Assembly (NCBI GenBank): GCA_963693015.1 | Contig: OY843748.1 | Span: 3,651,059 to 3,715,058, forward strand | Source of the DNA: a bacterium | Lineage (GTDB): Bacteria > JAAXHH01 | Reading direction: 5' to 3' | DNA length: 64,000 nt | Part shown: positions 1 to 64,000 of the stretch, in pieces | Position numbering within the stretch: position 1 is the first letter of the stretch | Layout: every line of letters starts with the position of its first letter | Position numbers and translations under genes: made by a program | The notes under the pieces: model-generated | What the model saw: only the letters and a program-made list of their open reading frames with translations | Database searches by the model: none | Told to the model about the DNA's origin: nothing

Positions 1-624
1 CGGTACTTCGGCGAACCCGTACCCCACGTCAGGCCGCAGCCGGACCGGCCCATCGAAGAGATCTTCGTCATCTCGAACGTGACCGAGGACGGCAAGCCCA
101 TCGGCGCCCTCGGCAGCGAGGAAATCCCCTTCCATTCCGATTTGTCCTACCTGCCTGAGCCGGGCACCATTTCGTTGCTTTACGCCATCGAAATCCCGGA
201 GCGGGGCGGAGAGACGATGTGGGCGAATGGTTACGCGGCCTATGAAGCGTTGGATCCCGAAGCGCGGTCCCGCGTAGACGGGCTTCACGCCGTCCATCGC
301 CATCCCATCGACGCGTTGAACACGCCGGAACCCACGATGCACCCGGTCGTGCGCACCCACCCGGAGACCGGACGCAAGGTAATCTACGTGAGCCCCCACC
401 TGACGAGCCACATCGCGGATATGGAGCGTGAGGAAGGCCGGGCCCTGCTCGACGCACTGATCGCCCACGCCACCCATTCGCGTTTTGTCTGGAAACACCG
501 GTGGCAAGTCGGCGACCTGGTCATGTGGGACAACCGCTGCACCATGCACCGCCGGACGCCCTTCGACGATCGGCAGCGGCGGGTCATGTGGCGCACGCAG
601 GTGTTCGGCGCGGGTGCCAGATAG
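1..624 (+). CDS. TauD/TfdA-family Fe(II)/2-oxoglutarate-dependent dioxygenase (5' partial, runs off window start)
   Basis: Frame 1 is open from base 1 (the ORF track starts at an internal GTG at 79). The FHSD and DLVMWDNRCTMHRR motifs are typical of taurine-dioxygenase-like enzymes. Confidence 0.75.
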   Translation, partial: RYFGEPVPHVRPQPDRPIEEIFVISNVTEDGKPIGALGSEEIPFHSDLSYLPEPGTISLLYAIEIPERGGETMWANGYAAYEALDPEARSRVDGLHAVHRHPIDALNTPEPTMHPVVRTHPETGRKVIYVSPHLTSHIADMEREEGRALLDALIAHATHSRFVWKHRWQVGDLVMWDNRCTMHRRTPFDDRQRRVMWRTQVFGAGAR

Positions 625-675
625 CATGCGCGGATCCCGTATCCGGCCGGGGCTTGGCCGGAGAGGCGGCCGGGA

Positions 676-1593
676 TCAGTCGGTATCCGGATTCAACTCC
701 ATCGCTTCGAATCCGAACCGGTCGTCCCCCTCGCTGAAAATCCTGCCGGAAGATTCGTTGGCATCATGGTCGAGCACGATGATCCAACCCTCGTCGGCCG
801 CCTGCCTCAGCAAACGCATCTTGGCTACCATGGTGTCGTAGGGGAACAGGTCGTAGGCCATGTTGTAGGGGGCGCGCAGGTGGGTCGTCATGGGCAGGAT
901 ATCGCCTGAGTAGACCGCCCGGGTATCGCCGGACGCCACCTTCACCAGGTGGTGGCAGCGGGTATGGCCGCCGGTCACCTCCACACTGATCCCCTCCTCG
1001 ACCTCCACGTCACCTTCCACCAGGTCAAGCACGCCGTGGTCCATCAGAGGCCGGTAGTTCTCCGGGCGGTAGGTGGTCTTCATGGTGCCGTAATCGTTCA
1101 GCGCGTCCTCCCATTCGCCTTTCTGAACCACGTACCGGGCATTGGGAAAGGCGGGCACGACCCTGCCCTCGTCGTCCGTCCGGGTCGCGCCGCCCGCGTG
1201 ATCGAAATGGAGGTGGCTCAGGATGACCAGATCGACGTCTTCCGCGGATACGCCCCGGGCCGATAGCGACCCCCGGATGGTGGACCCCGACATGCCGTAG
1301 ATACCCCGGTCCCGTTCGGTCATCTTGTCGCCATAGCCCGTGTCGACCAGGATGAGGCGGCCGTCCTTTCGGATGAGCAGGCAGTTGGTGTCGTTGGTGA
1401 TCCGATTCAGGTCGTCGGGAGGACAGAGCTTCTGCCAGAGCGGCTTCGGAACGATGCCGAACATGCTCCCGCCGTCCAGTTTGAATACGCCGCCGCTGAC
1501 GACGGACAGTTCCACTTTGCACTCCTTTTTGACGCGCCCGGTTGCCGGTTGACCTGACCCACACAGTATAGTAGCGGGCCCGGCAATTGTCAT
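676..1593 (-). CDS. MBL-fold metallo-hydrolase (cytoplasmic)
   Basis: HLHFDHAGG (HxHxDH) metal-binding motif. I prefer the ATG at 1593 (MTIAGP...) over the GTG at 1995, because the first 134 aa of the track ORF are Arg/Gly-rich and non-protein-like and overlap the adjacent gene. Confidence 0.75.
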   Translation of the reverse strand: MTIAGPATILCGSGQPATGRVKKECKVELSVVSGGVFKLDGGSMFGIVPKPLWQKLCPPDDLNRITNDTNCLLIRKDGRLILVDTGYGDKMTERDRGIYGMSGSTIRGSLSARGVSAEDVDLVILSHLHFDHAGGATRTDDEGRVVPAFPNARYVVQKGEWEDALNDYGTMKTTYRPENYRPLMDHGVLDLVEGDVEVEEGISVEVTGGHTRCHHLVKVASGDTRAVYSGDILPMTTHLRAPYNMAYDLFPYDTMVAKMRLLRQAADEGWIIVLDHDANESSGRIFSEGDDRFGFEAMELNPDTD

Positions 1594-1683
1594 GGCAAAT
1601 GTGTATAGAGGTTGTCCGTCAGGCCGGATTTTGCTTTCTTGGATCAAAGGCGGGTAAACGCAAGAAACGTTCGGATGCTGAAC

Positions 1684-2724
1684 ATGTCCCTGTACGACCA
1701 CATCGCCGCCGCGCCCAAGGCGGAACTGCACGTGCACCTGGAAGGGGCCATCCAGCCGTCGACGCTGCTGATGCTGGCGAAGAGGCACCGCGTCGACCTG
1801 CCGGCCGACACCGAGGAGGGTTTGCGTAACTGGTACCGGTTCAGGGACTTCCACCATTTCATCGAGGTATACGTTGGCATCACGAGGTGCCTGCGCACCG
1901 TCGAGGATTTCGAGCTGATCGTGTACGAATTCGGCGCCGACATGGCCCGCCAGAACGTCCGATACGCCGAAGTGACCTTCTCGCCGAGCACCCACCTGTG
2001 GCTGAACGGGGTGGACCAGGACGTCTGGTTCACGGGACTCACGGAAGGACGGCGCCGGGCGAAGGAATCATTTGGCTGCGATATCAACTGGATTTTCGAC
2101 CTGGTGCGCAACGACTACCCCGAGCTGGGAAGGTTCGACTATACGACCGGTGTAGCCATCGAGGGGATGGACGACGGGGTGGTCGCCCTTGGCCTGGGCG
2201 GCATGGAGGAAGGATACCCGCCCGCGCCGTTCGCGCCGTGGTTCGACCGGGCGCGGGCGGCGGGACTGCACAGCGCCCCCCACGCGGGGGAGCACGCCGG
2301 ACCGGAGAGTATCCGGGGCGCGATTGAAGACCTCGGCGCCGAGCGCATCGGGCACGGGGTACGGGCCATAGAGGATCCGAAACTGGTCGATTACCTGGCC
2401 GAACACGTCATACCGCTCGAAATCAGTCCCACGAGCAACATCTGCCTGGGGCTTTATCCCGATGCGGCGTCCCATCCCCTGAAAGGACTCCACGAGGCGG
2501 GCGTAACCGTCACCGTGAATTCGGACGACCCTCCCCTGTTCAATACCACGCTTACCGACGAACTGGCGCTGCTCGTTGACCCCTGCGGTTTTTCCAGGGA
2601 AACCGTCGACGAGATCCTGCTGAACGGCGTGCGCTTCAGCTTCCTGCCCGATGAGCAGAAGCACCGCATGGAAGCGGATTTTCTGGATGAAATGCGCGCG
2701 TTGCGGGACGCGGCCGAAAACTGA
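1684..2724 (+). CDS. add: adenosine/adenine deaminase family protein
   Basis: AELHVHLEGA near the N-terminus and SDDPP near the C-terminus are ADA zinc-site motifs. An alternative start is ATG 1675; the ORF-track start at 1612 is probably too far upstream. Confidence 0.8.
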   Translation: MSLYDHIAAAPKAELHVHLEGAIQPSTLLMLAKRHRVDLPADTEEGLRNWYRFRDFHHFIEVYVGITRCLRTVEDFELIVYEFGADMARQNVRYAEVTFSPSTHLWLNGVDQDVWFTGLTEGRRRAKESFGCDINWIFDLVRNDYPELGRFDYTTGVAIEGMDDGVVALGLGGMEEGYPPAPFAPWFDRARAAGLHSAPHAGEHAGPESIRGAIEDLGAERIGHGVRAIEDPKLVDYLAEHVIPLEISPTSNICLGLYPDAASHPLKGLHEAGVTVTVNSDDPPLFNTTLTDELALLVDPCGFSRETVDEILLNGVRFSFLPDEQKHRMEADFLDEMRALRDAAEN

Positions 2725-2745
2725 TTTGACCCGCAATCCGGACGC

Positions 2746-2822
2746 CGTCAGACCAGGTGGCACGCCGCGCCGTCAGACCAGGTGGCACGCCGCGCCGTCA
2801 GACCAGGTGGCACGCCGCGCCG

Positions 2823-2845
<23 letters not shown>
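2746..2845. repeat. perfect 25-bp direct tandem repeat x4 (cgtcagaccaggtggcacgccgcgc)
   Basis: Seen directly in the sequence: three identical copies and a fourth with one mismatch. It lies in the convergent gap between add (stop 2724) and the ABC ATPase gene, whose stop (2823) sits inside the last copy. Confidence 0.9.
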
Positions 2846-3827
<982 letters not shown>

Positions 3828-3872
3828 GCGTCTCCACTCCGCTCCGCCATCTCCTCCTCGTACCGTCGGCCG

Positions 3873-4859
3873 TCAGGCCATCTCCTCCCGCATGATCCGC
3901 TGCCATTCCCCGCATCGTACCACGTGGCGGCTTTCCACGTCCTGCAACGCCTGCGGCCGGCCGCAGGCTTCCGCCGCGAAATCGCAGCGCGGCGCGAAGC
4001 GGCATCCGGCCGGGAAGTCCACCGGGTCCGGCACCGCGCCCTCTATGGTCGAAAGTTCCTCCGTCGCCGAACTCATGGTCGGTACGGAGGCGAGCAAGCC
4101 GCGGGTATAGGGATGGCGGGGGCTTCCGAAGAGCGTCTTCACGTCGGCCTGCTCCACGACCTGCCCCGCGTACATGACCAGTACCTCGTGGGCCATCTCG
4201 GCCACGATGCCCAGATCGTGGGTAATCAGGATCAGACCCATGCCCAGTTCTTCCTGCAGGCGCCGCAGTACGTCGAGGATCTGCGCCTGTATGGTGACGT
4301 CCAGCGCCGTCGTGGGCTCGTCGGCGATCAGCAGCTTCGGATCGCAGGAGATGGCCATGGCGATCATCGCGCGCTGGCGCATGCCGCCGCTGAGTTCGTG
4401 GGGATAGCTTCCGGCCCGTTCTTCCGGCAGCGGGATGTCCACGAGGTCCAGCAGGTCCACGGCCCGTCGCCAGGCGTCCTTCCGGTCCGCGCCCCGGTGC
4501 AGCCGGATCGCCTCGGCGATCTGTTCGCCGACGGTGAACACCGGGTTGAGGGACGTCATGGGTTCCTGGAAGATCATGGCGATGTCGTTTCCCCGTATGC
4601 CGCGGATACGTCGGGGCGAGAGCTGCAGCAGGTTCCTGTCCTCGAAAAGGATCTCGCCTCCGGCGATGCGCCCGGGGGGCCGCGGAATCAATCCCAGGAT
4701 GGAGTAAGCGGTCATGCTCTTGCCGCAACCGGATTCGCCCACGATGCCGAGGGTCTTGCCGGCTTCCACCTCGAAGCTGACGCCGTCGACGGCCCGCACC
4801 ACGCCGTCCTCGGTATCGAAGTACGTCTTCAGGTCGTTTACACGCAGGATCGCGTTCAA
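3873..4859 (-). CDS. oligopeptide/dipeptide ABC transporter ATP-binding protein (OppD/DppD-like)
   Basis: [10 protein letters not shown] Walker A and LSGGMRQR signature. There is a C-terminal CxxC-containing tail. Confidence 0.85.
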
Positions 4860-4869
4860 ATCTGACCTC

Positions 4870-6000
4870 TCATGCGTTGCCGCGTTGCCTCGGGTCGAGG
4901 GCGTCGCGCAGTCCGTCTCCCAGCAGGTTGTACAGGGTCACCGTGATAAAGATAGCGAATCCGGGCACGATCACAAGCCACCATGCGGCGATGTTGCTTC
5001 GCGCGCCGGCCAGCAGCGATCCCCAGGTGATGACCTCGGCGGGCACGCCGATGCCGAGAAAACTCAATCCGGATTCGGCCAGGATGGCGCCCGCCACGCC
5101 GAAAGCCGCGGGGATCAGCACGGGCGCGATGGCATTGGGCAGGATGTGCGCCGCCATGATGCGCAGGTTCGAACAGCCGAGGGCCCGGGCGGCCGCGATG
5201 TAGTCGAAGGCCCGGACCTGGAGGAACTGGGACCGGGTCAGCCGGGCGATGCCGACCCACCCGGTGAACCCGATGATGATCATGATCCAGAAGAGGCTCG
5301 GCGGGAAGAAGGCCGCCGCGGTGATGATCAGGAAGAAGGGCGGGATGGCGGCCCAGAGTTCGAACACGCGGGACAGGATCAGGTCGGTCCATCCGCCCAG
5401 GTACCCCGCCAGCGCGCCGAGCCCCACGCCGATGAGCAGGGAGATGCCCACCGACACCAGTCCGATGGTCAGCGAGTACCGCGTGCCGTGAATGAGACCG
5501 GCCAGCACGTCGCGCCCGAGCCGGTCCGTCCCGAAGAGATGAGCGCCTCCCGGCCGCTCGTACCGGTCGCCGAGCCGGATCTCGTCCGGCGCGTAGGGGA
5601 TGAGGGGAAACACCGCGTCGCTGTATGCGTACCGCTTGAAATTCTTCCGCGTGCGCAACTCTTCCGGCCAGTCCATCAACCCGGTGTAGACCCCGTACTG
5701 GCGAAAGGCGGGGAAATAGGTTTCTCCCTCGTAGACCATGTAATACGGCTTGTTTCCGGCGATCAGGTCCGCGGAAAGCGCGAGGACGGCCATGGCCGCG
5801 AGGACGTAGAGACTGTACAGCGCCGGCCGGTTCTTGCGGAACTCCTTGCGCGTGAGCCGCCAGAAGCTTTCGCCGCCCTCGTTCGTTACCGTGTAGGCCG
5901 GCGTGCCGTTCGCTGCGTTCGATTCCTTTTTGGTGACCGCGTCCAGTGAAGACCCGGCCCCGGTCGATCCACCTTGTTGCGTATCTCTGGATGAAACCAC
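4870..6000 (-). CDS. ABC transporter permease (OppC/DppC-like) with N-terminal extension
   Basis: Multi-TM BPD-transporter permease pattern with a conserved EAA-like loop. It directly follows the upstream permease with a 10-bp gap. Confidence 0.8.
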
Positions 6001-6010
6001 GTTTCCTGTC

Positions 6011-7312
6011 CTAACCCTGCAACTGGTCGAAGGTGATCCGCGGATCGACCACCTTGAGCAGGACGTCCGCGACCAGGATCCCCAGGAGCGAAAGCAGGGA
6101 GCCGATGGTGAAAATCGCCATGACCATGGGATAGTCCCGGTTCAGCACGGATTCGAATCCGAGCAGCCCCATCCCGGGTATGGTGAAAATCGTTTCGATG
6201 AATACGGACCCCGCGATCATGGCCGGCAGCAGCCCGGCGGAGGTGGTCACGATCGGGATCAGGGAGTTCCGGTACACGTGCCGCAGGATGACCACCTTTT
6301 CCGACAACCCCTTGGCCCGGGCGGTCCGCACGTAGTCCTGGCGCAGGTTCTCCAGCATGCTGGTCCGCATGAAGCGGGATATGGTCGCGAAGCTGATGTA
6401 GGCGGAGGCCAGCACGGGCAGGAACATGTGGTACGCGTGGTCCGTGAGGATCCGCCAGGTGCTCCAGTCGCTGGAGGCGTCCAGCGATTGTATGCCCGAG
6501 GCCGGGAACCAGTAGAAGAACTCCCGGTTGCACAGGAATATGATCAGCAGCATGCCCACCCAGAAGGAAGGCATGGACCAGAGGACGAAGGTGCCGGTCG
6601 TGAGCATCCGGTCCGTCAGGGAGTTCTGCTTGACCGCGAGCCAGACGCCGAGCGGCAGGCCGACCAGGTAGGCGATGACGATCGCGATGATATTGATCTC
6701 GAGGGTGACGGGCAACCGCTCCATGATCCGGCCGATGACGGGCTGGTTGTCCTTGAAGGAACGGCCGAAATCCAGCGTGACGAAACGGTGTCCCGCGACG
6801 ATGAAGAGTTCGATCCCCGCGCCCCGGTAAGCATAGTTGCCCTCGGCGCTGAAGGTCCTCCCTTCCCAGAACGAGGACCGTTCCAGTTCGCTCGCCTCCT
6901 CCGGCGCGAATCCGCCCACAAGGGCAAGGAACCGGTCTTTCTGTTCCCCCCGGTCCAGCGCCGTCAACGCCCTGCGTTCCGACGCTTCGAGGCGATCCAG
7001 CAACCCGTCCGCCCGCAAAGCGTTTCGGTCGAAGGCGCTTAAGGGTTCGATTTTCAGGAACAGCGCCGCGACCCAGTTGAAGTACTGCACGTGGACCGGC
7101 CGGTCCAGTCCAAGCTGCCTGCGCAGTTCTTCCCGGGTTTTCTCGATATCCTGCTGCCGGTCGGAAGCCAGCCCCTCGCCGCCGGCCACGCCGCCCAGGA
7201 ACAGGTCCACGGGGTCGCCGGGGGCGAGATGCATGATGAAGAAGGAAATCACCGTGATCCCAACGAGCGTGGGGACCATGAGCAGCGAGCGTTGAAGAAT
7301 GTAACCGAGCAT
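6011..7312 (-). CDS. ABC transporter permease (OppB/DppB-like) with about 110-aa periplasmic loop insertion
   Basis: N-terminal MLGYILQRSLLMVPTLVGITVISFFIMHLAPGDP is the canonical OppB/DppB start. A hydrophilic insertion follows TM1. Confidence 0.8.
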   Translation of the reverse strand: MLGYILQRSLLMVPTLVGITVISFFIMHLAPGDPVDLFLGGVAGGEGLASDRQQDIEKTREELRRQLGLDRPVHVQYFNWVAALFLKIEPLSAFDRNALRADGLLDRLEASERRALTALDRGEQKDRFLALVGGFAPEEASELERSSFWEGRTFSAEGNYAYRGAGIELFIVAGHRFVTLDFGRSFKDNQPVIGRIMERLPVTLEINIIAIVIAYLVGLPLGVWLAVKQNSLTDRMLTTGTFVLWSMPSFWVGMLLIIFLCNREFFYWFPASGIQSLDASSDWSTWRILTDHAYHMFLPVLASAYISFATISRFMRTSMLENLRQDYVRTARAKGLSEKVVILRHVYRNSLIPIVTTSAGLLPAMIAGSVFIETIFTIPGMGLLGFESVLNRDYPMVMAIFTIGSLLSLLGILVADVLLKVVDPRITFDQLQG

Positions 7313-7390
7313 AGCGAAGATTGATCCCGCGCAGGATCGCGGCCGGTCTTTCGGTCCGTCAACCGCGGGGCCGGTTCCTGGTACGGCCGG

Positions 7391-9250
7391 TCACTGGTAC
7401 AGCCGGTCGGCGGGCTCGACCCACCACTCCTGCGTCACGGCGCCGGCCGGATACCAGTTGACGCCGTGGTAGCGCCGGCTGTACGCGCTGGCGACGCGCG
7501 ACTTCCAGAGAAAGGTATAGGGCTGTTCCTCGTGGAGGATTTCCTGGAAGCGGCGGTACATTTCGATCCGCTTGTCCACGTCGAATTCCTTCCGGTAGGC
7601 CGTCAGGATCGCATCCGATTCATCGTTCCTGAAACTGATGAAATTGGATCCGTTCCCCGCGATCTGGGACGAGTGCCAGATCTGGTAGGCGTCGGGCGGA
7701 AAGCGCAGGCCCGTTCCGCCGGTCCAGCCGAGGGTGACGGCCGCGAAGTCCTTGTTCTTCACCCGCTCCAGGAAGATCGACCAGTCCAGTTCACGGACCT
7801 GGCAGTCGATGCCGACGTCCTCGAGCGCGCTCTGAAGCGTAAGGGCGATGTCCTTGCGAAGCTGATTGCCCGAGTTCACGAGAAACTCGAACCGGAACGG
7901 CGTGGAAGCGCCATCGATTTCCTTGTCGAGCATCCCGTCGTTGTCGGAATCCGTCCATCCCGCTTCATTCAGAAGCGCCAGGGCCCGTTCCGGGTCGTAG
8001 GCATAGGGTTGCAGATCGTGATTGTACTCGGGGCGGAACTTGTGTATGGGACTCTCGACTGTTTCCGCGAGTCCGAAGAGCAGGTTGCGCACCATGCCGT
8101 CACGGTCGGTGAAGTGGGTCATCGCCTGCCGGACGCGCCGGTCCCGGAATATGGGATGGTCGTTGTTCCATCCGATGTACGTGTAGCCTCCCGCGTACTG
8201 GATGCCCTTCATGAACCGCTCGACGAACCCGGGCGACCAGCTCTTCTCTTTGAACTCCAGCGGTTTCATGCCATGGATGTCCAGGTTGCCGTTGGTCAGT
8301 TCGATGAACGCGGCGTCCAGGTTGTTGATGATCTTGAAGACGACCTTGTCCACGTTTCCCGTCGCGGGCAGTCTATCCACGTCCCGGCCCCAGTAACGGT
8401 CATTACGGCTGAGCACGACCTTCTGTCCCGTGACCACGTCGTTCTCCCAGTCCGCCACGAAATACGGTCCGGAGCCAAGCATCTTCCGGTTGAAATCCTG
8501 GTTGAAGCGGTCGCCGAAGAGCCGCACCCGGTCCGCGTGTTCACCGCCTTCCCAACTGCCGTCTATCAGGCTGGTGATCGGCACCGGGTCCAGCAGCCCG
8601 TCCGGGTCGTAGAAGTGCCTGGGCAGGATATCGAAACTGCCCAGAAAGAGGTCGTTCAGGATATACGGTTCCCGGCAGACGAAACTGATCTCGTATTCCC
8701 CGAGTTTCCTGACGTCCATGATCGCGGAATAGTAGTTTCTCAGGTGCGGCGCCCGTACCGTGGGCGTCTGGATGACCTTCATGCTGAAGAGCACGTCGTC
8801 CGCGGTGAGGGGAACGTCGTCGGCGAATCGAACGTTCCGGCGCAGGGTAAAGGTATAGGTGAGATGATCGTCGGAGATGATGGGATAGTCTGCTGCGATA
8901 AAACCGCGCTGAGTATACGGTGGATCGTATTCCGGTTCCAGCAGAGACTCGAAGACGTAGGTGTGGACCTGGGTCGCGCCCTGGTCGCTCGAAGTGTAGG
9001 GATTGAAGTTCTCCGGGTCGGACAGCGCGTGGCGCACCATCCAGTCGCCGAATACCGGCTCATCCGTCCCGTCGTACTTGAGCGGTGCCTTATCCGTCCC
9101 GTCCAGCACGACGGTATCCTTTGACTCCGACAGGATCGTCTGAACCTTGTTCCAGGGATCTTCTGGCGTTTCGCCGCCGCCGCAGGCAAGCTGGGCGGCA
9201 AACAGGACCAGTGCGGTGGTCCTCGTTACGGAACAGATGGTCTTTCGCAT
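7391..9250 (-). CDS. ABC transporter substrate-binding lipoprotein, family 5 (peptide/nickel/opine type)
   Basis: Lipoprotein signal ...LFAAQLACGGG. At 619 aa it fits the SBP_bac_5 family, and it is the first gene of the permease/ATPase operon. Confidence 0.85.
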   Translation of the reverse strand: MRKTICSVTRTTALVLFAAQLACGGGETPEDPWNKVQTILSESKDTVVLDGTDKAPLKYDGTDEPVFGDWMVRHALSDPENFNPYTSSDQGATQVHTYVFESLLEPEYDPPYTQRGFIAADYPIISDDHLTYTFTLRRNVRFADDVPLTADDVLFSMKVIQTPTVRAPHLRNYYSAIMDVRKLGEYEISFVCREPYILNDLFLGSFDILPRHFYDPDGLLDPVPITSLIDGSWEGGEHADRVRLFGDRFNQDFNRKMLGSGPYFVADWENDVVTGQKVVLSRNDRYWGRDVDRLPATGNVDKVVFKIINNLDAAFIELTNGNLDIHGMKPLEFKEKSWSPGFVERFMKGIQYAGGYTYIGWNNDHPIFRDRRVRQAMTHFTDRDGMVRNLLFGLAETVESPIHKFRPEYNHDLQPYAYDPERALALLNEAGWTDSDNDGMLDKEIDGASTPFRFEFLVNSGNQLRKDIALTLQSALEDVGIDCQVRELDWSIFLERVKNKDFAAVTLGWTGGTGLRFPPDAYQIWHSSQIAGNGSNFISFRNDESDAILTAYRKEFDVDKRIEMYRRFQEILHEEQPYTFLWKSRVASAYSRRYHGVNWYPAGAVTQEWWVEPADRLYQ

Positions 9251-9298
9251 GACGTAGATCCTCCATCGCGCCGTCTGGCGCGCAATCCTTCGGTCCGC

Positions 9299-9400
9299 GT
9301 GGCCGCCTGGTTCGCCTGGCCCGCCTGGTCCGCCCGGCCCGCGTGGCCGCCTGGTCCGCCTGGCCCGGCCGGGCGGTCAGGTCGGCGGTCAGGTCGGCGT
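9299..9400. repeat. GC-rich short tandem repeats (cgcctggyccgc x about 6; ggtcaggtcggc x2) in intergenic gap
   Basis: Seen directly between the SBP start (9250) and the ADH stop (9400). Confidence 0.6.
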
Positions 9401-10389
9401 TACCTGCCCAGGCCCTTTTCCTCGAAATCGATGATGATCTTGATGCACTCGCCCTTGCGCTTCGTGGCCATTTCGAAGCCTTCCTGTACCCGGGCGAAGG
9501 GCAACTTGTGGGAGATCATCGGCGCCAGGTTCACACGCCCTTCACCAATGGTCCGCATGGCGCTCCTGAAATCGGTTTGTATATCCGGTCCCACGGAAGT
9601 CGTCAGCTGCAGGTTCTTGCGGAACAGGTCCAGCATGTCGACCGTGAATCGCGCAGTCTTGGGCACGCCGAAGTCGATGAATCGGGCTTTGTGCCGGGCC
9701 AGCTTCACGCACAGGTTGAACGTCTCCTCCACGCCGACGACCTCGATCACCACGTCGGCCATCCGGCCCTCCGTGATCTCGGCCACTGCCTCGGACGGAT
9801 CGGTGTGCCGCGTGTTCACGGTGTGGGTCGCGCCCATTTCCCGGGCCGCGGCGAGGCGGTTGTCATACTGGTCGATACCGATGATCAGCGCGGCGCCGAG
9901 GTTCCGCATCATGGTGGTGAACAGCAGTCCCATCGGGCCCTGGCCGACCACGGCGACCTCGGCGTCGAAGAAGTGGCCCAGTTTCCGCAGACAGCAGATC
10001 ACGGTGCCGAGGGGCTGAGCCATCAACAGCTGCTCCTGGGGCAGGCCCGGCGGCAAGGGGGTCACGGACGCGCCGAGACCGAGAAAATACTCGGCCATGG
10101 CGCTCGAACCGGAGGGCAGGACCATGGCGAGATCACCTTCCCTGCATCCGTCCGCCCACGATTTTTCGATGATCCCGATACTCTCGTGCAGGGACACGCC
10201 AGGGGCCGCGGGATAGTTTGCCGGGCCCGTGAACAGCGGATGGTCGCTGCCGCAGATGGCGGCGTTCACGGTTCGTACGAGCACGAGGTCTTTGAGCCCC
10301 TCCGGATTGGTTTTTTCCAGCGCGAGGTCCGGCCGTTCCGCCTCCACGATTTCAATTTGCTCCTGCGCGACCACTTGTCCCGCTTTCAT
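9400..10389 (-). CDS. Zn-dependent alcohol dehydrogenase (medium-chain dehydrogenase/reductase; threonine/sorbitol dehydrogenase-like)
   Basis: AAICGSD motif and GxGxxG Rossmann motif (VVGQGPMG). The start is assigned to the ATG at 10389 (MKAGQVV...), preceded by AAGGA. The upstream 46 aa of the track ORF are Arg/Pro-rich. Confidence 0.75.
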   Translation of the reverse strand: MKAGQVVAQEQIEIVEAERPDLALEKTNPEGLKDLVLVRTVNAAICGSDHPLFTGPANYPAAPGVSLHESIGIIEKSWADGCREGDLAMVLPSGSSAMAEYFLGLGASVTPLPPGLPQEQLLMAQPLGTVICCLRKLGHFFDAEVAVVGQGPMGLLFTTMMRNLGAALIIGIDQYDNRLAAAREMGATHTVNTRHTDPSEAVAEITEGRMADVVIEVVGVEETFNLCVKLARHKARFIDFGVPKTARFTVDMLDLFRKNLQLTTSVGPDIQTDFRSAMRTIGEGRVNLAPMISHKLPFARVQEGFEMATKRKGECIKIIIDFEEKGLGR

Positions 10390-10630
10390 CTGAATTCCTT
10401 TCTGGCGGCTGATGCAATAACCCTGGCAGGCTATCTGTTTGACGGCAAACGGTGCGCCTCGATCCACAAAAACCAGCCTGTATGGGCGTACCGGACCGGG
10501 CGCGCCCGGTCGAATCCCTCGACTCAAAGACCGGACGCATCTTCCTGAGGGACCGGACGCATCTTCCTGAATGTATCCAAGCCGCGGGTATTGTCAAACC
10601 GAAATGGTCGTGGCCGCGCGGGGTTTTCCG

Positions 10631-12370
10631 CTATCGCCCGCCATCGCCGATATAGATGTCGAAATACCCGGTGTTGTTGCCCCAGAAGGGGTATTCGCTG
10701 TCCCGGTCCTTTTTGATGCCTTTGAGCCAGGGTTTTCGCAGGGCGGCCTTCTTGCCGTAATAGAGAAACACGGCGCCCACGTCCTCGGAGAGGACCCGCT
10801 GCGCCTGGTCGTACAGGCGAAACCGCCGGTCGCCGTCCATCTCCGACGCCGCCTCGTCGACCAGGCGGTCGAATTCCGCGTTTCGCCAAGGATGGCGGCT
10901 GTATCCGGCCGGCTGGGACCGCCAGACCATGGCGAGCATGTTGTTCGGATCGGGATAGTCGTAATGATACTGAATCAGGCTGAAGGGGATCTTTCGCTGG
11001 TACTGGGCGGTCCGGTAGGAGATGCTCTCGACCACGCGTATCGACATGTCGATCCCCAGGTGGGTCTTGAGCATTTCCTGAATGGCCTGGCCGACCTGCT
11101 GCCGGGCGACGTTGTTGACCCACATCTCTATCCGCGGGAATCCCCGTCCATCCGGATATCCCGCTTCGCGCAGGCGCTGTTTGGCCAGTTCTGGATCGAA
11201 TCGCTGGATGTCCCGGTACTTGCCGCCCGCGTAGCCCGGAAATCCCGGCGGAAGCATGGACCAGGCCGGCATGCCCATGCCCTGGAGCAATACCCGGCAT
11301 ATGACCTCCCGGTCGATCGCGTGGCTGATCGCCTGCCGCACCTTCAGGTTGTCGAAGGGCGGATAGTCTGCATTGAAGAAGAGAAAATGGGTCATGAAAT
11401 CCTTGCTGATATGCAACTCCCCGGAGAGTCGCGGATGGCGTCTGATGCGCGGAAGATCGATGGGGGAAACGTCCTGCTGGTCGATCTCGTCGTTCTCATA
11501 GGCCAGCGTGCCGCCGGCCATCATGCGGGTATCCACGAACTTGCCGATGATCCGTTCCACGTATCCCTTGTGGGGACCGTTGTAATTCGGGTCCAGGACG
11601 AATTCGAAGCGGGAACCGTGATCCCAGGACGCCAGCTTGAATGTCGAATTCGTCACGAACCGGCCGGGTTCGGACCAGCCCGGACCGTACTTCTCCACCT
11701 GCCAGCGGGGCACGGGCACGGACGTGGGGAAGGAGGCGATATAGGGGAGGTAGGGACAGGGCAGCGCGGTCCGGATGACCAGCGTGTGGTCGTCGACGGC
11801 CCGCACGCCGACGGAATCCGCGTCCCGGGTCAATCCCTGGTTGAAGGCCTTCGCCCCTTCGATTTCGTAGTAAAAGGAGGCGTTCCTGTTCGCGCTGGCC
11901 GGGTCCACCATCCGCCTGAAGGCATATTCGAAATCATGGGCGGTGACGGGTCTGCCGTCGCTCCACCTCGCGCCCCTGCGCAGGTGGAAGGTCCAGCGCG
12001 TGCCGTCGGGAGACACCTCCCATCGATCGGCCGCCGCCGGCATGAGTTCATTGTTGTGGTCCAGCCGGGTGAGGCCCTCGAAGGAAAACACCGCGCCGGT
12101 CGCTTCGTAGACGGCGATCCCGATGTCGAGCGTGGTCGGCTCCGGAAGGTGAAAGGAATACACCTGCTCGGCGAGGGGCGCCGCATCCGGGGGCATGGCC
12201 TTGCCGACCGTATTGACGGGTTGCGCGGCAGGCCCGGAATGGGCGGAGTAATCCTGCGCGACTTGAAGGACGGGCGGCGCGGCAGGCCCGGAATGGGCGG
12301 AGTAATCCTGAGCGACTTGAAGGACCGGCAGGAAGAGCAGGAGAAAACACAGCAGGAGGCCGGGATTCAT
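10631..12370 (-). CDS. ABC transporter substrate-binding protein, family 5 (second paralogue)
   Basis: Signal peptide MNPGLLLCFLLLFLPVL and SBP_bac_5-like length and composition. It contains an internal 18-aa tandem duplication. Confidence 0.8.
   Translation of the reverse strand: MNPGLLLCFLLLFLPVLQVAQDYSAHSGPAAPPVLQVAQDYSAHSGPAAQPVNTVGKAMPPDAAPLAEQVYSFHLPEPTTLDIGIAVYEATGAVFSFEGLTRLDHNNELMPAAADRWEVSPDGTRWTFHLRRGARWSDGRPVTAHDFEYAFRRMVDPASANRNASFYYEIEGAKAFNQGLTRDADSVGVRAVDDHTLVIRTALPCPYLPYIASFPTSVPVPRWQVEKYGPGWSEPGRFVTNSTFKLASWDHGSRFEFVLDPNYNGPHKGYVERIIGKFVDTRMMAGGTLAYENDEIDQQDVSPIDLPRIRRHPRLSGELHISKDFMTHFLFFNADYPPFDNLKVRQAISHAIDREVICRVLLQGMGMPAWSMLPPGFPGYAGGKYRDIQRFDPELAKQRLREAGYPDGRGFPRIEMWVNNVARQQVGQAIQEMLKTHLGIDMSIRVVESISYRTAQYQRKIPFSLIQYHYDYPDPNNMLAMVWRSQPAGYSRHPWRNAEFDRLVDEAASEMDGDRRFRLYDQAQRVLSEDVGAVFLYYGKKAALRKPWLKGIKKDRDSEYPFWGNNTGYFDIYIGDGGR
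12225..12332. repeat. 54-bp in-frame tandem duplication (PVLQVAQDYSAHSGPAAx x2) near the N-terminus of the SBP
   Basis: Seen directly: two near-identical 54-nt copies on the plus strand. Confidence 0.85.
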
Positions 12371-12430
12371 GCGTACCTCCCCGGGGTTGTGCGGTCCTGA
12401 ACCGCTGTCCCGGTCCTCTCCATGCTCACG

Positions 12431-13627
12431 CTAACCGGCAAAGATCGCGCGGTTCGAGATGCCCGAGCGATAGGACGCCTGTTGAATGCCGCCGATGAAT
12501 TGCGCGGTGCGGCCCGCCGGCGCCGAGCCTTCGTACCAGGCGCTGAAGGACGCGTTGAATTCCTGTATCCAGGCCCTGTTCGCCTCTGAATCGTCGCCGG
12601 CGACCACGTAGGCGTTGTTGAAGATGCCGTCTTCCTTGAGTCCGTTTCCGCCCGCCGCCTTGATGCGCGCGTCCAGCGTGGAAAGCTGGCGGCCCGCGTC
12701 GTCGCCGCCCACGGCGCTGGCCATGACCTCGGTCACGCCGCCGTACTGGATGGCGGTCCACGTGCTGAAGCCGTCCTCGATCTCGCCGGACCGCGCGATG
12801 CGCACGTCGCCGGAGACCACCCGGGGCTGGGGCTCCACGATGCCGTCCAGGTTCGGGATGCGGGAAACCGGGTAGATCAAACCGGCGGGCCGGTCGTCGC
12901 CGTAGTAGTCCTCGAAGACCCGCCGGACCGTATCGATCCTCTCCCAGGTCTTTTCGGGCGCGTCGTCGACGGCGACCAGGATTTCCATCCACACCGTCTG
13001 CTTCCTGAAATCGACGCCGGCTTCGGCGAAGGGCTTTTCGTAGTGCTCGTCGAGCACGAAGGCCGTTTCCTCCGCCAGGTCGGACCCCAGGGACGTGATG
13101 ACCTCGCCGTTGCGGGTGTGCATGACCGAGGCGCCGCTCGGCTGGTGGTCCTGCCAGTATCCGTAGTCGATCACGCCGTCGCCGATAGAGACGTGCTCGC
13201 CGGCCACCGCCTTGATCTGGACCTCGAAGAGCGCCACGGGGTCCGGGAAGCCTTCAGGGTGGGTAAACCGCGCCATGCGGTTGGAACGAAGCGGGCCGCC
13301 GGTCACCGCGTCGATCATCGGGGCGTAAATGGCGTTGTACTCGTCCTTCATCCTGTCGCAGACGTCCCGGCCGCCGGATGGCGTGGTCCACAGCACGTCC
13401 GTCTTGTAAACGTCCGACCAGTCGACCCCGCAGATCCTGAGGTTCTTGTTCAGGTTCTCTATGGTGCCGAACCACTCGGAACCCATGTCATTCGGGTATT
13501 GCGTGCCGACGTTCCCACTCGGCTCAATCAGCCGGAAGACCTGGTTGCGGTCGTCCTTGACGAGCACTTCCGTGGGATTGGAAAAAATGGCGATGGGATT
13601 ATGCCTGACGATGCTGACCTGTGCCAT
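12431..13627 (-). CDS. hypothetical protein with RidA/YjgF-like C-terminal domain
   Basis: C-terminal ARIKAAGGNGLKEDGIFNNAYVVAGDDSEANRAWIQEFNASF...AGRTAQFIGG resembles the RidA family. The ATG start at M46 of the track ORF (MAQVSIV...) is preferred; the track ORF begins at a TTG. Confidence 0.4.
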   Translation of the reverse strand: MAQVSIVRHNPIAIFSNPTEVLVKDDRNQVFRLIEPSGNVGTQYPNDMGSEWFGTIENLNKNLRICGVDWSDVYKTDVLWTTPSGGRDVCDRMKDEYNAIYAPMIDAVTGGPLRSNRMARFTHPEGFPDPVALFEVQIKAVAGEHVSIGDGVIDYGYWQDHQPSGASVMHTRNGEVITSLGSDLAEETAFVLDEHYEKPFAEAGVDFRKQTVWMEILVAVDDAPEKTWERIDTVRRVFEDYYGDDRPAGLIYPVSRIPNLDGIVEPQPRVVSGDVRIARSGEIEDGFSTWTAIQYGGVTEVMASAVGGDDAGRQLSTLDARIKAAGGNGLKEDGIFNNAYVVAGDDSEANRAWIQEFNASFSAWYEGSAPAGRTAQFIGGIQQASYRSGISNRAIFAG

Positions 13628-13833
13628 GCGGTGATGTCCTTTCAGATCGGTACGGTATTGAATGATCTCAGCGTGAATACTGCGGATGACCGCGAACCGG
13701 AAGTCCTCCGGTACGTTTCCCGCAAATCCCGACACGGTCGAAAAGGGACTGCGGATTCTCAATCAATTCAAGCCATGGAAATTAAACTGTCGAGCCGGTA
13801 AAAACAAGCGGGAAATGGATTCGACGCTATCCC

Positions 13834-15069
13834 CTATCCCTGGCAGAACCTTGCGAAAACCGCTACGTGCTCCCGGGCGATATCCTCGTCATCCGGAAGA
13901 CCCGTAATGTTGAGTCTGCATCGCCCCGGCGTAAAGACCGGATACAGGTGGGCGTCGTAGATCGCCGCCCGGGCCTCGTCACCGACGCGGGGATTGCGGA
14001 ACAGGCCGGCGTAGCCGTTCGTGAACAGTTCGGCGAGCGGCGTCCCGGCTGATCTGTCCTTCCACGACGTCTCCGCCGCGGCCACGCGCCGCAGGATATC
14101 CGCGTGTTCGCGTTCCAGACGCGCAAGGTCGTGGACCAGCGCCGATACGAAGGCCCGCGTAACGGGATGTTCGAAGGACGAACCCCGGGCGCGCGTCACC
14201 GTGTTGGCCAGTGCCGCGACCTCTTCGGCGCGGGACGCGTCGGGACAGTGCACCAGGAGCATACCGCAGGGGCGGAGGGCGAAGGTGCCGAAGGACTTGG
14301 TGGGGCTGACGGATACCCAGAAAGGCACGTCGTTTTCGATGAAGGGCCGGATCTGGTCGTCGTAACTCATGGCCATGATCCTGTCGTACCCGCGGGAATC
14401 GAGGAGACGGGCGTACTCGAACCCCGAGTAGGCCCGGTCGAGGAGCACGGGGCGGCCCTTCGCGGCCTCGGCCCGTGTGCGCATGGTCTCCCGGGACTGG
14501 ACGCGGCCCGTCGTGTTCATGGGCCCTGCCTGGTAGACCCGCAGGAGGTCCGCCGCGTTCATCGCGTCGCCGATGGGGAACTCCCGGCACGAGATCCTGC
14601 TCATCCGCGCAATCGCCTTGTACGCGGGCCAGGAAAGCTCCTCCACGCCGATCGCCCGCAGGCCGGGGTACAGCTGCAGGGCCATCTCGACCGCCGTCTT
14701 TACCGCACCGGTGCCGGCGTCCGAGGGGGTCAGCAGCGAGAAGCGGTCCCAGTGTTCCTCCGGGATGCGCTGCCAGCGCAGCACGGCCTCCTTCAACGGA
14801 GCGGCAAGGGAAGCGGTGCTCATGTATTCGCCGAGCAGGCTGTTGCCGATTTCGGCCCTGGCCTGATCGAGCAGGGTCTCGGAGGTCGGCCACGCTTTGC
14901 CCATCCCGTCCACGACGATGCCGATACCGTAGTTGTACCCGTCGGGGTCCTGGTCGCATACGATCTTCGCGATCTGGTTGGCGTCCTTGCCCTGGGCGCT
15001 CAAGGTCTCCGCAGCGCGCTGGACGACGGTACCGAAAGACGATTTCATACTCGCTCCGTTTTTGCTCAA
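13834..15069 (-). CDS. PLP-dependent aminotransferase class I/II-like protein
   Basis: SVSPTKSFGTFALRPCG resembles the SxSKxFG PLP-lysine motif of aspartate/aromatic aminotransferases. Confidence 0.5.
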   Translation of the reverse strand: MSKNGASMKSSFGTVVQRAAETLSAQGKDANQIAKIVCDQDPDGYNYGIGIVVDGMGKAWPTSETLLDQARAEIGNSLLGEYMSTASLAAPLKEAVLRWQRIPEEHWDRFSLLTPSDAGTGAVKTAVEMALQLYPGLRAIGVEELSWPAYKAIARMSRISCREFPIGDAMNAADLLRVYQAGPMNTTGRVQSRETMRTRAEAAKGRPVLLDRAYSGFEYARLLDSRGYDRIMAMSYDDQIRPFIENDVPFWVSVSPTKSFGTFALRPCGMLLVHCPDASRAEEVAALANTVTRARGSSFEHPVTRAFVSALVHDLARLEREHADILRRVAAAETSWKDRSAGTPLAELFTNGYAGLFRNPRVGDEARAAIYDAHLYPVFTPGRCRLNITGLPDDEDIAREHVAVFARFCQG

Positions 15070-15109
15070 AGATAATCCGTTTGCAGTAAGGAGGGCGCTT
15101 ACAAGGCGC

Positions 15110-15853
15110 TTACGACAGGTATACGAAAACGAACAGCACGGGCCAGATGAGCACGACGAATCCCCAGAACATCCCGCCCATGGTCAACCCGTCGTGTGCT
15201 TCGCGGGTATAGGCTCCCCTGCCGAACCTGCGCAACACGTAGAGCAGCCCCAGGACGGCGATGAAGACGTGCAGTGCGTGCATCCCGATCATCACGTAGA
15301 AAACCGCGCCGTAGATGTTCCGGGTGACCGTCAGTCCGAAATCGATCAGCCGGACCCATTCCACGCCCTGCACCACCAGGAACAGGATGCCGAGCAGCGT
15401 GGCCGCGGCCAGTAGACGACCGGACGACCGCACCCGTCCACTTCGCATGGCCCGCCACGCGCCGAACATGGCGGCGCCGCTGCCCAGCAGGACCAGGGTG
15501 TTGAAGAAGGACGCCATCACGGGAAGCCTGGGCTGGTCCGATGGCGGCCATTCCGGGTATCCGGCCCGCACCACGGCGAACGTGACGATCAGCGTGAGGA
15601 AAAGGACGGCTTCGCTGGCGATGAACATCAGCATGCCCAGCACGTTGGCTCCAGCACCGGGCGGCTTGACGGCGGATGATCCGGGTGGTTCGTCGCCGCC
15701 ACCTCCCCGGCCGGCCCCGTTGCCATTTCCCCTGCCGCGGTCATCCAGACCGGCATTCCCGCCGCTGAAGCCGGGGAGCCGGGTCCACTCCCGTTCCCGC
15801 ACTTCAGGCGCGAGCACGTCCGTCCCGGCGCCCGGCCCCGTTACCACAGACAT
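15110..15853 (-). CDS. heme-copper oxidase subunit III family protein (CoxC/NorE-like), orphan
   Basis: Multi-TM protein with the HALHVxxG motif and subunit-III-like topology. The start is set at M9 (ATG 15853). No subunit I/II genes are nearby. Confidence 0.65.
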   Translation of the reverse strand: MSVVTGPGAGTDVLAPEVREREWTRLPGFSGGNAGLDDRGRGNGNGAGRGGGGDEPPGSSAVKPPGAGANVLGMLMFIASEAVLFLTLIVTFAVVRAGYPEWPPSDQPRLPVMASFFNTLVLLGSGAAMFGAWRAMRSGRVRSSGRLLAAATLLGILFLVVQGVEWVRLIDFGLTVTRNIYGAVFYVMIGMHALHVFIAVLGLLYVLRRFGRGAYTREAHDGLTMGGMFWGFVVLIWPVLFVFVYLS

Positions 15854-15884
15854 CCTTGCAACTCCTGTCGGCCCCACGCTCTAT

Positions 15885-16727
15885 TCACCCTAATCGGTAG
15901 AATGCGCTGGCGTTGTCGTGAAACAGCTTGCGGCGCTCGTCGTCGGATATGTCCTTCACCGCGTCAACGAGGGTGTCGAACCATGCCCTGTACGTGGCCG
16001 CGAGCGTGCAAACGGGCCAGTCGCTGCCGTACATCACCCGGTCGAAGCCGAATATATCGAGCAGGTGATCGATGTAGGGCTTCAGGTCGTCCCTGGTCCA
16101 GTCTGCCTTCGCCCGGGTGACCAGCCCTGATATCTTGCAGACCGTATTGGGAAATCCGGCCAACTGATTCATGTAGTCCGCCCATGGCGCGAATCCATCG
16201 CCCGCGACGTCGGGTCCTCCGCAGTGGTTGATGGCATGGGTGACATCGGGCGTCGCGCGCACCAGGGTCACCGCGGCGTCGAGCTGGGTGACGTTGGCGC
16301 ACAATTCGAAGGTGTATCCGTACCGGGGCAGGGATCGGACCCCTTCGATCAGGGACGGCCAACTGTAGAACTCCGGATCTTCGTGGTGCCAGGCCATGCG
16401 CCGGATGCCGACCACCATGGGATAGTCCGCGGCCAGCCTGTCCAGCGTCTCCTCCCGTTCATCCGATTCCAGCGGCGCCGTGGCGACGATCGCGCCGATC
16501 ATGCCGTCCTCGGCGGCGATGCGCACGAGCCGGTCCACCTCGGCCACCTCCGCGCCTGGCGCGGGATCCGCTTCTATGTGGACGGACTTTGTGATTTCGA
16601 TGCCGTCGATAGCCGCCCGGTAGTCTTCCGGTCCGTAACGCTGACGCAGGGCGTCGAAGCCCTCCAGCCAGGGATAGCTCAGCTCAGACGTATCCCAGAG
16701 ATGCTGATGACCATCGATGATCTGCAA
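15885..16727 (-). CDS. amidohydrolase-2 family metal-dependent hydrolase (LigI/2-pyrone-4,6-dicarboxylate lactonase-like)
   Basis: N-terminal MQIIDGHQHLWD (HxH) and TIM-barrel amidohydrolase_2 signatures. Confidence 0.75.
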   Translation of the reverse strand: MQIIDGHQHLWDTSELSYPWLEGFDALRQRYGPEDYRAAIDGIEITKSVHIEADPAPGAEVAEVDRLVRIAAEDGMIGAIVATAPLESDEREETLDRLAADYPMVVGIRRMAWHHEDPEFYSWPSLIEGVRSLPRYGYTFELCANVTQLDAAVTLVRATPDVTHAINHCGGPDVAGDGFAPWADYMNQLAGFPNTVCKISGLVTRAKADWTRDDLKPYIDHLLDIFGFDRVMYGSDWPVCTLAATYRAWFDTLVDAVKDISDDERRKLFHDNASAFYRLG

Positions 16728-16900
16728 TGAACACCTCCTGTCGTGCCCGTATGCTACCGCGCGTCAAGTGCGTGTCAAGCGAAGCCGCCGGTTTGACGTG
16801 GCCGATGCGAGCCGCTCCGACGCGTGCTGTTTCGGTGCGCGGTCACGCGTCTCATGCCGGTGCGCTGTCACGCGTCTTATGCCGGTCGTTGCCACGCGCT

Positions 16901-17791
16901 TTATTCCGGTGTGCTGTAACTGTTGTAGATCGTCTCGATCCATCGCGCTTCCGGGACGAAGTCGTTCGCGTATCCGTCCCATTGCTCCGGCAGGCCCGCC
17001 GCTTTGATTTCGTCGAGCGCTTTTTCTTCCGCCATCATCGCGCGGACGACCTCCGTTGTCGCAACGAGCATGTCGTGGTAAGCCTCCAAAGCCGCCCGGT
17101 CTCCCAGGGCGCCGTGGCCGGGAATCACGCGGGTATCCGGTCCGATCATCTCCAGAACGTGCCCGATGTTCCGGATCAGCCCGGCGACGCTGCCGCCGCT
17201 GCCCAGGTCCACGAAGGGGAAACGGCCGTTGAAGAAGGTATCCCCCATGTGCGCCACGTCCGATCCGGTGAAATGGATGACGCTGTCGTTATCGGTATGG
17301 CCTTCGGGCATATGCACCAGCCTGATCTCTTCCCCGTTGAAATGGACCGATACCTCCTCGTCGAAGGTGATCACCGGCCACCCTTCCTCCACCATGGCGG
17401 GGATGGAGCGATCGCCCCGCTGCTGCGGCGTTGACACCCGCTTGCGGACGTTGGCGTGGGCGACGATGGTCGCCTCTAGGCCGAAGATGGGGTTGCCGCC
17501 CACGTGGTCGCCGTGGAAATGGGTATTGAGGACGAACTTGAGCGGGCCGGCATGCAGGCCGCGCAGGGCCGACTTGATCTTGTCGGCCAGCGGCGCGTAC
17601 TGGTCGTCGACGATCAGTATGCCGTCATCGCCGACCGAGACCCCGATATTGCCTCCACTGCCCGTCAGCATGTAGATATTGCCGACGACGGGATGGGCTT
17701 CTACGACGACCTCGTCCCAGTGCTGCTGCGCATACGCCGCGCCGTTAGCCAGGAACGTGGCCGCGGCCATATATGCAAACAGACGTTTCAT
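16901..17791 (-). CDS. secreted MBL-fold metallo-hydrolase, subclass B3 beta-lactamase-like
   Basis: Signal peptide MKRLFAYMAAATFLANGAAYAQ. HFHGDH = the HxHxDH motif of B3 MBLs. At 296 aa the size is typical. Confidence 0.65.
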   Translation of the reverse strand: MKRLFAYMAAATFLANGAAYAQQHWDEVVVEAHPVVGNIYMLTGSGGNIGVSVGDDGILIVDDQYAPLADKIKSALRGLHAGPLKFVLNTHFHGDHVGGNPIFGLEATIVAHANVRKRVSTPQQRGDRSIPAMVEEGWPVITFDEEVSVHFNGEEIRLVHMPEGHTDNDSVIHFTGSDVAHMGDTFFNGRFPFVDLGSGGSVAGLIRNIGHVLEMIGPDTRVIPGHGALGDRAALEAYHDMLVATTEVVRAMMAEEKALDEIKAAGLPEQWDGYANDFVPEARWIETIYNSYSTPE

Positions 17792-17945
17792 GGATTTCCT
17801 CCGGAATCACACGTCCCAAATCATCGTTTTCACGTCCCAAATCATCCAGAACCTGCATATACATCCGGCTCTCTCGCGACCTGATTGCTCGCATACCGAG
17901 TATACGTACAATTCGTGGGACTGTCATGGGTATTCTGAAGCTTCG

Positions 17946-18251
17946 TCAACCGGAACGGCTATAGAACGCTTCCGCCGTCTTGCAGGTGAGGAACAGGTTG
18001 CCGAGGAACAGCAATATGAGGACGTACATGGGCCATCCCGGCGCGAACCACCAGGCCAGGCCGCAGAAGATCGTACCGAGCAACGTGCCGGGAAACACCA
18101 TCTTGTTGTACGCGACCTTGAGCAGTACGAGGACGCACAGCCCGGCGAATCCCTTCAGTATCAAACCGACCGGCGTACCGGGCAATTCGAGCAACAGGAC
18201 GACGAAAACGCAGATGAAAGCCTGCAGAACGATGGGCAGCGTACGGTTCAT
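17946..18251 (-). CDS. small integral membrane protein (3 TM), unknown function
   Basis: Hydrophobic 101-aa ORF with plausible TM segments. Confidence 0.4.
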   Translation of the reverse strand: MNRTLPIVLQAFICVFVVLLLELPGTPVGLILKGFAGLCVLVLLKVAYNKMVFPGTLLGTIFCGLAWWFAPGWPMYVLILLFLGNLFLTCKTAEAFYSRSG

Positions 18252-18454
18252 GGGGAATCACCGAACCTTCGGCTGGCAGCATCCGGCAAGGTCCACCCGC
18301 GGCCCGAAATGCCTTGTGGACCCGGAGAACCCTGTAGGCCCGCCGGGCCGCCGGGACCCCGTTCTCGCTGGCATGAAACTGCAAAAGTAGTCGCCGTCGG
18401 CAAGACCGCTCCAAGCGTCACTCGAATTTCCTCAGTTCGTCCCGGTACACCTGG

Positions 18455-19660
18455 TTACGGCAGCCACGTTTCCCCGTTCCAGTTTTTAGGGAAGGCCTGG
18501 TACTCCGCATACCCATCGGACCGCGCGCCGACTTCGGCGGTATCGGTATCGTTCAACCCGTCGACGGTAACGGTAGCATCCAGGCTCGCCAGAAAGTCCA
18601 GCAGGTCCCACGCAACCGCGATGTTTATACCGAAGTTATCGAGCGTGTCCACGGACGCCAGGAACTCTTCTTCCTCTTCTTCCTCCTCTTCGCCTTCCCC
18701 CTCCTCTTCGCCTTCTCCCTCGCCCTCACCTTCTCCCTCGCCCTCACCCTCGTCTTCCCCTTCGCCTCCACCCTCACCTTCTTCCTCCTCATCTTCATCA
18801 CTGGGCGGTGGTAAGGGAATGATCTGATTGATCCCCGCGTGGTTTATTGCAATGATGAATCCCTGGTGATCGAAGACCGGACTCCCGCTTGTTCCGCCGC
18901 GGGTCGCGAGGCTATAGTGGACTAACTGGCCGGTGTTTATGGGAAAATTGATGAAGGATTCGTTGTATAACGGCCTGAGCGCGCTGATCGTCCCTTCTTT
19001 GAAGCTGGCCAGGGGAAGAATGGCGTCGAAAATTGGAGGAAGACCCGGAAAACCGAGCGTTCCCACCGGCTGCCCGATACGCAGGTCGTCGGTGTGTTCC
19101 CTGGGCAGAAAAGACGGCGTGGCATGGGTGATCGTACCGTTGATCTCTATCAGCGCGATGTCCGCGGACATCGGTGTGCCATCGTATTCCGGATGGAAGA
19201 TGTATGGCGCCCACAGATAAGTTTCGTCACCGCCAAGCAGCGTGCCGGTACGCGCGACGACCGGGACCGGATTCAACTCCGCGACTTCGGGATCTTCGGT
19301 GAACTCCAGGGCGGCCTCCACCACGTGGGCGTTCGTCCATAACTTGTCGGTGAAGTAAGCGCTGAACGCGGTCCCGACGTGTTGAAAACCCGTATCCGTA
19401 ATCACGCCGACGATGTAGATGGACTCGTACAGATTTCCCGTCTCGATGACATCAGCCCAGTTCAGCGTCTCGCCGGGGTCGCCCTGATCGCCCTGCTCTC
19501 CCTGAGGTCCCTGAGGTCCCTGGACCCCTTGATCACCTTGAGCACCCTGGACGCCCTGTGCGCCCTGGACACCCTGATCTCCTCGAGGACCCAGAGGACC
19601 ATGATCACCTTTGCAGGCAACCAGTACGCATGCGATCGCCAGTACAGTTGATAGACGCAC
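18455..19660 (-). CDS. lipoprotein with N-terminal collagen-like Gly-X-Y repeats and trypsin-like (S1) serine peptidase domain; poly(Glu-Gly) insert
   Basis: Lipobox [20 protein letters not shown]... gives 15 Gly-X-Y triplets. The His motif TNAHVV and the Ser motif GGTSGSPVF (GxSGSP) are S1B/V8-like. A roughly 45-aa EEEGEGEGE tract is present. Confidence 0.7.
18670..18805. repeat. poly(Glu/Gly) coding low-complexity tract (ctc/ttc/ccc repeats on plus strand)
   Basis: Seen directly. It produces the spurious Ser/Pro-rich plus-strand ORF 17679..18827. Confidence 0.8.
19480..19615. repeat. collagen-like GXY coding repeat (low complexity)
   Basis: Runs of cctgg/ccctg codons on the plus strand, corresponding to Gly-X-Y on the minus strand. 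Confidence 0.7.
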
Positions 19661-19899
19661 CGAATCTACCTTTCACCTGGAGGTTGCCGTACTGCCCATA
19701 AATTCGGAAATTACTTAAATACTGATATTGCCGGATATTACATCCATATCTGTATATTGCATAGGTTTAAATTCGGTCTCACGGATATTCTGTTAGACAC
19801 GTACCATGTGCTGGAGATAGATTATCCCGAACCTCATGCTTCTTCAGGATCATGAAAGCACTCGCTCCAAGCGGCGAATTGCGCCCATGGCGGATAGAT

Positions 19900-21030
19900 A
19901 TGGCCCTTCACGAGGAACGCCCTATGCCTCCGGAGTATTACCCCACCTACGACAGTGTAAGCGTTCGGCCCTTGATCAACTGCAAGGGTACCCTGACCAT
20001 GTACAGCGGTTCGGTCATGCTGCCCGAAGTCAGACAGGCCATGGCCGAAGCGTCCAAAAAGTATGTGCATATCGAAGAACTGATCGACGGGGTCGGCCGG
20101 CGTATCGGGGAGATCATGAAGACGGAATTCGGCCTCGTGACCAATGGATGCGCCGCGGCGCTTTGCCAGGTGACCGCCGCCTGCGTGGCAGGGACGGATC
20201 CGGTTCGTATCGCCCGGTTGCCCGATACCACGGACATGAAGAACGAAGTCATCACGCTCAAGACCCACCGGCACGCCTACGACCACGCCATCCGTATGAC
20301 CGGCATAACGCTTGTCGAAGTGGAAGACGATCCTGATGCCTTTCGGTCTGCCTTAAACGAGCGGACGGCGATGGTCGCGATCTTCGGCGACCGGGCGGGC
20401 GACGGCGTGATGACCGTCCGGGAAATCGCCTCCATCGCCCACGGACACGGCGTTCCCGTGTTCGTCGACGCGGCCGCCGAACGGCCGGACGTACCGAACC
20501 CGTACCTGGCCGACGGCGTGGACGCGGTGGCCTACAGCGGGGGCAAGTGCCTGCGCGGACCCCAGGCCTCCGGGCTGGTCCTGGGCCGGCGGGACCTGCT
20601 GTGGGCCGCCTTCATGAACGGCGCCCCGCACCATTCCATCGCTCGGCCCATGAAGGCCGGCAAGGAGGAAATCATGGGCCTCCTGGCCGCGGTGGAGCAG
20701 TGGGGGGTGAGAGACCACGAAGCGGAATGGAAGGCGTGGGAAGGATATCTTCAGACGGTAATCGACGCCGTTGCGCCCCTTCCATCCATACGGACGACGA
20801 TCCGTCAACCGGGCCGGTCCAACGTGGCGCCGGTTTTGCACATAGACTGGGAGACCTCGGAAATCGGCATCCATCCGGACGAAGTCGTGCAACAGTTGTC
20901 CGAAGGCGAGCCCCGGGTCGAAATGGGCGGGGGCGGCGGCCTGTCCGTCATGCCCTATATGATGGAACCCGGCGAGGATGCCCTGGTGGCCGCCCGGCTC
21001 AGGGAGATCCTGGAACCGCGGGTACGGTGA
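19900..21030 (+). CDS. SelA-like PLP-dependent enzyme (L-seryl-tRNA(Sec) selenium transferase / DgaE family)
   Basis: YSGGKCLRGPQASGLVLGRRDLL resembles the SelA/DgaE PLP-lysine region. The ATG at 19900 is preferred over the upstream start at 19852. Confidence 0.6.
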   Translation: MALHEERPMPPEYYPTYDSVSVRPLINCKGTLTMYSGSVMLPEVRQAMAEASKKYVHIEELIDGVGRRIGEIMKTEFGLVTNGCAAALCQVTAACVAGTDPVRIARLPDTTDMKNEVITLKTHRHAYDHAIRMTGITLVEVEDDPDAFRSALNERTAMVAIFGDRAGDGVMTVREIASIAHGHGVPVFVDAAAERPDVPNPYLADGVDAVAYSGGKCLRGPQASGLVLGRRDLLWAAFMNGAPHHSIARPMKAGKEEIMGLLAAVEQWGVRDHEAEWKAWEGYLQTVIDAVAPLPSIRTTIRQPGRSNVAPVLHIDWETSEIGIHPDEVVQQLSEGEPRVEMGGGGGLSVMPYMMEPGEDALVAARLREILEPRVR

Positions 21031-21084
21031 ACGGGGGAAGGACGCCATGAAATCAGAAAGACGCCATGAAATCAGAAGGATGCC

Positions 21085-21399
21085 ATGAAAGTAATCGTTG
21101 ATCTGTGCGTGGTGCCCATCGGGGTCGGCGTATCGGTATCCGAATACGTAACGGCCTGTGAAAGGGTGCTGAAGAAGGCGGGACTCAAGACCTTCATGCA
21201 TGCCTACGGCACCAATATCGAAGGCGAATGGGAGGAAGTATTCGCCGCCGTGAGACAGTGTCACGAGACCGTGCACGAAATGGGCGCGCCGCGGATTTCC
21301 ACGACCATCCGCCTGGGTACGCGGACCGACCGCGCGCAGACCATGGAAGAGAAGATCGAAAGCGTCGAGCAGAAGTTGAAAGACGAAACGTCTTCCTGA
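21085..21399 (+). CDS. MTH1187/YkoF-family protein (DUF77, thiamine-binding-like)
   Basis: 104 aa. N-terminal MKVIVDLCVVPIGVG...SEYV matches the family signature. Confidence 0.7.
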   Translation: MKVIVDLCVVPIGVGVSVSEYVTACERVLKKAGLKTFMHAYGTNIEGEWEEVFAAVRQCHETVHEMGAPRISTTIRLGTRTDRAQTMEEKIESVEQKLKDETSS

Positions 21400-21406
21400 T
21401 GCGGCC

Positions 21407-22570
21407 ATGAAGATCACCGACGTCCGAACGTTTCTCATGAACGCCTCGCCGCCGGGAAAAGCCTCCTGGCGCCACTGGCTCTTCGTCAAGGTGTATACAG
21501 ATGAAGGTCTATACGGCGTAGGCGAATGCTGGGGCTGGCCGCGCGTCGTCGAAACGGCCATACACGACCTCAAATCCCTCGTCATCGGCGAGGATCCCTT
21601 CCACGTCGAGCGTCTCTGGCACAAGATGTTCGCGGCGGTCATGGGACACGGCATGACGGGCGTGGTCGGCAGCGGAGCCCTGACCGGCATCGAGATGGCC
21701 CTCTGGGACATCAAGGGGAAGGCCCTCGGCACGCCCGTGTGGAACCTGCTGGGCGGCAAGATGCGGGACCGCATCCGTCTCTACGGCCACGCCTTCGACA
21801 TGGACCGGGCCCACGATCTGGTCGAGCGTGGGTTTACCGGCCTCAAGTTGTTCGGCTGGAACGACTGCGTTTCGCGGGTCGAGGCGCTGCGAGATGCGTT
21901 CGGCCCGGACGTCGACCTGATGGTGGACGCGGGCGGGGGGCCGTGGCAGACGCCGGGAGACGCCATCGCGCTGGGGAAGCGCCTGGAGCCTTGTGCCCTG
22001 CTGTTCTATGAAGATCCGGTATCTTCCCTGGACGTCGAGGCGGTCGCAAAAGTGTCGGACGCCGTGAACGTCCCTATCGCCATCGGGGAAAGCCATCCCG
22101 GCGTTTACTCCCTGGCGCCCTTGATCCAACGGGGAATCATCGACGTGGCACAGCCCGATACGGGCCGCTTCGGCGGGTTGCTGCAGATGAAGAAACTCGC
22201 GGCCATCGCCGAGGCCCACTCCGTCATGGTGGCTCCCCACGACGGCTCGCTGGGTCCCGTGGCGGAAATGGCGGCCGTGCACCTGCTGGCCGCGATTCCC
22301 AATTTCCTCATCCAGGAGCACCTGGCCAACGACGTCCCCCAGCGGTACGAAGTCATGACCGGCCAGCCCGTGATCGAGGAGGGACACATCGTCGTCCCGG
22401 ATACGCCGGGCCTGGGCGTGGATATCGACGAGGGCGTTATCGCGCGCTACCCGCCCCACCCGAATAGCATGCCGGTGGACGACAACGCCTCCGAATACGA
22501 CTTTCAGTACGTCGCCGCCCACGGGAAACGGGCGCGCTGGCTGGAGGGGAGCGGGAAGGGTTGGAATTAG
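21407..22570 (+). CDS. enolase-superfamily dehydratase (mandelate racemase/muconate-lactonizing enzyme family; galactonate/mannonate dehydratase-like)
   Basis: MKITDVRTF start, typical of MR/MLE N-terminal domains, with conserved metal-ligand D/E pattern in the C-terminal barrel. Confidence 0.8.
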   Translation: MKITDVRTFLMNASPPGKASWRHWLFVKVYTDEGLYGVGECWGWPRVVETAIHDLKSLVIGEDPFHVERLWHKMFAAVMGHGMTGVVGSGALTGIEMALWDIKGKALGTPVWNLLGGKMRDRIRLYGHAFDMDRAHDLVERGFTGLKLFGWNDCVSRVEALRDAFGPDVDLMVDAGGGPWQTPGDAIALGKRLEPCALLFYEDPVSSLDVEAVAKVSDAVNVPIAIGESHPGVYSLAPLIQRGIIDVAQPDTGRFGGLLQMKKLAAIAEAHSVMVAPHDGSLGPVAEMAAVHLLAAIPNFLIQEHLANDVPQRYEVMTGQPVIEEGHIVVPDTPGLGVDIDEGVIARYPPHPNSMPVDDNASEYDFQYVAAHGKRARWLEGSGKGWN

Positions 22571-22654
22571 TCCGGGACCGCCGCCGGCTCCGGCTCGTAC
22601 CCGCCGCCGGCCCAGGTGCGCTGCCGCCCAGACGCGCACCCGCCGGGAATGCAG

Positions 22655-23620
22655 CTAGTTCCCGACGGCCTCGCTGATGTGTCCGAACAGCCGTCGAATA
22701 CGTTTTACGTGCATTTCGGGGAGGGGCCCCTTGGCGATGCTGTGGATGTTCTGTTCGATCTTGTCCAGGGTAACGGCGCTGCACACGGCGGTGGTCACCC
22801 CTTCCGTGTACACGACGAATCGATAGGCCGCTTCGACCAGCGTCTCGATATCGGGATCCTCGAGCAGGAAGTCGTAGGGCGCCCTGGGATCGATGGATTC
22901 ATCCAGTAGTTCCTGACGCTGAAGTTCTTCGATCGTCTCCTTGAGGCGCGACGGATCCTTGAAGATGTTCCGTACCGAGAAGATGTTCATGACCCCCACG
23001 TCGTGCGCCCGACAGTACGGGAAGACCGTATGGTGAGCAGACTGGTTGAGCATGCTGTAGGCGATCATGATGACGTCCAGCTGCCCGGTCGGCAGCGCCG
23101 CCCGCAACCATGCATGGGCGCCGTCGGACAACGCGGTCTCGCTGGATCCGAGGAAACGGATCTTGCCCTGCCGGCACAGCCGTTCCAGGATGGGAAACTG
23201 CTCGTTGATCATATAGTCGAAATCGGCCGTCTCGGTCGCGGCGATCAGCGCCACGTCGATCGCGTCGACTCCCAGGCGGCGCAGGCTGGTCTCGATGGAA
23301 TCCGTGATGTGCCCGGGCGTCATCAGGATCGGCCCGCGCTCCTCGTCGAGCTGCGAGAGCACGACCCGCGTGGCAACGTGGTATCGGTCGCGGGGGATAC
23401 TTCGAAAGGCGCGCCCGAGTATCGCCTCGGCTTCAAGGTAGCCCGGAGACGTATCGAAGAGGTTGATGCCCAGATCCAGGACCCCGTGCACGAGTCGGTG
23501 CATCTCCGGCTCGGTCAACGGGGGATCGCTGGTCTGACCCAGCCGGTTGTAGCCGCCGGAGCCCATGCTCAGCGTCGATACGTTCAAGCCCGTACGGCCC
23601 AGGGGACGGTAGGAAACCAT
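22655..23620 (-). CDS. aldo/keto reductase
   Basis: LGRTGLNVSTLSMGSGGY...DTSPGY are AKR N-terminal signatures. Confidence 0.8.
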   Translation of the reverse strand: MVSYRPLGRTGLNVSTLSMGSGGYNRLGQTSDPPLTEPEMHRLVHGVLDLGINLFDTSPGYLEAEAILGRAFRSIPRDRYHVATRVVLSQLDEERGPILMTPGHITDSIETSLRRLGVDAIDVALIAATETADFDYMINEQFPILERLCRQGKIRFLGSSETALSDGAHAWLRAALPTGQLDVIMIAYSMLNQSAHHTVFPYCRAHDVGVMNIFSVRNIFKDPSRLKETIEELQRQELLDESIDPRAPYDFLLEDPDIETLVEAAYRFVVYTEGVTTAVCSAVTLDKIEQNIHSIAKGPLPEMHVKRIRRLFGHISEAVGN

Positions 23621-23751
23621 GTCAACTCCCGCTCATGTCGAATGGGGTGAGATTCGCCTTTACAAAAGGGTTGGTTTTGACTATCGATCTTGCATCATAT
23701 CCCAACGTCGGAAACCACGTTATGGAGTCACATTAAGCGGAAGGAACGGGC

Positions 23752-24582
23752 ATGTCAACCGTCGAAGACCTCGTGAAGCGGATCAAGATCGAAGGCTGGT
23801 GCGTTGCGGACGGCGTAATACCCCCTGACGAGGTGGCGAAGGTCCGCGAGAGCCTGATCGCCACGGCGGACGAAAGGCCCGAGGACCTGACGAACGGCCG
23901 CCATTGCGTTCGGGGCATCATCGCCTGCGACCCGACGATCGCCCCCTACCTTTCCGACGACCGGATCATGGGCGTCACCGAGGCGTTCTTCGGCCAGCAC
24001 GTCCGCATTTCCATGACCACGGGCGTCATCCTCCACCCCGGATATCCCCGGACGGACGACCCGGGCGGAGGCCTTCACGCAGACTGGCCCTTCGGACAGG
24101 GCTACGACTATCGCATCCCGGCGCCCTATCCCGACGCGCCGCTGCTGCTGACCAGCCTCTGGATGCTTACGCCCTTTACCAGGGAGAACGGCGGTACGGT
24201 ACTGGTGCCCGGAAGCCACAAGGCGGGCAACAATCCGACGGGCGACGGCAGCCTCGTGCGGGGGGCGAGCCACCCATCTGAGATTCAGGCCGAAGGAAAG
24301 CCGGGAAGCGTGCTCATCTTCGACAGCCGGACCTGGCATATAAACGGACACAACAACAGCGACGAGACCCGCATGGCCGTAATCGCACGGTACGCGGCGT
24401 GGTGGTTCAACCTCAACCCGCTGATTCCCGGTCTTTCGGACTTCGAACGCGATGCGGCCAACCGGGGATTCCGGCCTGACGACGTCGTGCCGCTGACCCC
24501 GGAGCAGTACGAGGCGCTGCCGGAACGGACGAAACCGCTGTTCCATCATATCGTCCTGGGACAGCAGGTCCTGCCCTCGTGA
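23752..24582 (+). CDS. phytanoyl-CoA dioxygenase (PhyH) family Fe(II)/2OG oxygenase
   Basis: HADW..D and H...R facial-triad spacing, PhyH-like length, and an RBS AAGGAA upstream. Confidence 0.7.
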   Translation: MSTVEDLVKRIKIEGWCVADGVIPPDEVAKVRESLIATADERPEDLTNGRHCVRGIIACDPTIAPYLSDDRIMGVTEAFFGQHVRISMTTGVILHPGYPRTDDPGGGLHADWPFGQGYDYRIPAPYPDAPLLLTSLWMLTPFTRENGGTVLVPGSHKAGNNPTGDGSLVRGASHPSEIQAEGKPGSVLIFDSRTWHINGHNNSDETRMAVIARYAAWWFNLNPLIPGLSDFERDAANRGFRPDDVVPLTPEQYEALPERTKPLFHHIVLGQQVLPS

Positions 24583-24664
24583 TCACGTTCGGCCCCTGCG
24601 ATTTCAGCATCCCGGTTGTCCATGCGGGGATGAAATTTGAAGTGGATGGAACCAGGTACGACAA

Positions 24665-26128
24665 ATGACCGGTAGCAACCGCCCCAACGTGGTCCTCATC
24701 TGCGCCGACCAGCTTCGCGGCGACACCCTGGGCATCGCGGGCCACCCCGTGGTCCACACGCCCGGTATCGACGCGCTGGCCCATACCGGACACTACTTTC
24801 CCCGTGCCGTCTCCGAAGTGCCATCATGCGTCGGCGCCCGCCGGACCCTCTTCAGCGGTCAGTGGCCGATCACCCACGGCATGGTCGGATTCGACGACAT
24901 GGCGCCCTGGGACGAACCGGACACGCTCTGCCGGGTATTCCAGCGCAACGGCTACAAGACCTACTGCATCGGGAAGAGGCACGTCTACCCCCAGGACGCA
25001 CCCTGCGGCTTCGACCGTATCGTCGCCCACGAGGAAGGCCGGTTCCTGTCGCCCGGATACAGGGATGATTACATCGACTGGCTGGCGGAGCAGGGATGGG
25101 GCGATTTCGGCCTGTTCAACGCGGGCGTGACCAACAACGGGTACACGGCCCGTCCCTGTGTCTTCCCCGAAGAGTTCCACGTGACCACCTGGACGGCCAC
25201 GCAGGCCATCCGCGTCATGGATGAGCACGCGCGGGATCACGGCCATGACACGCCCTTCTTCCTGTTCGTATCCTTCAGCAAGCCCCATCCGCCCTGGGAC
25301 CCGCCGGCGTTCTTCTACGAGCGATACGCCGACGACCCCGATCTGCCCGACCCGGTCATCGGCGATCCGTCCCGTTACGTGGGTGGACGCACGCCCTTCG
25401 TCAAGGCCCACGGCCCCTTCCCGGAAGCCGAGTATCTCCCCCTGTCCCGCAAGAACGTCCGGCGGGCCCGGGCGGGATATTACGGCTGCATCGATCACGT
25501 GGACACACAGATCACGCGGTTCACCTATCACATGTGGCGCATGCTCCAGCTGCGCAATCTGGTCTTCGCCTTCGTCGGCGACCACGGCGACATGATGGGC
25601 GACCACCATTACTGGGCGAAGTCCTACGGGTACGAGGGTTCGATCCGCGTGCCCTTCGTCCTGAACTTCCCCGCGCAGATGGATCTCCCCGCGGGCCGCC
25701 GGTACCCCGAAACGACCGTGGGCCTGGCCGACCTGATGCCCACGCTGCTCGACGTGTGCGGCCTGCCCGCGCCCGGCCGCATGGACGGCCGTTCGCTCAT
25801 GCCGCTCGTGCGGGGCGAGACGGACCGGCTGGACCGGGAGCGTCTGCACGCCGAGCACCTCGAATTCGGCCATTACCTGGTAAACCACAGGGAGAAGTTC
25901 ATCTGGCACTACCGTACCGGGCAGTTCGAATACTACGATCTCCAGGAAGATCCGCTCGAGTGCCGGAACCTGTACAGCGATGATCATCCGAGGGCTCGAG
26001 GCCTTCGGGACCAACTGCGGGACCGCATCGTGGAGCAGGGCCGGGAGAAGGACTTCATGCGCGACGGGAAACTGAACAACGAAGTCGCGCAAAGCCACAC
26101 GCACGAGCTCCCGCCCTACGCCGTGTAG
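24665..26128 (+). CDS. sulfatase-family hydrolase (alkaline-phosphatase superfamily)
   Basis: VVLICADQLRGD N-terminal sulfatase motif. The expected C/S-x-P/A-x-R FGly box is here CVGAR, a non-canonical third position. Confidence 0.7.
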   Translation: MTGSNRPNVVLICADQLRGDTLGIAGHPVVHTPGIDALAHTGHYFPRAVSEVPSCVGARRTLFSGQWPITHGMVGFDDMAPWDEPDTLCRVFQRNGYKTYCIGKRHVYPQDAPCGFDRIVAHEEGRFLSPGYRDDYIDWLAEQGWGDFGLFNAGVTNNGYTARPCVFPEEFHVTTWTATQAIRVMDEHARDHGHDTPFFLFVSFSKPHPPWDPPAFFYERYADDPDLPDPVIGDPSRYVGGRTPFVKAHGPFPEAEYLPLSRKNVRRARAGYYGCIDHVDTQITRFTYHMWRMLQLRNLVFAFVGDHGDMMGDHHYWAKSYGYEGSIRVPFVLNFPAQMDLPAGRRYPETTVGLADLMPTLLDVCGLPAPGRMDGRSLMPLVRGETDRLDRERLHAEHLEFGHYLVNHREKFIWHYRTGQFEYYDLQEDPLECRNLYSDDHPRARGLRDQLRDRIVEQGREKDFMRDGKLNNEVAQSHTHELPPYAV

Positions 26129-26288
26129 GTCTGGAGACGCCGCGTTGCGGCGATCGCGTAACGCCCCGCCGATGTCGCGTCGAATCGACCGGGTGCCGCG
26201 CCGTAAACGCCGCGCCGTAAACGTCGCGTTGATCCGGCCGGACCATGCGGGACTTCAGACACCCGATGAACCGGTGGCGAGGTACAGG

Positions 26289-27281
26289 ATGGAAAAGCCG
26301 TTCGAGACCACCTATGACCGCAAAGGGCTGCGGCCCCGATTTCCCGAATCGGTTCCGCCCGAAAAGATCCGCGACAAGCTGCTGGAGCTCTTCGGCATGG
26401 CGGACATCCCCGGGCAGGTCGACTTCTCCGTGGGCGATTCACGGGTGGAAGACGCCATCCGGCTCACCCATCTTACCTACGCCAATTCCCACGGGGAGAC
26501 GGTCCCGGCCATCCTGATCGAACCCCTGGACGATCCGGCCGAATACCTGCCGGGCGTGGTCTGCGTGCCGGGAACGGGCGGATCGGCCGAGCGCATGGCC
26601 CTCGGACGGTTCTACAAGGACGGCCCGAATGAGCCGCCGCTCTACGGCTGGGCACGGGAACTGGCGCGGCGGGGCTACGTCGCCCTGGCCATATCGCCCA
26701 AGGGTTGCCACGGCCGGGGTACGAACGAGGTGTCCTGGTACATCGAACTCAAGCACCTGCTGGCCTACGGCATTTCGCAGATGGGGCTCCTCGTGGAGGA
26801 AGCGCTCAGGGGCGTCCGCGTGCTCGAAGTGCAGGACCGGATCGGGAACAACAAGGTGGGGCTGACCGGCATGTCCCTGGGGGGCAACGCGACGTGGTAC
26901 GCCATGGCCTGCGCTCCGTGGCTGGCGACAGGCGTGCCCATCTGCGGCGGCGTCGGACAACTGGAGAGCGTCATACGGGGAGGCGACCTGTACCGGCACA
27001 GCGCCTACTTCTACGTGCCCCACCTGCTCCGTTACTTCGACCATCCCGAAATCGTCGCGAACTGCATTGCGCCACGGCCCTTCATGATGGTGGCGCCCAC
27101 GTCCGACGAGGACATGCCGAAGTCCGGTGTCGACGAACTCATTCGCGTGGTGGCGCCGGTTTACCGAGACGCCGGTGCGAGCGATCATTTCCGCGTATAC
27201 CAGCCCGATGGCAACCACGTCTTCCGGTTCGAGTACTTCGAATGGATGGTGGACTGGTTCGACCAACATCTCAAGGGATAA
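26289..27281 (+). CDS. alpha/beta-hydrolase (dienelactone hydrolase / acetyl-xylan-esterase-like)
   Basis: GMSLGG nucleophile elbow. The start is set at the ATG at 26289 (MEKPF...) rather than the Arg-rich upstream extension. Confidence 0.6.
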   Translation: MEKPFETTYDRKGLRPRFPESVPPEKIRDKLLELFGMADIPGQVDFSVGDSRVEDAIRLTHLTYANSHGETVPAILIEPLDDPAEYLPGVVCVPGTGGSAERMALGRFYKDGPNEPPLYGWARELARRGYVALAISPKGCHGRGTNEVSWYIELKHLLAYGISQMGLLVEEALRGVRVLEVQDRIGNNKVGLTGMSLGGNATWYAMACAPWLATGVPICGGVGQLESVIRGGDLYRHSAYFYVPHLLRYFDHPEIVANCIAPRPFMMVAPTSDEDMPKSGVDELIRVVAPVYRDAGASDHFRVYQPDGNHVFRFEYFEWMVDWFDQHLKG

Positions 27282-27320
27282 TGCCCTTGACGGTCGTCGA
27301 AAACCGGCCTTACTTTAACC

Positions 27321-28565
27321 GTGTTCCCAGCAACATCATCCACGCAGGGTAAACCCGTGAGCGAATCCGCCAGGGACACAAGAGGATCGATTGAATCCTC
27401 CGGCAAGGCCGAATCTCCCGGTCCGCCTGGACAGCCCGGTCCGCCTGGACAGCCCGAAATCGTCGGTCCGGACCCCGCCGCGCTGACCGACGAGGAAGTG
27501 CTGACCGAGGGGCCGCAGTACAACGCGCCGCTCCCGAAGAAGCGCGTGAAGTGGTACCGATGCCGCTTGACCCGTGCGCAGTTGGCCAGCCTGAACAGAC
27601 GCAGCGATTTTCTCGGATTCGTCCAGACCCTGGGCTATCTCGCCGTACTCGCCGCGGGGGCCGGTATCGCCATCTACTCTTCCCTTAACTGGCCCTGGTA
27701 CGTAACCCTCCTGCTGGTGTTCGTCAACGGGCATTTCTGGCATTTCCTGGTAAACGGGTTTCACGAACTGGTCCACGATTCCGTCTTCAGGACCCGCTGG
27801 CTCAACCGGTTCTTCCTCCGCGTCTATTCCTTCCTGGGGTGGCATAGCCATCACCACTTCTGGGCAAGCCATACCGAACATCATAAGTATACGCTCCATC
27901 ATCCCGACGACCAGGAGGTGGTCCTGCCCGCGAAGTTCGACCTGCGTAACATGTGGAAGTGGTCGATCGTCAACTACCGCTATCCCTACGACCTGGTAAA
28001 AGGCAAACTGGCAGCTTTCGCTGGGAAGATCCCGAACGACCGATGGACGCAGGAGCTCTTTCCGGAAAGCGATCCGGAGCGGCGCCGCGCCTACACCAAC
28101 TGGGAACGGATCATGTTCACCGGGCACGTGCTGATCGCGGGCGTATCGCTGGCATACGGCCTCTGGGTCGTTCCCCTGGTCATCACCTTTCCGAAGATGT
28201 TCGGCTCATGGCTTCAGTTCCTGTGCAATGCCACGCAGCACGTGGGCCTGCAGGACGAGGTTCCCGACTACAGACTGTGCTGCAGGACGTTCTATATCAA
28301 CCCCGTCCTGCAGTTCCTGTACTGGCACATGAACTACCATACCGAGCACCACATGTACGCCGCGGTGCCTTGCTACAGGCTGGGCCGCCTGCACCGGCTC
28401 ATCAAACACGAGATGCCCTACTGCACCAGCGGCCTGTGGGAGACCTGGAAGCAGATCATCCGGATCATGGACCGCCAGCAAGTGGAACCCGACTACCAGT
28501 TCGTCGCCGAACTCCCGGCGCCCGCCGTGGCCGCGGAACGGAAGACGGTCCCGGTCGCTAATTAG
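27321..28565 (+). CDS. membrane fatty-acid desaturase/hydroxylase family protein (di-iron, His-box)
   Basis: His boxes HELVHD, HTEHHKYTLHHPDD and HTEHHMY. The start codon is uncertain (GTG at 27321 or 27357). Confidence 0.7.
   Translation: MFPATSSTQGKPVSESARDTRGSIESSGKAESPGPPGQPGPPGQPEIVGPDPAALTDEEVLTEGPQYNAPLPKKRVKWYRCRLTRAQLASLNRRSDFLGFVQTLGYLAVLAAGAGIAIYSSLNWPWYVTLLLVFVNGHFWHFLVNGFHELVHDSVFRTRWLNRFFLRVYSFLGWHSHHHFWASHTEHHKYTLHHPDDQEVVLPAKFDLRNMWKWSIVNYRYPYDLVKGKLAAFAGKIPNDRWTQELFPESDPERRRAYTNWERIMFTGHVLIAGVSLAYGLWVVPLVITFPKMFGSWLQFLCNATQHVGLQDEVPDYRLCCRTFYINPVLQFLYWHMNYHTEHHMYAAVPCYRLGRLHRLIKHEMPYCTSGLWETWKQIIRIMDRQQVEPDYQFVAELPAPAVAAERKTVPVAN
27417..27452. repeat. 18-bp x2 tandem repeat encoding PGPPGQ-PGPPGQ in the desaturase N-terminus
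   Basis: Seen directly. Confidence 0.8.
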
Positions 28566-28617
28566 TCCGGCGGCCCGTTCGCCGCAATGAATCCTCCGCG
28601 CACCGTCAGGAATTTTC

Positions 28618-29745
28618 ATGAAAATCACCGGCATCAGGCTCTTCGTCCTGGAAGATCCCGCCCAGCCGCAGTATTACCATGAACTCAGGCAGGTTCCGGG
28701 CCTGAGACGCACGCAATACACCCACGGCAGCACGCAGCATCCGAAGGGCGGCAACCTGCGCCAGCACTTCATCCGGGTGGAGACCGACGAAGGCGTCGAG
28801 GGCACGTGCACGACCACCATGGACCGGGAGCAGGTGGAGATCCTGCGCGCGCAGGTGCTGGGCAGGAATCCGCTGAACCGCGAAGAACTGTTCCAGCTGC
28901 TGCACAAGGGCACGCGCTGGCTGTACCAGAGGCCGGGATGGTTCGGCGACTTCGACAACTGCCTCTGGGACATCGCGGGCAAGAAGGCCGGCCTGCCCGT
29001 CTACGCCCTGATCGGCCGGGTACGTGCCCGCTTTCCCGTGTACCTGACCGGGGGCGATTCCGATATCGAGACCTACCTGCGGATGATCGAGGAGGGCGGG
29101 GAGTACGGGGTAGATGCCTACAAGTTCCACACCTACAAGGGCGGAAAGGCGGACATCCCCATCTTCCGGGAGGTCCGAAGGATCGTCGGCCCCGATTACC
29201 TGCTCCTGAACGACCCGGTCTGTTCCTACACGCTCCGGGAAGCCATCGAGGTGGGGCGGGTCATGGAGGAATTGGATTTCATCTGGCTGGAAGAACCGAT
29301 GCACGAACAGAAAGAGCACCAGTACCGGGTACTGTGCGAGGAGCTGACCATACCGGTAATGGGGAACGAAACGCTGATGCACGACCTGGGGATTTCGACC
29401 CAGCGGCTGATATCCGGGGCGACCGACCTGCTGCGCGCCAACGCCCGTTTCGGGACCACGCAGGTGCTCAAGATGGCCCATTTCGCCGAGATGTACGACA
29501 CCAACGTCGAACTGAACGCCGAAGGCGGCCTCTTCGGCCTCGTCCACGCCCATCTCGGATGCTGTATCGACAATACGAGCTTCTACGAGACCGGCGGCAA
29601 CGGCTTCATAGACACGGCCAGCACCTGGGGGATGGTCAACAAGCCCCTCGTCGAGGACGGTCACATCGTACCGCCCGGCGGTCCCGGCTGGGGCGCGGAG
29701 TGGGACCTGGACCGGTTCGAGGCCATGACCGTGGCCGAGTATTGA
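28618..29745 (+). CDS. enolase-superfamily dehydratase (MR/MLE family), second paralogue
   Basis: MKITGIRLFVL N-terminus and MR/MLE fold signatures. Confidence 0.8.
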   Translation: MKITGIRLFVLEDPAQPQYYHELRQVPGLRRTQYTHGSTQHPKGGNLRQHFIRVETDEGVEGTCTTTMDREQVEILRAQVLGRNPLNREELFQLLHKGTRWLYQRPGWFGDFDNCLWDIAGKKAGLPVYALIGRVRARFPVYLTGGDSDIETYLRMIEEGGEYGVDAYKFHTYKGGKADIPIFREVRRIVGPDYLLLNDPVCSYTLREAIEVGRVMEELDFIWLEEPMHEQKEHQYRVLCEELTIPVMGNETLMHDLGISTQRLISGATDLLRANARFGTTQVLKMAHFAEMYDTNVELNAEGGLFGLVHAHLGCCIDNTSFYETGGNGFIDTASTWGMVNKPLVEDGHIVPPGGPGWGAEWDLDRFEAMTVAEY

Positions 29746-29816
29746 AGTCCGGCCTGCGCCATCCACTTGAATCCCTGGCCGACCTCCCGCTTGAATCCTG
29801 GCCTGCGCCTCCCGCG

Positions 29817-30290
29817 TTACACTTCCAGGTACTTGATCTCGCCGCGTATATACTTTGCAGATACCTGAAGGCGTGCGACCGTGACGGGCAGGCTGAAGCG
29901 GCGGGGGCCCGCGCTCCCGGGGTTGAGGTGCCACACTCCGCCGCCGCGCCTTTCCCATACCGGACGGTGGGAATGGCCGAAAACGATCACGTCGATGCCG
30001 GCGGCGACCGGGTCCACGTCTAAATCTTCCATATCGTGCACGACGTAGATCGACCGGCCTCCGGCTTCCAGCAGTTCGGTCATCGACAGCCGCGCCGCCC
30101 ACGGCTCATAGTCCGTATTGCCCCGGACCGCCGTTACCGGCGCGATCTCCGCCAGCGCTTCCAGGATATCCTCGCCGCCCACGTCCCCGCCGTGAATGAT
30201 CCCCTCCACCCCGGCCAGCGCGGCCGCGGCCTCCGGCCGCAACAGGCCGTGGGTATCCGAAATCACACCGATCTCGACGGGTTGGCTCAT
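29817..30290 (-). CDS. metallophosphoesterase, YfcE/MJ0936 family
   Basis: GVISDTHG ... GGDVGG ... GHSH motifs. Confidence 0.8.
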   Translation of the reverse strand: MSQPVEIGVISDTHGLLRPEAAAALAGVEGIIHGGDVGGEDILEALAEIAPVTAVRGNTDYEPWAARLSMTELLEAGGRSIYVVHDMEDLDVDPVAAGIDVIVFGHSHRPVWERRGGGVWHLNPGSAGPRRFSLPVTVARLQVSAKYIRGEIKYLEV

Positions 30291-30339
30291 AGGTCCCCGG
30301 GTTAACGTACGGTTCCACCAGGATTGCCCGGCAGGATCG

Positions 30340-30792
30340 CTAGGACTGTTCTTTCTCTGTCCCCGGCATCAGGCTGTACTTGCCCGGTCCGGTAAACCAC
30401 AGGGCCACGTACACGGCCAGCAGTTCCATGGCGTGGGATGCGCCGCTGAAACCGGAACCCGGATTATCTTCGGGCAGCGTCAGGTGACGCAGCATGGCCA
30501 GGAGCATGGTAATCGCGAGCAGCGTCGTCGCGGGCCGGAAGAACGCGCCGAGGATCACCAGGATCGAGCAGACGAATTCCGCGAACCCGGCCATGAAGCC
30601 CCAGAACGCGGGGAGGAAGCTGATGCCGACCAGTTCCATGTTGCCGCCGATGGCGGCCCAGCGTTCGGGATTGGAGATCTTGCCCCAGCCGTGAAAGGCC
30701 GCCATGCTGAAGCCGATCACGATGCGGATGATGAGCAGACCGAGGTCGGTCATGCCGAGGTTTTTCGTGAGAAAGCACATGAGTCTGTTCAT
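30340..30792 (-). CDS. DoxX-family membrane protein
   Basis: LLIIRIVIGFSMAAFHGWGK and four TM helices. Confidence 0.7.
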   Translation of the reverse strand: MNRLMCFLTKNLGMTDLGLLIIRIVIGFSMAAFHGWGKISNPERWAAIGGNMELVGISFLPAFWGFMAGFAEFVCSILVILGAFFRPATTLLAITMLLAMLRHLTLPEDNPGSGFSGASHAMELLAVYVALWFTGPGKYSLMPGTEKEQS

Positions 30793-30887
30793 GTAGTTGT
30801 CCTCCCGGATCGGGTGAATTACCGTTCAACTGATTGTAATGGACACACGGGAACATGCACTGTTACACGAGACTGACGGACCCACCG

Positions 30888-31886
30888 TCACGTCCAGGTC
30901 ACCTCCCGCGCTTCGCCGCCGGGGCCGGCCTGCAGAATCGTATCCGCGACGGCGATGGCCTTGATCGCCTCGGTGCCCGGCGAAAGACACGTGACGTCTC
31001 CGCGCACGCAGGAGAGAAAATGCTCCGCCTGGTACGTGTACATGTCAGGTTCGGCCTTCGACTTGATCAGCGTCTGCTCACCCTCCCGGTCGGTGAAACA
31101 GCAGTACTGGTGGGGTTCCGCGTCTTCCGGTTCGGGCAAGTCTCCCGTCCCGAATTGAATAAAGCCCTTCGGTCCGACGATATCATGGAGGCCGTTGCCC
31201 CTTGCCGACCAGCTCCAGGACATGAGCAGCTGGCTGCCATTCCCGTACCGGACGACGGCGGAGCAGGTATCGAGCGCGGAAACCGCCGGATCGAGGTTGA
31301 TCGAGCTGGACAGGACGCGCTCGGGATCTCCGAAGAGGAAATTGGCGAAGTCGTAATTGTGCACGGCGCCGTCCATGAGCGGACCACCGCCGAGACTGTG
31401 GTCCATGAACCACCGGCCGGGGCCGAAACCGGCCATGGCGTTGCGCCAGAGCACGGGCGACCCCAGCTTGCCGGACGCGACATAGGCGCCCCAGGACTTC
31501 CAGTAAGGGTCGAAACGGCGGCAGTGGGCGACCATGAGTACGGTGTTGTTGCGGTCCGCTTCTTCGATCATGCGCCGGCATTCGTCCACCGTGCGGGCCA
31601 TGGGTTTCTCCACCAGCACGGGAATGCCCGCGGCCAGGGCGGTCAACGCCGCGGCGCAGTGGAGGCCCGTGGGGACCGCGATCACGACGGCGTCGACTTC
31701 CCCGCTGTTCACGATGGCTTCGGCGGAGTCGTAAACCCTGGTGCCGGGATAGGTACTCGCGAACTGCTCCCGCATCTCAGGCGACGGGTCGGCGCCCGCG
31801 ACCAGCTTGCAGCCTTCGACGCTGTTGAAGGTCCTGGCCTGATGCGACCCCATGCCGCCGACTCCAATGGAACCCACTCGGATCAT
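30888..31886 (-). CDS. Gfo/Idh/MocA-family NAD(P)-dependent oxidoreductase
   Basis: IRVGSIGVGGMG Rossmann start and the EKP motif (VLVEKPMA). Confidence 0.85.
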   Translation of the reverse strand: MIRVGSIGVGGMGSHQARTFNSVEGCKLVAGADPSPEMREQFASTYPGTRVYDSAEAIVNSGEVDAVVIAVPTGLHCAAALTALAAGIPVLVEKPMARTVDECRRMIEEADRNNTVLMVAHCRRFDPYWKSWGAYVASGKLGSPVLWRNAMAGFGPGRWFMDHSLGGGPLMDGAVHNYDFANFLFGDPERVLSSSINLDPAVSALDTCSAVVRYGNGSQLLMSWSWSARGNGLHDIVGPKGFIQFGTGDLPEPEDAEPHQYCCFTDREGEQTLIKSKAEPDMYTYQAEHFLSCVRGDVTCLSPGTEAIKAIAVADTILQAGPGGEAREVTWT

Positions 31887-32326
31887 GATCCGTCCTTTCG
31901 TGAAATGCCTGGAGGACTACCTGCGCGCTTGCGCTTGCCGCCGATCCGGATTCCACGGCGCAGGCCGTGATCGCCGGCAGGGCGTTTTTGTCGTGGTTGT
32001 AACATTGACGGGGAACTGCTTGTCCAAAACAGTAGATGAATTAACTTGCACTTTGTCAAGTTTTCATGCTTTCAAGTGCTCACGAAAAAGTGAATCATGC
32101 GCTGTTGTTCGCACCAGATTCACCCCCGAACAACAGGAGAGCAAGCCATGTCCAACGAACTGGAGATCCAGGAAGCGAACCTGGCCAAGCAAGAACTGTC
32201 AGACGACGAACGGTTGCAGTTCGACGTGCAGTTCGGTACCCGGCGGAAAGACCCGACCGTTGCCCTCGCGGCCAGGCAGCGCTGCGGTCCGCCTTTTCGC
32301 GAACCGGTTTCGAACCGAATGGCTGC

Positions 32327-32707
32327 CTACCAGGTTGCCGACGCCTTGGGATCCGGTCCGTACCGGTTTTCGCCCCTGGTTCCGTCCAGGATCAGGAACA
32401 CAAGGAGGACGATAACGCCCACGATTGGGATAAACGCGATCAGAACCCACCATCCGCTGCGGTCGGTGTCGTGCAGGCGCCGCACCGCAACGGCCAAACT
32501 GGGTAGGAATAACGCGATGCCGAGAAGCAGGGCCAATACCCCTATTTCGGCTTCTCCCGGTCTCCAGATCGATCCCAGCACCAAGTCGATCACTCCGGAG
32601 ATCAAGTACAAAACTAAGTAGAACAAAGCGAAGCACCAGTACTCCTTCCTCCTCGCCCTTCCGCTAAAAACCGCGTATTTCCTCAGAACTTCCACAAACC
32701 AGTGCAT
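32327..32707 (-). CDS. DUF805 (YhaH-like) inner-membrane protein
   Basis: RARRKEYW ... RRLHDTDRSGWW ... NRYGPDP are signature DUF805 motifs. Confidence 0.8.
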   Translation of the reverse strand: MHWFVEVLRKYAVFSGRARRKEYWCFALFYLVLYLISGVIDLVLGSIWRPGEAEIGVLALLLGIALFLPSLAVAVRRLHDTDRSGWWVLIAFIPIVGVIVLLVFLILDGTRGENRYGPDPKASATW

Positions 32708-32731
32708 GATGCCTCCTTGTTTATCCGAAGT

Positions 32732-33862
32732 TCACTGCCACAAGGGCTCCCCGTCTTCCATCTGCGACGCGAGAAACGCCTCGTTCAATTCCACGCCCAG
32801 CCCCGGCGCTTCCGTCAGGACCACGTGACCGTCCTGGATGACCGACTCCCCGGTTGCCAGTACGTCGTCCCAGGTCGGATCGTCGAAGCGGTGGTACTCC
32901 AGGACCAGAAAATTCGGCACGCTCGCGCAGACGTGGGCGTCCCCCACCGTGCTCAGCGCGCTGGAGTTGTTGTGCGGCGCGAAGGGCACGTAGTACATCT
33001 CGGCCATGTTGGCGATCTTGCGGCACTCCGACAGGCCGCCGCATTTCGAGATGTCCGGCATGATGACGTCGGCGGCCTGCTGCTGAAGCAGGTCCCGGAA
33101 TCCGTGGCGCAGATAGAGGTTCTCGCCGACGCAGATCGGCGTGCCCGTGGCATGGGTGATCTTCGCCAGGGCATCGATGTTCTCCGGCGGAACCGGTTCC
33201 TCGAGCCACAGGAGGTTCAGTGGTTCGAACTCCTGGGCCATTTTCATCCCGGCCGTCGCGTCGTACCGGCCGTGCAGGTCGATGGCCAGGTCGAGGGACG
33301 GACCGATCCCCTCCCGGATCGCGAAGGCTTCGTCCACCAGGGACCTGAGTTCGTCGGGCGTCACCGACCAGTTCCACGGGTCCAGCTTGTGGGGATTCTC
33401 CGCGTCGTCGAGGTCGAACTTGATCGCCGTGAATCCCCGCTCTCTCACCTCGGCCGCCCGCTCGTCGTAATCGGAATGGGCGCTGTCCACGTACAGCCGG
33501 ACCCGGTCCCGGAACTTGCCGCCAAGCAGTCGGTAGACCGGGAGCCCCTGCGCCTTGCCGGCGAGGTCCCAGAGGGCGACCTCGATGCCGGTAAGGGCCG
33601 AAATGGCCGTGCCTCCCGCGCCGCCCATGAAGATGTACCTTCGACGGATGAGTTCGAAACAGGCGTCCACGTCGCGGGGGTCCATGCCGATGATCATCTT
33701 CGCCATGTGCCGGGTCGACTCCCGCCATCCGCCGTCGACGTGACTGGCTTCCCCGGTGCCGTAAACCCCTTCGTCCGTGTATACGCGGACGTAATGGTAC
33801 CGGTAGGTGGTATTTCCGGATTTCACGGGAACGTCAGCGGTCTTTATGTCGGTGATCTTCAT
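32732..33862 (-). CDS. enolase-superfamily dehydratase (MR/MLE family), third paralogue
   Basis: MKITDIKTADVPV N-terminus and ...LWLEEP... barrel motifs. Confidence 0.8.
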   Translation of the reverse strand: MKITDIKTADVPVKSGNTTYRYHYVRVYTDEGVYGTGEASHVDGGWRESTRHMAKMIIGMDPRDVDACFELIRRRYIFMGGAGGTAISALTGIEVALWDLAGKAQGLPVYRLLGGKFRDRVRLYVDSAHSDYDERAAEVRERGFTAIKFDLDDAENPHKLDPWNWSVTPDELRSLVDEAFAIREGIGPSLDLAIDLHGRYDATAGMKMAQEFEPLNLLWLEEPVPPENIDALAKITHATGTPICVGENLYLRHGFRDLLQQQAADVIMPDISKCGGLSECRKIANMAEMYYVPFAPHNNSSALSTVGDAHVCASVPNFLVLEYHRFDDPTWDDVLATGESVIQDGHVVLTEAPGLGVELNEAFLASQMEDGEPLWQ

Positions 33863-34021
33863 TCGGGCTCCTGTCTGGTTTCGAATCGATCGCGGTTACG
33901 TTTCACTATACGCGGTTGCGATATCCTGCGCGGCTGCGATATCCTGCTCCCGTTGCGATACCCTGCGCGGTTGCGCGTCCGCGGCGACGAGCCCGCTGCT
34001 TCCGGCTTCCCGCGTCCCTGC

Positions 34022-36142
34022 TCAGTCACCAATCCGGACCGCCTTCAGGCGGTTATTGTAGTGATCGCTGACGAGCAGCACGTCATCCCCGTAAAAGCAA
34101 AGGCCGTGGGGTTCGTTCAGCGGCGCCTCCCGCGCATCCACCGGCTGGTCGCGGTCGCCGTAATCGCCGCTGCCGACGACCGTTTCCAGCCGGCCGTCTT
34201 CAGCGATGCGCCGCACCCGGTTGTTGCCCGAATCGGAAAAGTACAGGCGGCCCCTTTCGTCCAGGGCGAGGCCCCGGGGGGTGGAAATCGCGGCCTGCGA
34301 GGCCCTTGCACCGTCCGGGGAGCAGCCCTCTTCTCCGGTCCCGGCCACGGTGGTGATCAGCCCGTTGTCGCCGTCCACCCGGCGGATGACGTGATAGCGA
34401 TCGTCCGCGAAGTAGAGGTGGCCCGAACCGTCGACCCGAATGGCCGTGGGCGAGCCGATCCGCGCCTGGGTCGCCGGCCCTCCGTCGCCCGAATAACCCG
34501 GCAGTCCGATGCCGGCGACCGTGTCGATGATGCCGGTCTCCGCGTCGATCTTCCGGATGCGCCCGCATCCTGCGTCTCCGATATACACGTCGTCGCCAGG
34601 TCCGTGGGCGACCGAGAGGACGTGCATCAGGCACGCGCTCAGCGCCGGCCCCCCGTCGCCCTTGTCCCACTGGAAGGCCGCGCCCGCTATGTTATGGATG
34701 ACGCCCCGGCCGTCCACCCGCCGCACGTGACCGTGCCGCGTATCGGCGATGACCACCCGCCCGGCGCGGTCCACGGACACGTCGTGGGGGTTGCCCAGGT
34801 GGGCGTCGACGGCCGGCCCGCCGTCGCCGCCGTATGCCCGGGCGCCGGAACCGGCGATCGTGCCGATCAGGCCGGTATCGGGATCGATCGCCCGTATGCG
34901 CTGGTTCCACACGTCGGCGATAAGGATCGTGCCGTCGGGGCCGACCGACAATCCACCGGGTCCGTTCAGGAACCCCGCCTCGGCGGTCTCGCCGTCGTGC
35001 ACGCTCGTCCCGCCGAGGACCGTGGTAACGATCCCCGTACCGCCGTCGCATCGCCGGAGCCTGCCGGAGCAGTCGCCCCAGAACACCGTGCCGTCCGGGT
35101 CGGCGCAGATCCCCGCCTCCACGGAATTGCACCGCGTGACGACGCCGGGCAGTCCTTCCTCGCCGAAACCGGGCTCGCCCGTGCCGACCAGCGTCTGCAC
35201 GATGCCCGTTTCCCGCACCACCTTGCGCACCCGGAAGCCGTACTTCTCGCCGACGTAGAGATTGTCGCGGGCGTCCAGGCAGATGGCGTCCGGCATGAGC
35301 GTGCTCGCCTCGACGGCCGGCCCGCCGTCGCCGTTGGAGGCGCGCTGCCCGTTGCCCAACACCGTGTCGATGATTCCGGTCCGCATGTCGATCCTGCGGA
35401 CGCGGTCGTTGGAATTGTCGCACACGTACAGGTCGCCCCGCGAATCGAAGGCCAGGTGCTCCGGGTGGTAGAATCCCGCGTCGCGGGCCGGCCCGCCGTC
35501 GCCGTGGTAGCCGCCCAGGCTCAGTCCCCGGCCCGAGTACGGCCGGCTGGCCCCCCGCTCGGAGGGATAGTGCCGGGCGTGATGGCCGAAGACGGTCTCG
35601 ACGATCCCGGTCTTTGCGTCGATGCGCCGGATGTTGTTGGTCCACTCGCTGGAAAGGTACACGTCGCCGTCCCGGTCCACGGCCACGCCGCAGGTGCAGT
35701 CCAACTCCGCGTCGAGCGCCGGTCCGCCGTCGCCGCCCCGGCCGACGCGTCCGTTCCCGGCCACGCGGGTGACGACGCCGGTCTCGTAGTCGATGCGGCG
35801 GATGGTGAAGTTGCCCAGATCGGAAAGGTACAGGTTGCCGTGCCGGTCCTGGTACAGATCATGGGGGTGGCGGAACCTTGCTTCGGCGGCCGGCCCGCCG
35901 TCGCCCGAGTCGCCCGCGATCCCGTCGCCGGCAAAGGCGTGGAGGATCCCATCGCGATCGATCCGCCAGATGCGATGCCACTGGTAGTCGATCACGACCA
36001 GGTCGCCGTCGGGCCGGCGCACCACGCCCATGGGCCACCCGGCGTCGGCCTCCCGCGCGGGGATCCCATCGCGCTGGCCCACGCCGGCAATCACCAGGGC
36101 TTCTCCGAAGGGCAGGCTATTCAGTTTTTCGATGATGCGCAT
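34022..36142 (-). CDS. NHL-repeat protein (about 12 repeats, tandem six-bladed beta-propellers)
   Basis: Recurrent ...G.GxRxxxGDGGPAxxAxLxxPxGVAVDxxGNLYIAD... units about 55 aa apart. Confidence 0.7.
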   Translation of the reverse strand: MRIIEKLNSLPFGEALVIAGVGQRDGIPAREADAGWPMGVVRRPDGDLVVIDYQWHRIWRIDRDGILHAFAGDGIAGDSGDGGPAAEARFRHPHDLYQDRHGNLYLSDLGNFTIRRIDYETGVVTRVAGNGRVGRGGDGGPALDAELDCTCGVAVDRDGDVYLSSEWTNNIRRIDAKTGIVETVFGHHARHYPSERGASRPYSGRGLSLGGYHGDGGPARDAGFYHPEHLAFDSRGDLYVCDNSNDRVRRIDMRTGIIDTVLGNGQRASNGDGGPAVEASTLMPDAICLDARDNLYVGEKYGFRVRKVVRETGIVQTLVGTGEPGFGEEGLPGVVTRCNSVEAGICADPDGTVFWGDCSGRLRRCDGGTGIVTTVLGGTSVHDGETAEAGFLNGPGGLSVGPDGTILIADVWNQRIRAIDPDTGLIGTIAGSGARAYGGDGGPAVDAHLGNPHDVSVDRAGRVVIADTRHGHVRRVDGRGVIHNIAGAAFQWDKGDGGPALSACLMHVLSVAHGPGDDVYIGDAGCGRIRKIDAETGIIDTVAGIGLPGYSGDGGPATQARIGSPTAIRVDGSGHLYFADDRYHVIRRVDGDNGLITTVAGTGEEGCSPDGARASQAAISTPRGLALDERGRLYFSDSGNNRVRRIAEDGRLETVVGSGDYGDRDQPVDAREAPLNEPHGLCFYGDDVLLVSDHYNNRLKAVRIGD

Positions 36143-36411
36143 GCGTGAAGGGAGTACTCCGGCGCTTGACCTGCGTACCTGAGCGGCGGACGAGAGAGAG
36201 CCGCCGATCGCGTATACTCGTCCCGCGTATACGCATCCCGGGCAAATGAACGTGTAAGACGACGGTGTCGGCAGGCGGCCGACGAGTAGAGATGGTACAG
36301 GTTCCCCCCATGGTTTGCAACCGTTAAATGCAATTTGACAGCCGCTTCCCGACCGGTTAACATACCTCGCCGCACGGACGGTTTCGTACGCTCCCCAATG
36401 TCCCCGATCCG

Positions 36412-37650
36412 ATGGAGAAGGCCTTCCTCATGAACTACAACTTCGATCAGCGTATCAATCGCAACGGAACCAATTCGTACAAGTGGGATTACGTGAAACG
36501 GGACGGGGCCGTCGTTCCGTGGGACGAGACCGACGCCAGGCGCCACGAGAAACCCGTGCTTCCGCTCTGGGTGGCGGACATGGACTTTCCGTGCCCGCGG
36601 CCGGTGGTCGACGCGGTGACCGAAATCGCCCGCATGGGCGTTTACGGATACGCCTTCCCGCCGCCCTCCTATTACGATTCCGTGGTGCGGTGGATGAAGC
36701 GGCGCCACGGCTGGACCGTCGATCCCGACACCATCTGCTTCACCCCCGGCATCGTACCCGCCCTGCACATGCTGGTTTCGGCCTATACGAAGCCGGGCGA
36801 CAGGGTGCTGGTCCAGCCCCCGGTGTACTACCCCTTCTTCAACGCCATCGAGAACCTGCAGACGCGCCCGGCGCTGAATCCGCTGCGCTATGAGAACGGC
36901 CGGTACTACATGGATTTCGACGACCTGGAAGCCCAATGCGCCGATCCCGAGGTGAAACTGGCCATCCTGTGCAGCCCGCACAACCCCGTCGGCCGGGTCT
37001 GGTCAGCCGATGAACTGCGCCGTTTCGGCCGGATCTGCATGGACAACGACGTGCTGGTCGTCTCCGATGAAATCCACTGCGACCTGATCCTCGGGGACCA
37101 CACCTTTACGGCCTACGCCACGCTGGGGCCGGAATACGAGGAACGGTCGATCATCTGCACCTCCCCCAGCAAGACCTTCAACCTCGCCGCGCTGCAGGCG
37201 TCGAACATGATGATCCCGGACGCCGATTTGCGGGAGACCTTTCAGCATACCGTCCGCAGCGCCGGCATCTTCACGCTGAACCCCTTCGGCATCGCCGCCG
37301 TCGAAGCCGCCTACGATCACGGCGAGGAATGGCTGGAGCAGTTGCTGGCCTACCTGGAGGGGAATTTCCGGTTTCTCGAGTCCTTCTTCCGCGAGCGCCT
37401 GCCCCGGATAAAGGTCATCGAAACCGAGGGCACCTATCTCGTCTGGGTGGATTTCACGAGCCTGGGCCTGGACAAGGACGCCCTCCAGCGCCTGATGATG
37501 GAGGAGGCGCGCGTCTTCCTCGACGAGGGGTACATCTTCGGCGCGGAGGGCGAGGGCTTCGAGCGGATCAACATCGCCTGCCCCCGGTCGGTCCTCGCCG
37601 AGGCGCTGGAGCGGATCGAGAGGGCGGTGAATGGGCTGAATTCTACATAA
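36412..37650 (+). CDS. MalY/PatB-type PLP-dependent C-S lyase (cystathionine beta-lyase family)
   Basis: NRNGTNSYKWD start motif, SPSKTFNLAALQ PLP-lysine region, and the C-terminal CPRSVLEEALERI typical of PatB/MalY. Confidence 0.8.
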   Translation: MEKAFLMNYNFDQRINRNGTNSYKWDYVKRDGAVVPWDETDARRHEKPVLPLWVADMDFPCPRPVVDAVTEIARMGVYGYAFPPPSYYDSVVRWMKRRHGWTVDPDTICFTPGIVPALHMLVSAYTKPGDRVLVQPPVYYPFFNAIENLQTRPALNPLRYENGRYYMDFDDLEAQCADPEVKLAILCSPHNPVGRVWSADELRRFGRICMDNDVLVVSDEIHCDLILGDHTFTAYATLGPEYEERSIICTSPSKTFNLAALQASNMMIPDADLRETFQHTVRSAGIFTLNPFGIAAVEAAYDHGEEWLEQLLAYLEGNFRFLESFFRERLPRIKVIETEGTYLVWVDFTSLGLDKDALQRLMMEEARVFLDEGYIFGAEGEGFERINIACPRSVLAEALERIERAVNGLNST

Positions 37651-37835
37651 ATGTCCTCTGATGGCCGCCTGAACACCAAGTTGAAGTTCACGTGAGATAA
37701 TACATACCTGATAAACGACGCATTGACATCAAGTAAATCGATACCCAACCGACATGGTAGCAATCCGGCCTACTCCAACCTCTACCGTTTCTATTACTTA
37801 CACCACTTCCATCTGAACCACAGCAGGTAGTCGAA

Positions 37836-40800
37836 ATGCCGAATCACCCATTTAAGTTCAGCAACATACGCCAATGGCGCGGGTCACAGGATCAAGCGTT
37901 CGAGGAACTGTGTTATCAACTACGTGATCCAACGCCTGATAACGCCGAATTGGTCAAGACAGGGAATCCGGACGGTGGTCTGGAGTGGTATGTCACTCTG
38001 AGTAATGGAGTACAGTGGGGATGGCAGGCGAAGTTCATATTCAAAATTGACATGCTTCTTCAACACATGAAGAAATCGCTTGAGACTGTTGTTCAAAAGC
38101 GACCGAAGTGTCGTAGACTGACTTTCTGTATTCCCTTTGATCTCCCAGACGCTCCAGGAGTTAACGAGCGCAAATCAGCCAGGCAGAAATACAAGGATGC
38201 GAAGGAGCGGTGGCGTGAACGAATCCCAGGCGCTGATCGAGTCCGGATTGAACTGTGGTCGGAGGGTGATCTTTTACAGCGACTTGTCCGTAATCCGGCA
38301 CATCGAGGTATTTCATGGTTCTTCTGGGATGAAGAGGTGTTTTCCCCCGAGTGGTGTAAGCAACGCCATTTGAAGGCTGTCAATTCAGCTGGACCGCGCT
38401 ATAGTCCTGAATTGCACATTGATCTACCAGTATCATTTGCGTTTGAGGGTCTTGCACAAACCGAAGACTTTTGGGAAAGATACCGCGCTCGTCGAAATGC
38501 CGTGCTAACTGCCACAGATGATATCAACGTTTCGGGTTACACGGGTATTGGCGTCACGGGAGAGTTAAGGACACTTGTTCAATGTCTTAAAGAGTGGAGA
38601 TTCAAGGTCCCGGAAAGGGTGGGGCTACCGACACGGCTGGACCGGAATTTGTTGGTGGATCTGACGATCACCTGTCTCAAATCCGCCAATGACGCATTTC
38701 CGCAAGATCGCCCTCGTCCAAAACGAAGCGCGGCAACAAAGAAACAAATCCACAACAACGAACGCCGTAATCGACTGAAGCGTTATCTCCACGATTTGCT
38801 CGCTGCCCTGCAAGACTTTGACGATCTGTTACTGAGTAACGCGGCGAAGGCAGCAGACGCCGGATTGATACTTCTTTCGGGGGAGGCTGGACAGGGAAAG
38901 ACACATCTTTATTGTGACGTCAGCAGACGTGCGATCGAAAATGATCAACCAGCCATTCTGATCTTCGGCGGACGCATGTCCGGAAGGCACGTTTGGTCGG
39001 AAGTCGCCGAGCAGCTTGGTCTTGAGCAAGTCGGCTCGGAGTACTTACTAGGTGCGATGCAGGCGGCAGCCGAAGCCTCGAATTCACCGTTTTTGTTGTT
39101 AATCGATGCATTGAACGAGGCCGCTGATCCACACGCTTGGCGAGAGGAACTTCCCGCGCTACTTTCCGAAGTTGATCAGAATCCATGGATTTCGGTTGGT
39201 ATTTCAGTAAGGTCGTCCTACCGTCGGATTGTGCTCCCAGATTCGGGACTTACCGACGTTGCTGAAATCGAACACACTGGATTCAGGGAGCGCGAGATAG
39301 AGGCATCAGAGGTGTTTTTCAGCGCCTTCGAACTTGAGCTGCCGAGAACCCCGAGACTCGAACCTGAGTTTACGAATCCACTGTTTCTAAAGCTCTACTG
39401 TGAAAGTCTGAAAGGTCTGGGTCTAAGCGCTCCACAGGTCGGCGGGGCGCACATGAGTGAGGTTTTCGATTGGTATCTGGAGTGTAAGGAAAGCCAAATT
39501 GTGTCCCGGTTAAAACTCGATCCGGCATCCAGACCTGTAAAGGCTGCGATCAACGCATTTAGCGAAGCGCTTGCGAAAGATAACCGCGACTATCTCGCAC
39601 GCGACCGGTGCGAACAGATAATCAATGGAATCGCTCCCCAACTGTACGAATGGCCAAATACGTTATTCGGGCAATTGCTAAGCGAGGACGTACTAACCAA
39701 AGATGTAACCTGGAAAGGTGAGGAAGCGGTTCGATTTACGTATCAGCGTTTTTCCGACTATAGGGTAGTTTCTACACTCCTAAAGCCATATAACCGTGAT
39801 CAGATTCGTTTAAGGCAAGCATTAAAACCTAGAAATCGCTTAAGAAATCGGGTTTTGAAGGTGCCGCCAGGATGGATCGAGGCGTTGTCCGTACAACTAC
39901 CCGAGCGGTTTAATATCGAACTGTTGGATGCTGCCCGCTGGCACCTCAGATCGTACACTCGTTACCAATGGGATGAAGCGTTCGTACAGAGCATCTCTGT
40001 GCGTCGCCCTTCTGCCGTAACAGAAAGAACTCGTGAAGTGCTCAGTCAAGTACACCGACGCTCTGGACTCAATGAACTCGTGCTCGAAACGGTTCTGACG
40101 GTAGCGCCACAGCCGGAACACCTTCTGAATGCGAAAGCGTTACACAGATGGCTTAAGAGACTGCCAATGCCAACGCGTGACGTGGTTTGGAGTATACCTA
40201 CTTACTTCGAATTTAACCGTGGCGGGGCGCTTGACCGCCTGATTCGTTGGTCGGCCCGGGGACCATACCCGGATTGTCCGGACGAGGCGGTTGAATTGGC
40301 CGCGATTCCTTTGATCTGGACCTTCACGTCGCCAAACCGACGAATGCGGGACTACGTTACCAAATGCCTTTCGTCGCTTCTTTCTGAACGGTTGTCAGTA
40401 CTCCCAGCGCTAATACGGAAATTCGATGGCTGTAACGATCCCTATGTCGTCGAAAGACTTGCCGTGGTCTCTCATGGTGCCGTTCTGAGCGGAGGCATCT
40501 GTAATCCCCAAGCGGCCGTTTCTATAGCTGTAGGACTGAAGAAAGTCGCGTTTGCTGAAGACCAGATCCCCAACATTATCACCAGAGATGCAGTACGAGG
40601 TGTTTACGAATGGTGCATACAACACGGTCTGATTGACGACGCCCAGTATACCTCCGTACAGCCGCCCTATGGATCCGCGCCTCCCAAGACTCCACGTACC
40701 AAGGAACAGCTTGAACGTCAGTACGATCAACAGAGGTATGTAGGTGTGACAGCGAGGTGGCCGTACTCACGGGTTTTCAACTCAGTCTTTTCAGATGACT

Positions 40801-42125
40801 TCAGTTGTTATGTAATCGATTCCAAACTCCGGAATTTCAGTCATGTGTCACTGTCATCTGTAAGGCGAAATCATGGAATAGAAGAGTGGTATCCAGTGAT
40901 GCAGGCCAAGTGCTGGGTATTTGAACGCGTGCTTTCTCTCGGATGGAAGCCTGAGTTGTTCAGCGATTTCGATCGCGATTACGTTGGACATCAGGCAGGA
41001 CGTAGCGAGCACAAAATAGAGCGTTTTGGCAAGAAGTACCAGTGGATGGCTCTCCAGGAGTTGATCGCGCGGGTTGCGGACAACTTTCAAATGACAGAAA
41101 ATATCGACTATCAGGGACCGTGGCAGTTCTTCAGCCGAGACGTCGATCCCACGCTACCCCCTCCCTCTCTTGAACGTATTGAGGATGACAGTTTCAGGTT
41201 GCATTCAACCTTTTCCCCGACCAAAGCGGACCTGTGGTCTCCGCCCGGACCGAGTTATCGTCATAACGACCCGGTGGCAGGAGAAGATTGGGGGACGAAC
41301 ACTGATGATGTACCCGGATTTGAAACACTGATTAGAAATAAGGACGAAGACGGAATCCATTGGGTGGTCTTGCACGCGCACTACAACTGGGATGAAGAAA
41401 TCCCTGAGGGCAAGCACTGGTGGAGCCAGCGTCACCGTAGTTTCTGGTCTCACATTTACAGTTGGCTCGTCCATCCTGCTGATCAGCCAAAGCTTACCCG
41501 GAATCTAAATAGACATTCGTTAAAGGGACGATGGATGCCCGTAGGGCTTGAGCACGCTGACGCAGCATATCTCGGTGAATTGCCATGGGCCAAAGCGGCA
41601 AACTCGCATTCTACAACATCAGATAGGATAAGATGGCCGCATCACCCGATTCAACTCAAACATGACGTCCACCCAACCTGGATCGAGTACCTTTGGGAAG
41701 GTAACGTTCTTGACTGTTCAATAAATGATGGCGTTCACGCTTGGCTACCTACGCCTATCCTATGCACCCAAGCCAAACTCAGATGGCGACCTGGTACTCG
41801 TGAGTGGGTAACGCCTAACGGTACTACAGTGGTCCAGCACTGCGAACGCGAGCGTCACATGGTGTTGTTAGTACGTGAGTCCTGGTTGAAGAGGACAATT
41901 CGACAGACTGGTCATTCTATCGTTTTTGGCTGGCTCGGCGAAAAAAAACTGCTTGAGGCTGGATTTTCTACCGGATTGGTAGGTGATTGGACAGAGATAA
42001 ACGGAATTGCTACGCTGGTAGAAAACCAATGGGATTTTGGGAAACCACGACTGGAAAGACATATAGTCAATCGTCAGGTGGATTCATACGATACCATACA
42101 ACCGGCAGATCATACTTCTGCTTGA
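37836..42125 (+). CDS. STAND-class P-loop NTPase (NACHT-like) with N-terminal PD-(D/E)xK-like domain; candidate antiviral STAND (Avs/bNACHT-like) protein
   Basis: Walker A GEAGQGKTHL (about aa 340) and NACHT-type Walker B LLLIDALNEA (hhhhDxhxE). N-terminal GNPDGGLEWYV...QAKF is consistent with a PD-x(n)-E-x(n)-QxK nuclease core. A roughly 900-aa C-terminal helical region follows. The gene sits in a low-GC insertion. Confidence 0.65.
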   Translation: MPNHPFKFSNIRQWRGSQDQAFEELCYQLRDPTPDNAELVKTGNPDGGLEWYVTLSNGVQWGWQAKFIFKIDMLLQHMKKSLETVVQKRPKCRRLTFCIPFDLPDAPGVNERKSARQKYKDAKERWRERIPGADRVRIELWSEGDLLQRLVRNPAHRGISWFFWDEEVFSPEWCKQRHLKAVNSAGPRYSPELHIDLPVSFAFEGLAQTEDFWERYRARRNAVLTATDDINVSGYTGIGVTGELRTLVQCLKEWRFKVPERVGLPTRLDRNLLVDLTITCLKSANDAFPQDRPRPKRSAATKKQIHNNERRNRLKRYLHDLLAALQDFDDLLLSNAAKAADAGLILLSGEAGQGKTHLYCDVSRRAIENDQPAILIFGGRMSGRHVWSEVAEQLGLEQVGSEYLLGAMQAAAEASNSPFLLLIDALNEAADPHAWREELPALLSEVDQNPWISVGISVRSSYRRIVLPDSGLTDVAEIEHTGFREREIEASEVFFSAFELELPRTPRLEPEFTNPLFLKLYCESLKGLGLSAPQVGGAHMSEVFDWYLECKESQIVSRLKLDPASRPVKAAINAFSEALAKDNRDYLARDRCEQIINGIAPQLYEWPNTLFGQLLSEDVLTKDVTWKGEEAVRFTYQRFSDYRVVSTLLKPYNRDQIRLRQALKPRNRLRNRVLKVPPGWIEALSVQLPERFNIELLDAARWHLRSYTRYQWDEAFVQSISVRRPSAVTERTREVLSQVHRRSGLNELVLETVLTVAPQPEHLLNAKALHRWLKRLPMPTRDVVWSIPTYFEFNRGGALDRLIRWSARGPYPDCPDEAVELAAIPLIWTFTSPNRRMRDYVTKCLSSLLSERLSVLPALIRKFDGCNDPYVVERLAVVSHGAVLSGGICNPQAAVSIAVGLKKVAFAEDQIPNIITRDAVRGVYEWCIQHGLIDDAQYTSVQPPYGSAPPKTPRTKEQLERQYDQQRYVGVTARWPYSRVFNSVFSDDFSCYVIDSKLRNFSHVSLSSVRRNHGIEEWYPVMQAKCWVFERVLSLGWKPELFSDFDRDYVGHQAGRSEHKIERFGKKYQWMALQELIARVADNFQMTENIDYQGPWQFFSRDVDPTLPPPSLERIEDDSFRLHSTFSPTKADLWSPPGPSYRHNDPVAGEDWGTNTDDVPGFETLIRNKDEDGIHWVVLHAHYNWDEEIPEGKHWWSQRHRSFWSHIYSWLVHPADQPKLTRNLNRHSLKGRWMPVGLEHADAAYLGELPWAKAANSHSTTSDRIRWPHHPIQLKHDVHPTWIEYLWEGNVLDCSINDGVHAWLPTPILCTQAKLRWRPGTREWVTPNGTTVVQHCERERHMVLLVRESWLKRTIRQTGHSIVFGWLGEKKLLEAGFSTGLVGDWTEINGIATLVENQWDFGKPRLERHIVNRQVDSYDTIQPADHTSA

Positions 42126-42291
42126 TTGTAAGGGAAAGCAACCGAGAGACTTAGTTCGCTATAAATGATGAAATTGACTTCGAGAATACAATCTCCTCTT
42201 CGACTGAAGAACATAAGACAAAGAAGAAATGCTCCAGCGCAATCTCAGACTTTTTAAAGTACTATCGGGTCTAAAGTAAAGGGGCAGTCCG

Positions 42292-43470
42292 ATGCCATTC
42301 ATAGAACGCCTTCGCTTAGGCGGCCTGCTGTCTTTTCCTCCGGACATGGAGTTCTTCGACTTACGCCCTCTGAACGTCCTGATTGGTCCGAACGCGTCGG
42401 GGAAATCCAACTTCATAGAGGCGCTGGAACTGCTACGGGCCTTGCCTGTGGACTTCGCCGCCGCGATCCGGGACGGCGGCGGTGCGGAAGAGTGGTTGTG
42501 GAAAGGCGATCATCCACCCGCCCCCGCGGCAATAGAAGTGGAAACCGGTCCCGGCATGGAAACCGGTCGACATTTAGAGTATCGTCTGTCGTTCACCGCA
42601 GCGGGCCAGCGGGTCCGGATCCTCGACGAGGCCATCGAAGAGGCGCCTGCACAACAGGCATCCGAGCCGTACTTCCACTACACGTTTCAACAAGGACGCC
42701 CGGTAATCAATGTTCGAACGCCCGGTGGACAAGTATCCGAGAGACAGGTAAAGTGGGATAATCCTTCGCTGGATCAATCCGTTCTTGCACAAAGAAAAGA
42801 CGCTTATCGTTATCCGGAACTTTACTGGCTTGGTTTGCGATTCCAATCGATCCAGACGTTCCGGGAATGGACGTTTGGTCGTTACGGCTCGCTCCGACGG
42901 CCGCAACGAGCCGATCTCCCGGAGAACCGGCTACTTCCCGATTCTGGTAATCTTCCGTTGGTCCTCAACCACATTGAGCATACGACCGGCGTGGTCTTCA
43001 ATGAACATCTGAAACGGTTCTTCCCCCGATTCGAGCGGATGTCCACGTCGATCTCGGGGGGCACCGTGCATTTCTACCTGCACGAATCCGGCTTCGGCAC
43101 GCCGATCCCCGCAACGCGGCTGTCCGACGGCACCATCAGATTCATCGCGCTGCTGGCCACTCTGCTTACCCCGACGCCTCCATCGCTGGTATGCATCGAG
43201 GAACCCGAACTCGGACTGCATCCCGACGCAGTGGCGCTGCTCGCCGACCTGCTGGTTGAAGCCTCCGACCGGATGCAACTCGTGATCACTACGCATTCCG
43301 ATGCCCTGGTGTCGGCGCTGACCAATCAACCAGAGGCCATCGTCGCCTGTGAACGCCCCGGGGCCGCCACCGAGTTGCGCCGCCTCGACGCGGAACGCCT
43401 GGCCGGTTGGCTTGAGAAGTATCAACTAGGCGACCTGTGGCGCATGGGCGAGATCGGGGCAAACCCTTGA
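42292..43470 (+). CDS. AAA_21/ABC-type ATPase (OLD/PtuA/AriA-like defence ATPase family)
   Basis: Walker A LIGPNASGKSNFIEAL, Walker B LVCIEEPELGLHP, and a split ABC ATPase with a long insertion. Confidence 0.75.
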   Translation: MPFIERLRLGGLLSFPPDMEFFDLRPLNVLIGPNASGKSNFIEALELLRALPVDFAAAIRDGGGAEEWLWKGDHPPAPAAIEVETGPGMETGRHLEYRLSFTAAGQRVRILDEAIEEAPAQQASEPYFHYTFQQGRPVINVRTPGGQVSERQVKWDNPSLDQSVLAQRKDAYRYPELYWLGLRFQSIQTFREWTFGRYGSLRRPQRADLPENRLLPDSGNLPLVLNHIEHTTGVVFNEHLKRFFPRFERMSTSISGGTVHFYLHESGFGTPIPATRLSDGTIRFIALLATLLTPTPPSLVCIEEPELGLHPDAVALLADLLVEASDRMQLVITTHSDALVSALTNQPEAIVACERPGAATELRRLDAERLAGWLEKYQLGDLWRMGEIGANP

Positions 43471-44105
43471 GGAGGAGTGTCAGCATCTATCTTGAAGGCG
43501 GAGGCGATACTTCTGGTACGAGGGCGGCGCTCCGCCATGGAATGGATACGTTCCTTCAGCCGCTGAAGCAAGCGGCCAGGGACAAGGCGCTACGTTGGAA
43601 ACTGGTCGCCTGCGGTACGCGCAGGGAAGCTTACAAAGGGTTTCGAAACGCTATACACGATCTTGAAAGAGATGAGGTCGTCGTCTTACTGGTGGACGCG
43701 GAAGGACCGGTAAACCGGTCGGCGTCCGAACACCTGCGAAACCGCGATGGTTGGGATTTCAGCCTTGCTTCAGACTACGGGGTTCAACCTGACGACGTGG
43801 TACATCTTATGGTGGAGACGATGGAAACCTGGATCGTGGCGGATCCGCACACGTTAGGCGTTTACTACGGCCAGGGATTCAGGACAAATGCACTACCCAA
43901 AGCGCAGAACCTTGAAACCGTTACCAGGATTGATGTCGCGCACAGTTTGAAGGAGGCGACAAGGCAGACCCGGAAAGGATCATATCACAAGATCAAACAC
44001 GCGAGCGACCTTTTGCGGCGGATCGACGTGGAAAAAGTAAAGCGACGCTGTCGTCACTGCCGGTTGCTGTTCGAGAGACTCGGGCCACTGGTCGACGCGG
44101 CCTGA
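43437..44105 (+). CDS. DUF4276-family protein (partner of AAA_21 ATPases)
   Basis: SIYLEGGGD near the N-terminus matches the family (i-hVEG..D signature). The more likely start is the TTG at 43467, overlapping the ATPase stop (TTGA), which suggests translational coupling. Confidence 0.6.
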   Translation: MAHGRDRGKPLRRSVSIYLEGGGDTSGTRAALRHGMDTFLQPLKQAARDKALRWKLVACGTRREAYKGFRNAIHDLERDEVVVLLVDAEGPVNRSASEHLRNRDGWDFSLASDYGVQPDDVVHLMVETMETWIVADPHTLGVYYGQGFRTNALPKAQNLETVTRIDVAHSLKEATRQTRKGSYHKIKHASDLLRRIDVEKVKRRCRHCRLLFERLGPLVDAA

Positions 44106-44372
44106 AATCCTGGATCAGGGGGCTTTGGTACCGTCAGCAGGTCGGCGCGGGCCAAGTCCAAAGTGAACGTGTTCCGAAGTCGTTTTCTCCTGCATCCTGT
44201 CGCCCGCCTCATGTTTGCTTCCACTTCGGATCGTGCAGCCCCCGTTGTCACACGGTGTCACACAACCGGGAAGGTCGGATGGATGGGCGGAAACCCCCGT
44301 TTCCGTCACTTTGATGACGATCAGGCACTGGCTCATGATCCTTGCCCCTTCGCAATCTGCTGAAAACGTTAC

Positions 44373-44399
44373 TTGACCATCCGCGATTTCATCTATAAT
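44373..44399 (+). promoter_or_regulatory. sigma70-like promoter candidate (TTGACC - 15 nt - TATAAT) upstream of the halogenase/RiPP operon
   Basis: Perfect -10 hexamer 37 nt upstream of ATG 44436. The RBS AAAGGA is 8 nt before the start. The spacer is short (15 nt). Confidence 0.4.
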
Positions 44400-44435
44400 T
44401 AGAAAAACTGACCGATACCTGCGAAAGGACGTGGG

Positions 44436-45716
44436 ATGATACGGCCGGGCGCTGAATCGTTGCGGAAGATCGCGGTCATCGGACAGGGAACCGCGGGCTC
44501 CCTGGCGGCCGCCAGTGTAACGCGTCTTCTCTCCGACGACGACCACGAACTGCATCACATCTACGACTCGCGCATTCCGGTCATCGGCGTGGGCGAAGGC
44601 AGTTGGCCGAGTCTGGTACAGGAACTGCACCAGCTGACGAATCTGCCCCACGCAACCGTCCAGCGGCGCTTGAACGGAACCCGCAAGTACGGCGTCGCAT
44701 TCGAGGGATGGGGGTGCCGCAGCCGGGATTTCACCCACTACTTCACGCCGCAACAGGTATCCTATGCCTACCATTTGTCCGCCGACGTGCTGGCGGAGCT
44801 GTTGCGCGAAAGCACGCGCGCGCGCCACGTCGACGCGAACGTGCGCGACATCAAAACCCTGGAGGACGGCGCGCAAGTCGAGTTCGACGGCCGGGCGCCG
44901 GAACGCTACGACCTGGTCTTCGATGCGCGCGGATTCCCGAAAGAACTCCATCCCGACCGGCACATCGACATTTCCTTCATTCCCACCAATACGGCCGTCA
45001 TCCGGCGCTGCCCGGCCGTCATCGCGGAAGAGCGGGACGGGCCGGTCGTGAAGCATACCTACACCCGTGCCGTTGCACGTCCCCACGGCTGGATATTCGT
45101 CATTCCGCTGACGGTGCACACCTCCTACGGGTACATCTTCAACCGCGATATATCCAGCCTCGAAGAAGTCGAATCGGACTTCGACGCCTTCCTTGAAGCC
45201 GATGGCGTGCCGGAATTCGAGCAGCGCGCCGTCATTCCGTTTCCCAACTTCATCCATCGCCGGATCTACGATGGCGCCGTGGCCCGCGTTGGCAACGCGG
45301 CGGCCTTCATGGAGCCCCTGGAGGCCACGGCGATCGTATCTGCCCAGCTGCAAATCGGGATGGTGTTGCAGACGCGTCTGAACCGGCCGGCAGAGCATCT
45401 CGCGCCCGACGCGCCGGTGGTCAACCGGTTTCTCGTCGACAACATGCTCTGCTACGGCCTGTTCGTCGGCTGGCACTATTGCCGTGGCTCCAGGTACGAC
45501 ACCACGTTCTGGCGTCACGCCCGAAACGACGTGTGGCCCCGTCACCGCGACGCGGCAGCGCCCGAGGCGGTGGATTGCGCCGCACTCGGCAAATTCGATG
45601 GGATGTTCGAGCTACTGAATCAACCGGTCATCGACAAATCGGATTGGGACCGGATGTGCGCGGTACCGCTTACCAGCTACGCCCAGGTGTCCCAGGGGCT
45701 GGGCTGCCAAAAGTGA
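44436..45716 (+). CDS. flavin-dependent halogenase (tryptophan-halogenase family, PF04820-like)
   Basis: N-terminal KIAVIGQGTAGSLAA (GxGxxG) and the GWIFVIPL motif (the WxWxIP signature of FADH2-dependent halogenases). Size is about 426 aa. Confidence 0.8.
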   Translation: MIRPGAESLRKIAVIGQGTAGSLAAASVTRLLSDDDHELHHIYDSRIPVIGVGEGSWPSLVQELHQLTNLPHATVQRRLNGTRKYGVAFEGWGCRSRDFTHYFTPQQVSYAYHLSADVLAELLRESTRARHVDANVRDIKTLEDGAQVEFDGRAPERYDLVFDARGFPKELHPDRHIDISFIPTNTAVIRRCPAVIAEERDGPVVKHTYTRAVARPHGWIFVIPLTVHTSYGYIFNRDISSLEEVESDFDAFLEADGVPEFEQRAVIPFPNFIHRRIYDGAVARVGNAAAFMEPLEATAIVSAQLQIGMVLQTRLNRPAEHLAPDAPVVNRFLVDNMLCYGLFVGWHYCRGSRYDTTFWRHARNDVWPRHRDAAAPEAVDCAALGKFDGMFELLNQPVIDKSDWDRMCAVPLTSYAQVSQGLGCQK

Positions 45717-45809
45717 CATTACTTGATTCGGGATGCGTATAACTTCATATTATATATCTAAATAAAGTAGTTTTGACTTGCTCGACAACCGGGAGGCATT
45801 GCTACAGTC

Positions 45810-46514
45810 GTGTTCAACAATCCATTAAACTCATTCCATGATACCGTTGCCGAAGCGAAGGAAGAGCGGGAACAGCTCGACCGGTTGCTGACGATTTCCA
45901 CGCCGCGGGAGCGTCTGCTCGTCGTCGCGATCGCGGTTGTGCTGTGCGTCACGCTGGCATGGCTTTTCTATGGCAGCGTAGCGCATAGTATTGCGGTGGA
46001 CGGCGTACTGTCCGCATCCGGGCTAGTCGAAGCCCCGTCCGGTCAAGTCGAAGTCCCGGCCGAGCGGGGCGAAAACGGGTCCGTTCAAGTCGAAGCCCCT
46101 GCCGGGCAAGGCGAAAAATCGACCGTTCAAGTCGAAGCCCCTGCCGGGCAAGGCGAAAAATCGACCGTTCAAGTCGAAGCCCCGGCCGAAGGCAGCCGGT
46201 CCGTGCAGGCCCTCGCCTGGATCGACGGCGGTATCGCGCCGCAGATCGAAGCCGGGATGCCGGTGGTGATCGAGCCGGATCCGGCAGATGGAGAACCCGG
46301 CGCGCTGGGCGGAACGGTCCGGGCGATCTCCGCCGTGCCCTTTGCCGGGGCGCTGGCGGCCTTCGAATCCGGGGCGCCGGCGTCCGTGCACCGTATCGAT
46401 ATCGCCCTCGAAGAGAGTCTTGATCCGGATTCCCTTGCGGGCAGGAAATGCCGGATCGTCATCGAGCTGGGCAGGCAATCTCCGATCACGCTGTTTCGAA
46501 TGAGGCGGCCATAG
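45810..46514 (+). CDS. HlyD-like membrane-fusion/secretion protein, unusually short (NHLM bacteriocin-system type)
   Basis: Cytoplasmic N-terminus, a single TM (LLVVAIAVVLCVTLAWLFYG) and a C-terminal beta-rich region. The coiled-coil region is replaced by VQVEAPAGQGEKST repeats. Start is a GTG. Confidence 0.55.
   Translation: MFNNPLNSFHDTVAEAKEEREQLDRLLTISTPRERLLVVAIAVVLCVTLAWLFYGSVAHSIAVDGVLSASGLVEAPSGQVEVPAERGENGSVQVEAPAGQGEKSTVQVEAPAGQGEKSTVQVEAPAEGSRSVQALAWIDGGIAPQIEAGMPVVIEPDPADGEPGALGGTVRAISAVPFAGALAAFESGAPASVHRIDIALEESLDPDSLAGRKCRIVIELGRQSPITLFRMRRP
46039..46206. repeat. 42-bp tandem repeat x4 (two perfect copies) encoding (S)VQVEAPAGQGEKST
   Basis: Seen directly. Perfect copies are 46081-46122 and 46123-46164. 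Confidence 0.85.
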
Positions 46515-46588
46515 GATGTCGAAGCGCATATCCACGGCCAGGCGTCGAAGCGCCAGGTCCTCCAGAACTCGAATGAGGCAACCATAGG

Positions 46589-48802
46589 ATGTCGACGAGC
46601 ACCTCCAGGGGAGCCAGAGGCAAGGCCTCCTCGGATAAATCAGACCAGCGGGTAACCACGCCGATTCTGTTGCAGATGCACGCTTCAGAATGCGGCGCCG
46701 CCTGTCTGGGCATCGTACTGGCCCACTTCGGGAGATGGGTACCGCTTACCGAACTGCGCGAGAAATGCGAGGTGAGCCGGGACGGCAGCAGCGCCGCAAG
46801 CATCCTGCGTGCCTCCAGGCACTATGGGCTCGAATGCAACGGGCTCAGCGTACGCGTCGATCAACTGCACATGCTGCCGTTGCCCCTGATCCTGTTCTGG
46901 CAGTTCAGCCATTTCGTCGTCCTCGAGGGATTCGATGGCCGTAACTTCTACCTCAACGACCCTGCCACGGGACGCCGCCGCCTTTCCGCCGAAGAGTTCG
47001 AGTCGGGCTACAGCGGCATAGCGCTTCGCTTCAAGCGCGGCAAAGACTTCGAGTCCGGTGGCGAGCAGCCCGACTTGTTCCGGCAACTGGGCGCCTTGCT
47101 CGCCGGATCGTGGAGATCGCTTGCCGGGGTGTTTGCCTGCGGACTCATGTTGACGTTGCTGACGCTGATCATTCCCGCGTCGATCGGTGCCTTCGTCGAC
47201 GACGTCATGGAAACGCAAGGGGCCTGGGGCGGTTTGGTGACCGCCCTGCTTGGCGGCGGCGCCCTGGTATACGTCCTTTCCCTGCTCAAGAACCGGTTCC
47301 TCAAGCGGCTCGCGGTCAGGGTGTCGGTGACCGGCTACAGCCGCGGGATGTCGCGGCTGCTGCGGTTGCCGGTGGAGTTTTTCGAACACAGGCTGACGGG
47401 CGATCTGACCGACCGGGTCTCGTCCACCGACCGGATCGCGAAGAACCTGGCGGACCAGTTCCTGGTGCTCATCATCGACGTGGCCATGAGCCTGGTGTTC
47501 CTCGCGGCGATGTTCGCCTTCGACGTCCTGCTCACGCTGATCGTGCTTTTGCTGGCGCTGCTGCACGGTCTGCTGGCCCACTTCCTCAACGCCCTTCGGG
47601 CCGTTCGAAGTCAGGCGATGCGGCGCGAGCAGGGACTGCTGATCGGCCTCGGCATGCAGATGCTGAGTCACGCCGACAATCTGCGCATGACGGGCGCGGA
47701 CGATCGGTTTTTCTCGCGCTGGAGCGGTCAACAGGCCCGCGAACTGCGCGCGCGCCAGCTCTATGCCGAACTGGGCGCCGTCAATACCTCGCTTCCGGGC
47801 CTGGTCGACGCCCTGCGCAGCGCGGCGATACTCGCCATCGGCGGCAGCATGGTCCTGAACGGAGCCATGACCCTGGGGACGCTGGTCGCCTTCTACATCC
47901 TGGCGGAGATGTTCCTGACGCCCGTCGAGCGCTTCCTGGCCTTCGCCGAAAACCGCCAGGCGCTCGAAACCGATCTGCAACGACTCGAGGACGTCTCCAG
48001 GACCGATGAAGATCCCGTTTTCAGCCGCAGAAGCCAGGAGTCGGAATCGGTCCCCACGTTCAACGGCCGGCTCCAACTCGCGGGCCAGCTCGAACTGCGG
48101 AACGTCACCTTCGGTTTCAACAGGAGCCGGCCGCCCCTGATAAAGGACTTCAACCTCGTGATCAAGCCGGGACAGCGGGTCGCCGTGGTCGGTCCCAGCG
48201 GTTCCGGCAAGTCGACGCTGGCGCGGCTGGTTTCGGGGGTCTATCAGCCCTGGTCGGGCGAAATCCTGTTCGACGAGGGCCATCTGCGGGATCAGATCCC
48301 GGAGGAAGTGCTGCGGCAGTCCATATCCATGGTGGATCAGGAGGTCGTGCTCTTCTCCGCGTCCCTGCGCGACAATATCACGCTGTGGAACCCGGCCGTT
48401 CCGGATGAAGTCCTCTTCGCCGCGACGCGGGACGCCCGGATCCACGACGAAATCCTGGTCAGACCGCAGGGATACGCGTCCCTCGTCGAAGAAGGCGGGG
48501 CGAATTTCAGCGGCGGCCAGCGGCAACGGCTGGAAATCGCCCGCGCGCTGGTGGGGAACCCGACGGTGCTCATTCTGGACGAGGCCACCAGCGCCCTCGA
48601 TGCCGCGACGGAGGAATACGTCGACGATGCCCTGCGGCGTCGCGGCGTCACCTGCCTGATCGTGGCGCACCGGCTGAGCACCGTGCGGGACTGCGATGAG
48701 ATCATCGTGCTCGACAAAGGCGCCACCGTGCAACGCGGCACGCACGACGAGTTGATCGCGGATCGGAACGGCGCCTACTACAACCTGGTCAGATCGAACT
48801 GA
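46589..48802 (+). CDS. peptidase-C39 domain ABC exporter (double-glycine leader-cleaving bacteriocin/RiPP transporter)
   Basis: N-terminal QMHASECGAACLGIVL (C39 catalytic Cys) and HFVVLEGFDG (His). Six TM helices, Walker A GPSGSGKST and signature LSGGQRQRLEIARAL. Confidence 0.85.
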   Translation: MSTSTSRGARGKASSDKSDQRVTTPILLQMHASECGAACLGIVLAHFGRWVPLTELREKCEVSRDGSSAASILRASRHYGLECNGLSVRVDQLHMLPLPLILFWQFSHFVVLEGFDGRNFYLNDPATGRRRLSAEEFESGYSGIALRFKRGKDFESGGEQPDLFRQLGALLAGSWRSLAGVFACGLMLTLLTLIIPASIGAFVDDVMETQGAWGGLVTALLGGGALVYVLSLLKNRFLKRLAVRVSVTGYSRGMSRLLRLPVEFFEHRLTGDLTDRVSSTDRIAKNLADQFLVLIIDVAMSLVFLAAMFAFDVLLTLIVLLLALLHGLLAHFLNALRAVRSQAMRREQGLLIGLGMQMLSHADNLRMTGADDRFFSRWSGQQARELRARQLYAELGAVNTSLPGLVDALRSAAILAIGGSMVLNGAMTLGTLVAFYILAEMFLTPVERFLAFAENRQALETDLQRLEDVSRTDEDPVFSRRSQESESVPTFNGRLQLAGQLELRNVTFGFNRSRPPLIKDFNLVIKPGQRVAVVGPSGSGKSTLARLVSGVYQPWSGEILFDEGHLRDQIPEEVLRQSISMVDQEVVLFSASLRDNITLWNPAVPDEVLFAATRDARIHDEILVRPQGYASLVEEGGANFSGGQRQRLEIARALVGNPTVLILDEATSALDAATEEYVDDALRRRGVTCLIVAHRLSTVRDCDEIIVLDKGATVQRGTHDELIADRNGAYYNLVRSN

Positions 48803-48830
48803 CGCGGCAAACGGAGCCGGAATACAGACC

Positions 48831-51797
48831 ATGCCGGAATACACGTCCATAGCCGAACTCGCCGCCCGCTTCGGCGAGTCCGTGCCCTGCGCGGGCAACC
48901 TGCCGGTCGAACTCGTCGACCCGGAGAGCGTCTGGTTCATCGATCAGGGCGCCGTCAATCTGTTCCTGGTCGAATTCAGGGACGGGGTGGAACAGGCCGC
49001 GCCCCAGCATCTGCTGCGCCGGGAATCGGGCTGGTTGCTGCCGGGTGTCGCGCCGGACCGGGGGGACAGCGACGAAGACACCACGCTCAGCATCATCGCC
49101 AAGGGACTGCCGGGCACCCTGCTGAAACGTCTGCCGGCCGCCTTGCTGTCCCGGGTACGTCCGTCGGAACTGGCGGAACAGACCGATACCTGGCTGACCG
49201 CCATTACCGAGACGCTGGCGCGTTACGCGATTCCCCTTCCCCGGCCGGATGCGCTGGCCGAACCCGGCCTGACGCAGACCCTGGCCCCGTGTACGCTATC
49301 CGTACGGCGCGGCGTGGCATGGGTTACCGAACCGCCGTCCGGCGCAAGCCTGTACATGGGTATCGTAGACTACGCGGACAGTGCGGGAGCGAGCGGCCCC
49401 CATGGTCCGGGCGGTCCGCACGGCCCGCACGACGCGGTCGTTCCGCTGACGCGGACGAGCTGGCTCACCTTGACCGACGAGGCGACGCTGACAGGCCAAT
49501 CCACTGAAACGCTGGCGGAGCAAGGCGTGCTGCTGCCCGCCCTCGCCGCTTTTCACGCGGTTGCCTTCACCCTGGAACGCCTGAACCGCCGACTGGTCGT
49601 GGTCGACGCCGTCAATCTCGAACGCGCGCAGATCGCCAGCCGCCGCACGGCCGAGAAAACCGCCCGGCAGCGGCTCTACAATATCTATGACCGTCCGTCC
49701 GGCCGGGATGCCGGCATTGAGGACACGGCACTGACGGATGCCCTGAAGCTCGTCGGCCGCCATGAAGGCATCGATTTCAAGATTCCGGCGCCGTCGGGCC
49801 AGGCCGATGCTCGGGTCGGCCTCGTCGACGTTCTTGAAGCGTCGGGCGTGCGGGCCCGGCGCGTGCGATTCAAAGACGAGGGCAGCTGGTGGCGCGGCGA
49901 CAGCGGAGCGATGCTGGCGTTCCGCGCCGGGGACGGCCAGCCCGTGGCGCTGCTGCCGGGCATGTTCGGACGGTACCGGGAAGTCGACCCGGTCACCAAG
50001 CGGAGCGTCCGGGTTACGGCGGCCCGCCTGGACGGCGCGGGCAAACTGGCGGATGAAGCCTGGACGTTCTATCGGCCCTTGCCGCCGGGGGACGTGAAAC
50101 CGGCGGATCTGCTGAGAATCGCCCTGCACGGCGCGGCTCCGGATCACGTACGGCTGGTCATGGCCGGGCTTCCGGGCGGCCTGATCAAACTGCTGCCGGC
50201 GATCGCCCTCGGGTTCGTTGCCCATCAGGTATCGGCGGGCGGCAGCGCGGGAACGCTCTATGCCGTCGCCGTGGCGGTGGCGGCCTTCGGCCTGCTCGGC
50301 GCATTGCTGCACCTGCTTCAGAGCACGGCGATGATGCGGCTCGAAGGGCGCTCCGGCTCCCGGGTCGAAGCGGCCTTCTGGGACCGTCTCATGCGCCTTC
50401 CCTCAAGCACGCTGCACCGACATCCGGCCGGCGATCTGGCGATGACGGGCATGACGTTCCAGCATCTTCGCGACGGCCTGCAGGGCGTCGTCGCCAACGG
50501 CTTTCTGTCGATCATCTTCCTCCTTCCGGTTTTTGGCGTCATCTTCTTCTACGATGCCGCCCTCGGTGTCATCACCCTCGCCTTCAGCCTGGTTTCGCTG
50601 CTGGTCACCGTCGTACTGGGGTTGCGCCAGATTTCGCCTTACGGGTGGATGATTACCGCGTCGCGTCGCGTGGCCGGCCGGCTGTTCCAGATCGTGGGCG
50701 GCATCTCCAAGCTGCGCATGGATAACGCGGAAGGGTCGGCTTACGCCATCTGGGCGAAGCACTATCGCGAGCAGAAGCGCGCGGAGATCGAACTCGGGGC
50801 GCTGGAAGGCCATTCGCGGGCCCTTGGCGCCGCCCTTCCCTTTCTTGCCGGCGGGGTGCTGCTTTACGCGGTGGCATCGGGGGGAGACCGGAACGTTCCG
50901 GTCGGCGATTTTCTCGTCGTCTACATCGTCTTCATCGTCTTCCAGTCCGCCATCGCCCGGCTCGGCGAGTCCTTCGGCGCCATTGCCGCGATGCTGCCGT
51001 CCTTCCAACAGATGCGCCCGATGCTCTCGGCGGTTCCTGAAACCGGGACCGAGGGCGAGCCGGTCGAATATCTGGGCGGCGACATATTGTTCGACCGCGT
51101 TTCCTTCCGCTACGATCCCGATGGTCCGTTGATACTCGACGACGTCACAATTCGCGCCCATCCCGGCGAATTCGTCGCCATTGCCGGTGAATCCGGCGCC
51201 GGCAAGAGCACCCTGTTCCGGCTCGCCCTCGGTATCGACTGGCCGACCGCCGGCGCGGTGTATTACGACGGACGCGACCTGCGGCACCTGAATCTGAAGC
51301 AGGTGCGCCGCAAGATCGGCGCGGTGCCGCAATCCATCGGCCTTCATCCTCAGGATCTGTGGGACAATCTGGTCAGCCACCACGATGCCGTGACGACCGA
51401 GGAAGTCTGGGCGGCGGCCCGGACCGCCGAAGTCGAAGCCCAGATCAAGGACATGCCCATGGGCATGATGACCATGGTGGGCGCCAGCGGGTCCGTCCTG
51501 TCGGGCGGCGAGAGCCAGCGCATCGCAATCGCCCGCTCGGTGATCGGCAACCCGCGAATCATGCTGTTCGACGAGGCGACGAACTGGCTGGACAACGAAA
51601 ACCAGTCCAGGGTCATGGGGAACATCGCCGGCCTGACTTCCACCCGCCTCGTCATCGCCCACCGCCTGTCCACGCTGGAACAGGCCGACCGCATCTACGT
51701 GCTGCAGGCCGGGCGAGTCGTGCAAAGCGGTTCCTTTACGGAACTTATGGAGGCCGACGGGGTATTCAAAGAGCTGATCAGAAGGCAGATCGCCTGA
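48831..51797 (+). CDS. NHLM-type bacteriocin ABC exporter, ATP-binding/permease protein with long N-terminal domain
   Basis: About 480-aa N-terminal non-transporter region, then 6 TM, Walker A GESGAGKST and signature LSGGESQRIAIARS. Its pairing with a C39-ABC and an HlyD matches the TIGR03794/03796/03797 trio architecture. Confidence 0.7.
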   Translation: MPEYTSIAELAARFGESVPCAGNLPVELVDPESVWFIDQGAVNLFLVEFRDGVEQAAPQHLLRRESGWLLPGVAPDRGDSDEDTTLSIIAKGLPGTLLKRLPAALLSRVRPSELAEQTDTWLTAITETLARYAIPLPRPDALAEPGLTQTLAPCTLSVRRGVAWVTEPPSGASLYMGIVDYADSAGASGPHGPGGPHGPHDAVVPLTRTSWLTLTDEATLTGQSTETLAEQGVLLPALAAFHAVAFTLERLNRRLVVVDAVNLERAQIASRRTAEKTARQRLYNIYDRPSGRDAGIEDTALTDALKLVGRHEGIDFKIPAPSGQADARVGLVDVLEASGVRARRVRFKDEGSWWRGDSGAMLAFRAGDGQPVALLPGMFGRYREVDPVTKRSVRVTAARLDGAGKLADEAWTFYRPLPPGDVKPADLLRIALHGAAPDHVRLVMAGLPGGLIKLLPAIALGFVAHQVSAGGSAGTLYAVAVAVAAFGLLGALLHLLQSTAMMRLEGRSGSRVEAAFWDRLMRLPSSTLHRHPAGDLAMTGMTFQHLRDGLQGVVANGFLSIIFLLPVFGVIFFYDAALGVITLAFSLVSLLVTVVLGLRQISPYGWMITASRRVAGRLFQIVGGISKLRMDNAEGSAYAIWAKHYREQKRAEIELGALEGHSRALGAALPFLAGGVLLYAVASGGDRNVPVGDFLVVYIVFIVFQSAIARLGESFGAIAAMLPSFQQMRPMLSAVPETGTEGEPVEYLGGDILFDRVSFRYDPDGPLILDDVTIRAHPGEFVAIAGESGAGKSTLFRLALGIDWPTAGAVYYDGRDLRHLNLKQVRRKIGAVPQSIGLHPQDLWDNLVSHHDAVTTEEVWAAARTAEVEAQIKDMPMGMMTMVGASGSVLSGGESQRIAIARSVIGNPRIMLFDEATNWLDNENQSRVMGNIAGLTSTRLVIAHRLSTLEQADRIYVLQAGRVVQSGSFTELMEADGVFKELIRRQIA

Positions 51798-51851
51798 TCC
51801 GATTACGAGGATGACGGCCTGGCGGCAAACGCGCGCCTTCGGCCCGGACCC

Positions 51852-53168
51852 GTGAAAACGGAGTGGAAAACGATGAAGAAGCCCTTTGACGTGACGGGTT
51901 ACCTGCAGTCGCGTGCCGACGACGACCACGACTTCCGGGAACGTCTTCTCGCCAGGCCCAGGGAAACCATCGAAGAGGAATTCGGCGTGACGATGGCCAG
52001 AGACCATGAGATTCACGTCCACGAAGAATCCTATGCTTCGACGCACGTTGTCCTGCCGCCGCGTAGCAAATACACCAAGGCGGAACAGGAAGAAGCGAGA
52101 ACCGGCGCGGCCTCGCTCGAGTTCCTTCGCAAGACGATGTCCGATCCCGCGCCGCCCCTGCGTCCGCCCGCGGGTGAAGGGGAAAGCGTTTCCGGATTCT
52201 CCGGTACCCCCGAGGCGCTTGCAGACGCGGCCAGAGAGCGCATCCGCCGCGGCCTCGTCTTCCTGGAATCCGCCATAGACGAAAGGGGCGCCTGGCACTG
52301 TATCCGATTCAACGTGGGCGACCCGAATATCCCGCGGCATTTCGAAAGACCCGCCTTCATATCGGCTTACTGCGTCCTTGCCCTGGAGTATTGCCGGGAG
52401 GCGCGGGCCCGGTCCATCTGCGCCGCGGCCAGGGCGTATCTTGCCGACACCATCGAATACCCCGGATTCTGGCGCTATTACCGCCATCTGCCCCAGGATC
52501 TCGACAGCACCACGCTTTCTTCGCTTGTGATTGGAACGCACCCCTGGATCCTGCTGGAGCGAAACGTTCCGCGGATACTGGCGAATCGCGACGGGGAAGG
52601 CCGTTTCATGACCTGGGTGCTGACGGAAGACGAACCCGACGTCGTGTCGCGCTTTCGCATCGAAGCCGACCCCGTCGTCAATGCGAACGTCATCGCCTAT
52701 CTCGGCGACCGCCCGGAAACCAGGGAAGCGCAGCGATGGCTGGAAGCGCTGGTAGCCGAAGGCGATCTCGCGGGGTCGTCCAAATGGTATCCCGACGAGG
52801 TGGCCATCTACTATGCGATCGCCCGCGCCATGGGTCGCGCCGAGCCCGCGCTGAGTGGCCTGCGCCCGGTACTCGCGGACCGTGTCCTCGGCTTGCAGGA
52901 CGACAGTGGAGATTTCGGCAACGTCCTTCAGACCGCCCAGGCCGTGTCGGTGCTCCACGAAGTCGGACGCCTTGACCGCATCGACGCGAAACGCCAGGCG
53001 GAAAGACTCTTATGTTCCCAGCGCGAGGACGGCAGCTGGCCGGAACTCCTCGCCTTTGGAGACCAATCGTTGAAGTGGGGCGCAGTAGGACAGATCGGAC
53101 ACGGATCCGAAGCCGTGACCTCTGCGTTCTGTATCGAAGCGCTCGAGCGCCTCGTCACGTACCTGTGA
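51852..53168 (+). CDS. NHLP-type leader domain fused to prenyltransferase/terpene-cyclase-like alpha/alpha-toroid domain
   Basis: Residues 20-70 (DHDFRERLLARPRETIEEEFGVTMARDHEIHVHEESYASTHVVLPP) align position-by-position with the precursor at 59393-59644 and with the NHLP consensus. The C-terminal 350 aa carry QxxDGSW-like repeats (QREDGSWPE, LQDDSGDFGN, NRDGEGRF). Confidence 0.6.
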   Translation: MKTEWKTMKKPFDVTGYLQSRADDDHDFRERLLARPRETIEEEFGVTMARDHEIHVHEESYASTHVVLPPRSKYTKAEQEEARTGAASLEFLRKTMSDPAPPLRPPAGEGESVSGFSGTPEALADAARERIRRGLVFLESAIDERGAWHCIRFNVGDPNIPRHFERPAFISAYCVLALEYCREARARSICAAARAYLADTIEYPGFWRYYRHLPQDLDSTTLSSLVIGTHPWILLERNVPRILANRDGEGRFMTWVLTEDEPDVVSRFRIEADPVVNANVIAYLGDRPETREAQRWLEALVAEGDLAGSSKWYPDEVAIYYAIARAMGRAEPALSGLRPVLADRVLGLQDDSGDFGNVLQTAQAVSVLHEVGRLDRIDAKRQAERLLCSQREDGSWPELLAFGDQSLKWGAVGQIGHGSEAVTSAFCIEALERLVTYL

Positions 53169-53253
53169 ACGTGAATCCTGCCGGTCCGGGAATCCCGCGA
53201 CGAGATAACTTCCCGCGTAGGTGTTCGATTATGCTTACTAAGGAGGTGTTACC

Positions 53254-55653
53254 ATGTCACAGCACAGTTCTGCGGTAATCACCGGCGCCGATCCGGGCAA
53301 CGCCGACGCCACGCGGCAGATCGAACCGTCCATGCTGACGGCCCTCCCCCATTATCTGCCGCTCGGCGTCTTTCCCTTGATCATCCTCGCCGCGCTGAAT
53401 GGCGGCTGGTGGTTGCTGCCGCCCATCGTCTTCATGAGCCTTTCCTGGTCCTTCGACCGGGTATTCGGCCGCGACGGACGCAACATGGATCCGTGGAGCA
53501 CGCCGAAACACCGGCTGATCTGGCACAATCTCCCGGTCTGGACTTGGGCGTTCCTGTGGCCGCCGACGCTCATTTTCGGCGTCTGGCAGATCCTGGTGGC
53601 GGGTCAGTTCGCTCTGTGGGAAAATGCGCTGCTGGCGATCGTACTGACGATGGAAGCCCAGGCCGTATTCGTCGTCGGCCACGAACTGATCCACCGGCGC
53701 ACGTCCTGGGAACGCCGGATCGGCGAATTCCTGCTTTCCTCCTGTTCCTATCCGCAGTATGCCACGGAACACGTGTATATCCATCACGCGCTGGTCGGCA
53801 CGCCCCACGACGTGGGGTCCGCGCCAAAGGGCGAGAGTTTCTGGAAATACATGCCCAAGGAAATCATCAGCAACCTCGTCAATTCCTGGGAAGTCGCAAA
53901 AGATCGCCTTGGGCGCCGCCGCCTGACCATGTGGCATTACAGCAATCCCTTCTGGCGCTACGGCATCGGGGTCGCCTTCTGGTACGGTCTGGTTTTCTGG
54001 ATGGGCGGCATATGGGCCGTTCCGGTCTTTGCCTTCCTCGGCCTTTCCTGCGTCTTTTCCATGAAGATCAGCAATTACTTCCAGCACTACGGCCTGCGGC
54101 GGGTCCGCCTCGAAAACGGCCGCTGGGAGAAGATCATGCCACGGCATTCCTGGAGCGCGGACTGGAAGTTCAGCAACTGGATGCTGTTCAACGCCCAGCG
54201 CCACGCGGATCATCACGCCGTGGCGTCCCGCCAGTATCCCCTGCTCCAGGTCGGCAGCCACGACGAATCGCCGGAACTGCCGGGCACCTACGCCGATATG
54301 ATGAACATCGTCCTGCGGCCCAAATGCTGGTTCGAGAAGATGGACCCGCTGGTAGACCAGTGGCGGAAGCACTTCTACCCGGATATCGAGGACTGGAGTC
54401 CCTACGACAGCCCGCTTGCCGCCGCGCGGCCCGACGCCTTCGACGCGATCGTCGAGATCTTCGGCGCCGCCCCGCGGCTCGCGAAACGGATCGAGCAGAA
54501 CCCGGAACTGCTGGACAACCTGCAGGACCAGGAATTCCTCGATCTCGACCTGCCGAAGGGATTCGGGGAGGATGAAGAGTTCGAAGCGATCGCGCGGCGC
54601 GGACTTGCGAGAGTGTACTGGACGTACGAAATGGGCGTTCGGGAAATGAAGGACCTGATCGTCGAGCTGCCCGTGGTCGATGCCGGGGAAACCGCTGAGA
54701 TCGTGCGGAACTGGTCGAACGACAGGGCGTTCCAGATCGGCATGCACGTGGTGCGGGGCAACCTGTTGCCGGCGGAAGCGGGGACCGCGCTGTCGAATCT
54801 GGCCGAAGCGTCGATTTCGACCGTGCTTGCCTCCGTGGTTGCGGATTTTACCGAGCGGTACGGATCGCAGAGCGTGGGTGACGTCGCCGCGGTCTTCCTG
54901 GGCGACCTGGCCAGCCGCGAGGCATATCCCGGCATTGCGATGGATATGATGTTTGTCCATGACGGCCGGGAGTCCGGCGAGAACGAACGCATGTGCCGGA
55001 GTTTCCGAAAGGCCCTGGCCGACCTGGCGCAGGACAACCTGTTGTTCGCCCCGATCAGCCCCGATCCGGATTCCATTCCCTCGATGCAGCTTTCGGAACT
55101 GGCCGAGGGTGCTGGTGGTTCGACTTCCGGTGAAGTCCCCGTCCTCACCAGGGCGCGGTGCGTGTTCGAGCCTGACGGTTCCGACATGGGCGGCCGCTTC
55201 GACGAGGCGCGCCGTGAAATCCTGGCCGGGAGCGGCGCGAATGAGTCCCTTGTCGCCTGGTCGAGCGAGCAGCCGGAGGACCGCGCCGAGACGAGCGTGT
55301 CCACCTACGCCCGGGTGCGCGGCGGACTGGACGACGTGGAGCGGACCGCGCGATACCTTCAGCTGGTCCATGGCGGAACCCGCCTCGAAGAACCGGCGCC
55401 GACCGCCGCCGCGGTGTTCGAAGCCGCCGGCGACGAGCCGCTGGCGCAGGCGGCGAAACTGTGGCGGGACCTCCAGGGCGCCATGCGCCTGGTCGGCGAG
55501 GACGGATTTGAACTGGAGGAGGCGGGGCCGAAGGTCAGATCGCTTGTCGCGAAGGCCTGCGGGCAGGACGATTTCGATGGGTTGACGGCGGAGGTCGCCG
55601 AAACCGCGTCCCGCGCGGCCGCCCGGATCGAAGCCCTTGTTGCACGCCCATGA
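53254..55653 (+). CDS. AlkB-type integral-membrane di-iron hydroxylase fused to GlnE-like nucleotidyltransferase/helical domain
   Basis: N-terminal 400 aa: HELIHRR, EHVYIHHALVGTPHD, NYFQHYGL and NAQRHADHHAVASRQY, which match AlkB HELGHK / EHNRGHH / NYIEHYGL / LQRHSDHHA. C-terminal 400 aa: NPELLDNLQD ... VAAVFLGDLASREAYPGIAMDMMFVHDG resembles the GlnE adenylyltransferase core (GKLGGRELxxxSDLDLIF), with the second Asp replaced. RBS AAGGAGG upstream. Confidence 0.7.
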   Translation: MSQHSSAVITGADPGNADATRQIEPSMLTALPHYLPLGVFPLIILAALNGGWWLLPPIVFMSLSWSFDRVFGRDGRNMDPWSTPKHRLIWHNLPVWTWAFLWPPTLIFGVWQILVAGQFALWENALLAIVLTMEAQAVFVVGHELIHRRTSWERRIGEFLLSSCSYPQYATEHVYIHHALVGTPHDVGSAPKGESFWKYMPKEIISNLVNSWEVAKDRLGRRRLTMWHYSNPFWRYGIGVAFWYGLVFWMGGIWAVPVFAFLGLSCVFSMKISNYFQHYGLRRVRLENGRWEKIMPRHSWSADWKFSNWMLFNAQRHADHHAVASRQYPLLQVGSHDESPELPGTYADMMNIVLRPKCWFEKMDPLVDQWRKHFYPDIEDWSPYDSPLAAARPDAFDAIVEIFGAAPRLAKRIEQNPELLDNLQDQEFLDLDLPKGFGEDEEFEAIARRGLARVYWTYEMGVREMKDLIVELPVVDAGETAEIVRNWSNDRAFQIGMHVVRGNLLPAEAGTALSNLAEASISTVLASVVADFTERYGSQSVGDVAAVFLGDLASREAYPGIAMDMMFVHDGRESGENERMCRSFRKALADLAQDNLLFAPISPDPDSIPSMQLSELAEGAGGSTSGEVPVLTRARCVFEPDGSDMGGRFDEARREILAGSGANESLVAWSSEQPEDRAETSVSTYARVRGGLDDVERTARYLQLVHGGTRLEEPAPTAAAVFEAAGDEPLAQAAKLWRDLQGAMRLVGEDGFELEEAGPKVRSLVAKACGQDDFDGLTAEVAETASRAAARIEALVARP

Positions 55654-58139
55654 AGGTACCTGCCGGGCAGACGCCGAATCCCCGGATGCCGGGGCAGACG
55701 AAGACGGATTCTCCACGGGGGATATTAACTAGAACGACGCCTGCGGACCGCGGCAGCGTCGAGCTTCCCGCCCTCGCTCCGCACCTGGTCTGCCACGTCA
55801 TCGGCGAGCAGCAGACGCTCCTGGTTTCCGAGTCCTTCGATACGTTGCTGCACGGCGGCCTGTATTGCGACCTGCTTCCGCTTCTCGACGGCCGGCGTCC
55901 ACTGGCCGGGATCGTAGCCGGTCTGGAGGGCCGCCATACGGCCGCCCGTGTCGAAGCGGCCGTTGCTTCGCTCGCCGACAGGGGCTACGTCGTCTCCGCC
56001 GACTACGGCATGGACCGATCCCGGGCGGCCTACTGGTCGTCCCTCGGCGCGTCGCCCCGATGGGCCGAACAACGGCTGTCGGAATCGTCCGTCGCGGTCG
56101 AAGGCGACGACGGCCGGCTGGCATGTCACCTGGAAGCACGCGGCGCCGGTGTGGCGGCAGACGAGCCCGACTCGAGCGGCGCCGGTATGAAGGCAGACGA
56201 GCCCGACTCCAGCGGTGCGGGTGTGGCGGCAGACGAGCCCGACTCCAGCGGCACCGGTATGAAGGCAGATGAGCCCCGGCTCACGGTAATCGTCTGCGAC
56301 GATTATCTCGAACCACGATTCGCAGCGGTGAATCGGCGCCGTCTCGAGAAGAAAGCGCCGTGGACGCTGGTGCGGCCCCGCGGCATGGAGCCGCTGTTTG
56401 GCCCCGTCTTCCGCGCGGACGCAGACGGGCCCTGCTGGGACTGCCTGGCTACCCGGCTGCGCAGCCATAAGGAGGTGCACGATTTCCTGCGCCACGTTGC
56501 CGGCGAGGATGCCGCATTCAAGCCCTTCGCCGCCGAACCCGCGGTGCTGGAAGCGGTCTACGGCCTGATCGCGGCGGAGATCGTCAAATGGCTGGTGCTG
56601 GATGGGGCGGCCCCGATCCACGATCAGGCGATCTCGATGAATGTGGGCGAATTCGCCGTCTCGAAGCATCCGGTCATGCGCCGGCCGCAATGCCCGGCCT
56701 GCGGCGATGAAGCCTTGCATCGTCCGGATCGGCCGCCGGCGCCCCTGCGCCTGAATCCGAGTCCCAAGCCCCATCGCAACAGCGGCGGCGCGCGGGCCGT
56801 GGCGCCGGAAGCCACTCTGGCGAAATACCGCCACCTGGTGAGCCCGGTCAGCGGCGTCGTAACCTGGCTGAAGCGCACGACCAGTGAGCGCGACGCCTGG
56901 CTCCACGTCCACTGGGCCGGAAGCAATCCGGCCATGCGAAGCCGGAGCCTGAGTTCGCTCAGACGCAGCCTCCGCAGCAAGAGCGCCGGCAAGGGCAGCA
57001 CGGGGGAACAGTCCGAGGTCAGCGCCCTCTGCGAGGCGATCGAGCGTTATTCGGGCGCCCGTTGCGGAGACGAAATCCGCATCCGCCGGCGATTCGTCGA
57101 TTTCGCCGAAGAAGACGAGGCCATCCATCCCAACGACGTGCAGCTGTTCAGCGACCATCAGCTGGACAACGCGGAAAGCATCAACGCGGAAGGCCACCCC
57201 TACAACGTCGTCCCGCCGCGCCTCGATCCCGAAGCCGAGCTCGACTGGACCCCCGCGTGGTCGTTCACGCAGGGCCGGCACCGGTATCTGCCGACCTCGA
57301 TGCTCTACGGCACGTCGGCCGAACAGCGCGGAAGTACCGATCTGATCGCCGATTCCAACGGTTGCGCCGCGGGCAACACCCTGGAAGAGGCCATCCTGCA
57401 GGGGTTCTACGAACTGGTCGAGCGCGATGCCTTCGCCATCTGGTGGTACAACGGACTGCGCGTACCCGGAGTCGATCTTGCCAGCTTCGGCGACGAATTC
57501 CTGGCATCTGCCGAGGATTACTACGGCCGCCATGAGCGGGAAGTGTGGATGCTCGACGTGACTTCCGATCTGGGCATTCCGTCCTTCGTCGCCCTCTCGC
57601 GCAGGCCGGACGGGGATACCGAGGATATCATATACGGCGCCGGCGCCCACGCCGACCCGCGCCTGGCGGCCCTGCGCGCGGTCTGTGAGCTGAACCAGTG
57701 CCTTACCTGGTTGCCGCGTCCCGGGGGGAGCGACGGCCCGCCTGGCCGGCCTGACCGGTCTGGCCGACCCATGATCGACGATCCATTTGCCCTTCGCTGG
57801 TGGCAGACGGCTCGAATCGCCGACTGCTCCTGGCTGGTGCCGGAACCGGAGGCGCCGCTCAGGCAAGGCGCCCGGTATCCGGCGATCGAAACCGAGGACA
57901 CGCGCGACGACGTGGAACGATTCAGGGCACTGGTCGAGGCCCGGGGCATGGAGTTCCTGGTGCTGGACCAGACCCGGCCGGATATCGGCATGCCGGTCGT
58001 GCGGGTCATCGTGCCGGGCATGCGCCATTTCTGGGCGCGGTTCGCCCCCGGGCGCCTGTACGACGTGCCCGTCGCCATGGGGCGCCGCGATCGCCCGCTG
58101 GCCGAAGGCGATCTGAATCCCGCACCGGTAATCGCGTAA
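55650..58139 (+). CDS. fused RRE/E1-like docking domain + YcaO cyclodehydratase (thiazole/oxazole-forming, PatD/TruD/SagCD-type)
   Basis: E1-like PLFGPVFRADADGPCWDCLATRLRSH ... CPACG (tetrathiolate Zn site). YcaO: KYRHLVSPVSGVV ... SALCEAIERYSG ... SNGCAAGNTLEEAILQGFYELVERDA, with a Pro-rich C-terminus. The start overlaps the upstream stop (ATGA). Confidence 0.85.
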   Translation: MKVPAGQTPNPRMPGQTKTDSPRGILTRTTPADRGSVELPALAPHLVCHVIGEQQTLLVSESFDTLLHGGLYCDLLPLLDGRRPLAGIVAGLEGRHTAARVEAAVASLADRGYVVSADYGMDRSRAAYWSSLGASPRWAEQRLSESSVAVEGDDGRLACHLEARGAGVAADEPDSSGAGMKADEPDSSGAGVAADEPDSSGTGMKADEPRLTVIVCDDYLEPRFAAVNRRRLEKKAPWTLVRPRGMEPLFGPVFRADADGPCWDCLATRLRSHKEVHDFLRHVAGEDAAFKPFAAEPAVLEAVYGLIAAEIVKWLVLDGAAPIHDQAISMNVGEFAVSKHPVMRRPQCPACGDEALHRPDRPPAPLRLNPSPKPHRNSGGARAVAPEATLAKYRHLVSPVSGVVTWLKRTTSERDAWLHVHWAGSNPAMRSRSLSSLRRSLRSKSAGKGSTGEQSEVSALCEAIERYSGARCGDEIRIRRRFVDFAEEDEAIHPNDVQLFSDHQLDNAESINAEGHPYNVVPPRLDPEAELDWTPAWSFTQGRHRYLPTSMLYGTSAEQRGSTDLIADSNGCAAGNTLEEAILQGFYELVERDAFAIWWYNGLRVPGVDLASFGDEFLASAEDYYGRHEREVWMLDVTSDLGIPSFVALSRRPDGDTEDIIYGAGAHADPRLAALRAVCELNQCLTWLPRPGGSDGPPGRPDRSGRPMIDDPFALRWWQTARIADCSWLVPEPEAPLRQGARYPAIETEDTRDDVERFRALVEARGMEFLVLDQTRPDIGMPVVRVIVPGMRHFWARFAPGRLYDVPVAMGRRDRPLAEGDLNPAPVIA
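56142..56276. repeat. 36-bp tandem repeat x3.75 encoding acidic GAG(V/M)(A/K)ADEPDSS linker between RRE and E1-like domains
   Basis: Seen directly, alternating VAA/MKA variants. Confidence 0.85.
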
Positions 58140-58148
58140 GGAGGCGGA

Positions 58149-59267
58149 ATGAATATCGACGAAGCCGTTCTGCTTACCCAGGATCGTCTCGCCGAAGAGG
58201 GCGGCACGCTGGCGGAATTGCTCGGGCGCTTCAGGAGCCGGGTTTCACCGAGCCTTATCGGGGAGCGGGAATGGACGCTCATACTGGAACGCGCAAAGCA
58301 ACTCCCCATCTCCATGGGCGCCCAGCCCTTCGGCTTTGAATTGCCGCTCCATGACAGCCGGCCCGTGGCGGATTTCGGCGTCTCGCTGGCGAGCGGGAAC
58401 CGGTCAGGCAATTTCTATGAAGCGCGGGCGCGAACGGACGAGACGGACGAGACCGCAAGTGCGGTCGGTCGGCTGTTCGCGGAAATGGAAGCCCGGGACT
58501 CGCCGCTGCGGGAGATCGTGGGACGCAAGCTGATGCTGGAGTATGACATCGGCTCGGCGCACGGGAACAAGGCGTCGCTGCCTGGGTTGTTCCTGCGGCC
58601 CAACGAACGCACCTTGTCCGGTGGCGGAGGCCTTGCGCGTGACGTCGGGATCGTGGTTGACGCCCTGGTTTCCAGCGTCGGCTGGGAAAGGATCGACGCC
58701 GAACGGAAAAACGTCGAGCGGGTCTACCTGGCGCAGCCCGACGACACGCGCATGGATTCCTTCGGCGTATTCCCGTCCCGGGAACGAACGATCCGCCTGG
58801 CGGTCATGGGCTTCAACGGACAGGAGGCCCTCTGTTCTTATCTGGAAGCCACCGACTGGCCGGGGCGTATTTCGGCTGTCGAGTCCGTGATTTCACGCTT
58901 GAAGGAACGGGCGGATATCGTGAGTACGGGTGTGAATATCGACGTGCGGGCAGACGGACTGGGGCCGACGCTCGGCCTTACGCCCATCGTCAAGCAGAGA
59001 TATACGAATGACAGCCGCTACTGGATCGACGGCCAGACCGATTGGGAGCCTATCCTCGAAGCCCTGAGGTATGAGGACTGCGTCGTACCGGAGAAGCTTG
59101 CGGCGCTCGGCGACTGGGCGTCGAAACCGACCACGCTGTTTGGCCGTACCGGCCCCTTCGTCATGTTACGCGGCATACATCACGTAAAGCTGGTCATATC
59201 CGGAAACAGACTGGAGAAGGTCAAGGCCTATCTCTACATGGTGCTTTCCGGAGCGCTCTCGATTTAA
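58149..59267 (+). CDS. hypothetical protein (372 aa), last gene of the RiPP-like operon
   Basis: Protein-like composition, 10-bp gap to the YcaO gene. No motif recognised by eye. Confidence 0.5.
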   Translation: MNIDEAVLLTQDRLAEEGGTLAELLGRFRSRVSPSLIGEREWTLILERAKQLPISMGAQPFGFELPLHDSRPVADFGVSLASGNRSGNFYEARARTDETDETASAVGRLFAEMEARDSPLREIVGRKLMLEYDIGSAHGNKASLPGLFLRPNERTLSGGGGLARDVGIVVDALVSSVGWERIDAERKNVERVYLAQPDDTRMDSFGVFPSRERTIRLAVMGFNGQEALCSYLEATDWPGRISAVESVISRLKERADIVSTGVNIDVRADGLGPTLGLTPIVKQRYTNDSRYWIDGQTDWEPILEALRYEDCVVPEKLAALGDWASKPTTLFGRTGPFVMLRGIHHVKLVISGNRLEKVKAYLYMVLSGALSI

Positions 59268-59298
59268 GCGCTTCAAGCGCAACTTCGGGAACCCGACG

Positions 59299-59337
59299 CA
59301 AAAATCCCCCCGACCAGGTTGATCGGAGGGATTTTTT
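59299..59337. terminator. bidirectional Rho-independent terminator (GC stem flanked by A-tract and T-tract)
   Basis: gcaaaaatcccccc-gaccaggttgatc-ggagggatttttt. It lies between the convergent genes ending at 59267 (+) and 59393 (-). Confidence 0.6.
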
Positions 59338-59392
59338 GACCTGCTCAATCATGCGAACGCCGGGCGTCCGCATGCGAACCGGTGTCTCTGGC

Positions 59393-59644
59393 CTACCAGC
59401 AGCAGCAAAGGCCGGCAGAAACGGCTTCGAGTTGCTCCTCGGTGATATTCGGATCCGGGGGCAACGCGATGTGCACCGTCTGCATATCGCTTTCGTGGAC
59501 CTGGATCGTCATCGATTCAGGCATCGTAATGTCCAACTCCTCGCAAATGACCGACTTCGGATCTGCGATCAATTTCTGCCTGAAATCTGCGTCCAGGGCG
59601 GACTTGTCCACAATCTGCTTCAGCATTTCGTCGCCACTTCTCAT
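59393..59644 (-). CDS. NHLP (nitrile-hydratase leader peptide) family RiPP precursor; predicted core LCCCW
   Basis: MRSGDEMLKQIVDKSALDADFRQKLIADPKSVICEELDITMPESMTIQVHESDMQTVHIALPPDPNITEEQLEAVSAG-LCCCW. The leader matches the NHLP consensus (DxxFRxxLxxDPxxxxxEELxxxxPExxxIxVHExxxxxxHIxLPP ... LExVxAG). Strong RBS AGGGAGG 6 nt upstream, and ATG start. Confidence 0.8.
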   Translation of the reverse strand: MRSGDEMLKQIVDKSALDADFRQKLIADPKSVICEELDITMPESMTIQVHESDMQTVHIALPPDPNITEEQLEAVSAGLCCCW

Positions 59645-59672
59645 GATTCAACCTCCCTTGTCTGGCAACATG

Positions 59673-59690
59673 GCCAAGGCAGCCCTTGGC
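59673..59690. promoter_or_regulatory. inverted repeat GCCAAGG-CAGC-CCTTGGC upstream of the precursor gene
   Basis: Perfect 7-bp arms with a 4-bp spacer, about 30 nt upstream of the precursor start on the minus strand. Candidate operator. Confidence 0.3.
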
Positions 59691-59743
59691 AACAATGACA
59701 AAATAGTACTTAATCAATATATGTCATTTTCGCCGAAAAGTCA

Positions 59744-60400
59744 AGGGATTTAGAGTGATATGCGTATCACGGCCGGTCCTGTTGTCGACGTGGCGCGGCT
59801 TCGACAGTCGTCCCATTCACCCTGTTGAAGGGCGTTCCCGGTTCTTCTTCTTCCTCGACGCGTGGATGACCGAGGCATCCACTACCCTGCCTTTGCGCAC
59901 CGCCAGCCCCGCCTCGGACAGATAGCGCTTCGTCTGCCGGGACAACGCCTGGGCCAGCCCGTGCGCTTCCAGTAAATGGCGGAACTTGCAGATCGTCGTC
60001 TCATCGGGAACGCCGTCTACGTCCACGCCCGCGAAGCGGCGCATCAATTCCACGTCGTAGAGATTGTCCTCCATGGTCGGGTCGCTCAGGCCGTACCATT
60101 GCTGCATGAAGTAGATACGGAGCATCACCTCGGCGCCAATGGGACGCCTGCCGTTGCCGGGCTTCGGATAGTGCTCCAGGATGGGGGCAAGCAGCAGATC
60201 CCAGGGCAATACCGCGTTCATTTCTCCCAGAAAGAGTTCCTTGCGCGTTTTCTTCCCGCGTATGCTCTTCTGATCGGAGGCTATACCGAAAAACTCGTTG
60301 GGTTTCATGACTGAATACGTGACTCAGGATGGTCCGTCGCTCGGGTTGCGTTTACGTCTGCGTTTGTATCGTACGTAAATATAAAGGATTTAGTGTGATC
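59744..60400. mobile_element. IS5-family insertion-sequence remnant flanked by 17-bp imperfect direct repeats
   Basis: agggatttagagtgata (59744-59760) and aaggatttagtgtgatc (60384-60400) bracket a truncated IS5 transposase ORF. Confidence 0.5.
59817..60308 (-). pseudogene. IS5-family transposase, N-terminal 163-aa fragment (DDE domain missing)
   Basis: LPWDLLLAPILEHYPKPGNGRRPIGAEVMLRIYFMQQWYGLSDPTMEDNLYD...TTICKFRHLLEAHGLAQAL closely parallels the IS5 Tnp N-terminus. The ORF stops where the catalytic domain should begin. Confidence 0.7.
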
Positions 60401-60569
60401 AATGTGTGAATAATACGGCTTTTAAGAAGAATATTTCGTGAATTTCTGAGGATCAGGCGCGGACTATGTCCCGGAGCGCCGACAGCAGGCACGTAATCCT
60501 GATCGATCTTCCGCCCGCCCTGCCCGGGTCATGTGGCCGATATTGGAAGGGCGATCTTCGAGAAAGGTC

Positions 60570-62021
60570 TTAGCCAGGGGAGCGCCTCCCCGCCCGACTC
60601 GCCACCGCCCCCACGATCACGTTGAGCGCCAGGCCCAGCACGCCGGCGTGCCAGCCCCAGACCTTGCCCATGCCCGCGAGGGTCAGCCCGGCCGCGAGCA
60701 ACGTGCCCGCGGCCATCCCCGCGGCCGCGCCGGTCGCGTCATAGCGTTTCCACAACACGCCGAGGACGAACAGCGGCGCGGTCTGGATCAGCACCTCCAT
60801 CTTGAGCTCTATGAGTCCCCACAGGGTGAGGTCGGGCGTCAACGCAATGGCGACCAGAATGGCCATGATGGCCCAGGACAGGCGCTTCCCCCACGCGGTG
60901 AGCCGCTCTTCCGGGAGCGATCCCATTCGAAATCGGCCCAGAACGTCCTTGACGAGCAGGGAGGAGAGGCTGAGCAGGACGGAATCGGCCGTCGACATGA
61001 TGGCCGCGACGATGCCGGTGAGGACGAGCACGGTCATGACGTACAGCCAGAGGGATTCCGCCGCCCACACCCTAAGCAGGCGGGGCATGACCTGGTCGGT
61101 GTCGACACCCTCGAGGCCCGATAGCTGGGGGATGGCGAGGATCCCGACCAGGACGACCGCCGATATGGTTACGAGGGGCATGAAGGCCATGAAGGTGAAG
61201 GAACGTTTCAGGCTGCGGGCGCTCCGGGCGGCGAATATGCGTTGGATGGCCTGGGGATAGACGGCGGCGGCAAATCCCACGAGCAGGATCGTGCTGATCC
61301 AGGTTCGGATCGTATCGCCTTGCGGGAGCGCGGCTTTCGCGGGCTGATTGACGATGATCCAGGCCGTTGCTTCGCCGAGGCGGTCGCTGCCCGGCACCAC
61401 GGCGGCCAGCATGCCGAGCAGGCCCACGAAAAGCAGCAGGCCCTGGATGCAGTCGGTCCAGGCCACGGCCTGCATGCCGCCGAGGGTCTCGTAGAACAGG
61501 ATGATGACGGCCAGGACCACCACGCCGGCCCAGAAGGGAATGGCCCCGCCGGACAGGCCGGAGACGATATGGCCCACGGCGAGGAGCTGGGCGAGCAGGT
61601 AGTTGGCAATGGCGACCACGAACAGCACGCCGGCGAAGAAGGTCAGCCCCTTCGATCCGAAACGGTGGGTGATCCAGTCGCCGGGCGTCACGAAGCGCCA
61701 TTGGCGGGACAGGCGATACAGCGCCGGCGCGAAGAGAAGGTAAGCCACCACGATGGCCATCATGAAACCGATGCTCATGATCCAGGCGTAGCCCAGCCGG
61801 TAGGCCTCGCCGGGATAGCCGACGAGCGTGTTGCCGCTGTACTGCGTGGCATAGAGGGTGAAGAAGAGGACCGGCGCGCCCAGGTTCTTGCCCGCCAGGT
61901 AGAAGGAGGACATCGAATTGTCCCGCCGGCGGGCGCGGGCCACGTATCCGAGGACGATCATGAAGACGAGGTACGCGGCCAGGAACAGGAGCGCGCCTGG
62001 GCCGTAGGGCTGTTCCGCCAT
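60570..62021 (-). CDS. sodium:solute symporter (SSS) family transporter
   Basis: 13 TM-like segments, with an N-terminal FYLAGKNLG motif (the SSS 'GR/K' region). Confidence 0.85.
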   Translation of the reverse strand: MAEQPYGPGALLFLAAYLVFMIVLGYVARARRRDNSMSSFYLAGKNLGAPVLFFTLYATQYSGNTLVGYPGEAYRLGYAWIMSIGFMMAIVVAYLLFAPALYRLSRQWRFVTPGDWITHRFGSKGLTFFAGVLFVVAIANYLLAQLLAVGHIVSGLSGGAIPFWAGVVVLAVIILFYETLGGMQAVAWTDCIQGLLLFVGLLGMLAAVVPGSDRLGEATAWIIVNQPAKAALPQGDTIRTWISTILLVGFAAAVYPQAIQRIFAARSARSLKRSFTFMAFMPLVTISAVVLVGILAIPQLSGLEGVDTDQVMPRLLRVWAAESLWLYVMTVLVLTGIVAAIMSTADSVLLSLSSLLVKDVLGRFRMGSLPEERLTAWGKRLSWAIMAILVAIALTPDLTLWGLIELKMEVLIQTAPLFVLGVLWKRYDATGAAAGMAAGTLLAAGLTLAGMGKVWGWHAGVLGLALNVIVGAVASRAGRRSPG

Positions 62022-62132
62022 GATATCCTAACCTCCGGGGCCGCGGGTGCTTGTTTCACCTGCGCGGCCTGAGGCGCACGGGGCGGACGCACGAAGGAAG
62101 GCGTCTGGATCGTGACGCAGGGCGCTCATGGG

Positions 62133-62369
62133 CTAATCGTCCTCCCGCCAGAACCTGTGGATTGCGAAGGCGGTGAAGCACGCGATGGCCAGGCAGACGC
62201 CCAGGCAGATCACGACCCAGTAGGGCACGCCGAACCATATGGGGACCGGTTCGATTTCAGGAAGGTACCAGGGAATCGACAGGGCGAACAGGCCCGTGTA
62301 CACGGCCCATATCCACAGGGGGAATCGGCGACCGGAGATTGGAGGGTTCATGAAGGACCCGTTGTTCAT
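62133..62369 (-). CDS. DUF3311-like small membrane protein (accessory subunit commonly preceding SSS transporters)
   Basis: 78 aa, two TM (WIWAVYTGLFALSIPWY ... VVICLGVCLAIACFTAFAI), immediately upstream of the SSS gene. An alternative start is at 62351. Confidence 0.55.
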   Translation of the reverse strand: MNNGSFMNPPISGRRFPLWIWAVYTGLFALSIPWYLPEIEPVPIWFGVPYWVVICLGVCLAIACFTAFAIHRFWREDD

Positions 62370-63214
62370 ACGCGGACGTATTTGTGCACGAGGTTCTCCA
62401 CGCCTACTTCGCCCACGTAGATATCGCCGTGGCGGTCGACCCAGACGCTGTGGGCGCCGTGGGCCTGATCGACCGGCCCGCCCCTGACGACCCACTGGGC
62501 GATGAGTCTTCCGTCCATGTTCATGATGGTGACCCCGCCGCCCTCGCCCAGGAAGACCGTATCCTCGTCGTCTACGAACAGGCCGCAGGGCGCGGGACGG
62601 CCGGGCCATTCCGCGAGGAAGCTGCCCTCCGAATCGAAGACCTGTATCCGGTTGTTGGTCTCCCGGTCCGCCACCAGCAGCCGTCCGTCGGACGTGGAGA
62701 ATATGTTGTGGGGGAGCGTGAACTTCCCGGGCGCGTCGCCCCGGCCGCCCCAGGTATCGACCAGGTCGCCCGAAGGCGTCATCCGGTGCACGTAACACTG
62801 TCCATAACCGTCGGCGACGTACAGATCGCCGGAAGGCCCTTTGACCGCGCGCGTCGGCATGTTGAAGGGTTTGCCCGGCGCTCCGGTCCGGCCAGGCTCA
62901 CCCAGCGTCTGCAGGAGCGCGCCGTTGGTCGAAAACACCCGGACGGTGTGGTCTCTGCAGTCCGGAATGAAGATCCTGTCCTCGCCGTCGATCCATATCT
63001 CGTGGGGCAGGGCCAGTATGTCGTGACCCCATTCGTTCAACAGGTGGCCGTCCCGGTCGTAGACCACCACGGCGGGATTCGGCTCCCGGTCGACGACGTA
63101 CACGCGGTCCTCCGAATCCACGGCCACGGCCGTGGCGATGCCCAGAGTCCGCTCGGAACCCCATCCGAGCACCTTCTCGTAACAGTAGTCTCCTGATCCC
63201 CAGATCATTTGCAC
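62366..63214 (-). CDS. NHL-repeat six-bladed beta-propeller protein (peptidyl-alpha-hydroxyglycine alpha-amidating lyase-like)
   Basis: Repeated ...G.G.G.F..P.G.A.D.DG.lYVAD..N.RiQvF units in 282 aa. Confidence 0.65.
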   Translation of the reverse strand: MQMIWGSGDYCYEKVLGWGSERTLGIATAVAVDSEDRVYVVDREPNPAVVVYDRDGHLLNEWGHDILALPHEIWIDGEDRIFIPDCRDHTVRVFSTNGALLQTLGEPGRTGAPGKPFNMPTRAVKGPSGDLYVADGYGQCYVHRMTPSGDLVDTWGGRGDAPGKFTLPHNIFSTSDGRLLVADRETNNRIQVFDSEGSFLAEWPGRPAPCGLFVDDEDTVFLGEGGGVTIMNMDGRLIAQWVVRGGPVDQAHGAHSVWVDRHGDIYVGEVGVENLVHKYVRV

Positions 63215-63459
63215 GTCCTCTCAGGAAATGAATGCGGGATTATGCGCTGAGTGCCGGCCCCGACCGGCGAATCCCCGGATGGAACCGATAGGTACAAAGG
63301 TTTTGTCGTGTTCATACCCGAAGTATATACTAAATCCGATCCCGCAACACCGGATATTCGCCGTATCATGAACCGGGTTGCCGGTACGGTCCGGCTTCGG
63401 TATCCCTCACGTCAGCATCATTTGTCCGGTTTCAACTTACAGATGACAGGAGCCATCTC

Positions 63460-64000
63460 ATGGGCGTACTCGACAGTTTTTCCCTACAAGGCCGTATCGC
63501 CGTGGTCACGGGCGGCGCGGGTCCGCAGTTCGGCAGCAGCATCTCCGAAGCCCTGGCCGAAGCGGGGGCGACCGTGGTCGTCGCTTCGAGGGACCTCGAC
63601 AACAACCGGCGGTTCGTCGCCGGACTGAACGAACAGGGTCTCGATGCCCACCCCGAAGCACTCGACATCACGGACACCGACTCGATCAATAGCCTGAAAC
63701 GACGCGTCATGGACCGATTCGGCCGCGCGGACGTCCTGGTCAACAGCGCGGTGGTCGGCCGGGGCGGCGGTTTCGACGAGCAGACCCCCGACTACTGGGC
63801 CGCCAGCGCCCAGGGGAACATGGTGGGTCTCTTCGCCCTGTGCAAGGCCTTCGTGCCGGTCATGGCCGGCCAGGGCGGCGGCAGCGTCATCAACATATCC
63901 AGTATCTACGGCGTCGTGGCCAACGACCCGGGCCTGTACGAGGAGACCGGGATGAAGCAGCCCCCGGACTACACTTTCGTCAAGGGCGGCATGATCAATT
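63460..64000 (+). CDS. short-chain dehydrogenase/reductase (SDR), 3' partial
   Basis: TGGAGPQFGSSISEALAEAGATVVVASR (TGxxxGxG Rossmann motif) and NSAVVG. RBS GACAGGAG upstream. Runs off the window end. Confidence 0.8.
   Translation, partial: MGVLDSFSLQGRIAVVTGGAGPQFGSSISEALAEAGATVVVASRDLDNNRRFVAGLNEQGLDAHPEALDITDTDSINSLKRRVMDRFGRADVLVNSAVVGRGGGFDEQTPDYWAASAQGNMVGLFALCKAFVPVMAGQGGGSVINISSIYGVVANDPGLYEETGMKQPPDYTFVKGGMIN

Follow-up and report, generated by a model that had tools for sequence, protein, structure and literature searches.

Does the halogenase-like gene at 44436-45716 of the window (the whole stretch of 64,000 nucleotides that was analysed) lead an operon and modify the one tryptophan of a peptide encoded beside it, as a preliminary description of this DNA proposed, and is such a system new? 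In our reading the gene is very probably an orthologue of srpI, encoding a FADH2-dependent two-component halogenase of the sponge-derived srp proteusin cluster. Halogenase and cluster are in that case already known, the former being the orthologue of a published enzyme and the latter belonging to a published, widespread cluster family.

The gene is a real and intact halogenase ORF. It is preceded by an AAAGGA Shine-Dalgarno sequence 7 nt 5' of its ATG, a start upstream of 44436 is excluded by an in-frame stop at 44409, and its codon statistics are gene-like (GC3 0.80 vs GC2 0.44). Membership of the FADH2-dependent halogenase family, initially proposed from motifs, was borne out by a profile search, in which the protein scored 158 bits (cutoff 21, E = 4.8e-46) against Pfam PF04820 Trp_halogenase. 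The assembly index holds no record of an identical protein. The features of the gene are as follows.

44436-45716, plus strand: flavin-dependent peptidyl-tryptophan halogenase, very probably orthologous to SrpI; 426 aa, ATG start, intact ORF
44481-44498, plus strand: GxGxxG FAD-binding motif, GQGTAG, residues 16-21; G16, G18 and G21 invariant in 77 orthologues
44685-44687, plus strand: codon of the catalytic Lys84, in TRKYGVAFEGW; pairs with Lys102 of MibH
45087-45107, plus strand: GWIFVIP, residues 218-224, a clade-specific variant of GWxWxIP in which Phe221 replaces the second Trp
45312-45323, plus strand: EPLE, residues 293-296, within FMEPLEAT; pairs with fvEPLEs of MibH; unchanged in all 77 orthologues

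The GxGxxG motif of the preliminary description is thus present at residues 16-21, and the motif it gave as GW(I/x)W(V/x)IP in fact reads GWIFVIP, the second Trp being Phe. Besides the three glycines, residues K84, W219, F221, P224, E293 and E296 are invariant across the 77 orthologues, and alignments extend the invariance of Lys84 to 105 distant relatives. The alignment check suggested for the catalytic pair therefore came out in favour of a halogenase, with Lys84 and Glu296 both present, aligned with MibH and unchanged among the orthologues. We take Lys84 to be the counterpart of PrnA Lys79, and Glu296 (the second Glu of EPLE) to be that of the conserved halogenase Glu, PrnA Glu346.

The Phe at position 221 is invariant within the SrpI clade, SrpI itself having it too, and is typical of short relatives (360-450 aa). 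Among 1.84 billion cluster representatives scanned, 2288 proved to be relatives of the halogenase, and motifs and lengths were compared for the full-length sequences among the best 150. The window protein sorts with short halogenase-like proteins (360-450 aa), a large group marked by GWxFxIP in which the Lys and EPLE are intact; among the long relatives in the best 150 (from about 500 aa upwards), GWxWxIP predominates. Because the short relatives combine GWxFxIP with an intact Lys and EPLE, Phe221 is a clade trait and no defect, and because GWIFVIP departs from the strict GWxWxIP, the window protein is placed outside the canonical PrnA/RebH-type subgroup.

The predicted fold points the same way. 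An AlphaFold model built on a 105-sequence alignment that included relatives at 24-64% identity reached a pLDDT of 94.5 and a pTM of 0.93; a shallow alignment of 46 orthologues (81-87% identity) gave a pLDDT of 39.6 only. All of the 50 top PDB fold matches are flavin-dependent halogenases, at about 21% identity and with TM values of 0.74-0.80 when normalised to the query; normalisation to the target gives lower values (0.61-0.71), since the PDB targets are roughly 70-100 aa longer. Sequence alignment with the PDB halogenases reaches only to about residue 365 of the window protein. The alternative raised at the outset, grouping with non-halogenating flavin monooxygenases, is thus at odds with the structural neighbours, no monooxygenase being found among those top 50 matches.

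Judged by its sequence, the window halogenase matches a CHARACTERISED enzyme, SrpI, of the srp cluster, whose founding paper is reportedly that of Nguyen et al. in JACS 2021. The two proteins share 79% identity and 88% positives over their full length (residues 1 to 424), in an alignment whose six gaps are probably explained by a few reading errors, as the SrpI and SrpE sequences were machine-read from the supplement of PMC10286304. Lys84, Tyr102 and Tyr110 have the same numbering in both.

SrpI was discovered in sponge metagenomes with MibH as the search hook. It is a peptidyl tryptophan-6-brominase from the srp proteusin cluster of a Smenospongia aurea sponge metagenome, and its target is indole C6 of the C-terminal Trp in the proteusin precursor SrpE, whose core LCCCW is first acted on by the YcaO protein SrpC, which converts the three Cys to thiazolines (PMC10286304; PMC10858898). 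The enzyme is an obligate brominase that requires the leader and does not chlorinate; it binds NLTEEQL of the SrpE leader (residues 66-72), and the SrpE substitution Leu67Ala lowers its activity (PMC10286304; PMC10858898). The Lys84Ala variant of SrpI is inactive, the enzyme self-brominates at Tyr102 and Tyr110, free Trp is not brominated, free indole is brominated at C3, and SrpI works with the foreign reductase RebF and also in E. coli without added reductase (PMC10286304; PMC10858898). From this published biochemistry we infer the bromide specificity, C6 regiochemistry, leader dependence and order of steps of the window system; by homology, its halogenase is expected to be an obligate, leader-dependent brominase at indole C6.

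The genes around the halogenase fit this assignment, as the window carries an srp-type proteusin cluster of about 15 kb, made up of the following in addition to the halogenase gene.

45810-46514, plus strand: short HlyD-like NHLP-bacteriocin secretion protein, 234 aa (TIGR03794, N-terminal part only)
46589-48802, plus strand: NHLP-family export ABC transporter with a C39 peptidase domain (TIGR03796, 857 bits, above cutoff; Pfam Peptidase_C39)
48831-51797, plus strand: second NHLP export ABC permease/ATPase (TIGR03797, 651 bits)
51852-53168, plus strand: 438-aa protein, NHLP-leader-like N-terminus fused to an alpha/alpha-toroid-like domain (TIGR03793 and NHase_alpha, residues 18-82)
53254-55653, plus strand: fatty-acid-desaturase domain fused to a GlnE-like nucleotidyltransferase domain (profile matches)
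55650-58139, plus strand: E1-like/YcaO cyclodehydratase (Pfam YcaO, 310 bits; TIGR03604, TIGR03882)
58149-59267, plus strand: conserved 372-aa protein between the YcaO and precursor genes (synteny)
59393-59644, minus strand: SrpE-orthologous NHLP (proteusin) precursor, 83 aa, 78% identity to SrpE
59396-59410, minus strand: precursor core LCCCW, identical to the SrpE core, in a C-terminus that reads EAVSAG-LCCCW

The precursor gene lies on the strand opposite to the cluster and converges on it, and its core does end in Trp, as the preliminary description had predicted. All 35 full-length precursor orthologues from the fetched loci end in LCCCW. The leader motif of the window precursor, NITEEQL, occupies residues 66-72, the same residues as the SrpE motif, and is found in 32 of the 35 precursors, so that Ile67 is the majority state as against the Leu67 of the tested SrpE. 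The proposal that the single Trp of the core is the substrate is supported by orthology on both sides (79% identity to SrpI, 78% to SrpE) together with the identical LCCCW, which make this residue the probable target.

Several of the other genes are conserved to differing degrees. The HlyD-like protein shows 46-58% identity across related loci, and its gene holds a 42-bp tandem repeat of 3.6 copies. The 438-aa NHLP-toroid fusion, which has a weak squalene-cyclase repeat match at residues 355-399, is 66-81% identical among srp loci. The desaturase-GlnE-like fusion gene is conserved and has moved elsewhere in some loci. The gene for the 372-aa protein lies directly after the YcaO gene, or after the NHLP-fusion gene in loci with a relocated YcaO; searches of Pfam, NCBIfam and PDB sequences gave no match to its product.

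The pathway would begin with production of the 83-aa precursor encoded at 59393-59644. The YcaO protein encoded at 55650-58139, presumed from its domain content to be the equivalent of SrpC, would then cyclodehydrate the three Cys of LCCCW to thiazolines; no SagB-type dehydrogenase was seen among the cluster genes, which fits thiazolines rather than thiazoles. Next, the halogenase would dock on the C-terminal part of the leader, around NITEEQL, and FADH2 from a general flavin reductase of the cell would react with O2 and bromide to give hypobromous acid at the flavin, Lys84 probably acting as the halogen-directing residue. Finally, the ABC exporter is predicted to cleave off the leader after SAG with its C39 peptidase domain and would secrete the product. 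The earlier remark that the window has no flavin reductase partner holds good, as none of its approximately 50 gene-like ORFs (nearly all of those called) has a flavin-reductase-type Pfam domain, and this fits the use of generic reductases by SrpI. In one related locus (L017) no obvious flavin reductase-like ORF was found in the 2.5-kb gap between precursor and halogenase genes, where the ORFs, judged by eye from their translations, resemble unrelated envelope proteins.

Three other readings of the halogenase were weighed against SrpI orthology, and all three are unlikely. According to the first, the protein chlorinates a peptide in the manner of MibH, working on the finished, leaderless core and yielding chloro-Trp. 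The preliminary description had drawn this analogy, and its choice of MibH as comparator was sound, as, of all solved structures, MibH (5UAO) is the closest in sequence (E = 3e-26), ahead of PyrH, PrnA, RebH and Thal. However, identity to MibH is only about 21%, against 79% to SrpI, an enzyme that shows no chlorination and needs the leader, and the leader motif that SrpI binds is retained at the same residues of the window precursor. We consider a MibH-like chlorinase quite improbable.

Still less credence can be given to the second reading, in which a free-tryptophan or indole halogenase makes a building block unrelated to any ribosomal peptide. The Pfam family name and the database labels, which read 'tryptophan 7-halogenase', would suggest as much, and SrpI does brominate free indole at C3; but SrpI left free Trp unbrominated, and the gene adjoins srp genes where enough flank was recovered. 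Free-Trp halogenases are about 510-550 aa long with a large C-terminal Trp-binding module, traits that the window protein does not have, being about 100 aa shorter than the PrnA/RebH type at 426 aa, in keeping with its target-normalised TM of 0.61-0.71. The second Trp of WxWxIP is thought to hold substrates off the flavin. The third reading takes the protein for a flavin monooxygenase that shares the fold but does not halogenate, for instance a peptidyl-Trp hydroxylase like QhpG. It could appeal to the Phe found in place of that canonical Trp and to a weak NCBIfam QhpG match (23 bits, cutoff 240), but is scarcely credible given the invariant catalytic Lys and Glu, the proven halogenase activity of the 79%-identical SrpI with the same Phe, and top fold matches of which 0/50 are monooxygenases.

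SrpI orthology is also what the distribution of the gene suggests. A search of GTDB, with one genome per species, found 215 stretches that encode relatives of the halogenase. The best 80 of these relatives are 78-87% identical to it and all come from metagenome-derived genomes, many with sponge-type labels (Spongia_Bin9 and Poriferihabitaceae, for example); their phylum and class labels include Gemmatimonadota, Alpha-, Gamma- and Deltaproteobacteria, Latescibacterota, Binatia, Acidobacteriota and Nitrospinota, among others. About 80 loci, spread over many phyla, have the same gene set around the halogenase. The literature describes the srp proteusin cluster as specific to sponge microbiomes. 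According to a sponge metatranscriptome preprint, srp clusters are ubiquitous in sponges and transcribed across phyla, their hallmarks being the core LCCCW and bromination of the terminal Trp, with ITEEQL as the natural consensus; the preprint calls the final natural product cryptic and its ecological role elusive. In another study, srp is one of the clusters reported to be conserved across sponge species.

The position of the halogenase relative to the other srp genes is variable. Among the best 80 of the 215 loci, the halogenase gene has the arrangement of the window, ahead of the HlyD-ABC genes and on their strand, in 19; a precursor gene lies upstream of it, usually about 2.5 kb off, in 25; it is on the strand opposite to HlyD in 32 (17 times adjacent to it, 15 times at a distance of more than 1.5 kb); and 4 have other arrangements. 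Despite these rearrangements, the halogenase adjoins srp genes wherever enough flank was recovered. The claim that it is the first gene of the operon is therefore correct as to its position in the window but extends to only 19/80 related loci; in the other loci the halogenase evidently functions as a unit by itself. In the window a gap of 93 nt with 38% GC separates the halogenase and HlyD genes; in loci of the same arrangement this distance is mostly 182-427 nt. A scan found no plus-strand terminator in the window gap, so that co-transcription of halogenase and exporter is possible.

Two sequence elements upstream of the gene had been proposed as regulatory.

44246-44263, plus strand: TGTCACAC-GG-TGTCACAC direct repeat in a non-conserved junction beside an inserted defence island, probably not functional
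44373-44399, plus strand: putative promoter-like TTGACC (44373-44378), 15-nt spacer and TATAAT (44394-44399), read directly

The repeat exists, although its coordinates had been given as 44247-44265, which is 1-2 nt off. None of the 76 other loci whose upstream sequence could be read has it in the 250 nt before the halogenase. Moreover, direct repeats of this kind (8-mers with a gap of 0-5) give 47 overlapping matches at about 22 sites in the window, where Markov simulations give 8.7 matches, and as such sites are common in the window the repeat is not notable. As a regulator of the cluster it was rejected on both counts, its conservation in the 76 loci and the Markov frequency. The hexamers of the sigma70-like promoter are likewise real, but their spacer is 15 nt and they lie in a non-conserved stretch; a sigma-70 consensus scan allowing 16-18 nt spacers called no promoter in 44000-46700. 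A similar box, ATCCGC..TTTCATCTATA(A/T/C)T, occurs in about 9/76 loci. At the level of blastn, the stretch 44106-44412, with both repeat and hexamers, matches nothing in the closest syntenic relatives, and regulated expression of the whole operon through these elements, as originally suggested, finds no backing in the related loci.

Similarity to all relatives starts only at 44413-44424, just 5' of the halogenase start codon, and farther upstream six loci (L001, L003, L006, L009, L011 and L019) are syntenic with the flank at 27.9-37.6 kb at 80-86% nucleotide identity, the first three of these loci being in metagenome-derived genomes labelled Gemmatimonadota or Gemmatimonadetes. In these syntenic relatives the halogenase is immediately preceded by an aminotransferase gene (36412-37650 in the window); in the window, that place is taken by an insert of about 6.5 kb with low GC that carries Avs2 and HEC-01A/B defence genes. 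The Avs2 and HEC-01 island may have been inserted directly upstream of the halogenase, replacing the ancestral upstream DNA in this lineage, and with that replacement the expression of the halogenase may have been uncoupled from the exporter operon or newly coupled to it.

The halogenase shows 78-87% protein identity across about ten labelled phyla, yet occupies at least 4 positions relative to the srp genes. Given the conserved partner genes (those for the NHLP-toroid, desaturase-GlnE-like and 372-aa proteins), the bromo-Trp tris-thiazoline peptide may be a mere intermediate. Taken together, it is conceivable, though rather doubtful as a whole, that the halogenase is an independently placed and transcribed module of a cluster spread across phyla, that the island alters its expression and that the bromo-Trp peptide is an intermediate. 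By comparison, a function can be assigned with high confidence, as far as sequence comparison allows, to the halogenase and the surrounding 15-kb cluster, and the remaining interest lies in the conserved partner genes and the mobility of the cluster rather than in the halogenase assignment. Since SrpI-type enzymes serve the site-specific bromination of peptides and proteins, natural variants such as the window enzyme are candidate alternative biocatalysts.

Among known systems, PrnA, RebH, PyrH, Thal and SttH resemble the window protein in their flavin-binding fold, in having GxGxxG and the catalytic Lys and Glu, and in their two-component, FADH2-based mechanism. They differ in having about 100 more residues and a bigger substrate module at the C-terminus, in their strict GWxWxIP and in acting on the free amino acid, and identity to them is 20-22%. 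MibH, the lanthipeptide Trp-5 chlorinase of NAI-107 (PDB 5UAO), is closer in that it has a peptidyl Trp substrate in addition to the same fold and an aligned Lys102 and EPLE Glu; it differs in length (541 vs 426 aa), in its GWCWTIP and about 21% identity, and in that it chlorinates and acts only after leader removal.

MppI, a leader-dependent lanthipeptide Trp-5 brominase of Moorena producens, was found by its similarity to SrpI; it brominates only and has its catalytic Lys at position 73 (PMC11791876). Relatives of the window protein at 37-51% identity begin about 10 residues later than it does, which would place their catalytic Lys near position 73 as well. By its published description, MppI differs from the window system in its Nif11 leader, macrocyclic lanthipeptide substrate, internal Trp, indole C5 target and other mode of leader engagement.

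SrpI and its cluster are the nearest counterparts. The two enzymes are of the same size and have Lys84, Tyr102, Tyr110, GWIFVIP and EPLE in common, and both clusters have an LCCCW core, an NHLP leader and a YcaO protein and are without a reductase. Against this stand differences at 21% of the residues of the enzyme and, in the leader, NITEEQL in the window compared with NLTEEQL in SrpE.

The halogenase protein is conserved at 78-87% identity across the best 80 of 215 stretches encoding its relatives, drawn from genomes labelled as about ten phyla, and its position and orientation within the cluster vary among these 80, falling into four main arrangements. Such high identity across so many phyla, along with the variable placement of the gene, points to repeated horizontal transfer of the srp cluster with internal rearrangement. 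Further features of the window are as follows.

18455-19660 (-), 24665-26128 (+), 34022-36142 (-) and 62366-63214 (-): collagen-repeat/trypsin-like protein, sulfatase and NHL-repeat proteins
37836-44105: defence island of low GC content (50-53%), its first gene encoding Avs2 (1429 aa; PADLOC, 1133 bits)
42292-43470: HEC-01A, an AAA_21 ATPase, after Avs2
43437-44105: HEC-01B (DUF4276), after HEC-01A
46018-46188: 42-bp tandem repeat (3.6 copies, 89% match) within the HlyD-like gene (45810-46514)
51852-53168 (+): NHLP-leader-like fusion protein, 438 aa (TIGR03793, NHase_alpha)
53254-55653 (+): fatty-acid desaturase fused to a GlnE-like nucleotidyltransferase domain
58149-59267 (+): 372-aa protein
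59817-60308 (-): DUF772/IS5-type transposase fragment, 163 aa

The defence island is an insertion at the srp cluster boundary, because the gene corresponding to the aminotransferase gene on its far side (36412-37650) directly adjoins the halogenase gene in syntenic relatives. HEC-01 is also found upstream of the halogenase in three of the related loci (L002, L015 and L022). At its downstream end the cluster is bounded by the transposase fragment, which lies directly past the precursor gene. Collagen-repeat/trypsin-like, sulfatase and NHL-repeat genes are typical content of sponge symbionts, and their presence in the window fits the inferred sponge origin.

Among the genes of the cluster itself, the one for the NHLP-leader-like fusion protein recurs in most of the srp loci for which the region was recovered, with protein identities of 66-81%. 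The TIGR03793 and NHase_alpha matches cover the N-terminal 80 or so residues of this protein, the rest being a domain of about 340 aa with a weak squalene-cyclase-type repeat; the protein carries no LxxxxL motif and its C-terminal residue is not Trp. The desaturase-GlnE-like fusion is likewise kept in srp loci, but in some of them it has moved to the other side of the halogenase, and there its identity drops to 49-60%. The window also encodes a second desaturase, this one stand-alone, at 27321-28565. The 372-aa protein, which has no match in sequence searches of Pfam, NCBIfam or PDB, is encoded in related loci directly 3' of YcaO and before the convergent precursor gene; where YcaO has been relocated, it instead follows the NHLP-fusion gene. 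The HlyD-like protein is 234 aa long, whereas the TIGR03794 model, which it matches at the N-terminus only, spans 421; its 42-bp repeat translates to a recurring 14-residue unit.

Beyond the srp loci, the scan of cluster representatives recovered a large family of short (360-450 aa), mostly uncharacterised halogenase-like proteins with a GWxFxIP motif (P0125-P0270), nearly all full-length members of which retain the Lys and EPLE. SrpI, the sponge-microbiome peptidyl-tryptophan 6-brominase, is a member of this family, and MppI probably belongs to it as well.

What the first reader, a model, noticed from the sequence alone, without database searches (positions are those of the whole stretch)
51852..53168. 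An NHLP leader-like domain fused in-frame to a 350-aa prenyltransferase/terpene-cyclase-like toroid domain
Residues about 20-70 of this 438-aa protein match the genuine precursor's leader almost position for position. Both share DxDFRxxLxAxPxxxIxEExxxTMxxxxEIxVHEExxxxTHxxLPP. The protein then continues into a folded domain with prenyltransferase/squalene-cyclase-type QxxDGSW repeats and only scattered Cys. Possible explanations:
- a full-size protein exported or processed through the NHLM C39-ABC system via a leader
- an enzyme that uses a cis leader-like domain to dock onto the RRE of the YcaO protein, or to self-activate as leader peptides do for RiPP enzymes in trans
- a sequencing or assembly frame fusion of a second precursor gene with a downstream enzyme gene
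The toroid domain resembles CaaX-type protein prenyltransferase beta-subunits. The core CCCW is C-terminal and Cys-rich, so S- or Trp-prenylation of the peptide is a testable guess.
Basis: partly seen in the sequence, partly recalled or inferred. Interest (0 to 1): 0.85.

Follow-up and report, generated by a model that had tools for sequence, protein, structure and literature searches.

The report
Leader-like domain fused to peptide terpene cyclase
This gene is a real, widely conserved fusion of a copy of a peptide "leader" domain to a small terpene-cyclase enzyme inside the known sponge-symbiont srp peptide gene cluster, and together with a previously unnamed prenyltransferase next door it implies that this very common sponge peptide carries a cyclised lipid (isoprenoid) group.

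Summary
ORF 51852-53168 is real; its likely start is the ATG at 51873, giving 431 aa. Its N-terminus is a true homologue of the cluster's NHLP precursor leader (BLASTP E 9e-17; HHalign 99.6%).

The fusion is not an assembly artefact. At least 139 species genomes across many phyla carry it, and 79 of 80 loci examined keep one open frame through both domains.

The cluster is the published srp (sponge-derived RiPP proteusin) cluster, with precursor core LCCCW.

The C-terminal toroid is not a CaaX-type prenyltransferase. [quoted passage not shown]
- A family profile matches drimenol synthase at E 1e-28.
- Drimenol synthase's catalytic D331/D333/Y427 align to D209/D211/Y306, conserved 80/80.

The neighbouring 372-aa "unknown" models as an ABBA prenyltransferase. 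Elsewhere that family is fused to this cyclase family, like the published RiPP maturase NctPC.

Most likely the prenyltransferase lipidates the SrpE core and this enzyme cyclises the isoprenoid.

The leader-like domain has lost the L(X)4L / double-glycine determinants. Export or cleavage, and canonical RRE docking, are therefore disfavoured. It is under purifying selection, and its exact role (probably docking or recruitment) is unresolved.

The parts
51873..53168 (+). Gene for the NHLP-like domain / class II terpene cyclase fusion. It is 431 aa from the ATG at 51873; the mechanical ORF starts at the GTG at 51852. It lies immediately downstream of the ABC2 gene.
   Evidence: GGAG 9 nt upstream of the ATG. 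(P0001, 431 aa, 100% identical). (open frame in 79/80 related genomes).
51882..52058 (+). NHLP-like structured nucleus, residues 4-62. It has three helices and a beta hairpin, as in NHLP leaders and the C-terminal part of nitrile hydratase alpha.
   Evidence: AF2 secondary structure H7-17, H19-27, H29-37, E48-53, E56-60 with pLDDT 57-89. Mean pairwise identity 60% among 25 fusions.
52059..52106 (+). Counterpart of the leader's acidic 'disordered region' and cleavage site, residues 63-78 (PRSKYTKAEQEEARTG). Gly78 aligns with the precursor's Gly-1, but the L(X)4L / double-glycine hydrophobic pattern is lost.
   Evidence: Alignments. In 80 genomes: -12 F/L/Y, -7 Arg 78/80, -4 Ala 80/80, -2 Thr 62/80, -1 Gly 80/80.
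52107..52169 (+). Fusion-specific conserved connector, residues 79-99 (AASLEFLRKTMSDPAPPLRPP). It occupies the place where a core peptide would sit and is the most conserved stretch of the protein.
   Evidence: 75% mean pairwise identity. S81, L85, T88, P92 and P94 are 80/80. AF2 gives helix 79-88, and residues 91-100 have pLDDT about 90. The segment is absent from stand-alone cyclases.
52170..52211 (+). Variable linker, residues 100-113.
   Evidence: 17% mean pairwise identity and low pLDDT.
52212..53165 (+). Monodomain class II terpene cyclase (alpha/alpha toroid), residues 114-431.
52497..52511 (+). Catalytic acid motif D209-L-D211-S-T213, of the DxD(D/T/S)T type. D211 corresponds to the proton donor D333 of drimenol synthase AsDMS, and D209 to D331.
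   Evidence: Alignment and numbering. Roles of D331/D333/Y427 from PMC12365925. D211 is invariant in 123 family members. D209, D211 and S212 are 80/80.
52788..52790 (+). Tyr306, which aligns with AsDMS Y427, the partner that activates the catalytic Asp.
   Evidence: Conserved 80/80. Tyr in 94 of 98 stand-alone relatives.
58149..59267 (+). A 372-aa protein with no Pfam or NCBIfam match, predicted to be an ABBA-fold (alpha-beta-beta-alpha barrel) prenyltransferase. It is the likely partner that installs the isoprenoid.
   Evidence: No family hit. AF2 pLDDT 90.5, pTM 0.90, five alpha-alpha-beta-beta repeats. The top 50 Foldseek PDB hits are all aromatic prenyltransferases. Homologues occur in every cyclase-containing NHLP cluster examined. 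The family is fused to the cyclase family in P0226 and P0249.
59393..59644 (-). Precursor peptide (SrpE type): an NHLP leader ending ...ITEEQLEAVSAG, followed by the core LCCCW.
   Evidence: TIGR03793 at 63.7 bits, above the cut-off. The LCCCW core is that of the srp clusters (bioRxiv 10.1101/2023.06.09.544420; PMC10858898).
55650..58139 (+). YcaO cyclodehydratase with an N-terminal winged-helix (RRE-type) domain and an E1-like domain (SrpC type).
   Evidence: PF02624 E 1.9e-92; TIGR03882; TIGR03604.
53254..55653 (+). A 799-aa membrane fatty-acid-desaturase-like domain fused to a GlnE-like domain. It is a conserved srp cluster member of unknown role.
   Evidence: Present in 44 of 49 complete loci.
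44436..45716 (+). Flavin-dependent Trp halogenase (SrpI type).
   Evidence: PF04820 E 4.8e-46. The role of SrpI is from PMC10858898.
45810..51797 (+). Export and cleavage genes: a short HlyD-N-terminal-like membrane protein (45810-46514), the C39-peptidase ABC transporter (46589-48802) and the second ABC subunit (48831-51797).
   Evidence: TIGR03794 (fragment only), TIGR03796 at 857 bits, TIGR03797 at 651 bits.

Best explanation
**What the gene is.** It belongs to the known srp (sponge-derived RiPP proteusin) gene cluster and encodes a two-part maturation enzyme.

**C-terminal domain, residues 114-431.** This is a monodomain class II (protonation-initiated) terpene cyclase. It is of the MstE / drimenol-synthase beta-domain type, with Asp211 as proton donor backed by Asp209 and Tyr306.

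**Partner enzyme.** It works with the neighbouring 372-aa ABBA-fold prenyltransferase.

**Proposed pathway.**
1. The prenyltransferase attaches an isoprenoid chain to the short SrpE core LCCCW. The chain is probably C15-C20, and the acceptor is most likely the C-terminal Trp.
2. The cyclase folds that chain into rings.
3. The YcaO enzyme makes the three thiazolines and the halogenase brominates the Trp; both steps are published.
4. The C39-ABC transporter cleaves after ...SAG and exports the product.

**N-terminal domain, residues 4-99.** This is a paralogue of the precursor's own NHLP leader. It was captured once by gene fusion and has been kept under purifying selection since.
- It has lost the L(X)4L / double-glycine features needed for cleavage, for SrpI binding and for canonical RRE binding.
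- It is therefore not a leader in the processing sense.
- Most likely it is a built-in docking module: it places the cyclase, which has no leader-recognition element of its own, in the leader-organised maturation complex or next to the five-residue core.

**Status of each step.**
- Shown: the domain identities, conservation of the catalytic residues, the reality and spread of the fusion, and the gene associations.
- Inferred: the isoprenoid substrate, the acceptor residue, the order of steps and the role of the N-domain.
For: **The fusion is real and selected.** The N-domain is conserved at 60-75% against 71% for the cyclase and 17% for the linker. The fusions are monophyletic on the cyclase tree.

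**N-domain homology.**

**Cyclase assignment.**
- Foldseek E 1e-11.
- Family profile against AsDMS E 1e-28, with D331/D333/Y427 aligned to D209/D211/Y306.
- Mutation of those AsDMS residues abolishes cyclisation (PMC12365925).
- The residues are conserved 80/80.

**Prenyltransferase partner.**
- Model with pLDDT 90.5, and every one of the top 50 PDB hits is an ABBA prenyltransferase.
- Within 9 kb of the fusion in 46 of 49 complete loci.
- The same two families sit next to NHLP precursors in four other cluster types.
- The two families are fused into one protein in P0226 and P0249. Another relative, P0192, carries a DDxxD-type N-terminal domain.

**Published precedent.**
- NctPC is an ABBA prenyltransferase fused to an MstE-like cyclase. 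It geranylgeranylates Trp of a RiPP and then cyclises the chain. ChrPC is a second such fusion (Hubrich et al., Chem 2024, as summarised in PMC13290415).
- An NHLP precursor with a C-terminal Trp that is prenylated is also known: PalX/PalQ (PMC10853753).

**Cores in cyclase-containing clusters.** Most contain Trp, often at the C-terminus.

**Loss of leader determinants.** See, set against the published requirements (PMC12455567; PMC10858898).
Against: - No biochemical data exist here, and no prenyl-diphosphate synthase gene was found in the cluster.
- A variant cluster (L010/L011) has the core LCCCS, with no Trp, yet keeps both the fusion and the prenyltransferase homologue at 41% identity. 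Trp therefore cannot be the universal acceptor.
- Stand-alone cyclases serve NHLP precursors without any leader-like domain. The domain is thus not generally required for cyclase function.
- A mirror-tree test found no specific co-evolution of the N-domain with the SrpE leader (partial r -0.12), the prenyltransferase (-0.02) or YcaO (0.12-0.15).
- The relative position of the two domains in the AF2 model could not be inspected.
- The third position of the acid motif is Ser in all fusions, against Asp in 84 of 98 stand-alone relatives. Drimenol synthase has Thr there.
- Published heterologous work on srp reported thiazolines and bromination only (as cited in PMC10858898). I could not read the original srp paper or Hubrich et al. 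2024.
Confidence: 0.6

Rival explanations
1. The leader-like domain is a functional secretion and processing signal. The whole cyclase would be recognised by the C39-peptidase ABC transporter, cleaved near Gly78 and exported, to act outside the cytoplasm.
For: - The gene immediately follows the ABC2 gene in 53 loci.
- Gly78 aligns exactly with the precursor's cleavage-site Gly and is 80/80 conserved, usually followed by Ala.
- The NHLP family is genomically tied to these transporters (PMC2887384).
Against: - The positions read by C39 domains are not conserved as hydrophobic residues: -7 is Arg in 78/80, -4 is Ala in 80/80, and -2 is Thr rather than Gly/Ala in 62/80. The true precursor has I-12, L-7, V-4 and A-2.
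- 12 of 49 complete loci have no transporter genes within 9 kb yet keep an intact fusion. The Nitrospira loci carry only a Walker-A remnant of ABC2.
- The cargo would be a 350-aa folded toroid.
- The segment right after Gly78 is the most conserved part of the protein and is confidently modelled. That fits a structural connector, not a scissile junction.
Confidence: 0.07
2. The cis leader-like domain binds the RRE of the YcaO enzyme in the same way as the substrate leader. Alternatively it occupies a leader site to switch an enzyme on, as leader peptides do in trans.
For: - NHLP-cyclase fusions were seen only in clusters with a YcaO (srp and the LCCCS variant). The four cluster types with stand-alone cyclases have no YcaO.
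- The fusion is next to YcaO in 21 loci.
- The weakly highest partial correlation is with YcaO, 0.12-0.15.
Against: - Published mutagenesis shows NHLP-to-RRE engagement needs both Leu residues of L(X)4L and a matching alpha1 helix (PMC12455567). The fusion has Arg at the second Leu position, and its alpha1 is unlike SrpE's.
- The YcaO correlation rests on a single monophyletic fusion clade, so it amounts to one evolutionary event.
- The co-evolution signal is negligible.
Confidence: 0.15
3. The N-terminal domain has no partner-binding role. It would be a captured precursor copy that now serves only as an intramolecular cap or stabiliser of the cyclase, for example covering the cavity entrance.
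For: - There was a single fusion event.
- N-domain distances track the cyclase domain best, r 0.76.
- The connector 79-99 is highly conserved and confidently modelled against the toroid.
- Stand-alone relatives work without the domain.
Against: Surface features typical of the NHLP fold remain conserved over transfers between more than 10 phyla or classes. That is more than a passive spacer would need. This does not exclude a purely structural role.
Confidence: 0.18
4. The toroid is a CaaX-like protein prenyltransferase that itself S- or Trp-prenylates the LCCCW core.
For: It has the same broad alpha/alpha-toroid superfamily fold. The core is Cys-rich and C-terminal.
Against: - There is no PF00432 match.
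- The conserved motif is the class II cyclase acid motif, aligned residue for residue with drimenol synthase.
- A separate ABBA prenyltransferase is encoded in the cluster.
- The three Cys are consumed as thiazolines (PMC10858898).
Confidence: 0.04
5. Sequencing or assembly frame fusion of a second precursor gene with a downstream enzyme gene.
For: None beyond the unusual architecture.
Against: The same continuous frame is found in 79 of 80 independent species genomes, many of them long-read chromosome assemblies, and in more than 1000 database proteins of 429-440 aa.
Confidence: 0.005

Closest known systems
srp (sponge-derived RiPP proteusin) biosynthetic gene cluster. Source: Nguyen et al., J Am Chem Soc 2021, 143:10221. 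I did not read it directly; its content is as described in PMC10858898, PMC12615548 and bioRxiv 10.1101/2023.06.09.544420.
   Same: - NHLP precursor with core LCCCW.
- YcaO cyclodehydratase (SrpC type) and Trp halogenase (SrpI type).
- Found in many phyla of sponge symbionts with very high sequence conservation.
- The window's gene order is the commonest one among 80 related genomes.
   Different: The window's cluster does not differ from srp; it is an srp cluster. What differs is the reading of two of its genes.
- In the papers I could read, only SrpE, SrpC and SrpI have assigned functions.
- The NHLP-cyclase fusion and the 372-aa prenyltransferase-like protein are not discussed there.
NctPC / ChrPC bifunctional prenyltransferase-cyclase RiPP maturases. 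Source: Hubrich et al., Chem 2024, 10:3224, as summarised in PMC13290415.
   Same: - An ABBA (or trans-IDS-like) prenyltransferase is paired with an MstE-like monodomain class II cyclase.
- The pair acts on Trp of a ribosomal peptide, including proteusin / NHLP precursors.
- Database relatives of the window's two proteins occur as a single P-C-type fusion (P0226, P0249).
   Different: - In the window the prenyltransferase and cyclase are separate genes.
- The cyclase instead carries an N-terminal NHLP leader-like domain.
- The core is only five residues and is also thiazoline-modified and brominated.
- No direct sequence comparison with NctPC was possible.
MstE (merosterolic acid synthase), 6ij1 'prenylcyclase', and the TC-beta domain of drimenol synthase AsDMS: monodomain or beta-domain class II terpene cyclases.
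   Same: - Single alpha/alpha toroid of about 320 residues.
- DxD(D/T)T acid motif and partner Tyr aligned to AsDMS D331/D333/Y427.
   Different: - 17-21% sequence identity.
- The presumed substrate is a prenylated peptide, not a prenyl diphosphate or prenylated benzoate.
- The extra N-terminal NHLP-like domain.
NHLP (nitrile hydratase-like) leader peptides, TIGR03793, e.g. SrpE, MprE7 (PDB 8TB1) and PoyA.
   Same: - Homologous over the whole leader, columns 4-78.
- Same predicted helix-helix-helix-hairpin nucleus.
   Different: - It is not a short precursor.
- No core peptide and no L(X)4L motif.
- Non-canonical residues at -2, -4 and -7.
- It continues into a folded enzyme.
- It scores below the family's curated cut-off.
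Engineered leader-enzyme fusions (leader peptide fused to LynD or to LctM). This comparison rests on my own knowledge and was not checked here.
   Same: A leader sequence is placed in cis on a RiPP tailoring enzyme.
   Different: - Those are artificial constructs that keep the enzyme-binding motif, so that the enzyme activates itself on leaderless cores.
- Here the fusion is natural and the known binding motif has been lost.

Membership tests
NHLP leader peptide family (TIGR03793) | Sequence match to the family model at or above the curated cut-off | tested here: not met
   37.6 bits against a cut-off of 50.9, E 1.4e-9. Homology itself is secure: HHalign 99.6%, E 9e-25; 8TB1 E 1e-7.
NHLP leader peptide family (TIGR03793) | Structured nucleus of three helices plus a beta hairpin | tested here: met
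   AF2 secondary structure H7-17, H19-27, H29-37, E48-53, E56-60, with moderate pLDDT of 57-89.
NHLP leader peptide family (TIGR03793) | Short precursor (about 80-100 aa) whose leader ends in a GG/GA/AG site followed by a core peptide | tested here: not met
   The protein is 431 aa. After Gly78 come a conserved connector and a 318-aa enzyme domain.
NHLP leader peptide family (TIGR03793) | L(X)4L motif with hydrophobic -12/-7/-4 positions, used by the RRE, SrpI and C39 peptidases | tested here: not met
   -7 is Arg in 78/80, -4 is Ala in 80/80, and only -12 is hydrophobic. The requirement comes from PMC12455567 and PMC10858898.
Class II terpene cyclase, monodomain / TC-beta type (MstE, AsDMS beta domain) | Alpha/alpha-barrel (toroid) fold closest to class II cyclases | tested here: met
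Class II terpene cyclase, monodomain / TC-beta type (MstE, AsDMS beta domain) | Catalytic acid motif DxD(D/T)T, with the central Asp as proton donor | tested here: met
   D209-L-D211-S-T213 aligns with AsDMS D331-L-D333-T-T. D211 is invariant in 123 family members and in 80/80 genomes.
Class II terpene cyclase, monodomain / TC-beta type (MstE, AsDMS beta domain) | Tyr that hydrogen-bonds to and activates the catalytic Asp (AsDMS Y427) | tested here: met
   Y306 aligns with Y427 and is conserved 80/80.
Class II terpene cyclase, monodomain / TC-beta type (MstE, AsDMS beta domain) | Protonation-initiated cyclisation of an isoprenoid chain | not testable with these tools
   Needs an enzyme assay. 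The activity is inferred from the associated prenyltransferase.
RiPP prenyltransferase-cyclase maturase system (NctPC type) | ABBA-fold peptide prenyltransferase present | tested here: met
   Model of the 372-aa protein: pLDDT 90.5, and the top 50 PDB hits are all ABBA prenyltransferases, with E down to 5.6e-6 and TM about 0.5. Catalytic competence was not tested.
RiPP prenyltransferase-cyclase maturase system (NctPC type) | Prenyltransferase and cyclase fused in one polypeptide (P-C) | tested here: not met
   They are separate genes in the window (58149-59267 and 51873-53168). Fused relatives exist elsewhere: P0226 and P0249.
RiPP prenyltransferase-cyclase maturase system (NctPC type) | Precursor with a Trp acceptor in the core | tested here: met
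   The core is LCCCW, and 61 of 62 related loci have LCCCW. The variant cluster has LCCCS.
Protein (CaaX-type) prenyltransferase beta subunit | PF00432 prenyltransferase repeats, with the closest fold being a prenyltransferase beta subunit | tested here: not met
Protein (CaaX-type) prenyltransferase beta subunit | Zn-binding Asp/Cys/His triad and an alpha-subunit partner | not tested
   Not examined residue by residue. No alpha-subunit-like gene was noticed in the cluster.
srp biosynthetic gene cluster | NHLP precursor with an LCCCW core, together with a YcaO cyclodehydratase and a Trp halogenase | tested here: met
.
Substrate of a C39 peptidase-containing ABC transporter (double-glycine leader) | GG/GA/AG at -2/-1 with hydrophobic residues at -4, -7 and -12 | tested here: not met
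   The site is T-G, with A at -4, R or Q at -7 and F/L/Y at -12.

The most novel reading that the evidence does not exclude
A RiPP leader has been recycled by nature into an enzyme domain. On this reading the cyclase's cis NHLP paralogue, stripped of its processing motifs, is the element that recognises the substrate-leader complex or another leader-binding maturase. It would thereby deliver a five-residue, thiazoline-rich, brominated core into a terpene-cyclase cavity.

Two things would follow:
- a natural 'leader-in-cis' recruitment mechanism;
- the ubiquitous, highly transcribed srp product of sponge symbionts would be a brominated thiazoline peptide carrying a polycyclic isoprenoid.
Probability: 0.35. 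Interest if true: 0.75.

Novelty: new variant of a known kind. Interest (0 to 1): 0.6.

Why it matters
**Why the srp cluster matters.** The srp cluster is reported as one of the most widespread and most highly transcribed secondary-metabolite loci in high-microbial-abundance sponges, yet its natural product and ecological role are described as unknown (bioRxiv 10.1101/2023.06.09.544420; PMC12426817).

**What this reading changes.** Reading two 'hypothetical' genes as a split prenyltransferase plus class II terpene cyclase predicts that the mature product is a lipidated, polycyclic-isoprenoid peptide. This changes what mass and polarity to look for in sponge extracts, and which genes must be co-expressed to make the product.

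**The fusion as a mechanistic case.** It is a natural example of a leader-peptide fold attached to a tailoring enzyme. It offers a test case for how enzymes without an RRE find NHLP-type, protein-like leaders. It may also offer a design principle for recruiting cyclases to short cores.

Tried and rejected
**Literature that could not be read.**
- The original srp paper (PMC8780398), the mpr paper (PMC9746716) and Hubrich et al. 2024 (PMC11484575) are not held.
- Whether either of the first and last already names this fusion therefore could not be checked.
- Full-text searches for NHLP with terpene cyclase or fusion found no description of it.
- Haft 2010 mentions no NHLP-enzyme fusion.

**Lookups and libraries that failed.**
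- The look-up of encoding contigs for the 100%-identical P0001 was not on record, so the window's organism was not identified. The nearest genome hit is a Latescibacterota MAG at 85%.
- The Foldseek afdb50 library was not available.

**Single-sequence Pfam, NCBIfam and PDB searches.** For the toroid these gave only marginal squalene-cyclase repeat hits. A family profile was needed.

**Mirror-tree co-evolution test.** The N-domain was tested against the SrpE leader, YcaO regions, the prenyltransferase and the desaturase/GlnE protein, controlling for the cyclase domain. All partial r values were 0.15 or below, so the test was uninformative.

**Ideas considered and rejected.**
- LanC-like cyclase: no LanC hits among the fold matches.
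- CaaX prenyltransferase: see the membership test.
- Assembly artefact: refuted.
- The fusion being itself a modified precursor: there is no Cys or Trp after Gly78, and the following segment is a conserved structural connector.

**Not done.** No multimer prediction was possible.


Full report
**1. The observation**

The ORF 51852..53168 (+) is continuous, 438 codons from a GTG. An ATG at 51873 is preceded by GGAG at a 9-nt spacing. The identical database protein P0001 is 431 aa. I therefore number from that Met; add 7 to reach the finding's numbering.

The genuine precursor lies at 59393..59644 on the minus strand: MRSGDEML...ITEEQLEAVSAG|LCCCW.

The N-terminal similarity is statistically solid:
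- BLASTP gives 23/65 identities, E 9e-17.
- TIGR03793 gives E 1.4e-9, although its 37.6 bits fall below the curated cut-off of 50.9.
- Profile-profile comparison of fusion N-domains with precursor leaders gives probability 99.6%, E 9e-25. It covers columns 4-78 of both, that is, the whole leader up to the cleavage-site Gly.
- A profile of the N-domains finds nitrile hydratase alpha subunits (E 7e-13) and the solved NHLP leader 8TB1 (E 1e-7) in the PDB.

**2. Not an artefact**

- More than 1000 proteins in the large protein database share the architecture. The best 120 are all 426-466 aa (mostly 431-440) and cover at least 97% of the query.
- A scan of one genome per GTDB species found 139 genomes encoding relatives.
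- In 79 of the best 80 loci the reading frame is open through both domains. The exception is truncated by a contig end.
- Many of these records are chromosome-level assemblies.
- The hosts are MAGs of Latescibacterota, Nitrospirales, Nitrospinota, Gemmatimonadota/Longimicrobiales, Acidobacteriota, Alpha-, Gamma- and Deltaproteobacteria and Binatia. The proteins are still 69-85% identical. That pattern indicates horizontal spread.
- On a neighbour-joining tree of the cyclase domain the 25 sampled fusions are monophyletic. This points to one fusion event.

**3. The surroundings: the srp cluster**

The neighbours on the + strand are:
- a Trp halogenase (44436-45716);
- a short HlyD-N-terminal-like membrane protein (45810-46514);
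- the NHLP-type C39-peptidase ABC transporter (46589-48802) and its partner ABC2 (48831-51797);
- the fusion gene;
- a fatty-acid-desaturase/GlnE-like protein (53254-55653);
- a YcaO cyclodehydratase with winged-helix and E1-like domains (55650-58139);
- a 372-aa protein with no family match (58149-59267).

The literature identifies an NHLP precursor with core LCCCW, plus YcaO and halogenase, as the 'srp' (sponge-derived RiPP proteusin) cluster. SrpC makes three thiazolines and SrpI brominates the C-terminal Trp (PMC10858898; bioRxiv 10.1101/2023.06.09.544420; PMC12615548).

None of the papers I could read assigns a function to the fusion protein or to the 372-aa protein. The original 2021 paper is not held.

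Among 49 related loci with complete 9-kb flanks, these genes lie within 9 kb of the fusion:

| Gene | Loci of 49 |
|---|---|
| Precursor | 49 |
| YcaO | 48 |
| 372-aa protein | 46 |
| Desaturase/GlnE | 44 |
| Transporters | 37 |
| Halogenase | 36 |

61 of 62 recovered cores are LCCCW. The window's gene order is the commonest.

**4. What the toroid is**

Single-sequence searches gave only marginal squalene-cyclase repeat hits.

The exhaustive representative search showed a large family of stand-alone proteins of about 300-340 aa. They match residues about 113-428 at 30-46% identity. Some are fused to P450, sulfotransferase, lipase and other domains.

An alignment of 25 fusions and 98 stand-alone relatives (A1) has these invariant positions: D211, G243, V269, N270, Q383, G387 and W389. 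Its consensus motif is PPDLD(D/S)T.

The AlphaFold2 model has pLDDT 87.6 and pTM 0.81, with the toroid above 90. Its structural neighbours are:

| Method | Match | Score |
|---|---|---|
| Foldseek | Drimenol synthase | E 1e-11 |
| Foldseek | RabGGTase beta | E about 1e-3, TM 0.25-0.3 |

The family profile matches drimenol synthase AsDMS over the whole domain at E 1e-28.

In that alignment AsDMS D331-L-D333-T-T pairs with D209-L-D211-S-T213, and AsDMS Y427 pairs with Y306. In AsDMS, D333 is the proton donor activated by Y427, and D331A/N, D333N and Y427F are dead (PMC12365925). D209, D211 and Y306 are conserved in 80/80 related genomes.

The domain is therefore a class II terpene cyclase of the monodomain type with its catalytic apparatus intact. 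It is not a CaaX-type prenyltransferase.

**5. The partner**

Stand-alone members of the cyclase family also lie in other NHLP-precursor clusters of sponge symbionts:
- L007: core KHGWCSPV.
- L008: core YY.
- L012 and L013: many Trp-containing cores, often with a C-terminal W.

Each of these clusters also encodes one or more proteins of 320-376 aa. In L007 and L008 these are 25-36% identical to the window's 372-aa protein. In L012 and L013 they were identified only by size and lack of a Pfam hit, not by sequence comparison.

In P0226 and P0249 that family is fused N-terminally to the cyclase family, BLAST E 1e-6 to 1e-10. Another relative, P0192, carries an N-terminal domain with a DDxxD-type motif.

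The AF2 model of the 372-aa protein has pLDDT 90.5 and pTM 0.90. It consists of five alpha-alpha-beta-beta repeats. All top 50 PDB matches are ABBA aromatic prenyltransferases: PriB, DMATS, IptA, NphB, EpzP, AmbP3, CloQ and FgaPT2.

This is the published architecture of the RiPP maturase NctPC. NctPC is an ABBA prenyltransferase with low similarity to cyanobactin enzymes, fused to an MstE-like cyclase. It geranylgeranylates a Trp and then cyclises the chain. ChrPC is the trans-IDS-type analogue (Hubrich et al. 2024, as summarised in PMC13290415). Prenylation of a C-terminal Trp on an NHLP precursor is also known: PalX/PalQ (PMC10853753).

The srp cluster therefore encodes a split prenyltransferase/cyclase pair.

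**6. The leader-like domain**

Published work divides NHLP leaders into two parts: a structured nucleus, and an acidic disordered region carrying an L(X)4L motif.
- SrpI binds only through that motif.
- The YcaO RRE needs the motif plus the alpha1 helix.
- C39 peptidases read the same hydrophobic positions.
(PMC10858898; PMC12455567; PMC12715784)

In SrpE these positions are I-12, L-7, V-4, A-2 and G-1. In 80 fusions they are F/L/Y, Arg (78/80), Ala (80/80), Thr (62/80) and Gly (80/80). The alpha1 helix is unrelated to SrpE's.

The nucleus is retained: predicted helices 7-17, 19-27 and 29-37 and hairpin 48-60.

After Gly78 comes a fusion-specific segment, AASLEFLRKTM(H/S)DPAPPxRPP.
- It is the most conserved part of the protein, with 75% mean pairwise identity. 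For comparison, the nucleus is 60%, the cyclase 71% and the following linker 17%.
- Residues 91-100 are modelled with pLDDT about 90.

The domain is therefore under purifying selection. It is no longer equipped to be cleaved, to bind SrpI, or to bind an RRE in the canonical way.

About a quarter of complete loci lack transporter genes but keep the fusion. The Nitrospira loci show a Walker-A remnant of ABC2.

Stand-alone cyclases in YcaO-less NHLP clusters do without the domain. Fusions were seen only in YcaO-containing clusters, namely srp and the LCCCS variant. Because the fusions form one clade, this counts as a single event.

A mirror-tree test gave no informative partner signal.

**7. Most likely mechanism**

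- Shown: a real, selected fusion of an NHLP-leader paralogue to an intact monodomain class II terpene cyclase; tight association with an ABBA-fold prenyltransferase, an LCCCW precursor, a YcaO and (usually) a halogenase and C39 exporter.
- Inferred: the prenyltransferase lipidates the core, most likely at the C-terminal Trp and probably with a C15-C20 chain, as in NctPC. The cyclase protonates the terminal double bond via Asp211 and closes rings. The N-domain acts as a docking or recruitment module, replacing the physical tether that P-C fusions provide.
- Caveats: the LCCCS variant cluster keeps both enzymes without a Trp. No donor-synthase gene is in the cluster. The N-domain's partner is unknown.

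**8. Comparison and novelty**

The cluster (srp) and the enzyme pairing (RiPP prenyltransferase plus MstE-like cyclase) are both published.

What appears new in the literature I could search:
- The srp cluster contains such a pair, which changes the expected product.
- The cyclase carries a degenerate copy of the substrate's own leader in cis.

I rate it a new variant of a known kind. It is of moderate-to-good interest, and the uncertainty lies mainly in the N-domain's role and in whether the two unread papers already noted it.

**9. In passing**

- Directly upstream of the cluster is a low-GC defence island with Avs2 (PADLOC E = 0) and HEC-01 A/B.
- A transposase fragment abuts the precursor gene.

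Noticed in passing
window 37836-44105 (+): A low-GC island (GC 0.50-0.56, against 0.60-0.70 for flanking windows) lies directly upstream of the srp cluster and carries anti-phage defence genes. These are a 1429-aa Avs2-type STAND NTPase (PADLOC Avs2, E = 0, 1133 bits) and a HEC-01 pair: an AAA_21/AAA_15 ATPase at 42292-43470 and a DUF4276 protein at 43437-44105.
   Followed up: partly
window 59817-60308 (-): A 163-aa DUF772 transposase N-terminal fragment sits about 170 bp from the precursor gene. This is a mobile-element scar at the cluster edge. It fits the cluster's spread across more than 10 phyla or classes at 69-85% protein identity.
   Followed up: no
window 58149-59267 (+): The 372-aa protein has no Pfam or NCBIfam family, yet it models confidently as an ABBA prenyltransferase. 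Its family of 320-400 aa proteins recurs next to NHLP precursors in sponge-symbiont MAGs and is always annotated 'hypothetical'.
   Followed up: yes
window 45810-46514 (+): The 'HlyD' gene of the export set matches only residues 6-58 of the 421-residue TIGR03794 model. It also contains tandem VQVEAPAGQGEKST-like repeats. Homologues in other loci are 183-185 aa, so this looks like a conserved short membrane protein rather than a full membrane-fusion protein.
   Followed up: partly
L010/L011 (variant cluster; fusion at 10001-11290): This is a related cluster with precursor core LCCCS instead of LCCCW. It has no halogenase, but it adds a B12-radical SAM enzyme, a methyltransferase and an FAD amine-oxidase-like protein. 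It keeps the NHLP-cyclase fusion (50% identity), the prenyltransferase homologue (41%), YcaO and the desaturase/GlnE protein.
   Followed up: partly
L001-L004, 9796-10017: In the Nitrospira srp loci the transporter genes are missing. A 73-aa ORF carrying a Walker A motif (GESGIGKSTLFRL) remains as a remnant of ABC2, and the clusters are flanked by RND efflux genes instead.
   Followed up: partly
L007, L008, L012, L013: These other NHLP clusters combine a stand-alone cyclase with one to several ABBA-like proteins and very short or Trp-rich cores: YY, KHGWCSPV, ...GHTPW, ...WNPVADW. They also carry P450s, JmjC/cupin enzymes, FAD oxidases or desaturases. They look like an uncharted set of prenylated and cyclised proteusins in sponge symbionts.
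   Followed up: partly
window 53254-55653 (+): This is a 799-aa fusion of a membrane fatty-acid-desaturase-like domain with a GlnE (adenylyltransferase)-like domain. It is conserved in 44 of 49 srp loci, and its role in the pathway is unknown.
   Followed up: no
window 34022-36142 (-) and 62366-63214 (-): Two NHL-repeat beta-propeller proteins (706 aa, teneurin-NHL type, and 282 aa) flank the region on either side. No link to the cluster was examined.
   Followed up: no

Follow-up and report, generated by a model that had tools for sequence, protein, structure and literature searches.

A conserved gene of srp proteusin clusters encodes an AlkB-type membrane oxygenase fused to a degenerate GlnE-like module

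A gene within a 64-kb stretch of bacterial DNA (64,000 nucleotides, hereafter the window) encodes a two-part inner-membrane protein, in which an AlkB-type membrane iron oxygenase is joined to a catalytically degenerate GlnE nucleotidyltransferase (NTase) domain. This domain architecture is accepted as practically certain because sequence, profile and predicted-structure searches concur. The fusion is a conserved, uncharacterised core gene of the published srp (sponge-derived RiPP proteusin) clusters. As a whole, the system would be best explained by O2-dependent oxidation of a YcaO-modified core by the AlkB domain, with the GlnE-like module (module X) non-catalytic and the gene belonging to an srp operon (probability roughly 0.45).

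The fusion gene (53254-55653, + strand, as are all features within it) is one uninterrupted open reading frame of 799 codons, and its extent is supported by full-length homologues. A strong ribosome-binding site (AAGGAGGT) lies 6 nt 5′ of the start, and the stop codon overlaps the start of the YcaO gene (ATGA at 55650), to which the fusion gene is translationally coupled. The Pfam profile FA_desaturase matches residues 121-343 (E 1.4e-25) and the Pfam profile GlnE matches residues 398-576 (26.5 bits, cut-off 24). Together with NCBIfam, phmmer and AF2/Foldseek, these matches agree with the preliminary description, in which an AlkB-type domain is followed by a GlnE-like module with NTase and helical parts.

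The N-terminal half is an AlkB-type integral-membrane diiron oxygenase domain (residues 26-374, 53329-54375) with six transmembrane (TM) helices. Searches of the PDB with phmmer matched this half to FtAlkB (8f6t_A, 5.8e-46; 8sbb_A, 5.6e-36). Hydropathy revealed three hydrophobic hairpins, the AF2 model places helices at residues 27-49, 51-71, 85-114, 121-146, 232-251 and 255-278, and comparison of this model with AlkB structures by Foldseek gave TM-scores of 0.69-0.78 (E 2e-13 for 8f6t). Alignment to AlkB structures and homologues located His box 1 (HELIH, residue 143, 53680-53694), His box 2 (EHVYIHH, residue 172, 53767-53787), the AlkB-specific NYxxHYGL motif (NYFQHYGL, residue 274, 54073-54096) and His box 3 (QRHADHHA, residue 315, 54196-54219), which correspond to HELGH, EHNRGHH, NYIEHYGL and QRHSDHHA of AlkB. 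The nine diiron histidines (residues 143, 147, 173, 177, 178, 278, 317, 320 and 321) align to those of 8f6t and 8sbb and are invariant among 40 srp-type homologues, bearing out the initial observation that all AlkB His-box motifs occur in AlkB order and spacing. Every full-length fusion, down to 31% identity, retains the four motifs. Because of this conservation, the domain is predicted to be a catalytically intact nine-histidine diiron oxygenase. Its active site probably faces the cytoplasm, as judged from AlkB structures.

A conserved linker (YPDIEDWSPYDS..., 54376-54429), in which W381 is invariant across all fusions, connects the oxygenase to module X. The module comprises ~420 residues homologous to the adenylyl-transferase (AT) half of GlnE: a conserved helical N-subdomain (residues 393-536, 54430-54861) that aligns to the GlnE segment APSLAEWL...ARRGLVRLFY, a degenerate NTase alpha/beta core (residues 537-640, 54862-55173) and a C-terminal helical bundle (residues 641-799, 55174-55650) recognised by phmmer, AF2 and Foldseek. 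The NCBIfam GlnE model PRK14108 matched with an E-value of 1.5e-24 on its AT half, at a score (85.8 bits) far below the equivalog cut-off of 724. In a whole-library phmmer search a bona fide GlnE of 1013 aa (P0156) was matched over its residues 568-1003 (3.8e-45), and BLASTP against this alphaproteobacterial-type GlnE gave 30% identity over 453 aa (E 1.3e-57). The AF2 model of the fusion reached a pLDDT of 85.7 and a pTM of 0.82 once divergent fusions were added to the alignment, compared with a pLDDT of 49 when 40 close homologues were used alone. In Foldseek searches module X matched the GlnE AT domain (3k7d, 1.4e-9), the GlnE AR domain (1v4a, 5.4e-8) and DrrA (7e-4). Thus module X is a cytoplasmic descendant of the AT half of GlnE, present as a single module where GlnE carries two (AR + AT, about 950 aa).

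Inspection of the NTase core indicates that the signature of nucleotidyl transfer has been lost. In alignments by HMMER (to 3k7d) and MAFFT (with GlnEs), the GlnE segment SSDLDLIFLHD corresponds to GIAMDMMFVHD at the end of the region GDLASRE...GIAMDMMFVHD (54901-54963). Of the DxD motif the second aspartate is present (Asp564), whereas alanine (Ala562) stands in for the first; the initial assignment had these the other way round, although the accompanying view that the motif is degenerate stands. Across fusions the first-Asp column is occupied by A, E, G, S, R, T, Q or D, compared with SDLDL in GlnEs. The G-S and DxRLRP (DMRLRP) motifs of GlnE are conserved in no branch of the fusion family, with GDLAS in the place of G-S. 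In the srp family no part of the protein is less conserved than the NTase core, which shows 62% identity where the AlkB core reaches 83% and the helical N-subdomain 82%.

It has been suggested that the second domain adenylylates or phosphorylates the product, which would make it a working nucleotidyltransferase or kinase acting on the peptide or on a hydroxyl installed by AlkB. In its favour, the fold is NTase-like by Foldseek, an acidic residue is retained at position 564 (Asp here, D or E in almost every member) together with the [HY]-D after it, and one distant member (P0141) encodes D-x-E. However, close relatives already differ at the first carboxylate (A, E, G or S), G-S is replaced, no fusion contains the DxRLRP segment, and the catalytic core is the fastest-evolving region, leaving an active enzyme highly improbable. 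We consider module X probably non-catalytic on the basis of its sequence, and the loss of the catalytic signature therefore makes a docking, dimerisation or regulatory domain its most likely role.

Module X is also found on other membrane proteins. The same degenerate GlnE-like module occurs at the cytoplasmic C-terminus of AcrB-type RND pumps (P0176, P0183, L010), and one gene for such an RND-X pump lies 5 kb from an AlkB-X gene. No description of RND pumps with a GlnE-like module was found in the literature. As far as we found, this catalytically dead GlnE half, shared by AlkB enzymes and RND pumps, represents a domain family without a published description; it illustrates clearly how a pseudoenzyme can be recruited to membrane proteins.

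The genes surrounding the fusion place it within a known biosynthetic system. Upstream, all on the + strand, lie a flavin-dependent Trp halogenase resembling the brominase SrpI (44436-45716; Pfam Trp_halogenase 4.8e-46; 74-87% identical in syntenic loci; bromide specificity predicted), a short HlyD-like protein with internal repeats (45810-46514; TIGR03794 on its N-terminus only), two NHLP-type ABC exporter genes (46589-51797), namely a C39 peptidase ABC (46589-48802; TIGR03796, 8e-258) and an ABC2 (48831-51797; TIGR03797, 3e-195), and a 438-aa protein (51852-53168). Profile searches of the latter indicate an NHLP-leader-like N-terminus and a terpene-cyclase/prenyltransferase-like repeat domain, the similarity to squalene-hopene-cyclase and RabGGTase-beta repeats being weak (E 0.007-0.03). 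Downstream on the same strand are an SrpC-like YcaO cyclodehydratase with wHTH, E1-like/RRE and YcaO regions (55650-58139; Pfam YcaO 1.9e-92; TIGR03604, TIGR03882) and an orphan 372-aa protein (58149-59267), which is syntenic and always linked to the fusion and YcaO. The 372-aa protein had no Pfam, NCBIfam or PDB match, either as a single sequence or as a profile, and a homologue search returned only "hypothetical" proteins; it could itself be an azoline oxidase or a lipid transferase. Its strand-like sequence patterns gave an impression of an ABBA-type prenyltransferase, an assignment that we do not claim. On the opposite strand (59393-59644, -) lies an SrpE-like NHLP precursor of 83 aa, with an ITEEQL motif in its leader and a C-terminal end ...ITEEQLEAVSAGLCCCW, in which ...ITEEQLEAVSAG precedes the LCCCW core of srp precursors.

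Because the LCCCW core, ITEEQL leader, YcaO, halogenase and NHLP ABC exporters match the published description, the window cluster is almost certainly a member of the srp clusters. The srp gene clusters were reportedly defined by Nguyen et al. (JACS 2021). Published work describes the LCCCW core, the YcaO enzyme SrpC and the brominase SrpI (bioRxiv 10.1101/2023.06.09.544420, PMC10286304). The preliminary description was thus right to see a RiPP-like operon, the operon being part of this published proteusin system and not a new one. In the srp lettering, genes C, E and I take the third, fifth and ninth places of the gene order A-B-C-D-E-F-G-H-I, such that the fusion, second in the A-B-C-D core operon, would be 'SrpB', with the 438-aa and 372-aa proteins as putative 'SrpA' and 'SrpD'. 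A supplement (PMC10858898) contains no annotation for the fusion gene, and a 2025 survey still cites 'several genes of unknown function' in srp clusters (PMC11832590).

While the fusion had been called unusual, it is not rare. Clustering at 90% identity leaves at least 929 groups of fusions in public data, each about 798 aa long, all labelled "fatty acid desaturase" or "hypothetical" and drawn from many assemblies and phyla. No publication describing an AlkB-GlnE fusion was found in a literature search that covered work other than the founding 2021 srp paper, and nothing relevant was found on AlkB with RiPPs or YcaO, or on proteusins with desaturase or alkane enzymes. The gene order is identical in five genomes (72-87% identity), with a core operon that runs 438-aa protein, fusion, YcaO, 372-aa protein. 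Further loci were collected by a metagenome scan with a three-sequence linker alignment as the query. Fusions at 47% identity or more always keep company with YcaO, the 372-aa protein and xCCCx-type cores, but YcaO itself was present in 24 of 33 further loci (48-83% identity). Among the nine loci without YcaO, L022, L027 and L042 carry NHLP-type ABC exporter genes, the short contigs L035, L040 and L049 carry an SrpA-like gene, L050 is arranged fusion-RND like L023 and L025, and L026 and L046 are contigs no longer than 4.3 kb.

Comparison of cluster variants separates constant from variable components. Every variant retains the fusion, YcaO and the 372-aa protein, together with a core whose cysteines are adjacent (LCCCW, LCCCG, LSCCL, MCCCGI, RCCC or RCCCWA). 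The halogenase, the 438-aa protein, methyltransferases, core residue 1 and the core Trp vary. A charge pairing of a polar residue of TM4 (E134 or R136) with core residue 1 was rejected, the pattern being inconsistent. This conservation bears on the idea that the gene is a passenger or decaying remnant without a role in the pathway, or that the fusion is an artefact of assembly or annotation, in favour of which only the unassigned function and the distance of any electron donor can be cited. The reading frame is intact at about 798 aa in the 929 or more clusters, across assemblies and phyla, the gene is coupled to YcaO, every catalytic histidine is invariant and synteny holds down to 40% identity; such conservation effectively refutes the idea, leaving it a negligible chance.

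In the proposed mechanism, YcaO would form thiazolines from the cysteines of the short core, which is LCCCW in this cluster. With O2 and with electrons from a donor encoded elsewhere, the AlkB domain would then oxidise this hydrophobic core by two electrons at the surface of the membrane while the leader is still attached, either desaturating thiazoline to thiazole or hydroxylating an aliphatic C-H. PCAT ABC transporters would cleave the leader and then export the product. Neither the window cluster nor the inspected variants contain a SagB/MprD-type FMN azoline oxidase, which leaves the fusion as the sole oxidoreductase that is universally conserved. That the peptide core itself is the AlkB substrate is a tentative assignment, which we place somewhat short of even odds; the broader suggestion that a peptide or a lipid/prenyl tail is hydroxylated or desaturated is plausible.

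The classic reaction of the AlkB family is terminal hydroxylation of n-alkanes, and the genomic context of the fusion argues for a substrate other than these. Several observations count against peptide oxidation. To our knowledge, the substrates of every characterised AlkB-family enzyme are hydrocarbon or lipid chains, not peptides. Motif scans of the 64-kb window and loci L001-L017 detected no rubredoxin or 4Fe-4S motif, so the dedicated electron-transfer partner of the AlkB family is neither fused nor nearby. In addition, the published substrate of SrpI is a tri-thiazoline, not a thiazole (PMC10286304). Finally, in RiPP variants a CMAS-family methyltransferase directly 3′ of the fusion (overlapping it in L015 and L016) and an MpaB/Lcp-type oxygenase beside it are lipid- or isoprenoid-type enzymes.

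These neighbours also favour an alternative in which the AlkB domain acts on a hydrocarbon-like chain, either a lipid or prenyl group on the peptide (attached, for example, by the 372-aa or 438-aa protein) or a membrane lipid, so as to create a handle or to change the membrane in aid of export or self-protection. An RND pump directly 3′ of the fusion in some RiPP clusters fits this alternative, as do the cyclase-like repeats of the 438-aa protein. At 41% identity and below, fusions are no longer located in RiPP clusters and have a sulfotransferase, a GT4 glycosyltransferase, lipases or housekeeping genes as neighbours. Three of them, which adjoin a sulfotransferase (L006), a metallophosphoesterase, GT4 and GDSL lipase (L013), and a PAF-AH-like lipase, MFS transporter and RND pump (L010), would suit a scheme of hydroxylation followed by decoration or export. 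The lipid-type contexts point to an ancestral lipid substrate, and the occurrence of the architecture outside RiPP clusters means that the second domain is no RiPP-specific invention. However, the constant core contains no recognisable acyl- or prenyl-transferase or lipid-supply gene, the 438-aa protein is absent from many fusion-bearing clusters and its repeat similarity is weak. The heterologous srp products described so far also carry no lipid, inclusion of the fusion gene not being reported (PMC10286304). On balance this alternative seems less likely, and oxidation of the YcaO-modified core remains our preferred reading. A bolder proposal, which we regard as doubtful, is that the fusion is the first membrane-bound AlkB-type diiron oxygenase tailoring a RiPP, by thiazoline aromatisation or core hydroxylation, with the pseudo-NTase as a new cytoplasmic adaptor through which membrane enzymes and RND pumps are coupled to their partners, for example in X-X pairs resembling the AR/AT pair of GlnE.

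Bacteria of many phyla in marine sponges carry srp clusters, for which strong transcription is reported, and few peptide families of sponge microbiomes are as widespread or as highly expressed. Of the nine srp genes, the published work consulted characterises only SrpC, SrpE and SrpI. As no other oxidoreductase of the cluster core is universally conserved, the reaction of the fusion probably determines whether the final product contains thiazolines or thiazoles and whether it is hydroxylated or lipidated. A peptide substrate would make the AlkB domain a new enzyme class in RiPP biochemistry; with a lipid substrate, srp peptides would probably be lipopeptides.

The window shares with srp clusters an NHLP precursor with LCCCW, an SrpC-type YcaO, an SrpI-type brominase and NHLP PCAT exporters, in the same gene order as in sponge-symbiont MAGs and without structural difference. 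The related mpr proteusin cluster has the azoline oxidase MprD, whereas srp clusters lack such a gene. With FMN azoline dehydrogenases (SagB/McbC; MprD) the fusion would share only its hypothetical task, two-electron oxidation of YcaO-made thiazolines; SagB/MprD is a soluble flavoprotein and the fusion a membrane diiron enzyme, so that fold, cofactor and location all differ. With AlkB of the Pseudomonas putida GPo1 type and of Fontimonas thermophila (8F6T/8SBB), it has in common the six-TM fold, the nine-His diiron site, the order and spacing of the motifs and the conserved ...WF..MDPLV C-terminal helix. However, identity to FtAlkB is only about 28%, and the gene resides in a RiPP operon without alkG/alkT/alkJ/alkH neighbours. 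A 2014 survey of AlkB architectures listed only rubredoxin and ferredoxin/reductase fusions, and in natural AlkB-rubredoxin fusions the extra domain is likewise on the cytoplasmic C-terminus (PMC4021335); here the partner is a GlnE-derived pseudo-NTase instead of an electron carrier. Module X has the same three parts as the GlnE AT half (3K7D), namely helical N-subdomain, NTase core and helical bundle. Unlike GlnE, it is one module and not an AR+AT tandem, is tethered to a membrane enzyme, has AxD for DxD with G-S and DxRLRP lost, and is without a link to nitrogen regulation. In RND-X pumps the module likewise ends an integral membrane protein, the membrane part being a transporter and not an oxygenase.

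The open reading frame at 53254-55653 (+), 799 codons long, has a canonical ribosome-binding site (AAGGAGGT, 6 nt upstream), and its TGA shares the sequence ATGA at 55650 with the start codon of the following YcaO gene, an overlap by which the two genes are translationally coupled. The N-terminal 386 residues matched both solved AlkB structures in a search against PDB sequences (8f6t_A, 5.8e-46; 8sbb_A, 5.6e-36), and HELIH, EHVYIHH, NYFQHYGL and QRHADHHA correspond, position by position, to HELGH, EHNRGHH, NYIEHYGL and QRHSDHHA of AlkB. The alignment shows the predicted AlkB-type diiron site to be intact. Hydropathy analysis identified three hydrophobic hairpins, and therefore six transmembrane helices, with none beyond residue 280. 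Pfam matched both FA_desaturase (residues 121-343, E 1.4e-25) and GlnE (residues 398-576, 26.5 bits; gathering cut-off 24 bits). Pfam, PDB-sequence matches and hydropathy thus agree that the preliminary description of an AlkB domain fused to a GlnE-like module was correct, far beyond chance.

The C-terminal half alone matched the E. coli GlnE adenylylation domain (3k7d) weakly (E 0.017). When residues 385-799 were used to query 1.8 billion representative proteins, 566 were matched at E<=1e-3, bona fide GlnE proteins among them. One of these (P0156, 1013 aa; Pfam GlnE 2.4e-108 plus GlnD_UR_UTase) was matched at 3.8e-45 over its residues 568-1003, which comprise the AT half and the accompanying helical bundle, and BLASTP aligned it to the C-terminal half with 30% identity over 453 residues (E 1.3e-57). 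At the level of sequence, this search settles the homology to GlnE. With close homologues as the only input, AlphaFold gave a poor model (pLDDT 49); including divergent fusions in the alignment gave a good one (pLDDT 85.7, pTM 0.82). Foldseek returned exactly six significant PDB matches, all AlkB or GlnE/GlnE-like: 8f6t (E 2e-13) and 8sbb (E 4e-11) for AlkB, two chains of the GlnE AT domain 3k7d (E 1.4e-9), the GlnE AR domain 1v4a (E 5e-8) and the GlnE-like AMPylase DrrA (6yx5, E 7e-4).

The degeneracy of the nucleotidyltransferase site noted in the preliminary description was borne out, but not its assignment of the lost aspartate. GKLG[GS]xE...SSDLDLIFLHD of GlnE aligns to GDLASRE...GIAMDMMFVHD, such that the first catalytic Asp is replaced (Ala562) and the second is kept (Asp564). 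Among 27 fusions, the first position is occupied by A, E, G, S, R, T, Q or D, nearly all carry D/E at the second, the G-S motif does not conserve its Ser, and every fusion has unrelated sequence (PISPDPDSIP) in place of the D-M-R-L-R-P segment. A working adenylyltransferase is accordingly a very improbable description of the module. Comparing the srp-type family with the window protein, identity is 83% in the AlkB core, 82% in the helical N-subdomain of the module (393-536), 62% in the nucleotidyltransferase core and 63% in the C-terminal helices. Because the would-be catalytic centre is the least constrained part, the module is most simply read as a putative pseudoenzyme, and the conservation suggests that the selected surface may be the helical subdomain adjoining AlkB.

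The AlkB-GlnE-like architecture predates its use in RiPP pathways. Fusions at 31-41% identity all combine FA_desaturase with the module in non-RiPP contexts: between rpsF-rpsR-rplI and dnaB (locus L009), adjoining a sulfotransferase (L006), adjoining a metallophosphoesterase, a GT4 glycosyltransferase and a GDSL lipase (L013), adjoining a PAF-AH-like lipase, an MFS transporter and an RND pump (L010), and near a carotenoid-oxygenase-like gene (L014). A 40%-identity fusion at locus L017 lies again in an NHLP/YcaO cluster. The same degenerate module forms the C-terminus of AcrB-type RND pumps (proteins P0176 and P0183), and in L010 a module-bearing pump lies 5 kb from the fusion gene. Since the module also ends RND pumps and fusions occur in non-RiPP contexts, it appears to be a general appendage on the cytoplasmic side of membrane proteins handling hydrophobic molecules; an origin within RiPP pathways as a leader-peptide-binding device is a reading we disfavour. 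The module-bearing AcrB-type pumps are ~1500 aa long (8001-12578 in L012, 8819-13048 in L010), and that of L012 adjoins an MpaB/Lcp oxygenase and two squalene/phytoene synthase genes.

The surrounding operon, previously described as RiPP-like, is indeed a RiPP system, but one already known: the srp (sponge-derived RiPP proteusin) cluster, with its LCCCW core, YcaO, Trp halogenase and NHLP exporters. On the forward strand it comprises the Trp halogenase (44436-45716), a short HlyD-like protein (234 aa, 45810-46514), an NHLP C39-peptidase ABC exporter (46589-48802; TIGR03796, 8e-258), a second NHLP ABC exporter (48831-51797; TIGR03797), a 438-aa protein with an NHLP-like N-terminus and terpene-cyclase-like repeats (51852-53168), the fusion, a wHTH + E1-like + YcaO cyclodehydratase (55650-58139) and a 372-aa protein of no family (58149-59267); the 83-aa NHLP precursor, ending ...ITEEQLEAVSAG-LCCCW, is encoded at 59393-59644 (-). 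In srp clusters, found across phyla in sponge microbiomes, the YcaO SrpC converts the three Cys of LCCCW to thiazolines and SrpI brominates the terminal Trp (bioRxiv 10.1101/2023.06.09.544420; PMC10286304; PMC9426513). With C the YcaO, E the precursor and I the halogenase in the order A-B-C-D-E...F-G-H-I, the fusion gene would be "srpB". Among accessible papers, the srp literature found treats SrpC, SrpE and SrpI alone, and in a 2025 survey these clusters still have "several genes of unknown function" (PMC11832590).

The 438-aa protein, found in the classic srp layout only, is odd in being enzyme-like and yet bearing its own 'leader': its N-terminal domain shows homology to NHLP leaders (48% identity to one precursor of L017) and is followed by a domain with weak squalene-hopene-cyclase/RabGGTase-beta-like repeats. 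For the HlyD-like protein, the match to the NHLP HlyD model is limited to the initial ~55 residues of the model; the protein contains tandem VQVEAPAGQGEKST-like repeats. The 372-aa protein, often duplicated in variant clusters, is linked to YcaO and the fusion as tightly as any gene; it gave no Pfam, NCBIfam or PDB match, profile search included, and its relatives (at least 876) are all 'hypothetical'. The function of this partner could alter the model proposed below.

Relatives of the fusion number at least 929 at the 90%-cluster level, and the best 120 of these are all 787-815 aa long with identity >= 71%. Their source names are only "hypothetical protein" or "fatty acid desaturase", and their MAG labels span Gemmatimonadota, Acidobacteriia, and Gamma-, Delta- and Alphaproteobacteria. 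Gene order is the same in five genome or metagenome loci (72-87% identity). A pattern scan of metagenomes, a biased sample mostly from sponges, added 33 full fusions (48-83% identity), with a YcaO inside the fetched stretch at 24. The other nine loci comprise three with NHLP-type ABC exporter genes (L022, L027, L042), three short contigs with an SrpA-like gene (L035, L040, L049), one with the fusion-RND arrangement of L023/L025 (L050) and two contigs of <= 4.3 kb (L026, L046). Three layouts were found: A-B-C-D-E, with or without halogenase; B-C-D, with or without methyltransferases, an MpaB/Lcp-type oxygenase or FAD oxidase; and C-D-E-F-G-H-B followed by an RND pump. All three share the fusion, YcaO, the 372-aa protein, of which there are often two copies, and a very short core in which Cys residues adjoin one another (LCCCW, LCCCG, LSCCL, MCCCGI, RCCC, RCCCWA). 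The fusion is thus shown to be co-inherited with YcaO, the 372-aa protein and Cys-rich cores; that it is a functionless passenger is scarcely credible. One NHLP/YcaO variant (L007/L008, L015/L016, L028) has an RCCC core without halogenase, a CMAS-family methyltransferase right after the fusion (overlapping it in L015/L016), an MpaB/Lcp-type oxygenase and two more methyltransferases.

The cluster adjoins, upstream, a low-GC island (37836-44105, ~50-56% versus 63%) encoding an Avs2-type STAND NTPase (1429 aa; PADLOC E=0) and a candidate HEC-01 defence pair, an AAA_21 ATPase (42292-43470) and a DUF4276 protein (43437-44105). Immediately downstream of the precursor gene is a DUF772 transposase fragment (163 aa, 59817-60308, -). 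The transposase fragment and defence island flanking the cluster suggest a mobile or variable region, which fits the spread of the cluster across phyla. NHL-repeat beta-propeller proteins occur on both flanks (34022-36142, -, 706 aa, teneurin-like; 62366-63214, -, 282 aa).

From sequence, predicted structure and gene neighbourhood, we infer that the AlkB domain would perform an O2-dependent two-electron oxidation during peptide maturation, probably at the cytoplasmic membrane face ahead of PCAT export. No electron donor gene was found in the window or in loci L001-L017, so the donor would have to come from elsewhere in the genome. Ranked first, with a probability of about 0.4, is thiazoline-to-thiazole desaturation, or hydroxylation, of the core, because no SagB/MprD-type FMN azoline oxidase was found in the window cluster or the variants examined and adjacent Cys are the core's sole constant feature; the related mpr cluster has such an oxidase. 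Action on a lipid or prenyl tail is a less likely reading, one supported by the known chemistry of the AlkB family, the non-RiPP contexts of distant fusions, the CMAS and MpaB/Lcp neighbours and the prenyltransferase-like repeats in the 438-aa protein.

A 2014 survey of AlkB architectures contains rubredoxin and ferredoxin/reductase fusions only (PMC4021335). Searches of the literature brought up no paper describing an AlkB-GlnE-like fusion. We rate the protein as a known enzyme family joined to an undescribed accessory module, and its gene as an uncharacterised core gene within a known cluster type. The fusion matches AlkB in sequence and fold but stands without AlkB partner genes or an alkane context; its module has the fold of GlnE but is missing the tandem modules and catalytic motifs of that enzyme.
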